A stretch of DNA of 64,000 bases from an uncultured Thermoleophilia bacterium (GCA_963829205.1 CAWHHT010000006.1:217885-281884); one strand, 5' to 3'; positions 1-64,000 are shown, counted from the first letter of the stretch. Translations and numbers: made by a program. Notes: a model not told the origin generated them from the letters alone.

Positions 1-731
1 CGACGGTGCTGGAACGCGACCTCGTCTTCGAGACGCCTTGGGGGGAGAGCCCGCCGTTCACGCTCTTCGAGCTCGGCGGGCAGCGCGCCCTGCACGTCCG
101 CCTTCACGGCTGGCGCAAGGGTGTGTCCCGCGGCCGCGCTTCGCGTCAGGTGTTCAGCGTCCTGCATCGTGCCGGCGTCACGAGGATCCTCTCGGACGCC
201 GGCGTCGGTAGCCTCAACCACTTGCTCGACCCCGGCGATCTGATCGTCGTCGACGACTTCGTCGACCAGACGACCGATCGCGACCGCTACGGCCGCGTGG
301 TCGGCGACCATCTGCTCGTCATGCGTGACGCCGTGTGTCACTCGGGGAGGGAGGCGCTGGTCGGCGCCGCCCGGCGCCTCGCGCCCGAGCGCCGCGTGTT
401 CACGCGCGGCACCTATGTGGTGACCGAGGGGCCGCGCTTCGAGTCGCCCGCGGAGGTGCGCCATCTTCAGTCGATGGGCGACGTCGTCGGCCAGAGCTTC
501 TGCCCGGAGGTCTGGCTCGCGCGCGACATCGGCGCGTGCTACGCCGGCGTCTACCTCATCGTCAACTACGGTGAAGGCGTCGTGCAGGAGTGGGAGCACG
601 AGGTCCTGGCGCAGATCTTCCACGAAGACGCAGGGCTGATGGGCCGGATCCTGCTCGCGGCGCTGGCGGACCTGCCGCCCGGCGACGATTGTCACTGCCG
701 CGAGTTGCGCAAGCCGACGCTCCTCCGCTGA
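1..731 (+). CDS. mtnP: S-methyl-5'-thioadenosine phosphorylase (MTAP/PNP family), 5' end truncated at window edge
   Basis: ORF 6..731 frame continues to nt 1; motifs GDLIVVDDFVDQTTDR, VVTEGPRFESPAE, PEVWLARDIGACYAGV align with MTAP (GDIVIIDQFIDRTT / IEGPRFSSRAE / PEVVLAKEAGICYA). Confidence 0.8.
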   Translation, partial: TVLERDLVFETPWGESPPFTLFELGGQRALHVRLHGWRKGVSRGRASRQVFSVLHRAGVTRILSDAGVGSLNHLLDPGDLIVVDDFVDQTTDRDRYGRVVGDHLLVMRDAVCHSGREALVGAARRLAPERRVFTRGTYVVTEGPRFESPAEVRHLQSMGDVVGQSFCPEVWLARDIGACYAGVYLIVNYGEGVVQEWEHEVLAQIFHEDAGLMGRILLAALADLPPGDDCHCRELRKPTLLR

Positions 732-753
732 CGCCACACCGCCGGTCGACGGC

Positions 754-1383
754 CTAGCGCGTCAGCGCCCAGGCGAGCACCGAGATAGCGTTGAAGAGGG
801 CGTGCAGGGTGATGCTCGTCCACAACGATCCGGTGCGCTTGTAGACCCAGGCGAGCGCGAAGCCCAGCGCGAACAGCGGCACGAACACGCTCAGCTGCAG
901 ATGTGCCAGCCCGAAGACCGTGGCCGACGCGAGCGCCCCCCAGACCCATCCCCATGAGGTCGCGAAGCCGCGGAAGAGGAAGCCGCGGAAGAAGGTCTCC
1001 TCGAACAGCGGCGCCATGATCACCGCCACCAGCGCGAAGAGCGCGATCCCGGCGGCGCTGTGTGGGAACTGGCCGATGATGTCCTGCTGCCGCGGGTGCA
1101 CAAGGGCGTCGTGCGCGGCGCTGACCACGTACACGAGCACGAGCGCGACCGGGATGGTCCAGAAGAAGGCCTTCGTCGGCTTGCGGAACCCCCAGAGCGA
1201 GAGATGGTTGCCGGCCGTGCGCAGTGAGAACGTCCAGGCAGAGGCCGTTTGCCACAGGTAGAGGACGAGCGAGCTCAGGGCGAGCGCGGCCGCGGTCCCT
1301 GCGGTGACCTGGGTCGACGTGGCCGAGGAAGTGCCTGTGCCGAGGGCGGCCAGGTAGAGAAGTACTTCGGGCGCGAACGCCAT
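754..1383 (-). CDS. CPBP-family intramembrane metalloprotease (CAAX protease/Abi domain)
   Basis: C-terminal 209 aa of ORF 754..1809: EETFFRGFLF, FGLAHL, HALFN motifs and multiple hydrophobic helices; start uncertain (ATG at 1381-1383 chosen; ORF stays open to 1809 through Pro/Ala/Arg-rich low-complexity sequence). Confidence 0.7.
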   Translation of the reverse strand: MAFAPEVLLYLAALGTGTSSATSTQVTAGTAAALALSSLVLYLWQTASAWTFSLRTAGNHLSLWGFRKPTKAFFWTIPVALVLVYVVSAAHDALVHPRQQDIIGQFPHSAAGIALFALVAVIMAPLFEETFFRGFLFRGFATSWGWVWGALASATVFGLAHLQLSVFVPLFALGFALAWVYKRTGSLWTSITLHALFNAISVLAWALTR

Positions 1384-1772
1384 GGCCACGCCGGCCAGGG
1401 CAAAGCGCCAACCCCACTCGCGGCGCTCGCTGAGGACAGGGGGGAATGGCGGGCGGGCTCCACGCCGCGGCACGGACGCGTACGGGCTCAACGGCGCCGC
1501 GGACTCCGACGGGCGCCCGCCTGCTCCTGGGACCGCTGGGGGCGGCGCCGGCGCTCTGCCGGGGTGCGCCGCCGGCGCCGGTGAGGCGGGCGCAGGCCCC
1601 GTTGTGCGGGGCTGGCGGGCATCGCCGGGCGGGCCGGCGTCTCGTTGTCTCTCATGATCGTCGATCACGCACTCCTCTTCACGGCGTCTCGCGCCGCGCG
1701 CCCGAGGCCGAACGCGCGACCCGGCCATCTCAGAGTGCGTTTTACCGCGCGGAACGCGGGAAGCACACATGC

Positions 1773-2081
1773 ATGAGCTGGCGCAGGCACGCAAAGGGTA
1801 CCAGCACACGCTACCTCGTCGAGGTCCCGCACGACCCCGACGAGTGCGCGTGGGTGATGGAGGAGATCGTGGGCCGCGGCCCGCAGTACGCTGAGATGTT
1901 CTGGTGGAGCTGCATCACCGGCGAGCACCGGGCGTGGGCGTTTCTCGACGGCATTGGTCGCGAGGCGGTGGTCGAGGAGGCGCTGCCGCCGACCCTCCGC
2001 GCCCGCGCCGTGGTGCACAGGCTGGCGCACGCGGACGGGCGCGCCGTGGTGGAGCGACTTGCCGACGCCGCCGGCCGCTGA
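1773..2081 (+). CDS. hypothetical protein (~102 aa), no recognisable family
   Basis: internal ATG of ORF 1446..2081; upstream part of that ORF overlaps the low-complexity GC-rich region antisense to the CPBP gene. Confidence 0.35.
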   Translation: MSWRRHAKGTSTRYLVEVPHDPDECAWVMEEIVGRGPQYAEMFWWSCITGEHRAWAFLDGIGREAVVEEALPPTLRARAVVHRLAHADGRAVVERLADAAGR

Positions 2082-2189
2082 CGGTCTGAGAGCTTCGGCG
2101 CGGTTTGTCCGCGCGGCGGCGTCTGCTATACTCCGCCGCCGTGGCCGGCGCGGTCGGACGCCCGCGCTCCGCGGCCGCCGCGGGTCGCG

Positions 2190-2219
2190 TTGACCCCCAC
2201 GGCGGACCCTTGGTATCCT
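2190..2219 (+). promoter_or_regulatory. candidate sigma70-type promoter (TTGACC-N18-TATCCT) for rpmG-tRNA-Trp-secE-nusG
   Basis: near-consensus -35 and plausible -10, ~30 nt upstream of rpmG GTG start. Confidence 0.4.
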
Positions 2220-2248
2220 TACGTGCTTCTTTCTGAAAGGACTACGAC

Positions 2249-2398
2249 GTGCGTCAACTGGTCACGCTCGCTTGCCAGGAATGCAAGCGTCGCAACTACC
2301 ACACGAACAAGAACAAGAAGAACGATCCGGACCGCATCGAGCTGAAGAAGTACTGTCGCTGGTGCGGGACGCACACTGTGCACAAGGAGACGCGCTAG
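2249..2398 (+). CDS. rpmG: 50S ribosomal protein L33 (bL33), zinc-ribbon C+ form
   Basis: not in ORF track (<60 aa); GTG start preceded by GAAAGGA; translation [49 protein letters not shown] matches L33 (CxxC...CxxC). Confidence 0.85.
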
Positions 2399-2420
2399 GC
2401 GTTTCCCCTCGTGTGCCCTT

Positions 2421-2496
2421 AGGGCTGTAGCTCAATTGGTAGAGCACCGGTCTCCAAAACCGGGGGTCGGGGGTTCGAGTCCCTCCAGCCCTGCCA
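2421..2496 (+). tRNA. trnW: tRNA-Trp (anticodon CCA)
   Basis: 76-nt cloverleaf: acceptor AGGGCTG/CAGCCCT, D-loop AATTGGTA, anticodon loop CTCCAAA, T-loop TTCGAGT, encoded 3' CCA; classic position upstream of secE-nusG. Confidence 0.9.
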
Positions 2497-2516
2497 ATAA
2501 CATTCGGAGCGATTGA

Positions 2517-2876
2517 GTGGCGAAGACTCCCAACAACGACCAGGGCAAGCCCGGCAAGTCCAGGAGCGCCGGCAAGCCCGCGCAGGGCGGCAAGGCAGCG
2601 GCCAAGCGCGCGAACGCCAAACCGGCGCGCGGCAAGGCGCAGCAGAAGCCGCAGCAGAAGTCCCGCTCCGCCAAGCCGGCGGAGAAGAAGGGCTTCATGC
2701 GTTTCCTGCGCGATGTGCGCATCGAACTGGGCAAGGTCACCTGGCCCACGCGCAAGGACCTCATCCAGTCCACCATCGTCGTTCTTGTCGCCGTCGCCAT
2801 CGCTACCGTGTACACGGGCGTGCTCGACGTCATCTTCTCAAGAGCCGTCGACTTCGTCCTCAAAGTCATAAGCTGA
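2517..2876 (+). CDS. secE: preprotein translocase subunit SecE (with Lys/Ala-rich N-terminal region)
   Basis: GTG start after GGAGCGA; C-terminal TM helix plus position between tRNA-Trp and nusG. Confidence 0.85.
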   Translation: MAKTPNNDQGKPGKSRSAGKPAQGGKAAAKRANAKPARGKAQQKPQQKSRSAKPAEKKGFMRFLRDVRIELGKVTWPTRKDLIQSTIVVLVAVAIATVYTGVLDVIFSRAVDFVLKVIS

Positions 2877-2888
2877 TCGGGGCCTCGC

Positions 2889-3413
2889 TTGTATAGCTGG
2901 TACGTCGTCAACACATACTCGGGTCACGAGAACAAGGTGAAGGCCAACCTGGAGCATCGCCGTTCGTCGATGCATCAGGAGGAGCGCATCCACCAGATCG
3001 TGGTGCCCACGGAGCAGGTCGTCGAGACCAAGGACGGCGAGAAGATCACCACCGAGCGCAGGGTGTTCCCGGGCTACGTGCTCGTGCAGATGGAGCTCAC
3101 CGACGACACGTGGTCGCTGGTCAAGAACACGCCCGGCGTCACCGGCTTCGTCGGCGCCCAGAACAAGCCCGTAGCGCTGTCGCGCGCCGAGGTCGATCGC
3201 ATCATGCACACCGCCTCGGTCGAGCGCCCCAAGCAGAAGGCGGAGTTCAGCGTCGGCGACGACGTACGCGTCACGTCGGGCCCGCTCAGCGATTTCTCCG
3301 GCGAGGTCGTCGAGGTCAACCTCGACCAGAGCCGGCTCAAGGTCATGGTGTCGATCTTCGGCCGCGAGGCACCGGTCGAGCTCGCCTTCGACCAGGTCAA
3401 GAAGACATCCTAA
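2889..3413 (+). CDS. nusG: transcription termination/antitermination factor NusG
   Basis: WYVVNTYSGHENKVK NGN-domain start; KOW region; TTG start. Confidence 0.92.
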   Translation: MYSWYVVNTYSGHENKVKANLEHRRSSMHQEERIHQIVVPTEQVVETKDGEKITTERRVFPGYVLVQMELTDDTWSLVKNTPGVTGFVGAQNKPVALSRAEVDRIMHTASVERPKQKAEFSVGDDVRVTSGPLSDFSGEVVEVNLDQSRLKVMVSIFGREAPVELAFDQVKKTS

Positions 3414-3436
3414 CCAGGCAGTAAGCGAGGCAGGCA

Positions 3437-3862
3437 GTGGCCAAGAAGGTCCTAACCAAGATCAAATTGCAGATCCCCGCCGGTCAGGCGAGCCCGGCCC
3501 CGCCCGTGGGCCCGGCGCTCGGTCAGCACGGCGTCAACATCATGGAGTTCTGCAAGGCGTTCAACGCCCAGACCCAGGCGGCGGGCAACACCATCGTCCC
3601 GGTCGAGATCACCGTGTTCGAGGATCGCTCGTTCACGTTCATCACCAAGACGCCGCCGGCCGCCGTGCTCCTGCGCGAGGCGCTCGGCATCGACAAGGGC
3701 TCAGGCGAGCCCAATCGCGACAAGGTCGGCACGGTCACGCGCGAGCAGGTCCGCGCCATCGCCGAGACCAAGATGCCCGATCTCAACGCCAACGACGTCG
3801 ACGCCGCGATGAAGATCATCGAGGGCACTGCCCGCAGCATGGGCATCGAGGTCGAGAGCTAG
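3437..3862 (+). CDS. rplK: 50S ribosomal protein L11 (uL11)
   Basis: [34 protein letters not shown]. Confidence 0.95.
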
Positions 3863-3952
3863 TAACAGCCAGTGGGCCGGGGGCGCTCCGCCGCCCGGCC
3901 GCCGAAGTGGGAGGCGACACGGTCGCCGCTTGAACCACAGGAGGTCACGCAC

Positions 3953-4660
3953 ATGGCCAAGCACGGCCGCAAGTACACCACCTCTCAGCGCACCATCGAA
4001 CCCGGCCGTCTCTACACGCCGCTCGAGGGCATGCGCCTCCTCAAGTCCCTCGAGGGCGCCAAGTTCGATGAGACCGTGGAAGTCCACTTCCGCCTCGGCG
4101 TCGACGTGCGTCACGCCGACCAGATCGTGCGCGGCACCACCGTTCTCCCGCACGGCACCGGCAAGGAGATGCGCGTCGCGGTGTTCGCCGAGGGCGACAA
4201 GGCGCGCGAGGCCGAAGAGGCCGGTGCCGACATCGTCGGCAGCGAAGCCCTCGCGAAGCAGATCCAGGAGGGCGTCTTCGATTTCGACATCGCCATCGCG
4301 ACGCCCGACATGATGGGTACTGTCGGCAAGCTCGGCCGCATTCTCGGCCCGCGCGGCCTCATGCCCAATCCCAAGTCCGGCACCGTCACGTTCGACGTCG
4401 GCAAGGCCGTCGCCGATGCCAAGGGCGGCAAGGTCGAGTACCGCACCGACCGCTCCGGCATCGTCCACCTCAGCATCGGCAAGAAGTCGTTCACCGAGGA
4501 ACAGCTCGTGGAGAACTACGGCGCAGTGCTGGACGAGATCGTGCGCGCCAAGCCGGCTGCCGCCAAGGGCAAGTACATCAAGAGCGCCAGCATCTCGGCG
4601 ACGATGAGCCCTGGGATCGAGCTCGACCCCGCGCGTACGCGCGACCTGCTCGAGTCCTGA
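3953..4660 (+). CDS. rplA: 50S ribosomal protein L1 (uL1)
   Basis: ATG after AGGAGG; [17 protein letters not shown]... typical L1; ORF 3872..4660 frame. Confidence 0.93.
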
Positions 4661-4831
4661 GCCCACGGGTGCGCGGCCGTCCGGCAGTTGCGGCCGCGCG
4701 CCCTTGCGTCTATACTGCCGCTTCGCGGTGCTCCGGCACCGCGGCCGATGACGGCCGGTGCTCCTCCGGGAGCTGAATGGACCCGCGTGGTCCGCCACCC
4801 GAGGCGAGACGAGCCAGCGAAGCCGCTTGTG

Positions 4832-4861
4832 CCCGCTCCCGCATCGGGAGCGGGTTTTTTG
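4832..4861 (+). terminator. GC hairpin + T-tract in rplA-rplJ intergenic (L10 leader region; terminator/attenuator)
   Basis: CCCGCTCCC-GCATC-GGGAGCGGG followed by TTTTTTGTT, 20 nt upstream of rplJ start. Confidence 0.45.
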
Positions 4862-4880
4862 TTGCGACTGAGAGGTCGAT

Positions 4881-5411
4881 ATGCTGAGAAACGAGAAAGA
4901 CGCTGTGATCGCTGAGGTCGCGCAGCTCCTGACGGACACGCAGGATATGTTCGTCAGCGACTACCGGGGCCTCACAGTCACGGAGCTCTCGGAGCTGCGC
5001 GACAAGCTTCGCGAGAGCGGCGCCACCTTCAAGGTGGTCAAGAACACGCTGGGCGGCATCGCCGCCGACCGCGCCGGCCGTGAGGACATCAAGTCGTTCC
5101 TCTCCGGCCCGACGGCGGTCACGTTCTGCGGCGACGACCTCGTCGGCGCCGCCAAGGCACTGGCCGACTTCGCCAGGACCCACCCGCAGCTCGTGATCCG
5201 CGGCGGTCTGCTCGAGTCGAGCCTGATCGACGAGGCCGGCGTCAAAGCGCTCGCCAGCCTGCCGCCGCGCGACGTCCTCGTCGCCCAGCTGGTCGGCACC
5301 ATGGCCGCGCCGATGACGGGTCTGGTCACCGTGCTCCAGGGCACCGTGAGCGGGTTCGTGCGCGCTCTCAACCAGGTGGCCGAGCAGCGTGCCGCCGCCG
5401 GCGAGGCCTGA
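4881..5411 (+). CDS. rplJ: 50S ribosomal protein L10 (uL10)
   Basis: 176 aa, typical L10 sequence and position. Confidence 0.93.
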   Translation: MLRNEKDAVIAEVAQLLTDTQDMFVSDYRGLTVTELSELRDKLRESGATFKVVKNTLGGIAADRAGREDIKSFLSGPTAVTFCGDDLVGAAKALADFARTHPQLVIRGGLLESSLIDEAGVKALASLPPRDVLVAQLVGTMAAPMTGLVTVLQGTVSGFVRALNQVAEQRAAAGEA

Positions 5412-5471
5412 GACGCCTCACCACGACACTGTCCAGCCAGGCTTTTCAGCCCTACGCGAGGTGAACCGACA

Positions 5472-5864
5472 ATGGCAGACAAGACTCTGACGAAAGACCA
5501 GCTCATCGAGGCCATCAAGTCCATGACCGTGCTCGAGCTGAGCGACATGGTCAAGGCGCTCGAAGAGGAATTCGGCGTCAGCGCCGCGGCGCCCGTGGCC
5601 GTCGCCGCCGGCCCCGCCGCCGGTGCCGCTCCGGCCGAGGCCGTCGAGGAGAAGACGCAGTTCGACGTCGTGCTCACCGCCTTCGGTGACCAGAAGATCC
5701 AGGTCATCAAGGTGGTGCGCTCCCTCACCGGTCTCGGTCTCAAGGAGGCCAAGGACGTGGTCGAGGGCGTGCCCAGCGCGGTCAAGGAAGGCGTCACCAA
5801 GGACGAGGCCGAAGAGGCCAAGAAGCAGCTCGAAGAGGCCGGCGCGAGCGTCGAGGTCAAGTAG
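5472..5864 (+). CDS. rplL: 50S ribosomal protein L7/L12 (bL12)
   Basis: N-terminal dimerisation region, Ala/Pro hinge, C-terminal [13 protein letters not shown] domain. Confidence 0.95.
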
Positions 5865-5892
5865 AGCGCTCCCAAGGATCCTGCACGACCCC

Positions 5893-5932
5893 GCCAAGGG
5901 CCGGGGCGCCATGAGGCGCCCCGGCCCTTGGC
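5893..5932 (+). terminator. 18-bp perfect GC hairpin between rplL and rpoB (no U-tract; attenuator/processing site candidate)
   Basis: GCCAAGGGCCGGGGCGCC-ATGA-GGCGCCCCGGCCCTTGGC. Confidence 0.3.
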
Positions 5933-6194
5933 GTCTCACCGCTTCGGACCGGCCGGCTGCCGTCGTGGTGCGGTCACCCGTGGGTGCGTCGGCGTCCGGG
6001 CTCTTGGCGACGGTCCGTTGCCGCGGCAGGCAACGGTTCGGCTGCGGGGAATGCGGGAAAGGCCCTGACGTGTGTTGCATCGTGAGACCCGCTATGGTAT
6101 TTTTATCGACCGTGCGTCACCCGCGGCCATACCACAAGACCTCGGTATGGTGTGCTCTTTTCTTCCAGGCCCACGCTAGAAAGAGGAGACTCGC

Positions 6195-9950
<3,756 letters not shown>

Positions 9951-9975
9951 CCCCGCCTAGGCAGAGGGAGCGACA

Positions 9976-14229
<4,254 letters not shown>

Positions 14230-14253
14230 GGCTCTATCCAGAGCAAACGCCGC

Positions 14254-14300
14254 GGGCTGCGGCCGCACAGACTCCGTCTTGCGGCCGCAGCCCCGTTTCG
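14254..14300 (+). terminator. intrinsic terminator-like hairpin downstream of rpoC
   Basis: 14-bp stem GGGCTGCGGCCGCA / TGCGGCCGCAGCCC with 12-nt loop, followed by CGTTTCG. Confidence 0.5.
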
Positions 14301-14346
14301 CTACACTACACGACTGCTGTCTGAAGCAGAGGACCAGAGAGGCCAG

Positions 14347-14724
14347 ATGACAACCATAAGCCAGCTCGTCCGCAAAGGGCGCGAGAGCAAAGTGAAGCGC
14401 GCCAAGACGCCCGCGCTCAAGGGTTCACCCCAGAAGCGCGGCGTATGCACGCGCGTCTACACGACCACACCCAAGAAGCCCAACTCCGCCCTGCGCAAGG
14501 TCGCCCGCGTGCGGCTCACGAACGGCATGGAAGTCACGTCGTACATCCCGGGGATCGGCCACAACCTGCAGGAGCACTCGGTCGTGCTCGTGCGCGGCGG
14601 CCGTGTCAAGGATCTCCCGGGCGTGCGCTACAAGGTCATTCGCGGCACGCTCGACGCAGCCGGCGTCGCCGATCGCAAGAAGGCGCGCTCCCGCTACGGC
14701 GCCAAGGGCAAGGGAGCGAGGTAA
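14347..14724 (+). CDS. rpsL: 30S ribosomal protein S12 (uS12)
   Basis: [12 protein letters not shown]... PNSALRKV... Confidence 0.96.
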
Positions 14725-14727
14725 GTC

Positions 14728-15198
14728 ATGCCGCGTAGAGGTACCGTCACGCGCCGGGAGGTGCTCCCGGACCCCGTCTACAACAGCAAGCTGGTCACGC
14801 AGGTGATCAACAAGGTGCTGCTGGACGGCAAGAAGTCCACCGCCGAGCAGATCGTCTACGGCGCGCTCGAGATCGTCCGCGAGAAGACCGGCCGCGACCC
14901 GGTCGAGGTGCTGCAGGAGGCCGTTCAGGCGCTCACGCCTCACCTCGAGGTCAAGAGCCGGCGCGTCGGCGGCGCCACCTATCAGGTGCCCGTCGAAGTG
15001 CCCGGCCGCCGCGCCCGCACGCTCGCCATCCGCTGGCTCGTCAGCTTCGCTCGCGACCGTCGCGAGAAGGTCATGGCCGAGCGTCTCGCCGGCGAGATGA
15101 CGGATGCGCTCGCCGCCCAGGGCGGAGCCTTCAAGAAGAAGGACGACATCTTCCGCATGGCGCAGGCGAACAAGGCCTTCGCACACTATCGCTGGTAA
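14728..15198 (+). CDS. rpsG: 30S ribosomal protein S7 (uS7)
   Basis: 156 aa typical S7. Confidence 0.96.
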
Positions 15199-15205
15199 TC
15201 CGCCG

Positions 15206-15243
15206 AAGGCCCCTCACTGACCTTCGTCGGTGAGGGGCTTTTG
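15206..15243 (+). terminator. hairpin + short T-tract between rpsG and fusA (internal terminator/attenuator of str operon)
   Basis: GCCCCTCAC-12 nt loop-GTGAGGGGC then TTTT, immediately before fusA start. Confidence 0.5.
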
Positions 15244-15267
15244 CATGGAAGGAACACGACAAGGGAC

Positions 15268-17346
15268 ATGCGACAGTATTCGCTAGCGAACACGCGCAAC
15301 ATCGGCATCATGGCTCACATCGATGCCGGCAAGACGACGACCACCGAGCGCATCCTGTACTACACCGGTAAGACCCACAAGATCGGTGAGGTGCACGAGG
15401 GCGCGGCGGTGATGGACTGGATGGCGCAGGAGCAGGAGCGCGGCATCACCATCACCTCGGCGGCCACGACCGTCGTGTGGCGCGACACGCAGGTCAACAT
15501 CATAGACACACCCGGGCACGTGGACTTCACGATGGAGGTCGAGCGCAGCCTCCGCGTGCTGGACGGCGCCATCGCTCTCTTCTGCTCCGTCGGAGGCGTC
15601 GAGCCGCAGTCCGAGACCGTGTGGCGGCAGGCCGACAAATACGGCATCCCGCGCATCGCGTTCGTCAACAAGATGGACCGCATCGGAGCGGACTTCTTCC
15701 GCGGCCTGGAGATGATGGTCGATCGCTTGGGCGCCAATCCGGTCGCCCTGCAGATCCCGATCGGCCGCGAGGCCGACTTCCGTGGGATCATCGACCTCAT
15801 CGAGATGCACGCGATCCTCTACCACGACGAACTCGGCACCGACTTCGACATCTCCGAGATCCCCGAGGACCACAGGGCGCTGGCCGACGAGTATCGCCTC
15901 AAGCTCATCGAATCGATCGCCGACCACGACGACCAGCTCCTCGAGGCCTACCTCGAGGGCCGCGGAGATCACGCCCGACCACATGCGCGAGGTCATTCGC
16001 CAGGCGACGCTCGATATCAGCATCACGCCCGTGCTCTGCGGGTCCGCCTTCAAGAACAAGGGCGTGCAGCCGCTCATGGACGCGATCGTCGAGTATCTGC
16101 CGTCGCCCCTCGACGTTCCGCCGGTCGGTGGGCATCAAGCCCAACGGCGATGAGGCGACTCGCCCCACGTCCGACGACGAGCCATTCGCGGCGCTGGCGT
16201 TCAAGGTGGCGGTCGACCCGTACGTCGGCAAGCTGACGTACTTCCGCGTCTACTCCGGGACGCTCAAGGCCGGTTCCTACGTCCTCAACGCGACCAAGGA
16301 CAAGCGCGAGCGCATCAGCCGCATCCTCCAGATGCACGCCAACCACCGCGAGGACCGCGACGAGATCTATCGCGGGCGAACTCGCCGCCGCCGTCGGCCT
16401 CAAGGTCACCAGCACCGGCGACACGCTCACCGAGCCGTCGAAGCCCGTCGTGCTCGAGGCGATGGAATTCCCGGAGCCGGTGATCGACGTCGCCATCGAG
16501 CCGAAGACCAAGGCCGACGAGGACAAGCTCGGCAACGCCCTCCAGCGTCTGGCCGAAGAGGACCCCACGTTCCGCGTCTACTCAGACGAGGAGACGGGTC
16601 AGACGATCATCCAGGGCATGGGCGAGCTTCACCTCGAGATCATCGTCGACCGCCTCGTGCGCGAGTTCGGCGTCGACGCCAACGTCGGCAAGCCGCAGGT
16701 CGCGTATCGCGAGACGGTGCGCAACAAGGTCGACAAGGTCGAGGGCCGGTTCGTGCGCCAGAGCGGCGGCCGCGGCCAGTACGGCCACGTCGTGATCGAG
16801 ATGCAGCCCAACGAGCCCGGCGGCGGCTACGAGTTCGAGAGCCGCATCCAGGGCGGCGTGATCCCGCGGGACTACATCCCGTCCGTCGACGACGGCATCC
16901 AGGAGGCCATGAATACGGGCATCCTCGCCGGCTATCCGGTGGTCGACATCAAGGTCGCCCTCATCGACGGCAGCTACCACGAGGTCGACTCCTCGGACAT
17001 GGCCTTCAAGATCGCGGGTTCCCTCGCCTTCAAGAACGCCGCCCAGAAGGCGAAGCCCGTGCTTCTCGAGCCGATGATGGCGGTCGAGGTCGTCACGCCG
17101 CAGGAGTTCATGGGCGACGTCATGGGCGACCTCAACTCGCGCCGCGGCCACATCGACGGCATGGAACCGCGCGGCAACGCGCAGGTCATCACCGCGACCG
17201 TGCCGCTCTCCACGATGTTCGGGTACGCGACCGACGTGCGTTCGACGACGCAGGGTCGCGCCACGTACACCATGCAGTTCAAGCACTACGCTGAGGTGCC
17301 CGCTTCCATCGCCGCCGAGATCGTCGCGAAGGTGCGCGGTGCCTGA
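15268..17346 (+). pseudogene. fusA: elongation factor G; reading frame broken by three apparent +1 frameshifts (near 15965, 16130, 16375), each at a G homopolymer, so probably an intact gene with sequence errors
   Basis: EF-G homology continues across four successive frames (ORFs 15241.., 15782.., 15477.., 16450..17346): [14 protein letters not shown] ... LEG|[10 protein letters not shown] ... DVPPV|GIKPNGDE ... EIYRG|ELAAAVGLK ... to C-terminus. Confidence 0.9.
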
Positions 17347-17478
17347 GCTCCGCCAACAGCGGTTCAGTTGCTCAAGCAGGTCGGCTTCATGTATACTGCC
17401 GACCTTTGGTACGGCAGGCAGCCGTGCCGATTTTTGTGTGACCTCAACCTCCGGGTTTCGGGAAAAGGAGTAGCAGAC

Positions 17479-18684
<1,206 letters not shown>

Positions 18685-18701
18685 GCACTGACGACCCTTC
18701 G

Positions 18702-18746
18702 GGCCGGGCGTGCTGTCGCACGCTCGTGCGAGCGACACGCCCGGCC
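18702..18746 (+). terminator. long imperfect hairpin between tuf and rpsJ (S10 operon leader region)
   Basis: GGCCGGGCGTG ... CACGCCCGGCC with nested TCGCACG/CGTGCGA; no U-tract. Confidence 0.3.
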
Positions 18747-18772
18747 ACGTGAACAGGACAGAGAAGGCTAGA

Positions 18773-19081
18773 GTGGCTCAGCAGAAGATACGCATCAGGT
18801 TGAAGTCTTACGATCACGAGCTGATCGAGCGCAGCGCGCAATCCATCGTGGAGACCGCGCAGCGCAGCGGCGCGACGATCTCTGGCCCCGTGCCGCTTCC
18901 CACGGAGAAGAACGTGTACTGCGTCATCAAGAGCCCGTTCAAGGACAAGGACTCGCGCGAGCACTTCGAGATCCGCACGCACAAGAGGCTCATCGACATC
19001 CATCAGCCCACGCCCAAGACCGTGGACCAGCTGATGCGTCTCGATCTGCCGGCCGGTGTCCACATCGAGATCAAGCTGTAG
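18773..19081 (+). CDS. rpsJ: 30S ribosomal protein S10 (uS10)
   Basis: GTG start; [18 protein letters not shown]... Confidence 0.95.
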
Positions 19082-19089
19082 AGCGCACC

Positions 19090-19704
19090 ATGACAGGCAT
19101 CATCGGCAAGAAGATCGGCATGACCCAGCTCTTCGACGACGACGGCAACGTCGTGGCGGTCACCGTCGTCCAGGCTGGCCCGTGTCCCGTCACACAGGTA
19201 CGCACGCTCGACAACGACGGCTACGAGGCCGTGCAGCTCGCGTTCGAGGAGTGCAAGGACAAGCACATCAGCAAGCCTGAGCTCGGCCATCTCAAGAAGG
19301 CGGGCCTCAAGCACGGGATGCGTCACCTCGTCGAGTTCGACGCGGCAGGCGATCTCAAGGTCGGCGACACGGTGACCGTGGAGGCGTTCGAGGACGGCCA
19401 GGCCGTCACCGCCACCGGCGTCAGCAAGGGCAAGGGGTTCCAGGGCACCATCAAGCGGCACAACTTCGGCCGCGGTCCCGAGACCCACGGTTCACACAAC
19501 GTCAGGCAGCCGGGTTCGATCGGCGCCAGCGCGTACCCGAGCCGCGTGTTCAAGGGCATGCGCATGAGTGGGCATATGGGGGCGCAGCGCGTCACCCAGC
19601 AGGGTCTCAAGATCGTCCGTCGCGACGTCGAGAACAACCTGCTGCTCATCAAGGGCTCAGTGCCCGGCGCCAAGAACTCCGTCGTCGTGATCAAGGGTAG
19701 GTAA
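19090..19704 (+). CDS. rplC: 50S ribosomal protein L3 (uL3)
   Basis: 204 aa typical L3. Confidence 0.95.
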
Positions 19705-19706
19705 CA

Positions 19707-20755
19707 GTGGCCCCCGACGAGACCAAGAAGACCCAGGACGTCGAGGCCACCTCGGCCGAGAACGCCGAGGGGAAGACTCCTGCCAAGACGGAGGCCGCCA
19801 AGCCGGCCGCCAAGAAGCCTGCGGCGAAGAAGCCGGCCGCCAAGAAGCCGGCCGCCAAGGCCGAGGCTGCCGCCAAGCCGGCTGCCAAGAAGCCTGCGGC
19901 GAAGAAGCCGGCCGCCAAGGCAGCCGGCCGCCAAGGCCGAGGCTGCCGCCAAGCCGGCCGCCAAGAAGCCTGCGGCGAAGAAGCCGGCCGCCAAGAAGCC
20001 GGCCGCCAAGGCCGAGGCTCCCGCGGCCGCCAAGAAGCCCGTCGCCAAGGCCGAGCCGGCCGCCAAGAAGCCGGCCGCCGAGCGACCCGCGAAGCAGAAG
20101 GCCGCGAAGAAGCCGGCACCTGAGCTGCGTCACGGCAAGGAAGGCAAGGCAACGGTGGTCGACGCCGCCGGCAAGGAGCTCGAGGCGCGCGCGCTCAACG
20201 CGGTGCTCTTCGCCGTGCCGGCCGACGTGAACACACTGCACCTGGTGGTGCGCGCCGAGCAGGCTGCGCGCCGCCGTGGGACCGCTTCGACCAAGACGCG
20301 CGGCGAGGTCTCAGGATCCACCGCGAAGCTCTACCGCCAGAAGGGCACGGGCCGCGCCCGCGCCGGCAGCGTCAAGTCGCCGATCCGCACCGGCGGAGGC
20401 GTCGCGTTCGGCCCGAGGCCGCGGAGCTTCGACGATCAAGGTCAACCGCAAGGTCGTGCGCAAGGCGCTGGCCATGGCCCTGAGCAACCGCGCCGAGAAC
20501 GGCAACGTGTTCGTGGCGGCGGGTCTGCAGATCGACGAGCCGAGCACGGCGACGCTGAACGAGTTCCTCGTGAAGCTCGACATCGCCGCGCCCGTGCTGG
20601 TCGTCACGCACGACGAACCGGGCGTCGCCAAGTCCGCGCGCAATCTCTCGTACGCCGAAGTCTCCGAGGTCGGCGCGCTCTCCACCGAGCAGGTCCTGCG
20701 GGCCCGCTCCCTGGTCCTCACCGAGAAGGCGTTCGCCGCCCTGAACGAGGCGTGA
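19707..20755 (+). pseudogene. rplD: 50S ribosomal protein L4 (uL4) with ~150 aa Lys/Ala/Pro-repeat N-terminal extension; frame broken by two apparent +1 frameshifts (near 19925 and 20438)
   Basis: GTG 3 nt after rplC stop; frames 19707.., 20155.. and 20276..20755 together give AKKPAAKKP repeats -> canonical L4 core ([33 protein letters not shown] ... [16 protein letters not shown] ...). Confidence 0.85.
19797..20010 (+). repeat. imperfect tandem DNA repeats (~66-75 nt units, 3 copies) encoding [22 protein letters not shown]
   Basis: near-identical blocks at ~19797-19860, 19855-19920, 19937-20010 inside the rplD 5' region. Confidence 0.7.
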
Positions 20756-20758
20756 CAC

Positions 20759-21045
20759 ATGGTTGAAGCCGAAAAGATCATCATCAAGCCGATCATCTCT
20801 GAGAAGAGCTACTCGCAGATCGACCACGACCGGTACACCTTCCAGGTGCACCCGGACGCGCACAAGACCATGATCGCCCAGGCGGTCGCGCAGCTCTTCA
20901 ACGTCACTGTGGTCGCGGTATCCACCGCGAACATCAAGGGGAAGCCGAAGCGCCGCGGGACGTCGCGCGGCCACACCCCGGCTTGGAAGAAGGCCGTCGT
21001 GCAGCTCGCGCCCGGCGACAAGATCGAATTCTTCGAGGGCAGGTA

Positions 21046-21046
<1 letters not shown>
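20759..21046 (+). CDS. rplW: 50S ribosomal protein L23 (uL23)
   Basis: 95 aa typical L23. Confidence 0.95.
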
Positions 21047-21885
<839 letters not shown>

Positions 21886-21900
21886 GGCAGGAGGCTCCTT

Positions 21901-22179
21901 TTGAGCAGGTCAGCAAAGAAGGGTCCGTTCGTCGACGAGCGCCTCTTGAAGCGCATCGAAGAGATGAACGCCGCCGGCCAGAAGAAGATGATCAAGACCT
22001 GGTCGCGGGCCTCTACGGTCTTCCCCGACATGGTCGGTCACACCATCGCCGTGCACGACGGGCGCAAGCACGTCCCTATCTTCATCAGCGAATCGATGGT
22101 CGGTCACAAACTGGGCGAGTTCGCGCTCACCCGCACGTTCCGCGGTCACATCAAGGGCGACCGCTCGGCCAGAAGGTAA
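21901..22179 (+). CDS. rpsS: 30S ribosomal protein S19 (uS19)
   Basis: TTG start after GGAGG; 92 aa typical S19. Confidence 0.95.
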
Positions 22180-22185
22180 CGGAAC

Positions 22186-22529
22186 ATGGCAGTAAGAGCA
22201 CAAGCGAAGTACGTGCGCGTCGCACCGCGCAAGGCGAGGGAGGTCGCGGACCTGATCCGCGGCAAGTCCGTCGCCGAGGCGCGAAGCACGCTGTTCTTCG
22301 CCAATCGCAACGCCGCGCGCGTGGTCGCCCGAGTCCTGAACTCGGCGGTTGCCAATGCTGAGAACAACAACGCGTTCTCGGCCGACGACCTGTACGTCAA
22401 GGAGGCTCGCGTGGACGAGGGCCCGACCCTCAAGCGCTGGCAGTTCCGGGCGATGGGCCGCGTCAATCGCATCCGCAAACGCAGCAGCCACATCACCATC
22501 GCGGTGGAGCAGAGGGAGGTCCGTTCCTA

Positions 22530-22530
<1 letters not shown>
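22186..22530 (+). CDS. rplV: 50S ribosomal protein L22 (uL22)
   Basis: 114 aa typical L22. Confidence 0.95.
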
Positions 22531-23541
<1,011 letters not shown>

Positions 23542-23556
23542 CGGAGGACGTAGACG

Positions 23557-23983
23557 ATGCTCCTGCCGAAGAGAGTCAAGCACAGGAAGCAACAGCGCGG
23601 CCGTATGGCCGGCACTGTCCAGAGGTGGCAACACGGTCGAGTTCGGCCAGTTCGGCCTCAAGGCGATCGATCGCGGCTGGGTGACCAATCGCCAGATCGA
23701 AGCAGCCCGTATCGCCATGACGCGCCATATCAAGCGTGGCGGCAAGGTGTGGATCAACGTGTTTCCACACAAACCCATCACGCGCAAGGCCGCTGAGACC
23801 CGCATGGGCGGCGGCAAGGGTTCGCCCGAGTCCTGGGTGGCCGTGGTCAAGCCGGGCAAGGTCATGTTCGAGCTTGCCGGCGTGAGCGAGCCCGTGGCCC
23901 GCGAGGCCATGCGTCTGGCCGCGCACAAGCTGCCCATCAAGTGCAAGTTCGTGACGAGGGAGGGCAGTCTCCTTGAAAGCTAG
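23557..23983 (+). pseudogene. rplP: 50S ribosomal protein L16 (uL16); one apparent +1 frameshift near 23620
   Basis: [19 protein letters not shown] in frame 1, then [49 protein letters not shown]... in frame +1 to stop at 23983. Confidence 0.88.
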
Positions 23984-24188
23984 CAAGCTCAGAGAGCTGT
24001 CCGATGACGAGCTCATCGTGCGCCTGAAGGATACGCGCAAGGAACTGTTCAACCTGCGCTTCCAGCACGCCACCGGGCAGCTCGACAATCCGCACAAGTT
24101 GAACGCGACGCGCCGCGAGATCGCCCGCCTGCTCACCATGCAGTCGGAACGCCAGCGCGAACGCACTGCAGCCGGTGGTGAAGCCTGA
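23973..24188 (+). CDS. rpmC: 50S ribosomal protein L29 (uL29)
   Basis: TTG start overlapping rplP end; 71 aa. Confidence 0.9.
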
Positions 24189-24646
24189 TGGCGACGACGA
24201 AGAAGACCGACAGCGGCAAGCCCGCTCCCAAGCAGACGGCCGCGCGCAAGCCGGCCGCCAAGAAGACGGCGGCGAAGAAGACCACGGCCAAGAAGCCGGC
24301 CGCCAAGAAGGCCGCCGAGACCCAGGCCGTCAAGCCGGCCAAGAAGGTCTCGGCCGCCAAGGCCAAGGCCAAGGCAGAGCGCAAGGCGCCGGAGAAGGTG
24401 CCGGGTCGCAAGGAACGCCGCGGCGTCGTCGTCAGCGACGCCATGGACAAGACGATCGTGGTGCGCATCGACGTGGCGCAGAAGCACGAGCGGTACGGCA
24501 AGGTCGTGCGCCGCTCGAGCAAGCTGCATGTCCACGACGAGCAGAACGCGGCCGGCGTCGGTGACCTCGTACGGGTCGTCGAGACGCGTCCGCTCAGCGC
24601 GAGCAAGCGTTGGCGTCTTCTCGAGATCCTCGAGAAGGCCAAGTAA
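24188..24646 (+). CDS. rpsQ: 30S ribosomal protein S17 (uS17) with ~65 aa Lys/Ala-rich N-terminal extension
   Basis: ATG overlapping rpmC stop (TGATG); [17 protein letters not shown] tail then canonical S17 OB-fold ([20 protein letters not shown]...). Confidence 0.92.
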
Positions 24647-24667
24647 GAAAGCCGGCAGAGGAAACAC

Positions 24668-25036
24668 ATGATCCAGGTTGAGTCCAGACTACGAGTCGCC
24701 GACAACACGGGCGCACGCGAGATCCTCTGTATCCGGATCCGCGGTGGCTCGAAGCGGCGGTATGCCACGGTCGGCGACATCATCGTCGGCACCGTGAAGG
24801 TGGCGACGCCCGGTGGCGGCGTGAAGAAGGGCGACGTCGTGCGCGCCGTCATCGTGCGCACCAAGAAGGAGTTCGGTCGCAAGGACGGCACGTACATCGC
24901 GTTCGACGAGAACGCCGCCGTGCTGATCGACAACCAGAACAACCCGCGTGGGACCCGCATCTTCGGCCCCGTGGCCCGTGAGCTGCGCGAGAAGAACTTC
25001 ATGAAGATCGTGTCGCTCGCTCCCGAGGTGCTGTGA
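24668..25036 (+). CDS. rplN: 50S ribosomal protein L14 (uL14)
   Basis: 122 aa typical L14. Confidence 0.96.
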
Positions 25037-25371
25037 TGAGCAAGATGAAGATCCACAAGGGCGACCAGGTGAAGGTCGTCAACGGCAAGGAGTCCGGCAA
25101 GACCGGCAAAGTGCTGCGCGTGGACACCGAGTCGCACAGGGTGGTCATCGAGCGGCTCAACATGGTCAAGAAGCACACCAAGCCGAACCCCAAGACCAAC
25201 CCGCAGGGCGGCGTCATCGAGCGTGAGGCTGCGATCGACGTGTCCAACGTGATGCTCGTGTGTCCCGCCTGCGGCCAGCCGACGCGTGTCGGCTTCCGGT
25301 TGCTCGAGGGCGGCGGCAAGATCCGTACATGCCGCCGCGCCAACTGCGGCAAAGACATCGACAAGGCGTGA
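25033..25371 (+). CDS. rplX: 50S ribosomal protein L24 (uL24) carrying a C-terminal CxxC...CxxxxC motif
   Basis: KOW-domain L24 ([25 protein letters not shown]...); C-terminal [34 protein letters not shown]. Confidence 0.93.
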
Positions 25372-25373
25372 CC

Positions 25374-25916
25374 ATGGCCAGGCTCAAGGACAAGTACATC
25401 AAGGAGATCGTGCCGGAGCTCAAAGAGGAGTTCGGGTACCGCAATGTCATGGAAGTGCCGCGTGTCACCAAGGTGACCCTCAACATGGGCGTCGGCGAGG
25501 CCAAGACGAACGCCAAACTGCTCGACGACGCCGTCGAGGAGCTGGCGCTCATCGCCGGCCAGCGGCCGGCGATCACGAAGGCGCGCAAGTCGATCGCCAG
25601 CTTCAAGTTGCGCGAGGGCATGTCCATCGGCTGCCGCGTGACCCTGCGCGGCGAGCGCATGTACGAGATGATCGACCGTCTCGTGTCCATCGCCCTGCCG
25701 CGCATCCGCGACTTCCGCGGCATCTCGCCCGAGCAGTTCGACGGTCGCGGCAACTTCGCCATGGGCGTGCGCGAGCAGACGATCTTCCCCGAGATCGACT
25801 ACGACTCGGTCGAAACGTTCCGCGGTCTCAACATCGTCATCACGACGACCGCCAAGACAGACGAGGAAGGGCGCGCCCTGCTGGCCAAGCTGGGCATGCC
25901 GTTCCGGTCGAACTAG
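25374..25916 (+). CDS. rplE: 50S ribosomal protein L5 (uL5)
   Basis: ATG 2 nt after rplX stop; 180 aa typical L5. Confidence 0.95.
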
Positions 25917-25929
25917 GAGCAGCTGAAGC

Positions 25930-26115
25930 ATGGCTAAGACATCCCTCGTGGTGAAAGCCGGGCGCAAGCAGCGCTACAAGACGCGCGAGTACAATCGCTG
26001 CGCCAGGTGCGGTCGCCCGCGTGCTTACTACCGCAAGTTCGGGATCTGCCGCATCTGCCTGCGCGAAGTCGCGCACCAGGGCGTCATCCCCGGCCTGACC
26101 AAGTCGAGCTGGTAA
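25930..26115 (+). CDS. rpsN: 30S ribosomal protein S14 type Z (zinc-binding uS14)
   Basis: 61 aa; [20 protein letters not shown]. Confidence 0.95.
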
Positions 26116-26127
26116 GGAGGCGGGCAC

Positions 26128-26526
26128 ATGTCAATGACAGATCCAATCGCCGACATGCTGACGCGCATCCGCAACGGCAGCACGGCACGGCACTCGACGG
26201 TCGAGATACCGTCGTCACGCATGAAGGTCGAGATCGCCAGGCTGATGACGGAGCAGGGCTACGTCAGCGGCTACGCGACCAAGCAGGGCGAGCACGGCGA
26301 GGTCATCATCGTCGAGCTCAAGTACGGCAAGAACCGAGAGCGGGTCATCTCCGGCATCAAGCGCGTCTCCAAGCCCGGGCGTCGTGTCTACGCCAAGAAG
26401 GAGTCGTTGCCCAAGGTGCTCGGCGGACTCGGCACGGCGATCATCTCCACGTCACGCGGCCTCGTGACCAGCGCGGAAGCGCGGAAGCTGGGCCTGGGTG
26501 GCGAGGTGATCTGCTTCATCTGGTGA
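26128..26526 (+). CDS. rpsH: 30S ribosomal protein S8 (uS8)
   Basis: 132 aa typical S8. Confidence 0.95.
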
Positions 26527-26535
26527 GGACGGCAC

Positions 26536-27069
26536 ATGTCGAGGATCGGTAAAGCTCCCATCCCGCTGCCCGACGGCGTCGAGTTCAAGTACGACAACGC
26601 CGTCGTGACGGTCAAGGGACCCAAGGGTGAACTCACCCAGCGGGTGCCGCGTGAGATGCTGGTCGAGGTCGGGGACGGCGTGATCGAGGTCAAGCGCCCC
26701 ACGGACAGCGGTCCGCATCGCTCGCTGCACGGCCTCACACGCACGCTGATCGCCAACATGGTGACCGGCGTCACGGACGGTTTCGAGAAGCGTCTCGAGA
26801 TCGTCGGCGTCGGCTACCGCGCCAGCGTCAAGGGCGACACGCTCGAGCTGCTGGTGGGCTACAGCCACCCGGTGCTCATCGAGCCGCCCGAGCACATCGC
26901 GTTCGAGACGCCGCAGGCGACGGTCGTCGTCGTCAGGGGCATCGACAAGCAGGTGGTCGGCGAGGTGGCCGCCAAAGTGCGCTCCACCCGCCCGCCTGAG
27001 CCCTACAAGGGCAAGGGCATCCGGTACGCCGGCGAGTACGTGCAACGCAAGGTCGGCAAGCGGGCCTAG
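26536..27069 (+). CDS. rplF: 50S ribosomal protein L6 (uL6)
   Basis: 177 aa typical L6. Confidence 0.95.
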   Translation: MSRIGKAPIPLPDGVEFKYDNAVVTVKGPKGELTQRVPREMLVEVGDGVIEVKRPTDSGPHRSLHGLTRTLIANMVTGVTDGFEKRLEIVGVGYRASVKGDTLELLVGYSHPVLIEPPEHIAFETPQATVVVVRGIDKQVVGEVAAKVRSTRPPEPYKGKGIRYAGEYVQRKVGKRA

Positions 27070-27102
27070 CGCGCTGCCTGAGAGAAGAGGAACGCACACA
27101 AG

Positions 27103-27456
27103 ATGAGTGCACTGACGATCAGAGAAGCCCGGGCCCGCCGCAAGCGGCGTATCCGCGGGCGCATCGAGGGCACAGCCGAGCGCCCGCGCGTCTCGGTGTT
27201 CCGCTCGAACAAGGCGATCTACGCCCAGCTCGTCGACGACGCGGAGGCCCGGACGCTGGCCGCCGTGCGCTCCGGCGAGGTGGAGGGCAAGGGCCTCAAG
27301 AAGGCCGAGGTCGCCAAGAAGGTCGGCGAGCTGCTCGCGCAGCGCGCCAAGGACAAAGGCATAGAACGCGTCGTCTTCGACCGGTCGGGTTATCTGTACC
27401 ACGGCCGTGTGAAGGCTCTCGCCGAGGGCGCCCGCGAGGGCGGCCTGGTTTTCTGA
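27103..27456 (+). CDS. rplR: 50S ribosomal protein L18 (uL18)
   Basis: 117 aa typical L18. Confidence 0.93.
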
Positions 27457-27474
27457 CAAGGAGTAAAGGACCCC

Positions 27475-28041
27475 GTGGCTAGAGGATCATTCAGCGATGG
27501 CAACGAGCTCAAAGAGCGCGTTGTCGACATCAACCGCGTCGCCAAGGTCGTCAAGGGCGGCCGGCGGTTCTCCTTCACGGCCCTGGTCGTCGTCGGTGAC
27601 GAGAACGGTCACGTGGGCGCCGGCTACGGCAAGGCGCGCGAGGTGCCGCTGGCGATCCAGAAGGCGATCGAGGACGCGAAGAAGAACCTGTTCACCGTGC
27701 CGCGCTACAACGGCACGACGACCACGCATCAGGTCGTGGGCCGCTTCGGCGCCGCCCGCGTGCTGCTCAAGCCCGCCGCTCCCGGTACCGGCGTCATCGC
27801 CGCCGGCGGCGTGCGTGCCGTGCTCGAGCTCGCCGGCGTGCGCGACATCCTCACCAAGTCTCTGGGGACCACCAACCCCATCAACCTGGTGCGCGCCACC
27901 GTCGCCGGCCTGCAGTCGCTCAAGACCCCCGAGGGTCAGGCGCGCCTGCGCGGCATCTCGGTGGCGCAGGTGCTCGGCCTCGACCAGCGTGAAGAGCCGG
28001 CCGGCGAGGATGCTCCCGCCGCGGCGGCCGGGGAGGCCTGA
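27475..28041 (+). CDS. rpsE: 30S ribosomal protein S5 (uS5)
   Basis: GTG start; 188 aa with short acidic C-terminal tail. Confidence 0.95.
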
Positions 28042-28046
28042 GCTGC

Positions 28047-28241
28047 ATGACCACGTATCTCGAGATCACCCAGGTCAAGAGCGCGATCGGTCGTAAGCCC
28101 GATCACCGAGGCACGCTGCGCGCGCTCGGCCTCAAGCGGATCCGCCACACCGTGGTCCACGAGGACACCCCCGTGATCCGCGGCATGGTCAACAAGGTCG
28201 CCTACCTCCTCGAGGTGCGGCCGGTAACGAAGAAGTCGTGA
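28047..28241 (+). CDS. rpmD: 50S ribosomal protein L30 (uL30)
   Basis: 64 aa typical L30. Confidence 0.9.
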
Positions 28242-28242
28242 C

Positions 28243-28719
28243 ATGGCTGAACTAGGACTGCATAACCTGCGCCCGAACCCGGGCTCCACGAAGGACACCA
28301 AGCGGCTCGGCCGCGGCAAGGGCACCGGCCAGGGCAAGACCGCCGGCAAGGGCCACAAGGGCTACAACGCCCGGTCCGGCGGCGGCGTGCGCCCAGGCTA
28401 CGAGGGCGGCCAGATGCCGCTCTACATGCGGCTCGGCAAGCTGCGCGGACCGCACATGAAGAAGAGCATGCCCATCGGCCCGTTCCGCACCTATGCGGTG
28501 CCGGTCAACGTGGGGCGCCTCTCGGCCGCGTTCGCGGCGGGCGACGAGGTCACCCCTGAGGCGCTCGTCGCCAAGGGCATCGTCAAGAACACCCGCACGC
28601 CCATCAAGGTCCTCGGCGGCGGTGACCTCGACAAGGCGCTGAACGTGCGCATCCACCTGTACTCACGCAGTGCCGTGGAGAAGATCGAGGCGGCCGGCGG
28701 CAAGGCCGAGCTCCTCTGA
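28243..28719 (+). CDS. rplO: 50S ribosomal protein L15 (uL15)
   Basis: 158 aa typical L15. Confidence 0.95.
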   Translation: MAELGLHNLRPNPGSTKDTKRLGRGKGTGQGKTAGKGHKGYNARSGGGVRPGYEGGQMPLYMRLGKLRGPHMKKSMPIGPFRTYAVPVNVGRLSAAFAAGDEVTPEALVAKGIVKNTRTPIKVLGGGDLDKALNVRIHLYSRSAVEKIEAAGGKAELL

Positions 28720-28741
28720 CCGGCGTGGGGGTATCGGGGCT

Positions 28742-30004
28742 GTGAACAACAAGCTCTGGCAATCGCTCGTCAATGCCTGGAAGCTTCCGGATCTGCGCAC
28801 GAAGGTCCTCTTCACGGCGGCGATGATCGCGATCTACCGGTTCGGCGACCACGTGCCCGTCCCCGGTGTGGACACGGCCGCCGTCGCGAAGTTCATTGCG
28901 AGCGGCAATCAGGGAGTCCTCGGCTTCCTGAACCTGTTCTCGGGCGGCGCGCTCGGCCGCCTCGCGCTGTTCGCGCTCGGCATCATGCCGTACATCACGG
29001 CGTCGATCATCATGCAGTTGCTGACGGTCGTGATCCCCAAGCTCGAGGACCTCGCCAAAGAAGGCGAGCAGGGCCAGAAGGAGATCACCAAGTACACGCG
29101 CTGGCTCACTGTAGCCCTCTCGTTCGTGCAGGCGATCGGCTACGTCGTGCTGTTCAAGAGCGAGGGCATCCTGCCCACCATGAGCATCTGGCGCAGCTCG
29201 CTCATCATCGCGGGCCTCGTCACCGGCGCCGTGGTCGTCATGTGGCTCGGCGAGCTCATCACGGCGCGCGGCATCGGCAACGGCATGTCGATCATCATCT
29301 TCATCAGCATCGTCTCCCGTATCCCGGGCGGCGCCGCCAAGCTCTTCACGATGAGCATCATCACCATCATCCTGTTCTTGCTCATCGCCCTCGCCGTGGT
29401 CGTGGGCGTCGTCTGGATCACCACGGGCGAGCGGCGGGTGCCGGTGCAGTACGCCAAGCGCGTCGTCGGGCGCCGGATGATGGGCGGCACGAGCACCTTC
29501 ATCCCGCTCAAGGTCAACATGGCCGGCGTCATCCCGGTCATCTTCGCGTCGTCGATCATGATGATCGTGCCGACGTTCGCGCAGTTCTTCGGGACTGGGG
29601 GCATCGCCGGCTGGTTCAACTCGACCTTCGGGCCGAACACGTTCCTCTACATCATCGGCGAGGCCATCCTCATCATCATCTTCACGTACTTCTACACGGC
29701 CGTGACGTTCAACCCGATCGACCAGGCCGACAACCTCAAGAAGTACGGCGGCTTCATCCCGGGCGTGCGTCCCGGGCGTCCCACGGCTGAGTACCTCGAC
29801 CGGATCCTCACGCGGCTGACGCTGCCGGGCGCGCTCTTCCTCGCCGCCCTCGCGGTGTTGCCGTGGATCATGTCGAAGTACCTCGCCGTGCCGTTCTACT
29901 TCGGCGGCACGTCGCTGCTGATCGTGGTCGGCGTCGCGCTCGATACCATGCGGCAGATGGAAGCCCAGTTGCTCATGCGCCACTACGAGGGCTTCCTCAA
30001 ATAG
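28742..30004 (+). CDS. secY: preprotein translocase subunit SecY
   Basis: GTG start in ORF 28670..30004 frame (VNNKLWQSLVNAWKLPDLRTKVLFT...); 10 TM SecY. Confidence 0.93.
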   Translation: MNNKLWQSLVNAWKLPDLRTKVLFTAAMIAIYRFGDHVPVPGVDTAAVAKFIASGNQGVLGFLNLFSGGALGRLALFALGIMPYITASIIMQLLTVVIPKLEDLAKEGEQGQKEITKYTRWLTVALSFVQAIGYVVLFKSEGILPTMSIWRSSLIIAGLVTGAVVVMWLGELITARGIGNGMSIIIFISIVSRIPGGAAKLFTMSIITIILFLLIALAVVVGVVWITTGERRVPVQYAKRVVGRRMMGGTSTFIPLKVNMAGVIPVIFASSIMMIVPTFAQFFGTGGIAGWFNSTFGPNTFLYIIGEAILIIIFTYFYTAVTFNPIDQADNLKKYGGFIPGVRPGRPTAEYLDRILTRLTLPGALFLAALAVLPWIMSKYLAVPFYFGGTSLLIVVGVALDTMRQMEAQLLMRHYEGFLK

Positions 30005-30014
30005 GGGGCCGCCG

Positions 30015-30681
30015 ATGACCGACGCCCAGCTCAACGTCATCCTCCTCGGCGCCCCCGGCGCCGGCAAGGGCACGCAGGCCGAACGCATCGTCGCGCAGTT
30101 CGGCCTGCCGCACATCTCGACCGGTGAGATGCTGCGCGCCGCCGTCGCCCAGGGCACGGACATGGGGCTGGCCGCCCAGAAATCCATGGAGGCCGGCGCG
30201 CTGGTGCCCGACGAGGTCGTGATCGGCGTCGTGCGCGACCGTCTGGACGAGCCGGACGCCCAGGACGGCTTCCTGCTGGACGGCTTTCCGCGCACGATCG
30301 AGCAGGCCGAACGCCTGGACGCGATGCTGTCGGAGGCGGGCCGGAAGGTCACGCACGTCATCCTCATCGACGTCCCCGAGGACGAGCTCGTGCAGCGCCT
30401 CGCCGGCCGGCGCATGTGCCGCGGCTGCGGCAAGGGCTATCACGTCGTGTTCGACCCTCCCAAGGAGGAGGGCGTCTGCGACGTCTGCGGCTCCGAGCTG
30501 TACCAGCGCACCGACGACAACGAAGAGACGGTGCGCCATCGGCTCGATGTGTACCGCGCGCAGACTGAGCCCCTGGTCGGCTACTACGAGCGCCAAGGCG
30601 TCCTGCAGACCGCGTTCGGTGGGGGCAAGCTGCCCGGACGAGGTGTTCGGCCAGGTCCAGGCCCTCCTCGCGGGGAGCTGA
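30015..30681 (+). pseudogene. adk: adenylate kinase (zinc-lid CxxC...CxxC form); one apparent +1 frameshift near 30637 (CCCGGAC vs CCCGAC) upstream of the real stop at 30679-30681
   Basis: GAPGAGKGTQ P-loop, CRGCGKGYHVVFDPPKEEGVCDVCG lid; C-terminal ...KLP|DEVFGQVQALLAGS* recovered in frame +1; annotated frame reads through to 30752. Confidence 0.88.
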
Positions 30682-30687
30682 CGCTAC

Positions 30688-31461
30688 GTGATCGTCCGCA
30701 AGTCGGCGGCCGAGGTCGCGAAGATCGGCGCCGCCGGAGAGATCCTGGCTGACTGCCTGGACATGCTCGCAGCCGAGGCGCGGCCCGGTGTCAGCACGGC
30801 GGAGCTGGACCGGCTCGCGGAGCGTTTCATCCGGGGACACGGCGGCGTGCCGACATTCCTCGGGTACAGGGGGTTCCCGGGGTCCATCTGCGCTTCGCCG
30901 AACGACATGGTGGTGCACGGCATACCCGGCGTGTACCGCATCGCCGAGGGCGACATCTTGAGCATCGACGTAGGCGTGACGCTCGACGGCTACGTGGCCG
31001 ATTCGGCGATCACTCTGCCGATGGGCGCGGTCGACGCCGAAGCCCTGCGGCTGCTCGACGTGACGAAGGAGTCGCTCGAGGCCGGGATCGCCCAGTGCCA
31101 CGAGGGCGCCAGGCTGGGCGACCTCTCGCACGCGGTGCAGGAGGTCGTAGAGGACGCGGGCTTCAGCGTCGTGCGCTCGCTGGTCGGCCACGGCGTCGGC
31201 CGCGAGATGCACGAGGATCCGCAGATCCCCAACTACGGGGATCCCGGGCGCGGTCCGCGGCTGGAAGAGGGCTGGGTGCTGGCCATCGAGCCGATGGTCA
31301 ATGCCGGCGGCCACGAAGTGTTCGTCGCCGACGACGGCTGGAGCATCTCGACCGGCGATGGGTCGCTCTCGGCACACTTCGAGCACACGGTCGCCGTGGG
31401 CAAGAAGGCGCCGCAGGTGCTCACGCGCCGCCGCTCGGAGACGGGCGGCGCGCGAGGCTAG
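30688..31461 (+). CDS. map: type I methionine aminopeptidase
   Basis: GTG start; 257 aa typical MetAP. Confidence 0.93.
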
Positions 31462-31517
31462 CGCGGCTCGAGATCGGCGCGGAGCCACGGTCGCCGCGCC
31501 GCCGCGAACAGCGTGTT

Positions 31518-31545
31518 TTGCCGGCACAGCCGTTTGTGGTAGTAT
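31518..31545 (+). promoter_or_regulatory. candidate promoter TTGCCG-N16-TGgTAGTAT (extended -10) upstream of infA-rpmJ-rpsMKD-rpoA-rplQ
   Basis: good -35/extended -10 match ~30 nt upstream of infA ATG. Confidence 0.45.
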
Positions 31546-31577
31546 GTCAGGCCGCTGTCTGTCTACGAGTGGGGAGT

Positions 31578-31799
31578 ATGGCGAACAAAGAAGAAGCCAT
31601 TGAGATCGAAGGTGAGGTTGTCGAAGCACTGCCGAACACGATGTTCCGCGTTCACCTCGACAACAACCACGAAGTACTCGCCCACATCTCCGGCAAGATG
31701 CGCATGAACTACATCCGCATCCTGCCCGGCGACAGGGTCAAGGTGGAACTGTCGCCCTACGACCTCAGCAGAGGCAGGATCACGTACCGGTTCAAGTAG
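31578..31799 (+). CDS. infA: translation initiation factor IF-1
   Basis: [73 protein letters not shown]. Confidence 0.95.
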
Positions 31800-31875
31800 C
31801 GGCCGCCACAGGTCGCCCGGAGGCGGTGTACGGCGGCCGCAGGCCCGTCGTGCGCTCGAGCAGCGAGGATCTCGG

Positions 31876-31989
31876 ATGAAAGTTAGAGCATCAGTCAAGG
31901 CGATGTGCGAGAAGTGCAAGATCATCCGCCGTCACGGTACGGTGCAGGTGATCTGCTCCAACCCGCGGCATCGTCAGAGGCAGGGGTAA
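31876..31989 (+). CDS. rpmJ: 50S ribosomal protein L36 (bL36), zinc-ribbon C+ form
   Basis: not in ORF track; [37 protein letters not shown]. Confidence 0.9.
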
Positions 31990-31995
31990 CACCAG

Positions 31996-32367
31996 ATGGC
32001 ACGAATCGCCGGCGTCAACATCCCGCCGCAGAAGCGGGTCGAGATCGGATTGACCTACATCTACGGCATCGGACGCTCCATGTCCAACAAGGTCCTGGGC
32101 GTGGTCGGCATCGATCCGAACACCAAGGTCCGCGACCTTACCGAAGAAGAGATCGTGCGTCTGCGCGAGGCCATCGACCGTGAAGTCACGGTCGAGGGCG
32201 ACCTGCGGCGCGAGCGCTCGCAGAACATCAAGCGCCTGATGGACATCGGCTGCTACCGTGGCATCCGCCACCGTCGTGGCATGCCGGTGAACGGGCAGCG
32301 CACGCGCACCAACGCGCGCTCCCGCAAGGGTCCTAAGAGGACGATCAGCGGCAAGCGCAAGAAGTAG
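31996..32367 (+). CDS. rpsM: 30S ribosomal protein S13 (uS13)
   Basis: 123 aa typical S13. Confidence 0.95.
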
Positions 32368-32396
32368 CCGCAGCGAAGCCGGAGGAGTAAAGCAGA

Positions 32397-32795
32397 GTGG
32401 CCAAGCCTCAGAGAGCCAAAGGACGTCAGCGTCGCAAGGTCCGCAAGAACATCGCGGTCGGCCAGGCGCATATCAAGACGTCGTTCAACAACACGCTCGT
32501 TACTCTCACCGACAAAGAGGGCAATGTCATCGCGTGGGAGAGCGCCGGGTCAGTCGGCTTCAAGGGCTCGCGCAAGAGCACGCCCTTCGCCGCGCAGGTC
32601 ACGGCGGAGTCATGCGCCAAGAAGGGCATGGAACACGGTCTCCAGAAGGTCGAGGTCTTCGTTCGCGGACCGGGCTCCGGTCGCGAGACGGCCGTCCGCT
32701 CGCTCCAGGCCGCAGGCCTCGAGATCATCAGTGTCAAAGACGTGACGCCGGTGCCGCACAACGGCTGCCGCCCGCGTAAGCGTCGCCGGGTCTAG
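32397..32795 (+). CDS. rpsK: 30S ribosomal protein S11 (uS11)
   Basis: GTG start after GGAGGAG; 132 aa. Confidence 0.95.
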
Positions 32796-32806
32796 GGAAG
32801 GTCCAC

Positions 32807-33427
32807 GTGGCGAGAGATACGTCAGCACAGTGCAAGCAGTGTCGCCGCGAGGCCGAGAAGCTCTTCCTCAAGGGCGAGCGGTGCCTCACGGACAAGTGTG
32901 CCGTCGAACGACGCTCGTACCCGCCGGGTGAGCACGGTCGCGGCCGCATCAAGCAGAGCGAATACCTCCTGCAGCTTCGCGAGAAGCAGAAGGCACGTCG
33001 CTACTATCAGCTGCTCGAGAAGCAGTTCCATCACTACTACGAGGTGGCGAGCCGCAAGCAGGGCATCACCGGCGAGAACCTGTTGTGCCTCCTCGAGATG
33101 AGACTCGACAATGTCGTGTATCGCCTGGGCTTCGGCGCGTCGCGCCGCCAGGCACGGCAGCTCGTGCGCCACGCGCATTTCACGGTCAACGGCAAGAAGG
33201 TCGACATCCCGTCGTACCAGGTCCGCCCCGACGACGTCGTGTCGGTGCGCACCAACAGCAAGGCCGTGGAGACCGTGCGCGCCGCCACCGACCTCACGTC
33301 GTCCGTGGCTCCGTGGCTGCTTGTCGACCACGACAACCTGACCGGCAAGGTCCTGCGCGCTCCCGAGCGCGACGAGATCGACACGCCGGTGCAGGAGCAG
33401 CTCATCGTCGAGCTCTACTCCAAGTAA
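32807..33427 (+). CDS. rpsD: 30S ribosomal protein S4 (uS4), zinc-finger form
   Basis: GTG start; N-terminal [23 protein letters not shown]. Confidence 0.95.
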
Positions 33428-33476
33428 CCCGCTGCAGCAGCTCACTACCCGCGGCGAAGACTCTACAGGAGGCCAG

Positions 33477-34424
33477 TTGCTACAGTTTCAGATGCCCAAC
33501 ATCACCCGCGAGCAGCTCGCCGGCAACCGGGCGCGCTTTGAGGTCGAACCGCTCGACCGCGGTTTCGGGCATACGTTCGGCAACGCGCTGCGCCGGGTCC
33601 TGCTGTCGTCGCTCGAAGGGGCGGCCGTCAGCTCAGTAAAGATCGAAGGTGTCGCTCACGAGTTCACGACCATCAAGGGCGTGAAGGAAGACGTGACCGA
33701 CGTCATCCTCAACCTCAAGGAGCTCGTGTGCCGTCTGCACGGCGAGCTCGACGAGGTTCAGGTACGTCTGTACAAGGACAAGCCCGGCAAGGTCGTGGCC
33801 GCCGACATCGATATCCCGGCCGAGCTCGAGATCCTCAATCCCGACCATCACCTCGCGACGCTGTCGGACGGCGGCGCCATCGAGATGATGCTCACCATCC
33901 GCCGTGGCACGGGCTACGTGCCGGCGGAGGGCAACAAGACGCCGGAGACGGTGATCGGGGTCATCCCGATCGACTCCATCTTCAGCCCCATCAAGCGCGT
34001 CTCGTACCACGTGGAGAGCGCGCGCGTGGGCCAGCGCACCGACTACGACAAGCTCATCCTCGACGTCACGACGAACGGCGCGCTCACGCCGGAGGAAGCC
34101 CTCCGCCAGGCCGCCGAGCTTCTCGTCGACCGGATGTCGATCTTCACCGATCCGGACCGCACGCGCAGCACGGAGGAGTACCCGATCGAGGGGCTCGCCG
34201 CCGGGCCCGCGAGCGGCGGCATGGACGACGTGCTCATCGAAGAGCTCGAGCTTGGCGTCCGTTCCTACAACTGCCTCAAGCGCGAGGGTATCCAGACCGT
34301 CGGCGACCTGGTCTCCAAGACCGAGGCCGAGCTGCTCAACATCCCGAACTTCGGCAAGAAGAGCATCGACGAGGTCAAGGACAAGCTCACCGAGCGGGGG
34401 CTGGCTCTGCGGGGTGACGAGTAA
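33477..34424 (+). CDS. rpoA: DNA-directed RNA polymerase subunit alpha
   Basis: TTG start after CAGGAGG; NTD and alpha-CTD ([15 protein letters not shown]) conserved. Confidence 0.96.
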
Positions 34425-34425
34425 C

Positions 34426-34776
34426 ATGCGCCATCAGAAGTCAGGCCGCAAGTTCAACATGGCGCCGGACCAGCGCAGCGCGCTGTTGTCGGGCCTTGCG
34501 TGCCAGGTGCTCGAGCACGAGAAAGTGAAGACGGGCGTGGCCCGCGCCAAGGAGGTGCGCCCCCTCGTCGAGGAGGCGATCACCCTCGGCAAGCGCGGCG
34601 ACCTGCACGCGCGCCGGCAGGCCATCTCCATGCTGCGCAACAAGAAGATCGTCTACAAGCTGTTCAACGATGTCGCGCCGCGATACTCGAGCCGCAACGG
34701 CGGCTATACGCGCATCATCAAGCTAGGCCCGAGGCCTGGGGACGGCAGCGAACAGGCGTACATCGAGCTGGTCTAG
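34426..34776 (+). CDS. rplQ: 50S ribosomal protein L17 (bL17)
   Basis: ATG 2 nt after rpoA stop; 116 aa. Confidence 0.95.
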   Translation: MRHQKSGRKFNMAPDQRSALLSGLACQVLEHEKVKTGVARAKEVRPLVEEAITLGKRGDLHARRQAISMLRNKKIVYKLFNDVAPRYSSRNGGYTRIIKLGPRPGDGSEQAYIELV

Positions 34777-34800
34777 TCGCCGGCACGAGAGAACGTGACG

Positions 34801-34847
34801 CGAGGGGCGGGCGGCCGAAAGGCTTCCCGCCCCTCGTTGCGTTTGCG
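34801..34847 (+). terminator. intrinsic terminator downstream of rplQ
   Basis: CGAGGGGCGGG-14 nt loop-CCCGCCCCTCG followed by TTGCGTTTGCG. Confidence 0.55.
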
Positions 34848-35036
34848 ACCGGGGGCTGAGCCCCGGCCGCCGACGGGCCGCCGGACGCCGGCGGAGCCTT
34901 GGTCGCGGTCGGCTGCGCGGCCGCTGCGGCAGGTTGCCCCTCAGCCGCCGTCGCAGCGCGCCTCAGCCGCCACCGCGCGCAGGCGGCCAGGCGCGATGCG
35001 GTAAGCTTCGCCCGGTATGACGGCGAGCGCAGGCAG

Positions 35037-35870
35037 ATGACCGCACCACTGCTCGACATCTCCGGGCTCCACTACCGCTATCCCGGGGCGCGCAGCGACG
35101 CACTCGCCGACCTCGACCTCGCGGTCGGCGAGGGGGAGTTCGTCGCCGTCGTCGGCGCCAACGGCTCGGGCAAATCGACGCTGGCGCGCCTTTTGGGCGG
35201 CCTCGACCGCCCGGCGGCCGCGCGACGCGCGGACGCGTGCGGCCACGATCTGCTGACCGGCGACGGCCGCCTCGCGGCGCGCCGCGACGTCGGCGTCCTC
35301 TTCCAGAACCCCGAGAACCAGCTTGTCGCGGAGCACGTGGAGGAGGACGTCGCCTTCGGTCTTGAGAATCTCGGGTGGACGAGCGCCGACATCCGCGGCC
35401 GCGTCGACGAGATGCTGACCCGCTTCGACCTCACGGACCTGCGGCGGCGCGAACCTCACCTGCTGTCCGGCGGCCAGAAGCAGCGCGCGGCGTTGGCGGG
35501 GGTGCTCGCGATCCCGCGCCGCGCCCTCGTGCTCGACGAACCGACGGCGATGCTTGACCCGGCGGGGCGCGCCGACGTGCTCGCGGCCGTCGCGGCGCTG
35601 CGCGACGAGGGGTTGGCGATCGTCTACGTCACGCAGGAGATGGACGAGGTCGTCGGCGCCGACAGGGTCGTCGCACTCGAACACGGCTCAGAGGTCTACG
35701 CCGGCGGAGTGGACGGTCTCTTCGCCGACGGCGGACTCGTGGAACGCCTCAATCTCGGCCTGCCGGTCGCCGCCGATGTGGCTCAGGAGATGGCGCGGCG
35801 CGGCCGGCCGCTCGCTGCGCTGCCGCTCACCCTTGACGATCTGTTGATCGGGCTGGGCGGACCGGGATGA
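35037..35870 (+). CDS. ecfA1: energy-coupling factor (ECF) transporter ATPase subunit
   Basis: Walker A GANGSGKST, signature LSGGQKQR; conserved rplQ-ecfA-ecfA-ecfT-truA neighbourhood; internal ATG of ORF 34899..35870. Confidence 0.85.
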   Translation: MTAPLLDISGLHYRYPGARSDALADLDLAVGEGEFVAVVGANGSGKSTLARLLGGLDRPAAARRADACGHDLLTGDGRLAARRDVGVLFQNPENQLVAEHVEEDVAFGLENLGWTSADIRGRVDEMLTRFDLTDLRRREPHLLSGGQKQRAALAGVLAIPRRALVLDEPTAMLDPAGRADVLAAVAALRDEGLAIVYVTQEMDEVVGADRVVALEHGSEVYAGGVDGLFADGGLVERLNLGLPVAADVAQEMARRGRPLAALPLTLDDLLIGLGGPG

Positions 35871-35984
35871 ACCGGGCTGGAGAAGGCGCGGGGCAAACGG
35901 GCGCGCCCACAGACATCGGCGCCCGGCTTGCCTGGAGACCGGCGTGCCGGCACGCCGGGCACCGGGGCGGGCGCGGCAACAGGG

Positions 35985-36801
35985 ATGCGCCTCGTGTGCC
36001 GCGGCGTGACCTTCTCCTACGAGGAGGGTCGGGAAGCGGTGCCGGCCGTGCTCGACGTCGGCTTCGAGCTAGGAGCCGGCGGTTCGCTCGCCTTGCTCGG
36101 TGCATCCGGCGCCGGCAAGTCGACGCTGCTGCAACTGGTGCGAGGCCTCGACGAGCCGGAGGCAGGCAGTGTGGTGCTGGACGGTGTGGAGCCGAGTGGG
36201 GACGGCTATGCCGGTCTCCGCCGCGAGATCGGCCTGGTGTTCCAGATCCCGGAGCTCCAACTGTTCGCGCCGTCGGCGCGCGAGGATGTGGCCTTCGGGC
36301 CACGACGGCTGGGCTGGAGCGATGAGCACATCGCGGAGCGCGGTGTCCGCTGCTCTGGAGCTGGTCGGCCTGCCGGGCGAGACGTTCGGCGACCGTCACC
36401 CCTATGCCCTCTCCGGGGGCGAGCAGCGGCGGCTGGCGCTCGCGGGCGTGCTCGCGATGCAGCCCAGACTGCTGCTCCTCGACGAACCCTTCGTCAGCCT
36501 CGATCCAGGGACGAGGCGCCAGCTCGCCGAGATCCTCCGGCGGCTCAAGGCCCAAGGCGTGACCATCGTTCTGGCCACGCACGACGTTGACCTGGCGTGG
36601 TCCCTCTGCGATGAGGCGCTCGTGCTGAGCGAGGGTGCGGTGGCGGCCTGTGGGGCGTGGGAGTTCGGTGCCGCTGGCGGCGACCTGCTGGCGCGCAACC
36701 GGCTTCGGGAGCCCTTTCTGGTGGAGTTGTGGCGGCGGCTGGGGCGTGACCTTGCGACGGCACCTCGTACCGCCGCCGAGGCCGCGGAGATGCTGGCGTG
36801 A
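35985..36801 (+). pseudogene. ecfA2: ECF transporter ATPase subunit; one apparent +1 frameshift near 36342 (CGCGGTG vs CGCGTG)
   Basis: GASGAGKST Walker A in ORF 35928..36590 frame, then LSGGEQRR...LLLLDEP...H-loop in ORF 36100..36801 frame; start alternatively TTG 35928. Confidence 0.8.
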
Positions 36802-37580
36802 AGCCGACGATCGCGCAGTACTACCCGGGCGACTCGCTCATGCACCGGCTGGACCCCCGCGCCAAGTTCGTCGCCGTGAGCGCGCTGGCGGTGGCGCTGT
36901 TCGTCCGCGACTCGTTCCTCGGCTTGGCCATCTACGCGGCCGCGGCGGCTCTCGCCTACGCCATCAGCGGAGTGCCCGTGCGGTGGTTCTGGCGCGCGTT
37001 CAGGCCCCTGCTGTGGCTGGTCGGACTGACGTTCGTCGCCCAGGTCGTCTTCGCGCCGGGGACCCCCTTCTTCAGCTTCTGGTTCATCCACCTGTCGTGG
37101 AGCGGCATAGAGCTGGCGGCCTTCCTGAGTCTGCGCCTCGTGGTGCTCGTGCTCGCGGGCTCGGTGCTCACCTTGACGACGGCGCCGATGGCGCTCACGG
37201 ACGGCCTCGCCTGGCTCGGTCGCCCGCTGCGCCGCATCAAGGTGCCCACGGACGAGCTCGCGCTCATGGTGACGATCGCGCTCCGCTTCATCCCGACGCT
37301 GCTGGTGGAGCTGGACACGATCATGCGCGCCCAGCGCGCCCGGGGCGCCGACTTTCGCAGCGGCGGCCTGCGCGAACGCGCCCGCGCGCTGGTCCCGGTG
37401 CTCATCCCGCTGTTCGTGCTCAGCTTCCGGCGCGCCGACGACCTGGCGCTCGCGATGGAGGCGCGCTGCTACCAGCCGGGCATCGTGCGCACGCGCCTGC
37501 ACCCACTACGGGCCCGGACCGCCGACGCGCTGTTGCTCGTCGTGACGGCGGCGGTCATCGCTGTGGGGCTCCTTGTGTAG
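36798..37580 (+). CDS. ecfT: ECF transporter transmembrane (T) component
   Basis: GTG overlapping ecfA2 stop; hydrophobic 260 aa CbiQ-family. Confidence 0.85.
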   Translation: MKPTIAQYYPGDSLMHRLDPRAKFVAVSALAVALFVRDSFLGLAIYAAAAALAYAISGVPVRWFWRAFRPLLWLVGLTFVAQVVFAPGTPFFSFWFIHLSWSGIELAAFLSLRLVVLVLAGSVLTLTTAPMALTDGLAWLGRPLRRIKVPTDELALMVTIALRFIPTLLVELDTIMRAQRARGADFRSGGLRERARALVPVLIPLFVLSFRRADDLALAMEARCYQPGIVRTRLHPLRARTADALLLVVTAAVIAVGLLV

Positions 37581-37589
37581 GATGCCGGT

Positions 37590-38405
37590 GTGAATCAGCC
37601 CCACATCGAAAGGCCCACGCCGGAGCCCGCCGCCGAAGCCGACGCCGGCGGGGCGGTCTGGCGCCTCGACGTGACGTATGAAGGGACGGGCTTTCGCGGC
37701 TGGGCGAAGCAGCCCGGTCTGCGCACCGTCGAGGGAGTCATGCAGGAGGCGCTTGCGACGGTGCTCGGCGAGACGGTGCGCCTCAGCGTCGCCGGGCGCA
37801 CCGACGCCGGGGTGCACGCTTGGGCTCAGGTCGTGTCGTTCGCGACGGCTCGACACGGTGTGCGGTCGGACCAGTTGCGCCGCTCTCTCAACGCCCTGCT
37901 GCCGCCGGACGTCGGCGTCGAAGCGGCGGCTCGGGCGCCGGCAGGGTTCGTGGCGCGTCAGGCGAGCTCGCGCTCGTACGCGTACCGCCTGTGGATCGCG
38001 CCGTTCAAGCCGGTGCGCGAGCGCGCGTGGGTGTGGGCGGTGCGCGGGCCGCTGGACACGGCCGCGCTGTCCGAAGCTGCCGCTCTGGTGCCTGGGCGCC
38101 GGGACTTCGCCGCCCTCACACCTTCGGCGCATCTGTACCACAGCTGCGTGCGTGAGGTGACCCGGGCAGCCTGGCGGCCAGTACCCCCGATCGACGGCGG
38201 TTCGCACCGGGAATGGGTCTTCGAGATCGCCGCCGGCAGCTTCCTGCACAACATGGTGCGCGTCGCCGTGGGGTCGATGGTGGACGTAGCGCAGGGGAGG
38301 ATGACGCTCGAGCGGTTCGCAACGGTGCTCGAGGGAGGGAGGCGCCGCGACATGGGGCAGACGGCGCCGTCGCGCGGGCTCGCCCTCGTCGGGGTCACGT
38401 ACTGA
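37590..38405 (+). CDS. truA: tRNA pseudouridine(38-40) synthase TruA
   Basis: GRTDAGVHA catalytic Asp motif; conserved position after ecf genes. Confidence 0.88.
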   Translation: MNQPHIERPTPEPAAEADAGGAVWRLDVTYEGTGFRGWAKQPGLRTVEGVMQEALATVLGETVRLSVAGRTDAGVHAWAQVVSFATARHGVRSDQLRRSLNALLPPDVGVEAAARAPAGFVARQASSRSYAYRLWIAPFKPVRERAWVWAVRGPLDTAALSEAAALVPGRRDFAALTPSAHLYHSCVREVTRAAWRPVPPIDGGSHREWVFEIAAGSFLHNMVRVAVGSMVDVAQGRMTLERFATVLEGGRRRDMGQTAPSRGLALVGVTY

Positions 38406-38408
38406 CGG

Positions 38409-39626
38409 TCAGTTCGTCAGGAACTTCTGCACCATCTTCTGCCGCGCCGCCTCCGACGGTGGAAGCACGTAGGCTCCGCCGTTGATCCACGCCGGCGTGC
38501 CGACCATCACCTGCCTCGTGCCGCCGGTCGCCCTCCACTTGAGGTAGGCGAGCTCGATGATCTGGTTGGCGCTGAGGTCGGTGGCGACACCGCTCATGAA
38601 GCGCTTGCCGATCTCGGGCAGCTTGGTGGCGTTGGACGGCCGCGCGATCTTCTTGACGAGCGCCTGCACGAACGCCTGCTGGCGCGCGGCACGGTGGAAG
38701 TCGTCGTCGGCGTGGCGGATACGCACGTACAGCATCGCGTACTTGCCGTTGAAGTGGTGCATGCCTTTCTCGAAGGTCACAGGACGACCGTACTTGCCGA
38801 CGATCGTGCTGATCGTCTTGGGGACGTAGAGGTCGACACCGCCCACCGCGTCGACGAGTCGCGGGAAGCCGCGGAAGTTCACGATCATGACGTGGTTCAC
38901 GTCGATGCCCAGGTACTGCTTGACCGTCTTGATGGCCATGGACGGCCCGCCCCAGAACATCGCCTCATTGATCTTGGTCGACCCCTGGCCTTGGACCGGC
39001 ACATAGGTGTCGCGCGGGATCGAAAGCTGGTTGATGGTGTGTGTGCCGGGGTTGAAGCGCATGAGCATGATCGTGTCCGAGCGGGCCGGCTCGCCAGCTT
39101 TGCTGTCGACGCCGAAGAGCAGCAACGTCGTGCCCTTGCGCCAGATCCAGCCGTTGTCGGGAGCGAGCTGGGCGCGGACGTTGTGGTCGATGTGCGCGTT
39201 GGCGCCGGCCACCTTGTCGAGACGCCGGTTGGCCGCGGCGACCGAGCGCGAGAACTTCTGGTAGCCCGGCCAGGCGAGGACGGTGACGACGACGCCGGCG
39301 ACGACCAGCACGAGGAAGAGCGCGATGGGGACGTGCCACCAGCGAAAGCGCCGCCGGCGTTGCGGTGGTGCGGACTCGCCGGCCGGCCGCTTGCCGCCGC
39401 GGCCGGCGGCCGGCGGAGCGCCGTACACCTGGTAGTCCTTGCCGGCGCCCTGGCCGTTGCCGCGCGGGGCCTCACCCTGCGGGTCCGCCTGCCCGCGCTT
39501 CGGCTCGCGCGCCGGGCGCGCGCCGGCCAGCTCGTCGTCGAGCGCCCGGCGCCTGCCGCGACCGGCCTTGTAGGTCTTGTAGGGCTTGGACCCTTGTCTG
39601 TCGTTGTCTGCCATGTGATCGTCCAC
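38409..39626 (-). CDS. LCP (LytR-CpsA-Psr) family cell-envelope polymer transferase, N-terminal basic cytoplasmic tail + TM
   Basis: single TM (WWHVPIALFLVLVVAGVVVTVLAW) then LCP domain (LLLFGVDS...RSDTIMLMRFNP...IPRDTYV); GTG start; convergent with truA. Confidence 0.85.
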   Translation of the reverse strand: MDDHMADNDRQGSKPYKTYKAGRGRRRALDDELAGARPAREPKRGQADPQGEAPRGNGQGAGKDYQVYGAPPAAGRGGKRPAGESAPPQRRRRFRWWHVPIALFLVLVVAGVVVTVLAWPGYQKFSRSVAAANRRLDKVAGANAHIDHNVRAQLAPDNGWIWRKGTTLLLFGVDSKAGEPARSDTIMLMRFNPGTHTINQLSIPRDTYVPVQGQGSTKINEAMFWGGPSMAIKTVKQYLGIDVNHVMIVNFRGFPRLVDAVGGVDLYVPKTISTIVGKYGRPVTFEKGMHHFNGKYAMLYVRIRHADDDFHRAARQQAFVQALVKKIARPSNATKLPEIGKRFMSGVATDLSANQIIELAYLKWRATGGTRQVMVGTPAWINGGAYVLPPSEAARQKMVQKFLTN

Positions 39627-39757
39627 TGCTCGCGGCGCACGAAAACGCCCGGCGAGAAGTGGTGGGGAGCGGGGCGCTGGCCTTGCTGCAGGACTACGCC
39701 TCGAGGGGGGCGTTTCCTGCAGTCACGAGTCTACACCATGGTAAGCTGCGGGTCGCC

Positions 39758-40774
39758 ATGGAGCCGGACCACACGATCATCGGAGTCGATATCGGGGGCA
39801 CCAAGGTGGCCGCGGCGCTCCTGCGCGGGCGCCTGCCTGAGCCGGGCGTGCACGCGCTCGCCGACGTGGAGACGCCGGCGGTGCTGGAGAGGTTCACGGC
39901 CGCCACCGAGGCCTCTTCGGCGGAGGCCTGCCTGCGCGGCGTCGAGGAGTGCCTGGCGCGGCTCGCCGCCGCCGGGACGGTGGAGGCGATCGGCGTCGGC
40001 GTCGCCTCGTGCGTCGACTATGACGCCGGCACAGTCGTGCACTCGGTCAACTTGCCACTCGGCGACATTCCCCTGCGCAACGAGCTCGAGCGCGTCTTCG
40101 GCGTGCCCGTCGCTCTCGACAACGATGCCACCGCAGCGACCGTCGGCGAGCACACCTACGGCGCCGGCGTCGGGACTCGCGAGATGCTGATGCTCACGCT
40201 CGGCACCGGTGTGGGCGGCGGCATCATCAGCGGCGGCCGCCCGTACCGCGGTTTCAGCGGCGCGGCGGCTGAGCTGGGCCATGTGACGCTCGACCTCGAC
40301 GGGCCGGACTGCCCCGCCGACTGCCCCAACCGCGGGTGTCTCGAGGCCTACGTCGCCGGACCGGCGATGGGCGCCGCGGCGCGCGCGGCCGCCGAGGCGG
40401 AGCCCGGCTCGGGTCTGGGTCGCGCCCTGGCGGCCGGCGAGCCCGTGGACGGGCCGTTGCTCTCGCGGCTGGCCCTGGCCGGAGATCCGGTGGCCGCGGG
40501 CGTGCTGGCGCGCCTCGGCACCCTTCTCGGCGTCGGGCTCACGACCCTGGTCAACATCTTCAATCCCGAGCTGATCGTGATCGGCGGCGGCGCGGCGGCG
40601 GCGGGCGAGCTGCTGCTCGCGCCGTCCCGCCGCGTCATCGCCGAGCGAGCCCTCCCGCCGGCGCGCGACCAGGTGCGAGTCACCGGCGCGATCCTGGGTC
40701 CGGACGCCGGCATCATGGGCGCCGCCGCCCTGGCGCTGGCGAAGCTGGCCGAGCGCGCGCCGGGCCCTTCTTGA
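39758..40774 (+). CDS. ROK-family sugar kinase (glucokinase-like; no N-terminal HTH)
   Basis: IIGVDIGGTKV ... LDNDATAATVGE ... ELGHVTLDLDGPDCPADCPNRGCLE zinc motif; internal ATG of ORF 39365..40774. Confidence 0.85.
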   Translation: MEPDHTIIGVDIGGTKVAAALLRGRLPEPGVHALADVETPAVLERFTAATEASSAEACLRGVEECLARLAAAGTVEAIGVGVASCVDYDAGTVVHSVNLPLGDIPLRNELERVFGVPVALDNDATAATVGEHTYGAGVGTREMLMLTLGTGVGGGIISGGRPYRGFSGAAAELGHVTLDLDGPDCPADCPNRGCLEAYVAGPAMGAAARAAAEAEPGSGLGRALAAGEPVDGPLLSRLALAGDPVAAGVLARLGTLLGVGLTTLVNIFNPELIVIGGGAAAAGELLLAPSRRVIAERALPPARDQVRVTGAILGPDAGIMGAAALALAKLAERAPGPS

Positions 40775-40800
40775 CTTCGCGTCGGCCATATCGGTAAATG
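40771..40800 (+). promoter_or_regulatory. candidate promoter TTGACT-N18-TAAATG upstream of ferredoxin gene
   Basis: AT-richer stretch; AGGAGG RBS follows. Confidence 0.3.
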
Positions 40801-40861
40801 AGAAATGAAATCCCGCGCGTCCTGCGTCTGCAGCGCGCCTACAGGAGGTGACGACAACCAC

Positions 40862-41032
40862 ATGGCCTACAAGATCACCGATGAGTGTCTCGCGTGTGGC
40901 GCCTGCGTCGACGAGTGCCCCAACGAGGCTATCTCCGAAGACGATCCCATCTACGTGATCGACGCCGAGAAGTGCGACGAATGCGCGACGTGCGTCGACG
41001 CCTGCCCGAGTGAGGCGATCGTCCCCGAGTGA
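40862..41032 (+). CDS. fdx: 2x[4Fe-4S] ferredoxin (56 aa)
   Basis: two CxxCxxCxxxCP motifs ([24 protein letters not shown]). Confidence 0.85.
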
Positions 41033-41060
41033 CGACTGCCCGGGGCGCGTGAAGATGTGA

Positions 41061-41095
41061 GGGCCGGCTCCGTGAGGAGCCGGCCCTTCTGCGTT
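41061..41095. terminator. bidirectional terminator between convergent fdx and methyltransferase genes
   Basis: AGGGCCGGCTCC-GTGA-GGAGCCGGCCCT then TCTGCGTT. Confidence 0.5.
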
Positions 41096-41982
41096 CAGGG
41101 AGCCGGGCGGCCGCGAGGCGTCTCGCCGAGACCCGTGCTCCCCGTCTCGCCCGTGGTGACGATCTCCGGCTCGTCCCACGCCAGCCGAGCGGCCATCACG
41201 GCGACTGCCTCGGGGTTGACGTCCACAAGCAAGTAGCCGCGTCCGTTGCGCGCCGCGGCCTCGCCCGTCGTGCCGCTCCCGGCGAAGAAGTCGACCACGA
41301 GGTCGCCCGGGTCCGAGTGCACGCGCACGATCCGCTCGAGGATGCGCAACGGCTTCTGCGTGGGGTAGCCGGTCTTCTCCTTGCCTGTGGGGCTGACGAT
41401 GGTGTTCCACCACACGTCAGTCGGCACCTTGCCCCGTGCCGCCTTCTCGGGCCCGACGAGGCCCGGGGCCATGTAGGGCACGCGGTCGATGTCGTCGTAG
41501 CGGAAGACGTAGCGTGCCGGATCGGCCGCGTACCAGAAGATCGTGTCGTGCTTCGCGGCCCAGCGGGTCCGTGAGCGCCCGCCGTAGTCGTAGGCCCAAA
41601 CGATCTCGTTGATGAACGACTCGCGGCCGAAGAGCTCGTCAAGCAGGATCTTGCAGTAGTGCGCCTCGCGGCTGTCGATGTGGAAGAAGAGCGAGCCGTC
41701 GGGCGTGAGAATGCGCCGCGCCGCCTCGAGACGCGGCGCCAGGAAGCCGAGGTAGTCGTCGTACGCGTCCTCCCAGGCCGAGGCGCCGAGCACCTCGGTG
41801 CGGTAGCGGCGCCCCTTGAAGCCGGTGCGGTCGCCAGCCGCATCGTCGCGCACGGTGCGCAGGCGCGTGCGCCGCTGGCTATGGCCGGTGTTGAACGGCG
41901 GATCGATATAGACGAGGCGGGCGCAGGCGTCCGGCAGGCCTGCGAGGACCTCCAGGTTGTCGCCGAGAACGATGCGCTTCAC
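41095..41982 (-). CDS. beta-class DNA amino-methyltransferase (N6-adenine or N4-cytosine), no adjacent restriction endonuclease
   Basis: motif IV IDPPFNTG precedes motif I FFAGSGTT; GTG start overlapping GNAT stop. Confidence 0.8.
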   Translation of the reverse strand: MKRIVLGDNLEVLAGLPDACARLVYIDPPFNTGHSQRRTRLRTVRDDAAGDRTGFKGRRYRTEVLGASAWEDAYDDYLGFLAPRLEAARRILTPDGSLFFHIDSREAHYCKILLDELFGRESFINEIVWAYDYGGRSRTRWAAKHDTIFWYAADPARYVFRYDDIDRVPYMAPGLVGPEKAARGKVPTDVWWNTIVSPTGKEKTGYPTQKPLRILERIVRVHSDPGDLVVDFFAGSGTTGEAAARNGRGYLLVDVNPEAVAVMAARLAWDEPEIVTTGETGSTGLGETPRGRPAP

Positions 41983-42413
41983 AGCGGGTACTCGTACACG
42001 CGCTGGTCTTTCACTACTCGACAGCCGATCGTGGGGTAGAACTCGTGCGCTCCGCGGCGCTCCGATCCCACACGGATGACGACGCGCAGCAAGCCCCTCT
42101 GGCGAGACCAGTCGGCTGCGGCCCCGAACAGAGCTGCGCCCACGCCCGACCGCCGGTAGGCGGCACCGACGACGAGGCCGCCGACCTCAGCGTACGGCTC
42201 GGACTCGATGACGCGCTGTACGTGCACATCTATGAAGCCGGCGACGTCGTCGCCGGCCTGCACTACCAGGATCGTCCGCTCGTGGTCCTCGAGCAAGCGG
42301 AGCCGCTCGAGGACCTGCTCTGTGGTGGATGGGTAGCCGAGCTCGCCGCAGAGCGCGGCCAGCGCCGCGGCGTCGGCCTCACCGGCCGCACGGATCTGCA
42401 GGTGCCCGTCCAC
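41979..42413 (-). CDS. GNAT family N-acetyltransferase
   Basis: 144 aa; acetyl-CoA binding RRSGVGAALF motif; 4-nt overlap with downstream methyltransferase. Confidence 0.75.
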   Translation of the reverse strand: MDGHLQIRAAGEADAAALAALCGELGYPSTTEQVLERLRLLEDHERTILVVQAGDDVAGFIDVHVQRVIESEPYAEVGGLVVGAAYRRSGVGAALFGAAADWSRQRGLLRVVIRVGSERRGAHEFYPTIGCRVVKDQRVYEYPL

Positions 42414-42530
42414 GCCGACAGTGTATAGCGCGATCCGGAGGGTGAGGATGTGCGTGGGAACGTCGATGCCCGACGTACGGCGCGGCAGTGCCGGCCCACC
42501 CCGTCGTCGTGTCGCGCCGGCCCTCCCGCG

Positions 42531-42737
42531 TCAGGCGGTGAGGCGCGGCTCCTGCGATTTCGCCCGCTGTGGGCGGACGGCACAATGCAGGTGCAGGACG
42601 CGGTCCTCGACTGGTTCGGCATCGAGCGTCACGGTCCCGCACAGCGGGCACACGAACATCTCGCTGGGGTCCGCCGCGAAGAGATCTTCCTCGAACACCG
42701 CGCCGCACTCGCTGCACACCATGTGCTCCAGCATCAT
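42531..42737 (-). CDS. FmdB-family zinc-ribbon protein (68 aa)
   Basis: MMLEHMVCSECGAVFEE...CPLCG; C-terminal part of ORF 42531..42950. Confidence 0.6.
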   Translation of the reverse strand: MMLEHMVCSECGAVFEEDLFAADPSEMFVCPLCGTVTLDAEPVEDRVLHLHCAVRPQRAKSQEPRLTA

Positions 42738-42851
42738 GGCTCCCCCTTTCCACATGTGAAATATTCCGCAAAGTGCCTCGTTCGACTCCCCGGTCTGAAA
42801 GAATGGGGTGAAAGACCTAGAGCGTGGGCACGACGGCGGACGGGAGGAAGC

Positions 42852-43364
42852 GTGATCGAGGCGGCAGGGTTGAGGATCAGGCTGGCGTCGGCAGACGACG
42901 CGCGGGGCATCGCCAAGGTGCTCAACCGTATCATCGAGGGTGGGCGTCACAGCCTGCTCGACACACCCTTCACCGAGGCCGAGGAGCGCGCCTACATCGA
43001 GTCACTCCCGGGGCGCGCCTTCATCCATGCCGCCGAGACCGCCGAGGGAGAGATCGCCGGCTTTCAGACCGTGGAACCCTGGAGCACCTTCGTGACCCGG
43101 GAGTTCGACCACGTCGCGACGATGGGGACCTACGTTGACGAGGAATACCGCCGGCGCGGCGTGGGCGCGGCGCTGGCCGCCGTCTCGTTCGCCGCGGCGC
43201 GCGGCGCAGGGTACGAGAAGATCCTCACCGACCTGCGCGCCGACAACCTCGGCTCCCTCTGTTACCATCTGAGCCTGGGCTTCAGCGTCGTAGGGACCGC
43301 GCGCCGTCACGCCCGCCTGCACGGACGCGACATCGACGTCGTGTTCATCGAAGCGTTCCTGTAA
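42852..43364 (+). CDS. GNAT family N-acetyltransferase (170 aa)
   Basis: GTG after GGGAGGAAG; RRRGVGAAL motif; internal start of ORF 42450..43364. Confidence 0.75.
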   Translation: MIEAAGLRIRLASADDARGIAKVLNRIIEGGRHSLLDTPFTEAEERAYIESLPGRAFIHAAETAEGEIAGFQTVEPWSTFVTREFDHVATMGTYVDEEYRRRGVGAALAAVSFAAARGAGYEKILTDLRADNLGSLCYHLSLGFSVVGTARRHARLHGRDIDVVFIEAFL

Positions 43365-43375
43365 GGAGGGCCGCC

Positions 43376-44230
43376 TTGCTGTACGTGTGTGCCACCCCCA
43401 TCGGCAACCTCAGCGACATCACGCCGCGCGTCCTCGATGCGCTGCGCAGCGTCGAGCTCGTGGCGGCGGAGGACACACGGCGCACGCGTAAGCTCCTCAG
43501 CCACTTCGACATCCACGTTCCGCTCACGAGTCTCTTCCAGCACAACGAAGCCCAGAAGACCGAGGAGGTCCTGAGCCTGCTGCGCGAGGGAAGAGACGTC
43601 GCGCTCGTGACCGACGCCGGCACGCCGGGCGTGCAGGACCCGGGGATGCGTCTCGTCGCGCGCGCCGTGGCTCACGACATCGATATCTCCGTGCTGCCGG
43701 GCCCCTCGGCGGTCCTCACGGCGCTGGTGGCGTCCGGCTTCGAGGGGGAGGGGTTCCGCTTCGTCGGCTACCTGCCTCGCCGCGCTGCTGAACTCTCCAA
43801 GTCCGTCCACGCTTGGCGCCGCTGCGGCGGTATCGTGGTCGCCTTTGAGACCGGGCAGCGGTTGCCCCGCAACCTGGCGCTCCTCGCCGCCATCCTTCCC
43901 GAAGCGCGCGCGGTCGTCTGCCGCGAGCTCACCAAGGTCCACGAACAGATCCTGCGCGGCAGCCTCGGCGATCTGAGCGCGCAGTACCCGGTCCCGGGTC
44001 CGGACACCGACCACGCCGCCGCAGTGCGCGGCGAGATCACGCTCGTCCTTGACCTCGGCGAGCCGATCGACGAGGCCGCCGCGGCCAGGCCGCAGGCCCG
44101 CACGGCGGCCGAACGTCTGCTCAGCCGAGGCCTCTCGCGCCGCGACGCCGCCGCGGCGCTCCACGTGTGCCTAGGCCTGCCGCGTCGCGAGGCCGAGGCC
44201 CTCGTGCGCGAGGTCGCCGCCGAGGGCTGA
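43376..44230 (+). CDS. rsmI: 16S rRNA (cytidine1402-2'-O)-methyltransferase
   Basis: TTG after AAGGAGGG; tetrapyrrole-methylase fold motifs (LYVCATPIGNLSDIT..., AEDTRRT, VTDAGTPGV). Confidence 0.88.
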   Translation: MLYVCATPIGNLSDITPRVLDALRSVELVAAEDTRRTRKLLSHFDIHVPLTSLFQHNEAQKTEEVLSLLREGRDVALVTDAGTPGVQDPGMRLVARAVAHDIDISVLPGPSAVLTALVASGFEGEGFRFVGYLPRRAAELSKSVHAWRRCGGIVVAFETGQRLPRNLALLAAILPEARAVVCRELTKVHEQILRGSLGDLSAQYPVPGPDTDHAAAVRGEITLVLDLGEPIDEAAAARPQARTAAERLLSRGLSRRDAAAALHVCLGLPRREAEALVREVAAEG

Positions 44231-44260
44231 CGCTCTCCGGCGGTCTGCTACACTCCAGGC

Positions 44261-45145
44261 ATGGATCTCCTGGCCCGCATCGCAGAACGGCCGCAGTTGC
44301 TGGACGGCGGCCTCGGCCTCGCGCTGATGGTGCGCGGGTTCGCCGCCGGCGAGTGCCCCGAGGAGTGGAACGCCTCGCACCCCGCGGAAGTCGCGGACAT
44401 CCACCGCTCCTTCTATGCGGCGGGCTCGGACATCGTCAACACCAACACGTTCGGCGGCACCGCGCTCCGCCTGGAAGCGCACGGTCTCGCCGCGCGGTCT
44501 GTCGAGCTGAATGAGGCCGGCGCCCGCCTCGCGGTGGACGTGCGCGACCGCGAGTTCCCCGGCCGCCTGGTCGCCGGCGACATCGGCCCCACCGGCCGCA
44601 TGATCAAGCCGATGGGGGACGCCGACCCGGAAGTCCTCGGGGCGTCCTTCTTCGAGCAGGCCTCGGCACTTGTCGCCAGCGGGGTTGATCTGCTCAACAT
44701 CGAGACCATGTTCGATCTCACCGAGGCGCGCGTGGCCGTGGAGGCAGCCGTTGCCGCGGCGGGTGACCGCCCCGTCCTCGCCAGCCTCGCCTTCAAGCCG
44801 GCAGCCAAGGGCTACCGCACGATGATGGGCGTCTCTCCGGAGCAGGCCGTGCCGGCGCTGCTCGAGGCTGGAGCGGCCATCGTGGGCTGCAACTGCGAGA
44901 TCCCGGCCGAGACCATGGTGGATCTCGTCCCCGTCCTCGCGGCGCTCAACGGCGGGATCACGTACGCGCAGCCCAACGCCGGGCAGCCGCGACTGGAGGG
45001 GGAGGCGACCGTATACGGAGAGACGCCGGCTCACTTCGCTGGCATCGTCGCCACCTACCCGGCGGCCGGCGCGGGGATCGTCGGAGGCTGCTGCGGGACT
45101 CCGCCGGAGTCCATCGCCGCGCTCGCCGCGGCTCTCGGCCGCTGA
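44261..45145 (+). CDS. homocysteine S-methyltransferase domain protein (MmuM/BHMT/MetH-N-like)
   Basis: 294 aa; zinc ligands in GCNCEIP and GGCCGTPP motifs. Confidence 0.75.
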   Translation: MDLLARIAERPQLLDGGLGLALMVRGFAAGECPEEWNASHPAEVADIHRSFYAAGSDIVNTNTFGGTALRLEAHGLAARSVELNEAGARLAVDVRDREFPGRLVAGDIGPTGRMIKPMGDADPEVLGASFFEQASALVASGVDLLNIETMFDLTEARVAVEAAVAAAGDRPVLASLAFKPAAKGYRTMMGVSPEQAVPALLEAGAAIVGCNCEIPAETMVDLVPVLAALNGGITYAQPNAGQPRLEGEATVYGETPAHFAGIVATYPAAGAGIVGGCCGTPPESIAALAAALGR

Positions 45146-45177
45146 CGCGGTCTCGCTGCTGAGCGCCCGGGGGGGCC

Positions 45178-46134
45178 TCAGCCCAGGCTGGCGCGCCGGC
45201 GGAAGACGGCGCCGACCGTGTCGAGGATCAGGCGCGCGCCGTGCAGCGCCGTGACCTGACCGGGCCCGTCGTACTGCGGCGCAACCTCGACGAGGTCCAT
45301 GCCGATCACGTTGCAGCGGGCGCACACGGCCAGGAGGATCGCCTTGGCCTCGTAGTACGAGAAACCGCCGGGCTCGGGCGTGCCTGTGCCCGGCGCGATG
45401 GCGGGGTCGAGGGCGTCGATGTCGAACGTGATGTACACATCGGCGCCCGGCTCAAGGTGCTCGATCAGTTCGTCGACGAGCGTGTCCTTCGCCTGCTCGC
45501 ACCAGAAGATGTGCGCCCCACGCGACCGGGCCAGCGCGATGTTGTCGCCGGCGGTGTGCAGGCTGCGGATGCCGTACTGGGTGAGGCCGCTCAGCCACCC
45601 GGCCTCGTGCGAGCGGATGATGGGACTCGCGTGCGAGTAGCGCTGGCCGCCCTCCTCGTCCCAGTAGTCCATGTGGGTGTCGAACTGCACAAGGTGGAAC
45701 GGCGCCCCGTCACGCGCCCTCGAGAGCGTCTTGAGCACGGGGTAGGTGATCGAGTGATCGCCGCCGAGCGTCACGGGGAAGAGGCCGGCGGACACGATCG
45801 GCCGCAGGCGCTCGTCGACGGCGAGGTGGTACCGGTCGGCCGACCACATCGGGCCGATCGCCACATCGCCGCAGTCGGCCCAGCGCACGCCGCCGAGCAG
45901 TTCGACACCGGCTTCGCCGTCATAGAGCGTCTCGCGGTCCTGCTGGTAGGCCCACAAGGTCGAGGCCTCGCGCAGCGCCCTGGGCCCCATGCGGGACCCG
46001 GAGCGGTTGGTAGTGCCCTGGTCCCACGGGATGCCGATGACGGCGACCTCGGCATCGGCGCGCGTGGGCGCTGCGAGCGGCGGCGCTTTGAAGAACGTGG
46101 CGATGCCGCTGAACGGCAGCTCCTCGTAGGTCAT
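45178..46134 (-). CDS. speB: arginase-family ureohydrolase (agmatinase-like)
   Basis: GGDHSITYP, FDTHMD, DIDALDP manganese-binding motifs. Confidence 0.8.
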   Translation of the reverse strand: MTYEELPFSGIATFFKAPPLAAPTRADAEVAVIGIPWDQGTTNRSGSRMGPRALREASTLWAYQQDRETLYDGEAGVELLGGVRWADCGDVAIGPMWSADRYHLAVDERLRPIVSAGLFPVTLGGDHSITYPVLKTLSRARDGAPFHLVQFDTHMDYWDEEGGQRYSHASPIIRSHEAGWLSGLTQYGIRSLHTAGDNIALARSRGAHIFWCEQAKDTLVDELIEHLEPGADVYITFDIDALDPAIAPGTGTPEPGGFSYYEAKAILLAVCARCNVIGMDLVEVAPQYDGPGQVTALHGARLILDTVGAVFRRRASLG

Positions 46135-46176
46135 CTCGTGCTCACTTTCGGTGCGCGGAGGAGTTCCCGGCGGTGC

Positions 46177-46647
46177 TCAGCCCGCGGGGCTCTCCGCGGG
46201 CGACCACTCGTAGTTGTCCTTGAGGATCTTGAGGTTGAGGAGGAAGTCGGCCTGCTCGACGCCGGGGATCGTGTGGATGTGGTTGACGAGCACGTCGAAG
46301 ACCTCCTCGCGGTCGTGCGCCACGACCCCGACGATGATGTCGAAGTTGCCGGCGCAGATGCTCACGTAGTCGACCTGCGGGAGCTCGGCGACCGCCTCGG
46401 CCACCGCCTCGAGGCGGTCGCCCGCCACGCGCAGATTGATCTGCGCCCAGATGAGGCCGAGGTCCAGCGGGCTGGTCACAGCCACGATCTGGATGATGTT
46501 GGTGCGCAGCAGGCGAGCGACCCGCTGCCGGACGCTCGCCTCGGAGATCCCGAGGTCCTTGGCGATGGCCGTGAAGGCCCGCCGCCCGTCGATCTGCAGG
46601 TGCCCGATGATGGCGATGTCGATCCTGTCTAGTGCCTGCTTGCGCAT
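46177..46647 (-). CDS. Lrp/AsnC family transcriptional regulator
   Basis: N-terminal HTH (LDRIDIAIIGHLQIDGRRAFTAIAKDLGISEASVRQRV) + RAM domain. Confidence 0.85.
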   Translation of the reverse strand: MRKQALDRIDIAIIGHLQIDGRRAFTAIAKDLGISEASVRQRVARLLRTNIIQIVAVTSPLDLGLIWAQINLRVAGDRLEAVAEAVAELPQVDYVSICAGNFDIIVGVVAHDREEVFDVLVNHIHTIPGVEQADFLLNLKILKDNYEWSPAESPAG

Positions 46648-46788
46648 GCCGCTCCTTTCGACGGCACCATTCTACGAATGGCGTCGTCGAAGCGCCAGAG
46701 GGCTGCGATTCTCAGTGTCGCGCGTGGCGGGCCACAGCGGATCGGCCTGCCGAAAGCACGACCGGCGCCTTGTGGAGCGGCACCGTGG

Positions 46789-48069
46789 TCAGGCGTGGTC
46801 GCCGGCAGGCTCCTCTACGCCGAGAACGACGCCCTGATCAGCGAGTGCCGATTGCAGGACCGCGACGTCGACGGCTCTCGGTGCGACGTTGCCGGCGACC
46901 GCGAGGGCGGCTGCCGTGCCCGCCGCCTGGCCCGTGGCCAGACAGACGGGGATCAGCCTCAGCTGGACCATGGCATCCTGCTGGGCAGACATGCATCGCC
47001 CCGCGACCAGGAGCCCGTCGACCTCCGCCGGCACGAGCGCACCGAAGGGGATCCGCATGCGTCGCCCGGAATAGGGCTTGGCCACCACGTCGGCACAGCT
47101 CCCCGAAAGCGCCTCTCTCAGGGAGGGTGAGCAACCGCCGACGATGCGGCGAGTCTCACGCACGCCGATCTGGTCCGCAGTGTACTCGAGCCATGCCTGT
47201 TCGAAGCCGGGGACGTTTCGGATCAGGAACTTGACTAACCTGAGGGCGTGACTTCGCGTGACGATCTCGGCGTTGGTCAGTTGACGCGGGTCCAGCCCGT
47301 TCACTCCGAACATGCTCCCCGGCCAAAGGTTGACTTCGCCCGGGTGGCAGAGGTCCGCCGCGAAGACGCCGGGGGCGAAGTACTTGGAGTGGATCTCAAG
47401 CTCGAAGTCGAGGTCGCCGTTTGCGACAGCTTCGTCGATCAGACGCCGAAGGTTGCCCCAGTTCCCGAGATGCTCGATGGCTCGGTCGCGGTCGACTCCC
47501 CCAAGATTCGCCATGAGCGTCACCGGCAAGGGACGCTCCTCCATCACGAACGCGGCGCCAGCGGATGCGGCGACGTCGCCGTCGCCGGTCACGTCCACGA
47601 CGACTCTGGCGAGCACGGCCGACCGTCCGGCCTTGTTCTCGACGATAACGCCGGTGACGGTCCCGTCCTCCGTCAACGACTGGACGACGTAGGTGTGGAG
47701 GAGGACCTCCACGCCGGCGTCAAGCAGCATCGTCATCATGTGCTGCTTGAGGAGCTCCGGGTCGACGGCGATGAGTCCGTCGACGGCCGGGTCGTCGCCG
47801 AGGTTCTTGCCCTCATGGTAGGAGTCGGCGCGCTCCAGCTCCTGACGGATCTCAACGTTGATGCCGTTGTCCAGCGGCGGCACGGTGATCACCAATCCGC
47901 CCGTCGCCAGACCGCCCAGGTAACCGTAGCGCTCGAGTAGAAGAACGCGCGCGCCGCTGCGCGCGGCGGAGACTGCCGCGGCCACCCCAGCGGATCCACC
48001 ACCACAGACCAGGACGTCGACTTCGGCCATGACATTCGTGCTCCGGGCGGCTTCTGCGATCTGCTTCAT
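46789..48069 (-). CDS. FAD-dependent oxidoreductase (FAD_oxidored/GIDA-like family)
   Basis: VLVCGGGSAGVAAAVSAARSGARVLLLE dinucleotide-binding fold; ATG overlaps stop of upstream OYE gene (ATGA). Confidence 0.7.
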   Translation of the reverse strand: MKQIAEAARSTNVMAEVDVLVCGGGSAGVAAAVSAARSGARVLLLERYGYLGGLATGGLVITVPPLDNGINVEIRQELERADSYHEGKNLGDDPAVDGLIAVDPELLKQHMMTMLLDAGVEVLLHTYVVQSLTEDGTVTGVIVENKAGRSAVLARVVVDVTGDGDVAASAGAAFVMEERPLPVTLMANLGGVDRDRAIEHLGNWGNLRRLIDEAVANGDLDFELEIHSKYFAPGVFAADLCHPGEVNLWPGSMFGVNGLDPRQLTNAEIVTRSHALRLVKFLIRNVPGFEQAWLEYTADQIGVRETRRIVGGCSPSLREALSGSCADVVAKPYSGRRMRIPFGALVPAEVDGLLVAGRCMSAQQDAMVQLRLIPVCLATGQAAGTAAALAVAGNVAPRAVDVAVLQSALADQGVVLGVEEPAGDHA

Positions 48070-49511
48070 GACGGCTGCCGCGCTTTCTTGATTCTCTGCT
48101 TGAGAGTCTGGAACTCGGGTCGCCGGCGGTAGAACTCGTCCAGCGCATAGCATCCGGAGCCGACCTGGAACGCTGGTGCGACGTCGCAGTAGCCGCATGT
48201 CGTGCAGATACGCTTGCGCCGGAGGGGCCGACCCTCGAGGACGTCGGCGCACATGTCGGGGTAGCTGAACGACATCCGACCGATGCCGATCGAGTCAGCA
48301 AGGCCCTCGCGTACTACGCCCTGGGCGACGTTCGGCAGCCACTGCTGAAGGTAGGAGTAGCCGCTCCCGACGTAGATGAGGTCGGGGTGGTCCCTCTTGA
48401 GGTCCGCTACAAGCGAGATCAGGCGTGCGACGCCTACAAGAGGATCCTCAGGCGGCTTGTGGGGCGCGACGGGCAGCGAGTTGTAGGGCTCCATCAGGTG
48501 CGAGTTGTACTCGGCCCCCGCCGAGACGCAGACGAGCTCGATACCGAGGTCGGTCAGCAGGTCGAGGAAGGCGAGCGGCTCCGTGAGGTCGATGCCGGCG
48601 CCCGAACCGTCCCCGCCGAAGGCGTAGGGGTACGTATTGGCGCCCAACGAGACTGGCTCCGTACGGTCGTCGGAGCCATCCGTGAAGGGGACGAAGTCCA
48701 AGGCGCTGAAACGCACCGCGACCTCGAGGCCTGGAACGGTGGAGCGTATGCCCGCGACGACCTCCCGAAGGAATCGGGTCCGGTTCTCGAAGCTGCCGCC
48801 GTAGCGCCCTGGCCGGTCGACGGCGCTCAGGAACTCATGACCCAGGTAGCCGTGGCAGTGCTTGATGTCGACGAAGTCGAAGCCCGCCGCCTGGGCAAGC
48901 TGGGCGGCGGCGACGAAGTCGCGGACGAGGCCATCGATCTCGTCGTCGGTCATCACCGCGTCGTCGCCTTCCGCTCCGTAGCGTTGATCGAGGATCGGGT
49001 GATGGTAAAGGATCCGGGGCTCTGGACGGTCCCACGAGTTCGGGTGTGACACGCGCCCCGAGTGGGTGAGCTGGACACCGACGAGCAGGTCGTCCGTCGA
49101 GGAGAAGCGCTCCTCGTGGCTGCTGACGAGGAGCGCCCGCAGCTCGCTGATCTCAGCGAGGTTGTTCTCGATCATCATGAGCTGGACAGGGCTGCCGCGG
49201 CCGTCCGGGCGGACCGCCATCGCTTCGGCGCCGAAGATGAGCTTGGCGCCGCTCTCGCCCCAGCGCCGCCAGCGCCGCCGTGTGAGCTCGGTGGGCTTGC
49301 CGTCGGTCGTGTTGTCCCAGCCCTCCATCGGCAGGATGGCGAACCGGTTCCCGACGTCCCTGCCGTAGACTGTGAAGGGCCGCGCCAAAGGAGAGCCCGG
49401 GCCCGAGATGACCTCGTCATCCAGCGGGAGTGTCAGACCCAGCGCCTTGAGGTAGGCACGGAACTCGGCCGGATCCTTGAGACCGCGCACGTTGCGTGTG
49501 ATCGCGCTCAT
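48066..49511 (-). CDS. Old-Yellow-Enzyme-type FMN oxidoreductase with C-terminal [4Fe-4S] motif (enoate-reductase/2,4-dienoyl-CoA-reductase N-terminal module)
   Basis: TIM-barrel Oxidored_FMN motifs (LTHSGRVSHP..., HCHGYLGHEFLS), then CTTCGYCDV-x10-C cluster motif; lacks fused FAD/NAD(P) domains. Confidence 0.8.
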   Translation of the reverse strand: MSAITRNVRGLKDPAEFRAYLKALGLTLPLDDEVISGPGSPLARPFTVYGRDVGNRFAILPMEGWDNTTDGKPTELTRRRWRRWGESGAKLIFGAEAMAVRPDGRGSPVQLMMIENNLAEISELRALLVSSHEERFSSTDDLLVGVQLTHSGRVSHPNSWDRPEPRILYHHPILDQRYGAEGDDAVMTDDEIDGLVRDFVAAAQLAQAAGFDFVDIKHCHGYLGHEFLSAVDRPGRYGGSFENRTRFLREVVAGIRSTVPGLEVAVRFSALDFVPFTDGSDDRTEPVSLGANTYPYAFGGDGSGAGIDLTEPLAFLDLLTDLGIELVCVSAGAEYNSHLMEPYNSLPVAPHKPPEDPLVGVARLISLVADLKRDHPDLIYVGSGYSYLQQWLPNVAQGVVREGLADSIGIGRMSFSYPDMCADVLEGRPLRRKRICTTCGYCDVAPAFQVGSGCYALDEFYRRRPEFQTLKQRIKKARQPS

Positions 49512-51364
49512 GTCGTAGCCCCTCCATGCTCAGCGACCAGTCGATACAGGCCGAGCTCCTCGAGCTTCTCGCGGCTGGGCATCGCGGTCCGCCGGTCCCA
49601 CTGCATGGCCTGGCAGTACTCATCGAGCAAGGCCTCCTCGTCGATGGTGATCCCAGCGGTACCCCCCTTGTCCAAGGGCGGCCTGCCAAGTGACCGCTGA
49701 TTGACCGTGATCATGAGCGGATTGATGCCCTCACGCAGGTTGAAGAGATGCCGGATGTTCTCAATGCGCTCTCCGATCATCACGCACGACTCGAAGTCGT
49801 GCTCACGTCCTGTGAGGGCTGTCAGGAACTCCGGGATGTAGCCGGTCGGGTGCGACGTGTACGCGAACAGGCAGTTGCCACAGGAGGACATCACGTGGCA
49901 CATCGCGGCGGCGCGCCGGTGGGATTCGCCGACGCCGGCGATGGCATACTTGTCATCCGGCGCCTCCATGAAGCCATTGCCCATGATCCACGAGCTGCCG
50001 CCGCGCGGGTGTCGGCCGGGCGTCGCGTCCATGCGGTAGACGAGAGCCAGGCTCGGGTAGAAGCGGGGGTCGTGGGCCGACAGCTCCTGGCCGCCGGCGT
50101 GGACGGCGTATTCCTCAGCGCCATTGCCGATCTGCTCGGCGGCCCGCATCACGCCGTCCGCGAGCACGGCGCCGATCCCTTCGCGCCGCGCGATCTTCTG
50201 AGCCAGTCTGACTACGCACTCTCCGTCGCCGAACGCGAGCTCCAGCCCGACCTCTTCGCGCGTGAGAAGGCCGTGTTCGTAGCACTCGATGGCAAAAGCC
50301 ACGGCGCCGCCCACGGAGATCGTGTCCAAGCCGTAGACATTGCAGATGTCGTTGAATCGGATGATCGACTCTAGGTCGTCGTTGCCACACAAGGGACCGC
50401 TCACGGCGATCGTCTCGTACTCCGGCACGTGGCTGACTCTGGCCCGGCCTTGCTTGGCCTTCAGGTGACCACCGCAGCGGATGTGACAGTGCCAGCATCC
50501 ATATGGCTTGTCCCGCTCGGCGTAGAACGCGTTCTCGTCGATCTTGTCGAGGCTGGGGTCGGAGTAGTCCTCCGGGTACGTGCCTACCCAGTTCTTGATC
50601 GGGGTGTCGCCGATGACAGTGTTGGGGACCGTGCGGCTCGTCGTGCCGTGGACCTTGAACTCGACCCCCTCGCCCATCAGCCGACTCGCCCACTTCTTGC
50701 GCAGCTGCTTCGCCAGGACCGGGTCGGGGATCGGCACCTCGCGGCTGCCCTTCACGACGACCGCCTTGAGCCTCTTGGAGCCCATGACCGCCCCGAGGCC
50801 GGAGCGCGCCGCCGCCCGGCCCTTGTGGGTGATGATGGACGCGAGCAGGGACACTGCCTCGCCGGCCGGACCGATGCAGGCAACGGAGGCATCGGCTCCG
50901 TGCAACGCCTGGAGGTCGTCTTCGCTGTCCAGGCAATCCTTGCCCCAGACGCTTGACGCGTCGTGCAGAGTGATCGCGCCGTCCTCGATCAGGGCGTAGG
51001 TCGGGGTCTCAGCGATGCCGCTGAAGAAGACGGCGTCGTAGCCGGCGAAACGCAGTCGCGGTCCGAAATCGCCGCCGCAGTTGGCGTCTCCCCAGCCGCC
51101 TGTGAGAGGCGACTTGCCGACCACCGTGAAGCGGCCGCTGCAGATCGCCGGGGTGCCCGTGAAGGGCCCTGTCACAAACCCGAGCAGATTGTCGGGGCCG
51201 AGTGGATCGACGCCGGCGGGCATGCGCTCATACAGTATCCGGGCGCCGAGGCCATAGCCTCCGACGAAGTCGCGGCACATGTCCTCGTCGATCTCCTCCG
51301 CATGGGAGACGCCGCTCGTGAGGTCGACGAAGAGGAGCTTGCCCATGTAGCCGTAGACAGTCAT
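49508..51364 (-). CDS. aldehyde:ferredoxin oxidoreductase (AOR) family tungsto/molybdopterin enzyme, paralog 2
   Basis: 618 aa; N-terminal AOR_N (KLLFVDLTSG...), CWHCHIRC (CxxCxxxC) cluster ligands; ATG after GAGGAG overlapping stop of paralog 1. Confidence 0.85.
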   Translation of the reverse strand: MTVYGYMGKLLFVDLTSGVSHAEEIDEDMCRDFVGGYGLGARILYERMPAGVDPLGPDNLLGFVTGPFTGTPAICSGRFTVVGKSPLTGGWGDANCGGDFGPRLRFAGYDAVFFSGIAETPTYALIEDGAITLHDASSVWGKDCLDSEDDLQALHGADASVACIGPAGEAVSLLASIITHKGRAAARSGLGAVMGSKRLKAVVVKGSREVPIPDPVLAKQLRKKWASRLMGEGVEFKVHGTTSRTVPNTVIGDTPIKNWVGTYPEDYSDPSLDKIDENAFYAERDKPYGCWHCHIRCGGHLKAKQGRARVSHVPEYETIAVSGPLCGNDDLESIIRFNDICNVYGLDTISVGGAVAFAIECYEHGLLTREEVGLELAFGDGECVVRLAQKIARREGIGAVLADGVMRAAEQIGNGAEEYAVHAGGQELSAHDPRFYPSLALVYRMDATPGRHPRGGSSWIMGNGFMEAPDDKYAIAGVGESHRRAAAMCHVMSSCGNCLFAYTSHPTGYIPEFLTALTGREHDFESCVMIGERIENIRHLFNLREGINPLMITVNQRSLGRPPLDKGGTAGITIDEEALLDEYCQAMQWDRRTAMPSREKLEELGLYRLVAEHGGATT

Positions 51365-53403
51365 CCTTGCTCCTCGCATCTCGGGGTCGCATCCTGAGGG
51401 CCCGGCGTCGCCTGCCGACACAGCCGGTCGAGCTGGTCGGCAACGTCGCCGAGGCCGAGATCGTCGAGTCTCGCTCGCGTCGGCCAGCCGCTGGCCAGGT
51501 CCCATCCGCGATGCCGGTAGTAGCTGTCCAGGATCTCGTCGAACAGCGCCTGGTCCAGTCTGCTGCCGTCGGACTTCTCCGGGTACTCGAAGACCCACTC
51601 GGCCTGCTCGTCCACCGTACGCGAGCGGCCGCTGTTGCGGATCTGCAGGGCGCGATCCAGGTTGCGGATACGCTCGCCCGCGCGGTCGAGTTCAGCCGTT
51701 GTGATGTCGAGACCCGTGAGCGGCGCCAGCATGGCAGCTTCCGCGTCTACGTCGCCGTAGTAGTCGTCAGCCGCCGCCAGCTCCTCCGCAGTATCGAACC
51801 CGTTCAGGACCCGCGGGAAGACCCAATCGCACAGCAGGAGCGAGTCCTTGACCTGGGCGCGGTCGTCGAACCACTTGGTGACGAGGGTCTTGGCCTGGAG
51901 GTGCTCAAACCCCGGGTCGAGGATGCCCGGCACGCCGAACACCCGCGTGAACGTCGCCTCCAGCTTCTGGCGCTCCACCAGCGCCGACCCGCCCTCGAAA
52001 TGTGGAGGGAACCAGCAGTGGATGTAGCCGGTCTGGTGATGGGACGTCAGCGGGTCACGCGAGTCGATGGCCCAGTGCAGCATGTCGAAGATCCACAAGG
52101 GGCTGGGCTGTGGCTCGCAGGCGCGTCCGTCTCGATGTGAAGGGAATCCCCACATCGGTTCCAGCCAGCGCGCCGTGCGCTTGACGATGTCGGGCAGATC
52201 GAGGCGGTCGCAGGCCGGCAAGAGTCCGTCCGCCAGCGCGTCCCCGAGGCCCTCGCGGTAGGCGATCATGTGGAACAGATCAAACCAGAAGTCGAGTTCC
52301 TCCGGCCTCAGAGCCATTCCCTGGATCTCGGTCACGCCGTGGTCGAGACAGGCCAGGAACCAGCAGCGGAGCGTGAGATAGCTCCAGCCGGAGAGCCCGA
52401 GAGTCTCGATGAGCAACTGCAACTCGTCGCCGCCCGTCTTGCCAAGGCCCTCGATCGCCCGGGTGCGCAGCTCGCCGGCGTAGTGCTCCTCGATGGCCGG
52501 CGTCGGGTACTGGTACCAGTTCCAGCCGCCTTCGTACGCTTCGCCGTTACACATGACGGCGATGTTCTTGCGGCCGTTCTGGCCCGGGAGCCTCTGCGCG
52601 ACGCCGTGCGAGCGCGTCGCGCAGCCAAAGGGGCAGCCGTGGGCGCACGGCACGTTCGTCGGCCCCATCGTCATCCGTACAGGGGTCTCGGTGGGGCCGG
52701 CGTGGACAAGGCGATGCACGCGCTTGCAGGCGTCGATGAAGCGCTTCGGGTCGGCGATCGGCACCGAGCCCGTCCCCCTGATGACGATCGCCTTGAGGTG
52801 TTTGCTGCCCATCACGGCGCCGAACCCTGCCATGCCGGCGCAGTTCTTCTGACGGTGATGGATGGTTGCAGAGACTACGAGGTTCTCGCCGGCCGGCCCG
52901 ATGCAGATGACTTGGGCGGCCTCGCCGTGACGCTCCTTGAGGCGCTCCTGAACGGCGAAGACGTCCTCGCCCCACAGATCGTCTGCGGGGCGCACCTCTG
53001 CCTCGCCGTCGTGCACGTAGAGGTAGCTCGGCTGGTCGGCGATGCCCTTCAGTACCACTCCGTCGAAGCCGGCGTACTTGAGCTCCGGCGTCCAGTTGCC
53101 TCCCATGCCGCTGTACGTGAACCACGGTTCGGGCAGCGTGCGGGGCGACACGGAGCAGACGGTGCCCTTACCCGACGTAGGCGCCAAGGTCCCGGAGAAG
53201 GGCCCCGTCATGAACATGAGCAGGTTGTCGGGTGAGTACGGCCCGGTGCCCGGGGCCAACTCGTCCCACGCGATGCGCGTGGCGATGCCCTTGCCGCCGA
53301 TGTAGGCCGGGACGTACTTCGCGGTCTCTTCGCTGGTGATGGCGGACGCAGACAGATCGACTCGGAGGATGCGACCAGCCCAGCCGCCGGGAGCAGCACT
53401 CAC
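51361..53403 (-). CDS. aldehyde:ferredoxin oxidoreductase (AOR) family enzyme, paralog 1
   Basis: 680 aa; GTG after AAGGAGA; GRILRVDLSAS AOR_N start, CAHGCPFGC variant cluster motif; overlaps polyferredoxin stop. Confidence 0.85.
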   Translation of the reverse strand: MSAAPGGWAGRILRVDLSASAITSEETAKYVPAYIGGKGIATRIAWDELAPGTGPYSPDNLLMFMTGPFSGTLAPTSGKGTVCSVSPRTLPEPWFTYSGMGGNWTPELKYAGFDGVVLKGIADQPSYLYVHDGEAEVRPADDLWGEDVFAVQERLKERHGEAAQVICIGPAGENLVVSATIHHRQKNCAGMAGFGAVMGSKHLKAIVIRGTGSVPIADPKRFIDACKRVHRLVHAGPTETPVRMTMGPTNVPCAHGCPFGCATRSHGVAQRLPGQNGRKNIAVMCNGEAYEGGWNWYQYPTPAIEEHYAGELRTRAIEGLGKTGGDELQLLIETLGLSGWSYLTLRCWFLACLDHGVTEIQGMALRPEELDFWFDLFHMIAYREGLGDALADGLLPACDRLDLPDIVKRTARWLEPMWGFPSHRDGRACEPQPSPLWIFDMLHWAIDSRDPLTSHHQTGYIHCWFPPHFEGGSALVERQKLEATFTRVFGVPGILDPGFEHLQAKTLVTKWFDDRAQVKDSLLLCDWVFPRVLNGFDTAEELAAADDYYGDVDAEAAMLAPLTGLDITTAELDRAGERIRNLDRALQIRNSGRSRTVDEQAEWVFEYPEKSDGSRLDQALFDEILDSYYRHRGWDLASGWPTRARLDDLGLGDVADQLDRLCRQATPGPQDATPRCEEQG

Positions 53404-53873
53404 GGCGTTCTCCTTTGCCGGTGCACCAAGGCGTCCCACGGGCACATCTCCACGCACTGAGGACCGCCGTCGATTCCCCGGCAGAGGTCGCACTTGAAGG
53501 AGACTTCGGCCGTGCCCTTCGTCTTGCGCCAGATCGGCGATCGCGGCAGGGGGCACGCTTCGGCGCAGGCGCCGCAGCCGTCGCATTCGCGCTCGTCGAT
53601 GTAGCGCGTACCGGTTTCCGGGTCAATGCACAGGGCGAGGTCCGGGTAGGGGCAAGCCTCGTAGCACTGCGCCGTCGCGCACTGGGTGCAGATCACCGCG
53701 GGGAAGGCGAAGGCGAAGTCGTCGGCTTCGATGTGGATGCGCGAGAGGTGGGCGCTGCAGGCGCCGTCGTGAACGGCGGAGCACACAAGCTCGCAGATCC
53801 TGCAGCCCCTACATAACGTTTTCTTGTGAACGACGACGCTCGATGCGTTTCTCATCGCGACAGGCATCCTCAC
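53400..53873 (-). CDS. multi-cluster [4Fe-4S] polyferredoxin, putative AOR electron-transfer subunit (AorA-like)
   Basis: 157 aa with CxxCxxCxxxC-type motifs (CRGCRICELVC, CTQCATAQCYEACP, CDGCGACAEACP, CDLCRG...C). Confidence 0.8.
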   Translation of the reverse strand: MRMPVAMRNASSVVVHKKTLCRGCRICELVCSAVHDGACSAHLSRIHIEADDFAFAFPAVICTQCATAQCYEACPYPDLALCIDPETGTRYIDERECDGCGACAEACPLPRSPIWRKTKGTAEVSFKCDLCRGIDGGPQCVEMCPWDALVHRQRRTP

Positions 53874-54047
53874 ACGTCATAATCGAGCCTAGAAGCGTCC
53901 CCTCCGCTCCACGATGGCGCAGAGCATACAAGAAATGTTGGCAAAAGAAAACGATTGCTTTCTGAAGCGCCATGTGGTGGACTCCGCGCTAGCGGTGGCC
54001 GACGGTGAGCCACCTGGGGAGCTGTGTCGGCAAGGGGAGCACGCGCC

Positions 54048-54680
54048 ATGGAGTTCCGACGGATGCTGAGCGAGACCCGCGTCGTCCCGGTCGTGGAGAT
54101 ACCACGAGTCGAGGACGCCGTGCCGCTCGCGACCGCTCTGATCGAGGGTGGCCTTCCGTGCGCCGAGATCACATTCCGCACGGCCGCGGCTGCGGCTGCG
54201 ATCGCCGCCATCAGCGCCGCCCTGCCCGCGTTTCTCGTGGGCGCCGGAACTGTCCTGACCGTGCCCCAGGCGGAGGAGGCCGTCGCGGCGGGTGCGCGAT
54301 TCCTCGTCTCGCCGGGCCTTGACGACGCCGTCGTCGGGTACGCCCGCGACAATGGCGTCGCGATGCTGCCTGGAGTCTGCACGCCGAGCGAGATCGCTCG
54401 AGCCATGTCGCATGGTCTCGATCTGATGAAGTTCTTCCCGGCCGAGGCTCTCGGCGGCCTCAGCTATCTCAAAGCCGTCGCCGCTCCGTTCGGCGCGGTG
54501 AGCTTCGTCCCGACCGGCGGTATCGGGCCGACCAACCTGTCCGCCTATCTGGAACACCCCCAGGTCGTGGCCTGCGGCGGCAGCTGGATGGTGAAGAGGC
54601 AGACGATCGCCGACGGCGACTTCGCGGCGATCACCCGGCTGACGGCCGAGGCGGTCGCGCTCGCCTCGGCGGTCGCGTGA
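54048..54680 (+). CDS. eda: 2-dehydro-3-deoxyphosphogluconate (KDPG)/KHG aldolase
   Basis: internal ATG of ORF 54024..54680; Eda family (VVPVVEI...GLPCAEITFRT...FFPAEALGG...). Confidence 0.8.
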   Translation: MEFRRMLSETRVVPVVEIPRVEDAVPLATALIEGGLPCAEITFRTAAAAAAIAAISAALPAFLVGAGTVLTVPQAEEAVAAGARFLVSPGLDDAVVGYARDNGVAMLPGVCTPSEIARAMSHGLDLMKFFPAEALGGLSYLKAVAAPFGAVSFVPTGGIGPTNLSAYLEHPQVVACGGSWMVKRQTIADGDFAAITRLTAEAVALASAVA

Positions 54681-54691
54681 AGGAGGCACTG

Positions 54692-55792
54692 ATGCACGTA
54701 GTGAGCCCCCGCGCCCCCGAGGAGTGCCGATGGGACCTCGTGGCTCTCGGAGAGGTCATGCTGCGGCTGGATCCCGGCGAGGGCCGCATCGCGACCACGC
54801 GAACGCTGCGCGTCTGCGAGGGGGGCGGTGAGTACAACGTCGCCCGCGGCCTGCGCCGATGCTTCGGCCTGCGCACGGCGGTGGTCACGGCGCTGGCCGA
54901 CAACCCAGTCGGGCGGCTCGTAGAGGACCTGATGCTGCAAGGCGGCGTCGACCAGTCGCACGTCAAGTGGGTGCCCTACGACGGTGTCGGACGGGGGGTG
55001 CGCAACGGACTCAACTTCACCGAGCGGGGGTTCGGGGTGCGCGGCGCCATCGGTTGCTCCGATCGCGGCAACACGGCGGTCAGTCAGCTACGCCCCGGAG
55101 ACGTCGACTGGGATGAGGTCTTCGCTCGCGAGGGTGCACGCTGGTTCCACTGCGGCGGGATCTTCGCGGCGCTCAGCGAGACCACCGCGGGGGTCACCGC
55201 GGAGGCGATGGCTGCGGCTCGCCGGCACGGCACCATCGTGTCCTACGATCTCAACTACCGACCCTCGTTGTGGAAGGCGATAGGCGGGCAGGAACGCGCT
55301 CGCGATGTCAACCGGGGGCTGGCTCCTCTCGTCGACGTCATGATCGGCAACGAGGAGGACTTCAGCGCCGCCCTCGGCTTCACCGTCGAGGGAGTCGACG
55401 AGAATCTGTCTGAGCTGGACCCGCGACACTTCGGACAGATGATGACCCGCGTCGGCGAGACCTACCCGAACATCCGCGTGGTCGCGACGACGCTACGCTC
55501 CGTCCGCAGCGCTTCGTGCAACGACTGGAGCGCCGTCTGCTGGGCAGACGGTCGGCTGTTCAAGTCGGTGCCCAGGCCCGGTCTCGAGATCCTCGACAGG
55601 GTGGGCGGCGGCGACTCGTTTGCCTCGGGGTTGATCTTCGGGCTCTTGTCCGGCTTCGACACGCAGAAGGCTCTGGAATACGGCGCCGCGCACGGTGCCC
55701 TCGCCATGACCACTCCAGGAGACGTTTCGATGGCGACGAGCGCCGAGGTAGAGGCACTCGTCCGCGGCGTCGGCGCAAGGGTGCAGCGATGA
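54692..55792 (+). CDS. kdgK: PfkB-family sugar kinase (2-dehydro-3-deoxygluconokinase-like)
   Basis: ATG preceded by AAGGAGG (ORF 54677..55792 frame); PfkB motifs incl. GGGDSF. Confidence 0.78.
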   Translation: MHVVSPRAPEECRWDLVALGEVMLRLDPGEGRIATTRTLRVCEGGGEYNVARGLRRCFGLRTAVVTALADNPVGRLVEDLMLQGGVDQSHVKWVPYDGVGRGVRNGLNFTERGFGVRGAIGCSDRGNTAVSQLRPGDVDWDEVFAREGARWFHCGGIFAALSETTAGVTAEAMAAARRHGTIVSYDLNYRPSLWKAIGGQERARDVNRGLAPLVDVMIGNEEDFSAALGFTVEGVDENLSELDPRHFGQMMTRVGETYPNIRVVATTLRSVRSASCNDWSAVCWADGRLFKSVPRPGLEILDRVGGGDSFASGLIFGLLSGFDTQKALEYGAAHGALAMTTPGDVSMATSAEVEALVRGVGARVQR

Positions 55793-55808
55793 CAGGGGGT
55801 GGTGGATC

Positions 55809-56903
55809 ATGACGCCGAGACGTGTCTCACTGCGCGAGGTCGCCCGCCTGGCGGGAGTCTCGTCCAGCACTGCGTCGCGTGTCTTGAGCGGATCAGACTA
55901 TCGAGTGAGCGAGTCCACCGCGGCGCGGGTGAGAGATGCCGCCCAGAAGCTCGGCTACGTCACGGACTTCGCGGCGCGAGCACTGGTCACCGGGCGTAGC
56001 ACGCTGGTCGGCGCGATCGTGCACGACATCACCGACCCGTACTTCAGCGGAGTCGTTCGTGGGCTGCAAGACGAGGCGGTCGCGGAAGGCCTGGTGGTCC
56101 TGGTCGGCAACGACGATCGCGACGCCGGCAAGCTTGAGGCGTACCTGACGATGATGTTGAGCCAGAAGCCGGCCGGCGTCGTCCTCGTCGGTGGCCAGGT
56201 CCGCGACCCTGCGAAGTCGCTCCGGGTCTTTCGGGCGGTGGACCGCCTTCGGGAGGAGGGCGTGCCTGTCGCAGCCGTCGGCCGCTACGAGCTCGACATC
56301 CCGCACGTTGCCGTGGACGACGCCGCGGCCGCCGAATGCGCCGTGGCGCACCTGATCGACATGGGTCACACACGGATCGCCTTCGTCGGCGGGCCGCTTG
56401 ACTCCACGACGGTGGAGGATCGTCACAACGGCTACCGGGCGGCGCTGAATCGTGCCGGCATCCCCGTGGACGACGATCTCGTCGTTCAGACTCCCATGTC
56501 GCTGAGGGGTGGATCCTCGGCGGCTGACCAGCTGGTCGCTTGCGGCGCCGGCTTCACGGCCGCGTTTGCGGCGACGGACGAGGTCGCGTTCGGCGTCATC
56601 TCCGGTCTGAGGGACTGTGGCCTGCGCGTGCCCGAGGACGTCAGCATCGTCGGTATGGACGACGTCCCGATGGCTTCACACGCCGACCCCCCGCTCACCA
56701 CCATCCACGTCCCGGCCAAGGAGCTGGGGCGGTCGGCGTGGCACCTCCTCTGGGCCGTCAGGGAGGGAGGCCAGGCAGCAGAGATGCAGTGCGTGCCGTT
56801 CGACCTCGTGGTCCGTTCCTCGACTGCGCCTCCGAGCGCCGCAGGCTTTGCCGGCTCTCCCTCCACCGGCAACCAGGGCACGACAGCTCGAAAGGATTGG
56901 TGA
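55809..56903 (+). CDS. LacI family transcriptional regulator
   Basis: N-terminal HTH VSLREVARLAGVSSSTASRVLSG + periplasmic-binding-like sugar domain. Confidence 0.88.
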   Translation: MTPRRVSLREVARLAGVSSSTASRVLSGSDYRVSESTAARVRDAAQKLGYVTDFAARALVTGRSTLVGAIVHDITDPYFSGVVRGLQDEAVAEGLVVLVGNDDRDAGKLEAYLTMMLSQKPAGVVLVGGQVRDPAKSLRVFRAVDRLREEGVPVAAVGRYELDIPHVAVDDAAAAECAVAHLIDMGHTRIAFVGGPLDSTTVEDRHNGYRAALNRAGIPVDDDLVVQTPMSLRGGSSAADQLVACGAGFTAAFAATDEVAFGVISGLRDCGLRVPEDVSIVGMDDVPMASHADPPLTTIHVPAKELGRSAWHLLWAVREGGQAAEMQCVPFDLVVRSSTAPPSAAGFAGSPSTGNQGTTARKDW

Positions 56904-56911
56904 CATCAGGA

Positions 56912-58258
56912 ATGGCCAGCAAGCGCACCGAAGAGCTCGTCGCCTACGATCGCGAGCACATCCTTCACGCTCAGATCCCCCTCGGTGAGAACCTGGGCGT
57001 GATCTACGACACGGCCGAGGGCGTCAGGCTGTGGGACACCGAAGGCAGGATGTACCTCGACGCCTCGTCGCAGATGGTCAGCTGCAACCTTGGCCACGGG
57101 CGTCGCGAGATCATCGAAGCGGCGCAGCAGCAGCTCGACAAGCTCCAGCATGTCGGCCAGTACTACGGGCACTCAAGCACGCCGATGGTCGAGTGCGCGA
57201 TGAAGCTTTCCACGATCACACCGGGCGACCTCGATCACTTCTGGTTCACGTCCGGCGGCGGCGAATCCACCGACGCCGCAGTGCGCCTTGCCAGACGCTA
57301 CTGGAACGCGGTCGGCCAGCCAACGAAGCAGAAGGTGATCAGCCTCTACATGAGCTACCACGGAACCGGCAACGGTCCCATGAATATGACGGGCATCCCG
57401 GCGATGCAGGCCGGCTACGGCCCCCAGGCCCCAGGCTACGTCCATATCCCGGCCTACTACTGCTACCGATGCCCGTTCGGGCTCGAGTACCCGTCGTGCG
57501 ACATGCGCTGCGCGCGGCACCTGGAGACGATCATAGAGGCTGAAGGAGCGGAGAACATCGCAGCCTTCATCGCGGAGCCCGAACTGGGAGCGTCCGGCTT
57601 CCTCGTCCCTCCGGACGAGTACTGGCCGCTGATCCGCGAGATCTGTACCAGGCACGACGTCACGATGATCGCCGACGAGGTCATGTGCGGGTTCTGCCGC
57701 ACCGGCACGATGTTCTGCATCGATCACTGGGACGTCGTCCCCGACATGATCGCCATGTCCAAGGGCATCACCAGCGGGTACCTGCCCTTCGGGGCTGTGG
57801 CCTTCAACGACAAGATCTGGGAAGGCCTTCGCGGTACGCCGCTGATGCACCAGTACACGTTCAGCGGCGCTCCGGCGCCCTGCGCTGCTGCGATGGCGGC
57901 GATCGACGTCTACGTGAACGACAAGGTGGCGGAGAACGCCACCCGCGTCGGGCAGCACATCGTCGACCGGATCGAGGCCGAGCTCATGCCGATGCCGTGC
58001 GTCGGCACGCACAGCGGCCTCGGCCTGATGCTGGCCATCGAGATCGTCGCCGACAAGCAGACCAAGGCCATGTTCGACCCGCCGCTGGCGCCGATCATGC
58101 CGCTGCTCGACGAGGCTCGCCGGCGCGGCCTGCACCTGCGTCAGATGGGCTCCAACCGGATCGTCATCGCACCGCCGTGCACGACGACGATCGCGGAGGC
58201 CGACGAGATCTTTGACATCCTCAAGCCGCTGGTGGCCGCTATCGAGGCGCCGCGATGA
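56912..58258 (+). CDS. class III (omega) aminotransferase, PLP-dependent
   Basis: internal ATG of ORF 56540..58258; 448 aa; conserved AT-III fold incl. IADEVMCGFCRTG and Schiff-base Lys region AMSKGITSG. Confidence 0.85.
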   Translation: MASKRTEELVAYDREHILHAQIPLGENLGVIYDTAEGVRLWDTEGRMYLDASSQMVSCNLGHGRREIIEAAQQQLDKLQHVGQYYGHSSTPMVECAMKLSTITPGDLDHFWFTSGGGESTDAAVRLARRYWNAVGQPTKQKVISLYMSYHGTGNGPMNMTGIPAMQAGYGPQAPGYVHIPAYYCYRCPFGLEYPSCDMRCARHLETIIEAEGAENIAAFIAEPELGASGFLVPPDEYWPLIREICTRHDVTMIADEVMCGFCRTGTMFCIDHWDVVPDMIAMSKGITSGYLPFGAVAFNDKIWEGLRGTPLMHQYTFSGAPAPCAAAMAAIDVYVNDKVAENATRVGQHIVDRIEAELMPMPCVGTHSGLGLMLAIEIVADKQTKAMFDPPLAPIMPLLDEARRRGLHLRQMGSNRIVIAPPCTTTIAEADEIFDILKPLVAAIEAPR

Positions 58259-58329
58259 CTCGACGAGCAAACGATGCAGAAGCGTCAGGAGACCATGTGC
58301 CGCGTCGCGGCACGTCCCAGGAGGAGAAC

Positions 58330-59583
58330 ATGAGCAGACGCAGGACCGTGTGGGTCGTTCTTGCCGTAGCGCTACTGGCGCTGACGGCGGCCGCCGTGCT
58401 GGCGGCGTGCGGAAGCGGGTCGTCGTCAAGCACGTCGGCGAGCTCGGGGACGGGCCAGACCAAGACGCTGACCATCGGCGTCCTCATGCCGTTCTCCGGC
58501 GACGGCGCGCTCTGGGGCCAAACGGAGCTGGCCAGCACCCAGGTGGCCGCCGAGCACATCAACGCGGCGGGGGGAGTCAAAGCCGGCAACGACACCTACA
58601 AGCTCGCGGTCAAGGCCTACGACAACCAGTGGGACCCGGCCGTCTCCGCGACCGTCGCGCGCAAGGCCGTGGCGGACGGCGTCCGCTACGTCCTGTCGTG
58701 GTCGGGCCCGGAGGTCCTCGCCGAGAACGCTGCCACGCGGGGGACGACCGTTCTCACGTTCGTCACCGCTTCCGACGCGATTTGCCAGGGCCCCAAGCAC
58801 CCGAACAACTACAACAGCTGGTTCTACTATCCCGACAACCTGCAGGTCCTGTACACGTACGCCAAGAAGATCCACCCCGACTTCCAGACGGTCGTGCCGA
58901 TCGTGACCGATGACGCAGTGTCGCTCCAGGAGGTCAAGTACCTCCAGCAGTACGTCACGCCGATCGGGTTCAATGTGCTTCCTGCCGTGAAGATCAGCGG
59001 CGACGAGACCGACTACTACCCTGTGCTGACCCCCCTGATCAAGAAGGGCGTGGACATCATCGACATCGCCTCGCCGGGTCCCGAGGCCGCGTCACTCATC
59101 ATCAAGCAGGCCCACGAGCTTGGCTACAAGGGCATATTCGCGCATGCCGATGCTCCCAATATCGACGACTACGCCAAGGTCGCCGGCTGGAAGGCCCTCG
59201 AGGGCTTCCTCGGGGCTCCCGTGTACACCGAGCTCTCCGCGGTGGGCAAGACCTGGCAGACGGACTACATGAAGAAGACGCAAGGCGACAAGTCGACCGG
59301 CCCCACAGCCGACTACGACAGCATCCTGCTGCTGGCGGCAGCGATCACGAAGGCCGGCACGGTCGACGCGGATGCCGTCAACAAGGCTCTGCCGACGGTG
59401 AGCGTCGAGGGCACCACCGGCAAGACGATGTTCGGCGGCGCCGACGTGCTCGGCATCCCTCATCTTCTGGAGCGGCCCATAGGCGTCGTTCAAGTCGAGA
59501 ACGGCAAGATCGTGAACGTCTACACGGGCTGGCCTGCTCGCATCAGTGCGACCATGTCGCCGTCGCCGTCGCCGGCACAGTGA
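58330..59583 (+). CDS. ABC transporter substrate-binding lipoprotein (Liv/Peripla_BP_6 family)
   Basis: ATG after GGAGGAGAAC; lipobox LAAC; type-I PBP fold. Confidence 0.8.
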   Translation: MSRRRTVWVVLAVALLALTAAAVLAACGSGSSSSTSASSGTGQTKTLTIGVLMPFSGDGALWGQTELASTQVAAEHINAAGGVKAGNDTYKLAVKAYDNQWDPAVSATVARKAVADGVRYVLSWSGPEVLAENAATRGTTVLTFVTASDAICQGPKHPNNYNSWFYYPDNLQVLYTYAKKIHPDFQTVVPIVTDDAVSLQEVKYLQQYVTPIGFNVLPAVKISGDETDYYPVLTPLIKKGVDIIDIASPGPEAASLIIKQAHELGYKGIFAHADAPNIDDYAKVAGWKALEGFLGAPVYTELSAVGKTWQTDYMKKTQGDKSTGPTADYDSILLLAAAITKAGTVDADAVNKALPTVSVEGTTGKTMFGGADVLGIPHLLERPIGVVQVENGKIVNVYTGWPARISATMSPSPSPAQ

Positions 59584-59700
59584 CGGGAGCAAAGCTGGAG
59601 CTCAGGTAGGTACCCGGCCCGGCGCTCCGCCTGGCGCCACCACGACCGTGCGTCGGTCGCATGGCGGCAGGCGGAGCGCCGGGCCTCAAAGGGAGTGAGT

Positions 59701-60549
59701 ATGGCAGCACAAGTGATCGCGAACAGTATCGTCCTCGGGTTGACGCTGGCGTTGATGGGGATCGGGTTGACCCTCATCTACGGGATCCTTCTCGTCGTGA
59801 ACTTCGCCCATGGTGAGTTCTACATGCTGGGGGCCGTCTTTCTCTACTACGTGACGAGCTCCGCCGGCCTCGGCTACTGGGTCTCCGCCGCCATCGCCAT
59901 CGTCGCGGTGGGGGTCCTCGGCTGGGTCCTGGAAGTGCTGGTCTTCCGGCGCTTCCACGGCGACCTCATCGGGGGGTGCATCGCGGCTATCGCCCTGACC
60001 ATCGGCATTCAGAGCATCACCTGGGAGGTATGGGGCCCACGCACGCGCGCGGTCGCAGCTCCGGTACAAGGCCAGACCAGGATCTTCGGCGCCATCGTCA
60101 CCAACGAACGCCTGCTCATCGCCGTTGTCTCGCTGATCACGATCCTCGGCCTCGCCTGGTTCATCAAGTACGCGAAGTACGGCAAGGCGATGAGAGCCGT
60201 GTCGGAGGACAGCGAAGCGGCTCGAGTCCAGGGCATCCCTGCCATGAAGATCAGCGCTCTGGCGTTCGGCATCGCGACTGGGCTGGCGGCGCTGGCGGGC
60301 GTCCTCGTGGCCCCTACCACCTTCATCAACCCGGCGATGGGCTCGATCCCGCTGACGTTCGCCTTCATCGTCGTGATCATCGGCGGCATGGGCAGCGTCG
60401 CCGGCTCGCTCGTCGCCAGCATGATCATCGGTCTGCAGCAGAACCTCACGGCTCTGTGGCTCGGGTCCCAATGGAGCATCGGCGTGGCCTTCCTGCTCGC
60501 GATCGTCGTGCTCGTGGTGAGCCCCAAAGGGCTGATGGGCCATGACTAA
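59701..60549 (+). CDS. branched-chain-amino-acid-type ABC transporter permease (LivH-like)
   Basis: 8+ TM helices; BPD_transp_2 family. Confidence 0.85.
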   Translation: MAAQVIANSIVLGLTLALMGIGLTLIYGILLVVNFAHGEFYMLGAVFLYYVTSSAGLGYWVSAAIAIVAVGVLGWVLEVLVFRRFHGDLIGGCIAAIALTIGIQSITWEVWGPRTRAVAAPVQGQTRIFGAIVTNERLLIAVVSLITILGLAWFIKYAKYGKAMRAVSEDSEAARVQGIPAMKISALAFGIATGLAALAGVLVAPTTFINPAMGSIPLTFAFIVVIIGGMGSVAGSLVASMIIGLQQNLTALWLGSQWSIGVAFLLAIVVLVVSPKGLMGHD

Positions 60550-61543
60550 GGCGTCGCCGCTCCGCTGGGCCGTGATCGGCGTCCTCGCGGTCGGCCTGTC
60601 TCTTCTCGTCGGCCTCGTCCCGTTCGTCGGGGGCAACTACTACGCCCACATCGGGATCCTGGTGTTCCTCAACATCACGCTCGTGCTGGGCTACCGCCTG
60701 CTGTGCCTCACCGGGTTGTACTCGTTCTGCCACATCACCTTCTTCGCCATCGGCGCCTACACCTCGGCCCTCCTGTCGTCCAAGCTCGGGTACCCCGTGT
60801 GGATCTGCTTCATCGCCGCCGGCGTCGTGGCCGCGCTCTTCTCCATGGCGCTCATCATCCCGGCGGCGCGCGTGCGCGGCGTCTACTTCTTCCTCGTCAC
60901 CTTCGGCTTCCTCGAAGTCATGAATTCCGTGTTCCTGCACTGGTCCTCGGTCACCGGCGGCGACGCGGGCATCCTTGTCGCTGCGCCGATCATCGGCACA
61001 GGTACGCAGACGCAGGACTACTTCGTCATCCTGGCGTTCGCCCTCGTCACCGTGCTCGTCATGTATCGCATCGAGAGGTCTCGCTTCGGGCGCGAGCTGG
61101 CGCCCATCGGCAGCGCGGAGGGGCTGGCCGCGGTGAGCGGCATCAACGTTCTCAGGAACCGGGTCATCGCGTTCGCCATCGGAGCCGCGTTCGCAGGCCT
61201 CGCCGGCAGTCTGTTCGCTCACGACGCGGCCTACGTCTCCGCGAACGACTTCAGCTGGTGGGGCTCGGTGTACATACTCGTCTGGCTCGTGATCGGCGGG
61301 GAGCGCAAGATGTGGGGTCCGGTCCTTGGAGCGGTCTTGATGACCCTGGTCGCCGAGGGCCTGCGCATGTCCGGCATCCTGCAGGCGCTGCTCTACTCGG
61401 GCGCGCTGCTGCTCACCGTGATGGTCATGCCGCAGGGTATCGTGGGTCTCGTCGACTACGTGCGCGCGAAGGTGGGCCGGTCAAGGGAGTCGAGTGACGA
61501 AGACCCACCCCCGCTCGACACTCTCGTGGAGGGGAGCCCGTGA
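60542..61543 (+). CDS. branched-chain-amino-acid-type ABC transporter permease (LivM-like)
   Basis: overlaps preceding permease by 8 nt; hydrophobic 333 aa. Confidence 0.85.
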   Translation: MTKASPLRWAVIGVLAVGLSLLVGLVPFVGGNYYAHIGILVFLNITLVLGYRLLCLTGLYSFCHITFFAIGAYTSALLSSKLGYPVWICFIAAGVVAALFSMALIIPAARVRGVYFFLVTFGFLEVMNSVFLHWSSVTGGDAGILVAAPIIGTGTQTQDYFVILAFALVTVLVMYRIERSRFGRELAPIGSAEGLAAVSGINVLRNRVIAFAIGAAFAGLAGSLFAHDAAYVSANDFSWWGSVYILVWLVIGGERKMWGPVLGAVLMTLVAEGLRMSGILQALLYSGALLLTVMVMPQGIVGLVDYVRAKVGRSRESSDEDPPPLDTLVEGSP

Positions 61544-62316
61544 TGCCCATCCTCGAAGTGCACCAGCTCAGCAAGCGGTTCGGCGGCGTGGAGGCGCTCT
61601 CGCAGGTCGACCTGGTCGTCGAGCCCGGTGAAGTCATCGGTGTCATCGGTCCCAACGGCGCTGGCAAGAGCACGTTCTTCAATCTCCTCAGCGGTGTGAT
61701 GAAGCCGAGCGCCGGGAAGGTCGTCTTCCAGGGCCAGGATGTGACCGGGATGAAGCCGCACGGTATCGCGAAGCGCGGTCTCGTGCGGACGTTCCAGAGC
61801 ACCGTTCTGTTTTCCAATCTCAGCGTGTTCGACAACGTTCTCGTCGCCTGTCACGTCCCCGCGCATCCCAACCTCGTGGCAGACATCGTGGGACTGCCGG
61901 CGGTACGACGCAGGGAGTTGGAGATGCGGCGGCGCGCAGAGGAGATCGTCGAACTGGCCGGCCTGACGGCCGTCGGGTCGAAGCTCGCCAGGGACCTGCC
62001 ACACGGGTACCAGCGAGCGCTCGGCGTCGCCGCGGCCCTCGCCACGGACCCGAAGCTCCTGTGCCTCGACGAGCCGGTCACGGGCATGAACGCGGACGAG
62101 ATCGAGGCGATGATGGGCTTCATCGAGCGCATCCGCCTGCAGGGCATCACCATCCTCCTCGTGGAGCACGCGATGCGCGTGGTCATGAGTGTGTGCGAGC
62201 GGATCATGGTGCTGAACTTCGGCCGCAAGATCGCCGAGGGCGGGGTCGATGAGATCCAGAACGATCCCGCCGTGATCGAAGCGTACCTGGGGAGGCCCGA
62301 CGACGATGCTGCTTGA
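61540..62316 (+). CDS. ABC transporter ATP-binding protein (LivG-like)
   Basis: GPNGAGKST Walker A; LLCLDEP Walker B. Confidence 0.88.
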   Translation: MMPILEVHQLSKRFGGVEALSQVDLVVEPGEVIGVIGPNGAGKSTFFNLLSGVMKPSAGKVVFQGQDVTGMKPHGIAKRGLVRTFQSTVLFSNLSVFDNVLVACHVPAHPNLVADIVGLPAVRRRELEMRRRAEEIVELAGLTAVGSKLARDLPHGYQRALGVAAALATDPKLLCLDEPVTGMNADEIEAMMGFIERIRLQGITILLVEHAMRVVMSVCERIMVLNFGRKIAEGGVDEIQNDPAVIEAYLGRPDDDAA

Positions 62317-63010
62317 GTTCAAGGACGTCTCGGTCAACTACGACAAGGTCAAAGCTCTCAAGCACGTCTCGCTCGACGTCGCCGAGGGCGAGATGGTCAG
62401 CATCGTCGGCGCCAACGGCGCCGGCAAGACGACGACGCTGAAGACGATCATGGGCCTGCTGCATCCGGGCGCCGGCGAGGTGTGGTTCGAGGGCGAGAGG
62501 ATCGACGGCAAGCACACCGAGGACATCGTCAGGCGGGGTGTCGCCTTCTGTATGGAGGGCAGGCGCTTGTTCCCGTTCATGACGGTCCTCGAGAACCTCC
62601 AGATGGGGGCCTTCAGTCGCCGTGGTGGGGGCGGGAGGGAGCAGCTGGAGAGGGTCTACGAGCTGTTCCCGGATCTTCGGGGCAGGCTGAAGCAGAAGGC
62701 CGGCACTCTGAGCGGCGGCCAACAGCAGATGGTCACCATCGGGCGGAGCCTGATGTCGGGCCCCAAGCTGCTGATGCTCGACGAGCCGTCGCTGGGTCTG
62801 GCGCCGATGGTCGTGAGCGAGGTGGCCAAGACTGTCAAGGAACTCAACACGCAGGGCCTCACAGTGCTGCTCGTCGAGCAGAACGCGCGCATGGCGCTGA
62901 GGATCTCCGACCGTGCCTACGCCCTCGAGGTCGGCGAGGTCGCAGTGTCCGGGGATTCGGAGTCGCTCGGCCAAAGCGACTACATCAGGCGCGCGTACTT
63001 GGGGGGGTAG
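62306..63010 (+). CDS. ABC transporter ATP-binding protein (LivF-like)
   Basis: GANGAGKTT Walker A; LSGGQQQM signature; LLMLDEP. Confidence 0.88.
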   Translation: MLLEFKDVSVNYDKVKALKHVSLDVAEGEMVSIVGANGAGKTTTLKTIMGLLHPGAGEVWFEGERIDGKHTEDIVRRGVAFCMEGRRLFPFMTVLENLQMGAFSRRGGGGREQLERVYELFPDLRGRLKQKAGTLSGGQQQMVTIGRSLMSGPKLLMLDEPSLGLAPMVVSEVAKTVKELNTQGLTVLLVEQNARMALRISDRAYALEVGEVAVSGDSESLGQSDYIRRAYLGG

Positions 63011-63145
63011 ACGGCAACGTGCTGTTGTCTTCGCTGGTGATGCCTGGCGCAGATCGCGACATCGGACGCAGCCGGCGCACAGAATCGGCGGGCCCTCTCG
63101 CGTTGACGACAGCTCCGCCTGAGATGCCCGGACTGGAGCGACGCA

Positions 63146-63967
63146 ATGCCTGAGACCGCAGCACATCGACCCCTGTTGTCCATGAATCTCATCAGCACGA
63201 AGCTCGACATCGAGCATGCGGTGCGCGCCTATCACCGGGCCGGCTACGGCGGCATCGGTCTTTGGTATGACCAGGTCCGTGAGTACGGCGTGGACAGGGT
63301 CGTCGGTCTTCTGCAGGAGGTGCCCATCAAAGTCACGCACCTCATCTACGCCGGGCCGTTCAATCAGACCAGCGAAAAGGACTACCTGGCTGCTCGCGAT
63401 GACGACAGGGAGAAACTCCGAGTAGCAGCCAGGCTGGGGGCGGATAGCGTCCTTGCCATGACCGGGCCGCTCAATGGTCTCGGCCAGAACGAGGCTTTCC
63501 GCCAGCTGACACGCAGTCTGCGCGAACTGGCCGACGCAGCCGCAGAATGCGGAGTCGCCATCGGCTTGGAGCCTCTCAACTACATCGAGCGGGAGGACTC
63601 GTTCCTCTTCAGCCTTTCGGATGCCATGGACATCATCGAGGAGATCGACCATCCAAGCGTGGGCGTGTTCATCGACGTCTTCCACGTCTGGCAGGAGCCG
63701 TTTCTGATGAAGACCCTGAAACGTACCAGGGGTAGGATCGTCGGCTGCCACATCGATGACTTTCGGCGCGAGAACCGTACGTATTGCGACAGGGTCCTCA
63801 TGGGTGACGGCTGCATTCCCATCAAGAACATCCTTGAAGAACTGAAGCGGCAGGGATGGGACAAGTGGTATGACATCGAGATCTTCTCCGACGAACTGTG
63901 GTCCATGGAACCCGAGGAATTCCTGAGACTCGCCCGCCAGAAGTACGACAGACTGTGGTCTAGCTGA
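63146..63967 (+). CDS. sugar phosphate isomerase/epimerase (xylose-isomerase-like TIM barrel) family protein
   Basis: 273 aa; family-typical acidic/His metal-site residues (e.g. GLEPLN...E, FIDVFH) — conservation inferred from memory, not aligned; last gene of LacI-controlled locus. Confidence 0.8.
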   Translation: MPETAAHRPLLSMNLISTKLDIEHAVRAYHRAGYGGIGLWYDQVREYGVDRVVGLLQEVPIKVTHLIYAGPFNQTSEKDYLAARDDDREKLRVAARLGADSVLAMTGPLNGLGQNEAFRQLTRSLRELADAAAECGVAIGLEPLNYIEREDSFLFSLSDAMDIIEEIDHPSVGVFIDVFHVWQEPFLMKTLKRTRGRIVGCHIDDFRRENRTYCDRVLMGDGCIPIKNILEELKRQGWDKWYDIEIFSDELWSMEPEEFLRLARQKYDRLWSS

Positions 63968-64000
63968 ACATCACGGGCCATGTGCAGCGTTCCAGCCGTG

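Follow-up and report, generated by a model that had tools for sequence, protein, structure and literature searches.

The WOR family of W/Mo oxidoreductases has five published classes, several of which resemble parts of the locus described here. In the Class III enzyme AorABC from Aromatoleum aromaticum and in WOR1 (Class IV), a five-subunit enzyme from Acetomicrobium mobile and Eubacterium limosum, an AOR-type subunit, a polyferredoxin carrying four [4Fe-4S] clusters, plus one or more flavoprotein partners are encoded in a single operon. BamBC, the active-site module of the class II benzoyl-CoA reductase of Geobacter metallireducens (PDB 4Z3W), pairs a WorL-type subunit with an adjacent polyferredoxin. 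E. coli YdhV/YdhY is a Class V WOR (clade 41) and a Mo-bis-MPT enzyme, and GAPOR and GOR, the latter a WorLS heterodimer, are WOR-family enzymes of glycolytic variants. AORs that oxidize aldehydes carry a second shell of Thr243, Glu313, Tyr427, and His448 in Pf numbering (PMC12096430, PMC13328260), whereas a Cys ligand combined with loss of this second shell is the mark of BamB and YdhV (PMC12096430).

Results and Discussion

Organization of the Operon

The window, a 64-kb stretch of DNA from a soil Thermoleophilia (an actinobacterium), contains five minus-strand genes at 46789–53873 in the order Fdx-AOR1-AOR2-OYE-FAD, encoding a polyferredoxin, two AOR-family proteins, an OYE-like protein, and an FAD protein. 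The ORF coordinates and the Pfam matches agree with the preliminary description, both in the placement of the genes and in their domain identities. That description also reported overlaps of 2–4 nt at every junction; the overlaps are indeed present at all four, but each is exactly 4 nt long (GTGA, ATGA, ATGA, and ATGA). Of the four downstream start codons, three are preceded by a GGAG-like Shine-Dalgarno motif. These features support a real operon of Fe–S, pterin, and flavin redox proteins, an arrangement for which a literature search returned no published description or characterization. Overlaps of 4 nt are common in this genome, occurring also at the KDPG-aldolase/kinase, aminotransferase/binding-protein, and permease/ATPase junctions. 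Since they link genes for non-complex proteins as well, the five-gene overlaps argue for an operon and not specifically for a stoichiometric complex.

Upstream of the operon lies a divergent intergenic control region of 150 bp (53874..54023), which is relatively AT-rich, as first described (GC of 0.53–0.56 vs ∼0.67 in the flanks), and in which neither a sigma-70 consensus site nor an Rfam riboswitch was found. Beyond it, on the plus strand, are a KDPG/KHG aldolase (54024–54680; Pfam Aldolase), a PfkB sugar-acid kinase (54677–55792; Pfam PfkB and NCBIfam KDG-kinase-like matches), a LacI-family regulator (55809–56903; Pfam), a class-III (omega-type) aminotransferase (56906–58258; Pfam), and a Liv-type ABC transporter (58255..63010) composed of a binding protein (Peripla_BP_6), two permeases (both BPD_transp_2), and two ATPases (both ABC_tran). 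The window held no genes for Moco synthesis or for tungstate or molybdate transport. The five-gene order recurs identically in the related loci L001, L002, L009, and L099; L003 and L004 are frameshifted, and their gene order is consistent with it. Aldolase and PfkB genes adjoin the five genes in L001–L003 and L009, while L004 has no confident aldolase match. An Lrp/AsnC regulator (46177–46647, minus strand; Pfam) does lie downstream of the FAD gene, as noted earlier. It is present in L001–L004 and L014 and absent beside the cluster in L009 and L099; because it is conserved only in close relatives, its membership in the operon is doubtful. The conserved partners are the KDPG-type aldolase, the PfkB kinase, and the class-III aminotransferase, not Lrp.

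AOR1 and the Polyferredoxin

AOR1 (51361..53403, minus strand, GTG start, 680 aa) and AOR2 (49508..51364, minus strand, 618 aa) both exceed the Pfam gathering cutoffs (29.8 for AFOR_N, 27 for AFOR_C), with 226 and 120 bits for AOR1, the latter a partial match, and 249 and 314 bits for AOR2. They had been viewed as a duplicated catalytic subunit, a reading at odds with their identity of 31% over ∼420 residues and with the family's main functional split, which separates them. Their cluster motifs are as originally given, CAHGCPFGC in AOR1 and CxxCxxxC in AOR2, and a check for missing residues showed that both proteins keep the cluster cysteines and most pterin-site residues. In AOR1 the motif (C253-x3-C257-x3-C261) aligns with the canonical one, except that its first Cys is offset by one residue, and the fourth cluster ligand of Pf AOR, C494, has its counterpart in C525; the four AOR1 cysteines are conserved in 115, 116, 116, and 103 of 116 relatives, respectively.

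C285 of AOR1 is invariant in the family (116/116), and in two independent MAFFT alignments it coincides with the metal-ligand Cys of BamB (C322) and YdhV (C336). Its predicted ligand role comes from these alignments, and the AF2 model is poor (pLDDT <50) at residues 238–260, around the cluster motif. The model has the WOR fold, matching WOR structures at TM 0.64–0.76. As in BamB, the Thr and Glu of the second shell are absent: the alignment shows no conserved Thr, the column around Glu313 shows varying residues (A/T/K/H/D) or gaps, and a His occupies the Tyr427 position. AOR1 thus falls outside the aldehyde-oxidizing pattern. A rough NJ tree of 22 taxa and 360 columns, in which the BamB sequence is partial, groups the AOR1 family with BamB and YdhV against the canonical AORs (bootstrap 0.945). 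Judged by its sequence, AOR1 is a divergent large subunit of the WOR family, from an uncharacterized clade whose predicted metal-ligand position is occupied by a Cys of the BamB/YdhV type. The likeness of its active site to those of BamB and YdhV argues that it probably does not oxidize ordinary aldehydes, and its activity may be a low-potential reduction.

The resemblance to either enzyme is partial. AOR1 has the MGGxW-PELKYAG and VSPxT motifs of the BamB N domain, but the two are only ∼38% identical, in the N domain only, and the Cx3Cx3C spacing of AOR1 departs from BamB in its first cluster Cys. With YdhV it has His423, His456, and the LC(D/N)W motif in common, at 26% identity over 334 C-terminal residues. 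YdhV is also the top NCBIfam model for AOR1, as YdhY (PRK09898) is for Fdx, but the scores are far under the equivalog cutoffs (307 bits vs 868 for AOR1; below 213 for Fdx), and Fdx is 28% identical to E. coli YdhY.

Fdx (53400..53873, minus strand, 157 aa; Fer4 Pfam matches) is a WorS-type polyferredoxin with four Cys motifs, starting at residues 21, 62, 97, and 128, for 4x[4Fe-4S], in comparison with three clusters in BamC. Unlike in Class V WORs, its N-terminus, MRMPVAMRNASSVVVHKK, contains no twin-arginine (Tat) motif, and YdhWXUT-like membrane or cytochrome genes do not accompany it, which argues that the Fdx-AOR1 enzyme is cytoplasmic. In all relatives, to an identity as low as 42%, the Fdx gene lies immediately upstream of that for AOR1, and the two form the only pair conserved in distant lineages (to 42–43% identity). 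This arrangement, in which a WorL adjoins a small 4x[4Fe-4S] partner and no other subunits are dedicated to the enzyme, is that of Class II. We therefore describe Fdx and AOR1 as a putative cytoplasmic two-subunit (WorL+WorS) W/Mo bis-pyranopterin enzyme of an uncharacterized clade. The operon as a whole differs from AorABC and WOR1 in having two dissimilar WorL genes and one WorS, and its flavoprotein belongs to PF12831, unlike AorC/WorN (IPR004982/IPR023753) of Class III, and is not a HydABC-like WorABC module of the WOR1 kind.

AOR2 Is of the Canonical Aldehyde-Oxidizing Type

AOR2 matches end to end with the A. mobile WOR1 large subunit (9mqx_D, 2e-105), its closest solved relative at 36% identity, as well as with C. 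autoethanogenum AOR, Pf AOR, and FOR. The cluster ligands C290-xx-C293-xxx-C297 and C498 are present (C288, C291, C295, and C494 in Pf AOR). In the second shell T241, E317, and H452 are kept, and H431 stands at the Tyr427 position. A His at this position is common to 101 of the 133 nearest AOR2 representatives, and the same Tyr-to-His change is reported for C. formicoaceticum AOR (PMC12096430). By these residues AOR2 is a predicted aldehyde oxidizer of the canonical type.

The OYE-like and FAD Proteins

The OYE-like protein (48066..49511, minus strand, 481 aa) is an FMN TIM barrel (Oxidored_FMN, 100 bits) and has no counterpart in the five published WOR classes. As in FadH, enoate reductase, and TMADH-type enzymes, the barrel is followed by a four-Cys [4Fe-4S] motif, and C436-xx-C439-xx-C442-x11-C454 aligns at the position of the FadH ligands C335/338/342/354; in the wider OYE-like family the second Cys is often Phe. 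Unlike those enzymes, it has no fused FAD/NAD(P)H domains, it carries K217-H218-C219-H220-G-Y222 where they have HxxH/N, with Glu63 at the Cys/Thr position in the family alignment, and its family occurs among sugar-acid genes.

The FAD protein (46789..48069, minus strand, 426 aa; FAD_oxidored PF12831, 290 bits) had been taken for the split-off half of an enoate reductase. Its features speak against this: the protein has a geranylgeranyl-reductase/FixC-like fold with a single dinucleotide-binding motif (one GxGxxG). The Pyr_redox_2 score of 22 bits, over residues 18–51 only, is under the cutoff of 26.1, and homology to the C-terminal half of FadH is limited to 36 residues. Identity to geranylgeranyl reductases and FixC (ETF-quinone-oxidoreductase-like) is 15–18%, and no FixX- or ETF-like genes adjoin the FAD gene. 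Geranylgeranyl reductase and FixC receive electrons from ferredoxin-type partners.

OYE-family Fe–S flavoenzymes are known that reduce aromatic CoA esters. This, together with the Cys-ligand position and N-domain motifs that AOR1 has in common with BamB, suggests an aromatic or CoA-ester reductive pathway in which AOR1 and Fdx would dearomatize a ring in the manner of BamBC and OYE/FAD would act like dienoyl-CoA or naphthoyl-CoA reductases. In L095 and L096, FAD homologs do lie next to genes for HGD-D/BcrAD and for a CoA transferase. We consider such a pathway very improbable. BamDEFGHI genes were found neither in the window nor in L001–L009, L098, or L099, and there were no CoA ligase, CoA transferase, or β-oxidation genes near any of seven loci examined that have the five-gene architecture. 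The operon keeps company with an aminotransferase, a sugar-acid kinase, and an aldolase, not with aromatic degradation, and the OYE family with GH88-like, SDR, and KDG genes.

Modularity among Relatives

The components of the operon also occur apart. Fdx and AOR1 are found without the other three genes at five loci (43–58% identity); four of these represent separate lineages, namely one Spirochaete, one Bathyarchaeote, and a pair of metagenome bins. OYE homologs have no AOR neighbors in 79 of 80 metagenome loci. Among all 80, a FAD partner stands beside the OYE gene only in L014, a Thermoleophilia-type locus that begins at the OYE gene, so that the upstream stretch where AORs would lie is outside its sequence; L060 has only a distant FAD homolog (34%), several kb away. 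OYE-family genes are most often accompanied by one for a DHDPS-like aldolase-fold protein (19 loci), followed by those for an SDR (16) and for a GH88-like protein (12). KDG-kinase and aldolase genes occur as well, and the order kinase>aldolase>OYE is found at three loci. In L094 the order is PfkB-LacI-Aldedh-SDR-Aminotran_3-permease-OYE-FAD, with identities to the window of 85% for the aminotransferase, 77% for PfkB, 68% for OYE, and 64% for FAD. An AA_permease replaces the Liv-type transporter, and the place of Fdx, AOR1, and AOR2 is taken by an aldehyde dehydrogenase of the NAD type together with an SDR, with no AOR or polyferredoxin; the equivalence of ALDH and SDR with the AOR module is drawn from this one locus.

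The five genes and the aminotransferase keep together even in L099, a low-GC locus (0.48 vs 0.67), where aldolase>kinase>Fdx>AOR1>AOR2>OYE>FAD>aminotransferase all run in one direction. Identity to the window is 61–76% for the six core proteins, including the aminotransferase directly after the FAD gene (76%), as compared with 32% for the aldolase and 40% for the kinase. Only the Fdx/AOR1 junction overlaps in L099; the other gaps are 77–490 nt.

These comparisons bear on the proposal of the preliminary description that all five products assemble into a single stoichiometric hetero-oligomer. Such an assembly would count as a new class of WOR, with aldehyde oxidation at the AOR subunits driving C=C reduction at OYE/FAD through an internal Fe–S wire. 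Strict gene order across GC-divergent genomes, L099 included, and the four overlaps in the window would also be expected of a physical complex; every subunit carries Fe–S or flavin, and polyferredoxin nanowires are known from multisubunit WORs such as AorABC and WOR1. We nevertheless judge it unlikely, given the lone Fdx-AOR1 pairs, OYE and FAD without AOR or polyferredoxin in L094, the lack of AOR and FAD neighbors at most OYE loci, the gaps after AOR1 in L099, overlaps between non-complex genes in this genome, and a FAD protein that is not a WorN and probably not an enoate-reductase type module.

We favor, with a probability of roughly 55%, the view that three redox modules make up a mosaic serving one catabolic pathway, and that the operon probably does not encode one enzyme with five obligatory subunits. 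The first module would consist of the polyferredoxin with AOR1, the second of AOR2, and the third of the OYE-like FMN/[4Fe-4S] protein with the geranylgeranyl-reductase/FixC-fold flavoprotein. The operon is best read as a ferredoxin-wired redox toolkit for amine/sugar-acid catabolism. The neighboring ABC transporter would import a substrate from which the class-III aminotransferase makes an aldehyde, and AOR2 would oxidize this aldehyde, or one that the aldolase releases, to the acid. The low-potential electrons might then travel by way of the polyferredoxin's Fe–S clusters and reach AOR1 and/or OYE/FAD, the enzymes of reduction, while the carbon skeleton would become a 2-keto-3-deoxy acid for phosphorylation by the PfkB kinase and cleavage by the KDPG-type aldolase.

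The kinase and aldolase that consistently flank the cluster could instead point to a modified Entner–Doudoroff role, in which AOR2, with the polyferredoxin, would be a glyceraldehyde:ferredoxin or glyceraldehyde-3-phosphate:ferredoxin oxidoreductase whose substrate is what the neighboring KDPG/KDG aldolase produces, and the other proteins would reoxidize ferredoxin. GAPOR and GOR set a precedent for WOR enzymes in this position, and AOR2 gives a weak partial match to the archaeal GAPOR model. At 41 bits, however, this match is far under the cutoff of 1300. Across lineages the polyferredoxin tracks AOR1, not AOR2, the tightly co-conserved aminotransferase (76–85% identity) is left unexplained, and the L099 aldolase and kinase diverge well beyond the core proteins. 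We regard this role as distinctly unlikely.

A bolder reading, which we hold to be quite unlikely, makes the five proteins, possibly with the aminotransferase, a sixth, undescribed class of W/Mo oxidoreductase. A canonical aldehyde-oxidizing WorL and a Cys-ligated, BamB/YdhV-like WorL would share one polyferredoxin, and the difficult reduction of a non-aldehyde at AOR1 and/or OYE/FAD would draw its power directly from aldehyde oxidation (about −500 mV) during the breakdown of amino/sugar-acid compounds in soil Thermoleophilia. If so, the AOR1 family, which is widespread among uncultured representatives of the Chloroflexota, Bathyarchaeia, Spirochaetes, and Desulfobacterales, would add a third cytoplasmic clade to the Cys-ligated WORs, one with new chemistry.

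Composition and Conservation of the Operon

All five minus-strand open reading frames of the preliminary description (46789-53873) were recovered in an ORF check of the window, which has a GC content of about 67% and comes from an uncultured Thermoleophilia-type actinobacterium, and its domain calls were upheld by Pfam for all five proteins. The genes encode a polyferredoxin with four Cys motifs (Fdx, 53400-53873; 157 aa), two AFOR_N/AFOR_C proteins (AOR1, 51361-53403, 680 aa; AOR2, 49508-51364, 618 aa), an OYE-like protein (48066-49511; 481 aa, Oxidored_FMN), and a FAD protein (46789-48069; 426 aa, PF12831). The genes had been said to overlap by 2-4 nt, which was taken to argue for a stoichiometric complex. 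All four junctions do overlap, but each by exactly 4 nt (GTGA or ATGA), and overlaps of this kind also join the aldolase and kinase, aminotransferase and binding-protein, and permease and ATPase genes of the divergent operon. Such overlaps are thus usual within operons of this genome and do not specifically point to a complex. We regard an obligate five-subunit complex as unlikely.

The closest genome loci, L001-L004, come from Microflora-Danica-style MAGs labelled "uncultured Thermoleophilia bacterium"; they share the gene order and 80-88% protein identity. The order Fdx-AOR1-AOR2-OYE-FAD is found again in L001, L002, L009, and L099; L003 and L004 have it as well, with frameshifts. In the latter two (L003 10001-16622, L004 10001-16251) the AOR1, AOR2, OYE, and FAD genes are split into tblastn segments in several frames, probably as a result of long-read assembly indels rather than pseudogene formation. 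The most divergent arrangement is that of L099 (3434-14543; 48% GC), in which nine genes are all co-directional, with gaps of 77-490 nt after AOR1, and include the series aldolase, PfkB kinase, Fdx, AOR1, AOR2, OYE, FAD, and aminotransferase. The last six of these are 61-76% identical to their counterparts in the window, whereas the aldolase and kinase are just 32% and 40% identical, which suggests that the six-gene set moved or was kept as one unit. On the basis of recurrence across the compared loci, the class-III aminotransferase, PfkB kinase, and KDPG/KHG-type aldolase are conserved partners. The Lrp gene pointed out earlier is not such a partner, being absent from L009 and L099. In the window and in L001-L004 it follows the operon together with an arginase-family gene (agmatinase-type, 45178-46134 in the window, above the TIGR01230 cutoff), which is likewise missing from L009 and L099.

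Every part of the operon belongs to a known superfamily. A 2026 classification of the tungsten/molybdenum oxidoreductase (WOR) family distinguishes five subunit-based classes (L; LS; LS+N; LS+ABC; and a membrane-linked YdhV type) and lists a physiological role for only 5 of 92 clades. Fdx with AOR1 fits Class II (LS) and AOR2 alone fits Class I (L), but neither an OYE-like Fe-S flavoprotein nor a PF12831 partner is part of any of the five classes, and neighbors of these two kinds are not mentioned in that paper. Our literature search found no description of the five-gene cluster, in line with the suggestion that it could be undescribed, or of the sugar-acid context of the OYE-like family; it also returned nothing relevant on AOR+OYE clusters, PF12831, OYE+GH88, or Thermoleophilia+tungsten. 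On this evidence, soil Thermoleophilia are among the carriers of oxygen-sensitive tungsten/molybdenum pterin enzymes.

Two Different WOR-Family Subunits

AOR1 (100% identical to the compared protein P0001) matches solved structures only in its N domain and over the final ∼100 residues. Because HMMER, run with AOR1 or with the profile of its family, gave unreliable alignments to PDB chains over the middle residues 240-480, MAFFT was used for the comparison, with BamB, FOR, 9mqx, and 9g7j rebuilt from printed alignments and the E. coli YdhV and FadH sequences added. The first set comprised 16 AOR1-family members (36-68% identity), BamB 6-418, YdhV (MG1655), AOR2, and two canonical AORs. In this alignment C253x3C257x3C261 of AOR1 matches the canonical CxxCxxxC column, bearing out the variant cluster motif already noted in AOR1 beside a canonical one in AOR2. 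The invariant C285 falls in exactly the same column as Cys322 of BamB, from class II benzoyl-CoA reductase, and Cys336 of YdhV. A second alignment, with 116 full-length AOR1 relatives, reproduces the C285 column; C257, C261, and C285 are present in 116 of 116, and AOR1 H423 and H456 are held in common with YdhV. The AOR1 family does not conserve the Thr and Glu of the second shell. C285 is thus a candidate metal ligand.

A rough and small neighbor-joining tree (22 taxa, 360 columns) separates the AOR1 family, BamB, and YdhV from FOR, CaAOR, WOR1-L, and AOR2 with 94.5% bootstrap support. Among NCBIfam models, AOR1 scores best with YdhV and the ferredoxin with YdhY, each far under the cutoff. 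The AF2 model of AOR1 has the WOR fold (pLDDT 81.6), and a Foldseek search with it did not separate BamB from canonical AORs; therefore, fold alone does not classify AOR1. To our knowledge, ring reduction by BamB is the only non-aldehyde chemistry in the WOR family, and YdhV has no assigned function. The cysteine shared with BamB might bring a similar aromatic ring reduction to mind, but no Bam or CoA genes were seen near the seven loci with the five-gene order, and we have set this reading aside as having very little probability. AOR1 is most fittingly viewed as a large subunit from an uncharacterized Cys-signature WOR clade, which we call cytoplasmic because the ferredoxin lacks a Tat motif.

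The upstream polyferredoxin is the sole operon partner kept by distant AOR1 relatives. The pair occurs alone with P0023 (54% identical to AOR1), P0012 (58%), and relatives from a Spirochaete (46%) and a Bathyarchaeote (43%). In two unrelated lineages (L098 5388-9995, L007 7537-13363) it lies close to URO-D-like (methyltransferase-type) genes, and in L098 a gene for a B12-binding corrinoid protein also adjoins it. In the window, a homocysteine S-methyltransferase-family gene (44261-45145) stands three genes away from the operon.

Over its whole length AOR2 can be aligned with aldehyde oxidoreductases of solved structure, among them 9mqx_D, the WOR1 large subunit (2e-105), C. autoethanogenum AOR, Pf AOR, and FOR, and it has the cluster cysteines C290xxC293xxxC297 and C498. 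Aldehyde-oxidizing members have a second shell of Thr243, Glu313, Tyr427, and His448 in Pf numbering (PMC12096430, PMC13328260). The equivalents in AOR2 are T241, E317, and H452; the place of Tyr is taken by His431, a substitution common to 101 of its 133 nearest representatives. By their sequences, AOR1 and AOR2 are different kinds of enzyme. The proposal that the AOR subunit is duplicated is not supported: the two are 31% identical with unlike active sites, and on these grounds we rejected a recent duplication.

The OYE-like and FAD Proteins

The OYE-like protein retains the FMN-site hallmarks QLTHSGR, GYLGHEFLS, YGGSxENRxRF, and GIGR, and its C436, C439, C442, and C454 lie at the same place as the [4Fe-4S]-binding site of FadH. 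It has no reductase domain, and its active-site string, K-H-C-H-G-Y, is unusual. The family is very conserved, with 50-70% identity across Chloroflexota, Planctomycetes, and others. Among 80 metagenome loci (L014-L093), Thermoleophilia-type partners adjoin the OYE gene only in L014, a contig that begins at this gene, leaving its upstream side outside, and continues with FAD and Lrp genes. The commonest neighbors in these loci encode a DHDPS/NAL-fold protein (19), an SDR (16), and a GH88-like protein (12); MFS, GFO/IDH/MocA, and RidA genes also recur. Recurring strings are GH88-like>OYE>SDR>MFS, GH88-like>SDR>PfkB>aldolase>OYE, and DHDPS-fold protein>OYE, with examples in L025 (7262-10410) and around 9001-10400 in L085, L087, and L088. 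These neighbors and strings link this conserved, apparently unstudied family to keto-deoxy sugar-acid pathways, and it seems to represent a step, not yet described, in the breakdown of unsaturated uronates or keto-deoxy sugar acids.

Homologs of the FAD protein (55-63% identity) adjoin genes for HGD-D 2-hydroxyacyl-CoA-dehydratase-like proteins and family-III CoA-transferases in L095 (141-19266) and L096 (2116-10260), which hints at a role for the PF12831 flavoprotein family in reductive pathways of low potential. Also nearby are genes for BcrAD-type activases (L096) and AcnX (L095).

A Proposed Pathway

We favor, with a probability of roughly 0.55, the reading that the operon is a modular toolkit for one pathway. 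An imported amine would be converted to an aldehyde by transamination, and AOR2 would oxidize this aldehyde or, possibly, one released by the aldolase. The resulting low-potential electrons could pass through the polyferredoxin and drive reductions by AOR1, the OYE/FAD pair, or both, while the carbon skeleton would become a 2-keto-3-deoxy acid that is phosphorylated and cleaved. The conserved kinase and aldolase also bring up an ED-type glyceraldehyde/GAP oxidoreductase role, which we judge distinctly improbable.

The cluster in L094 (1-10308), PfkB-LacI-Aldedh-SDR-Aminotran_3-AA_permease-OYE-FAD, appears to represent the same pathway as that of the window. Its aminotransferase, kinase, LacI, and FAD proteins are 85%, 77%, 67%, and 64% identical to those of the window. 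At this single locus an NAD-type aldehyde dehydrogenase and an SDR take the place of Fdx, AOR1, and AOR2, and an amino-acid permease stands where the window has an ABC transporter; pyridine-nucleotide enzymes would thus run the toolkit's route. With NAD-type enzymes replacing the AORs, such clusters are a natural comparison. A cytoplasmic Cys-signature clade always paired with a polyferredoxin would be useful if set in an aminotransferase/kinase/aldolase catabolic context, and together with the L094 comparison it gives a testable handle on the role of Cys-ligated WORs.

Surroundings of the Operon

The divergent intergenic region (150 bp) has a comparatively high AT content, as previously remarked. 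An Rfam search returned no Moco or other riboswitch, this region included, and a promoter scan of the region found no sigma-70 consensus site; terminator-like matches were disregarded because they lie within coding sequence. No Moco-synthesis or tungstate/molybdate transport genes occur within the 64-kb window. Further genes of the divergent operon encode the Liv-type ABC transporter and a TIM-barrel protein resembling xylose isomerase. Elsewhere, a gene for an N6/N4 DNA methylase (41095-41982, minus strand), with no restriction partner noticed, abuts a GNAT acetyltransferase gene (41979-42413). Positions 1-35 kb are occupied by rpoBC, the ribosomal-protein cluster, and secY; a tRNA at 2421-2493 is followed by this conserved supercluster (2421-34424), and the catabolic island starts ∼10 kb downstream of it.
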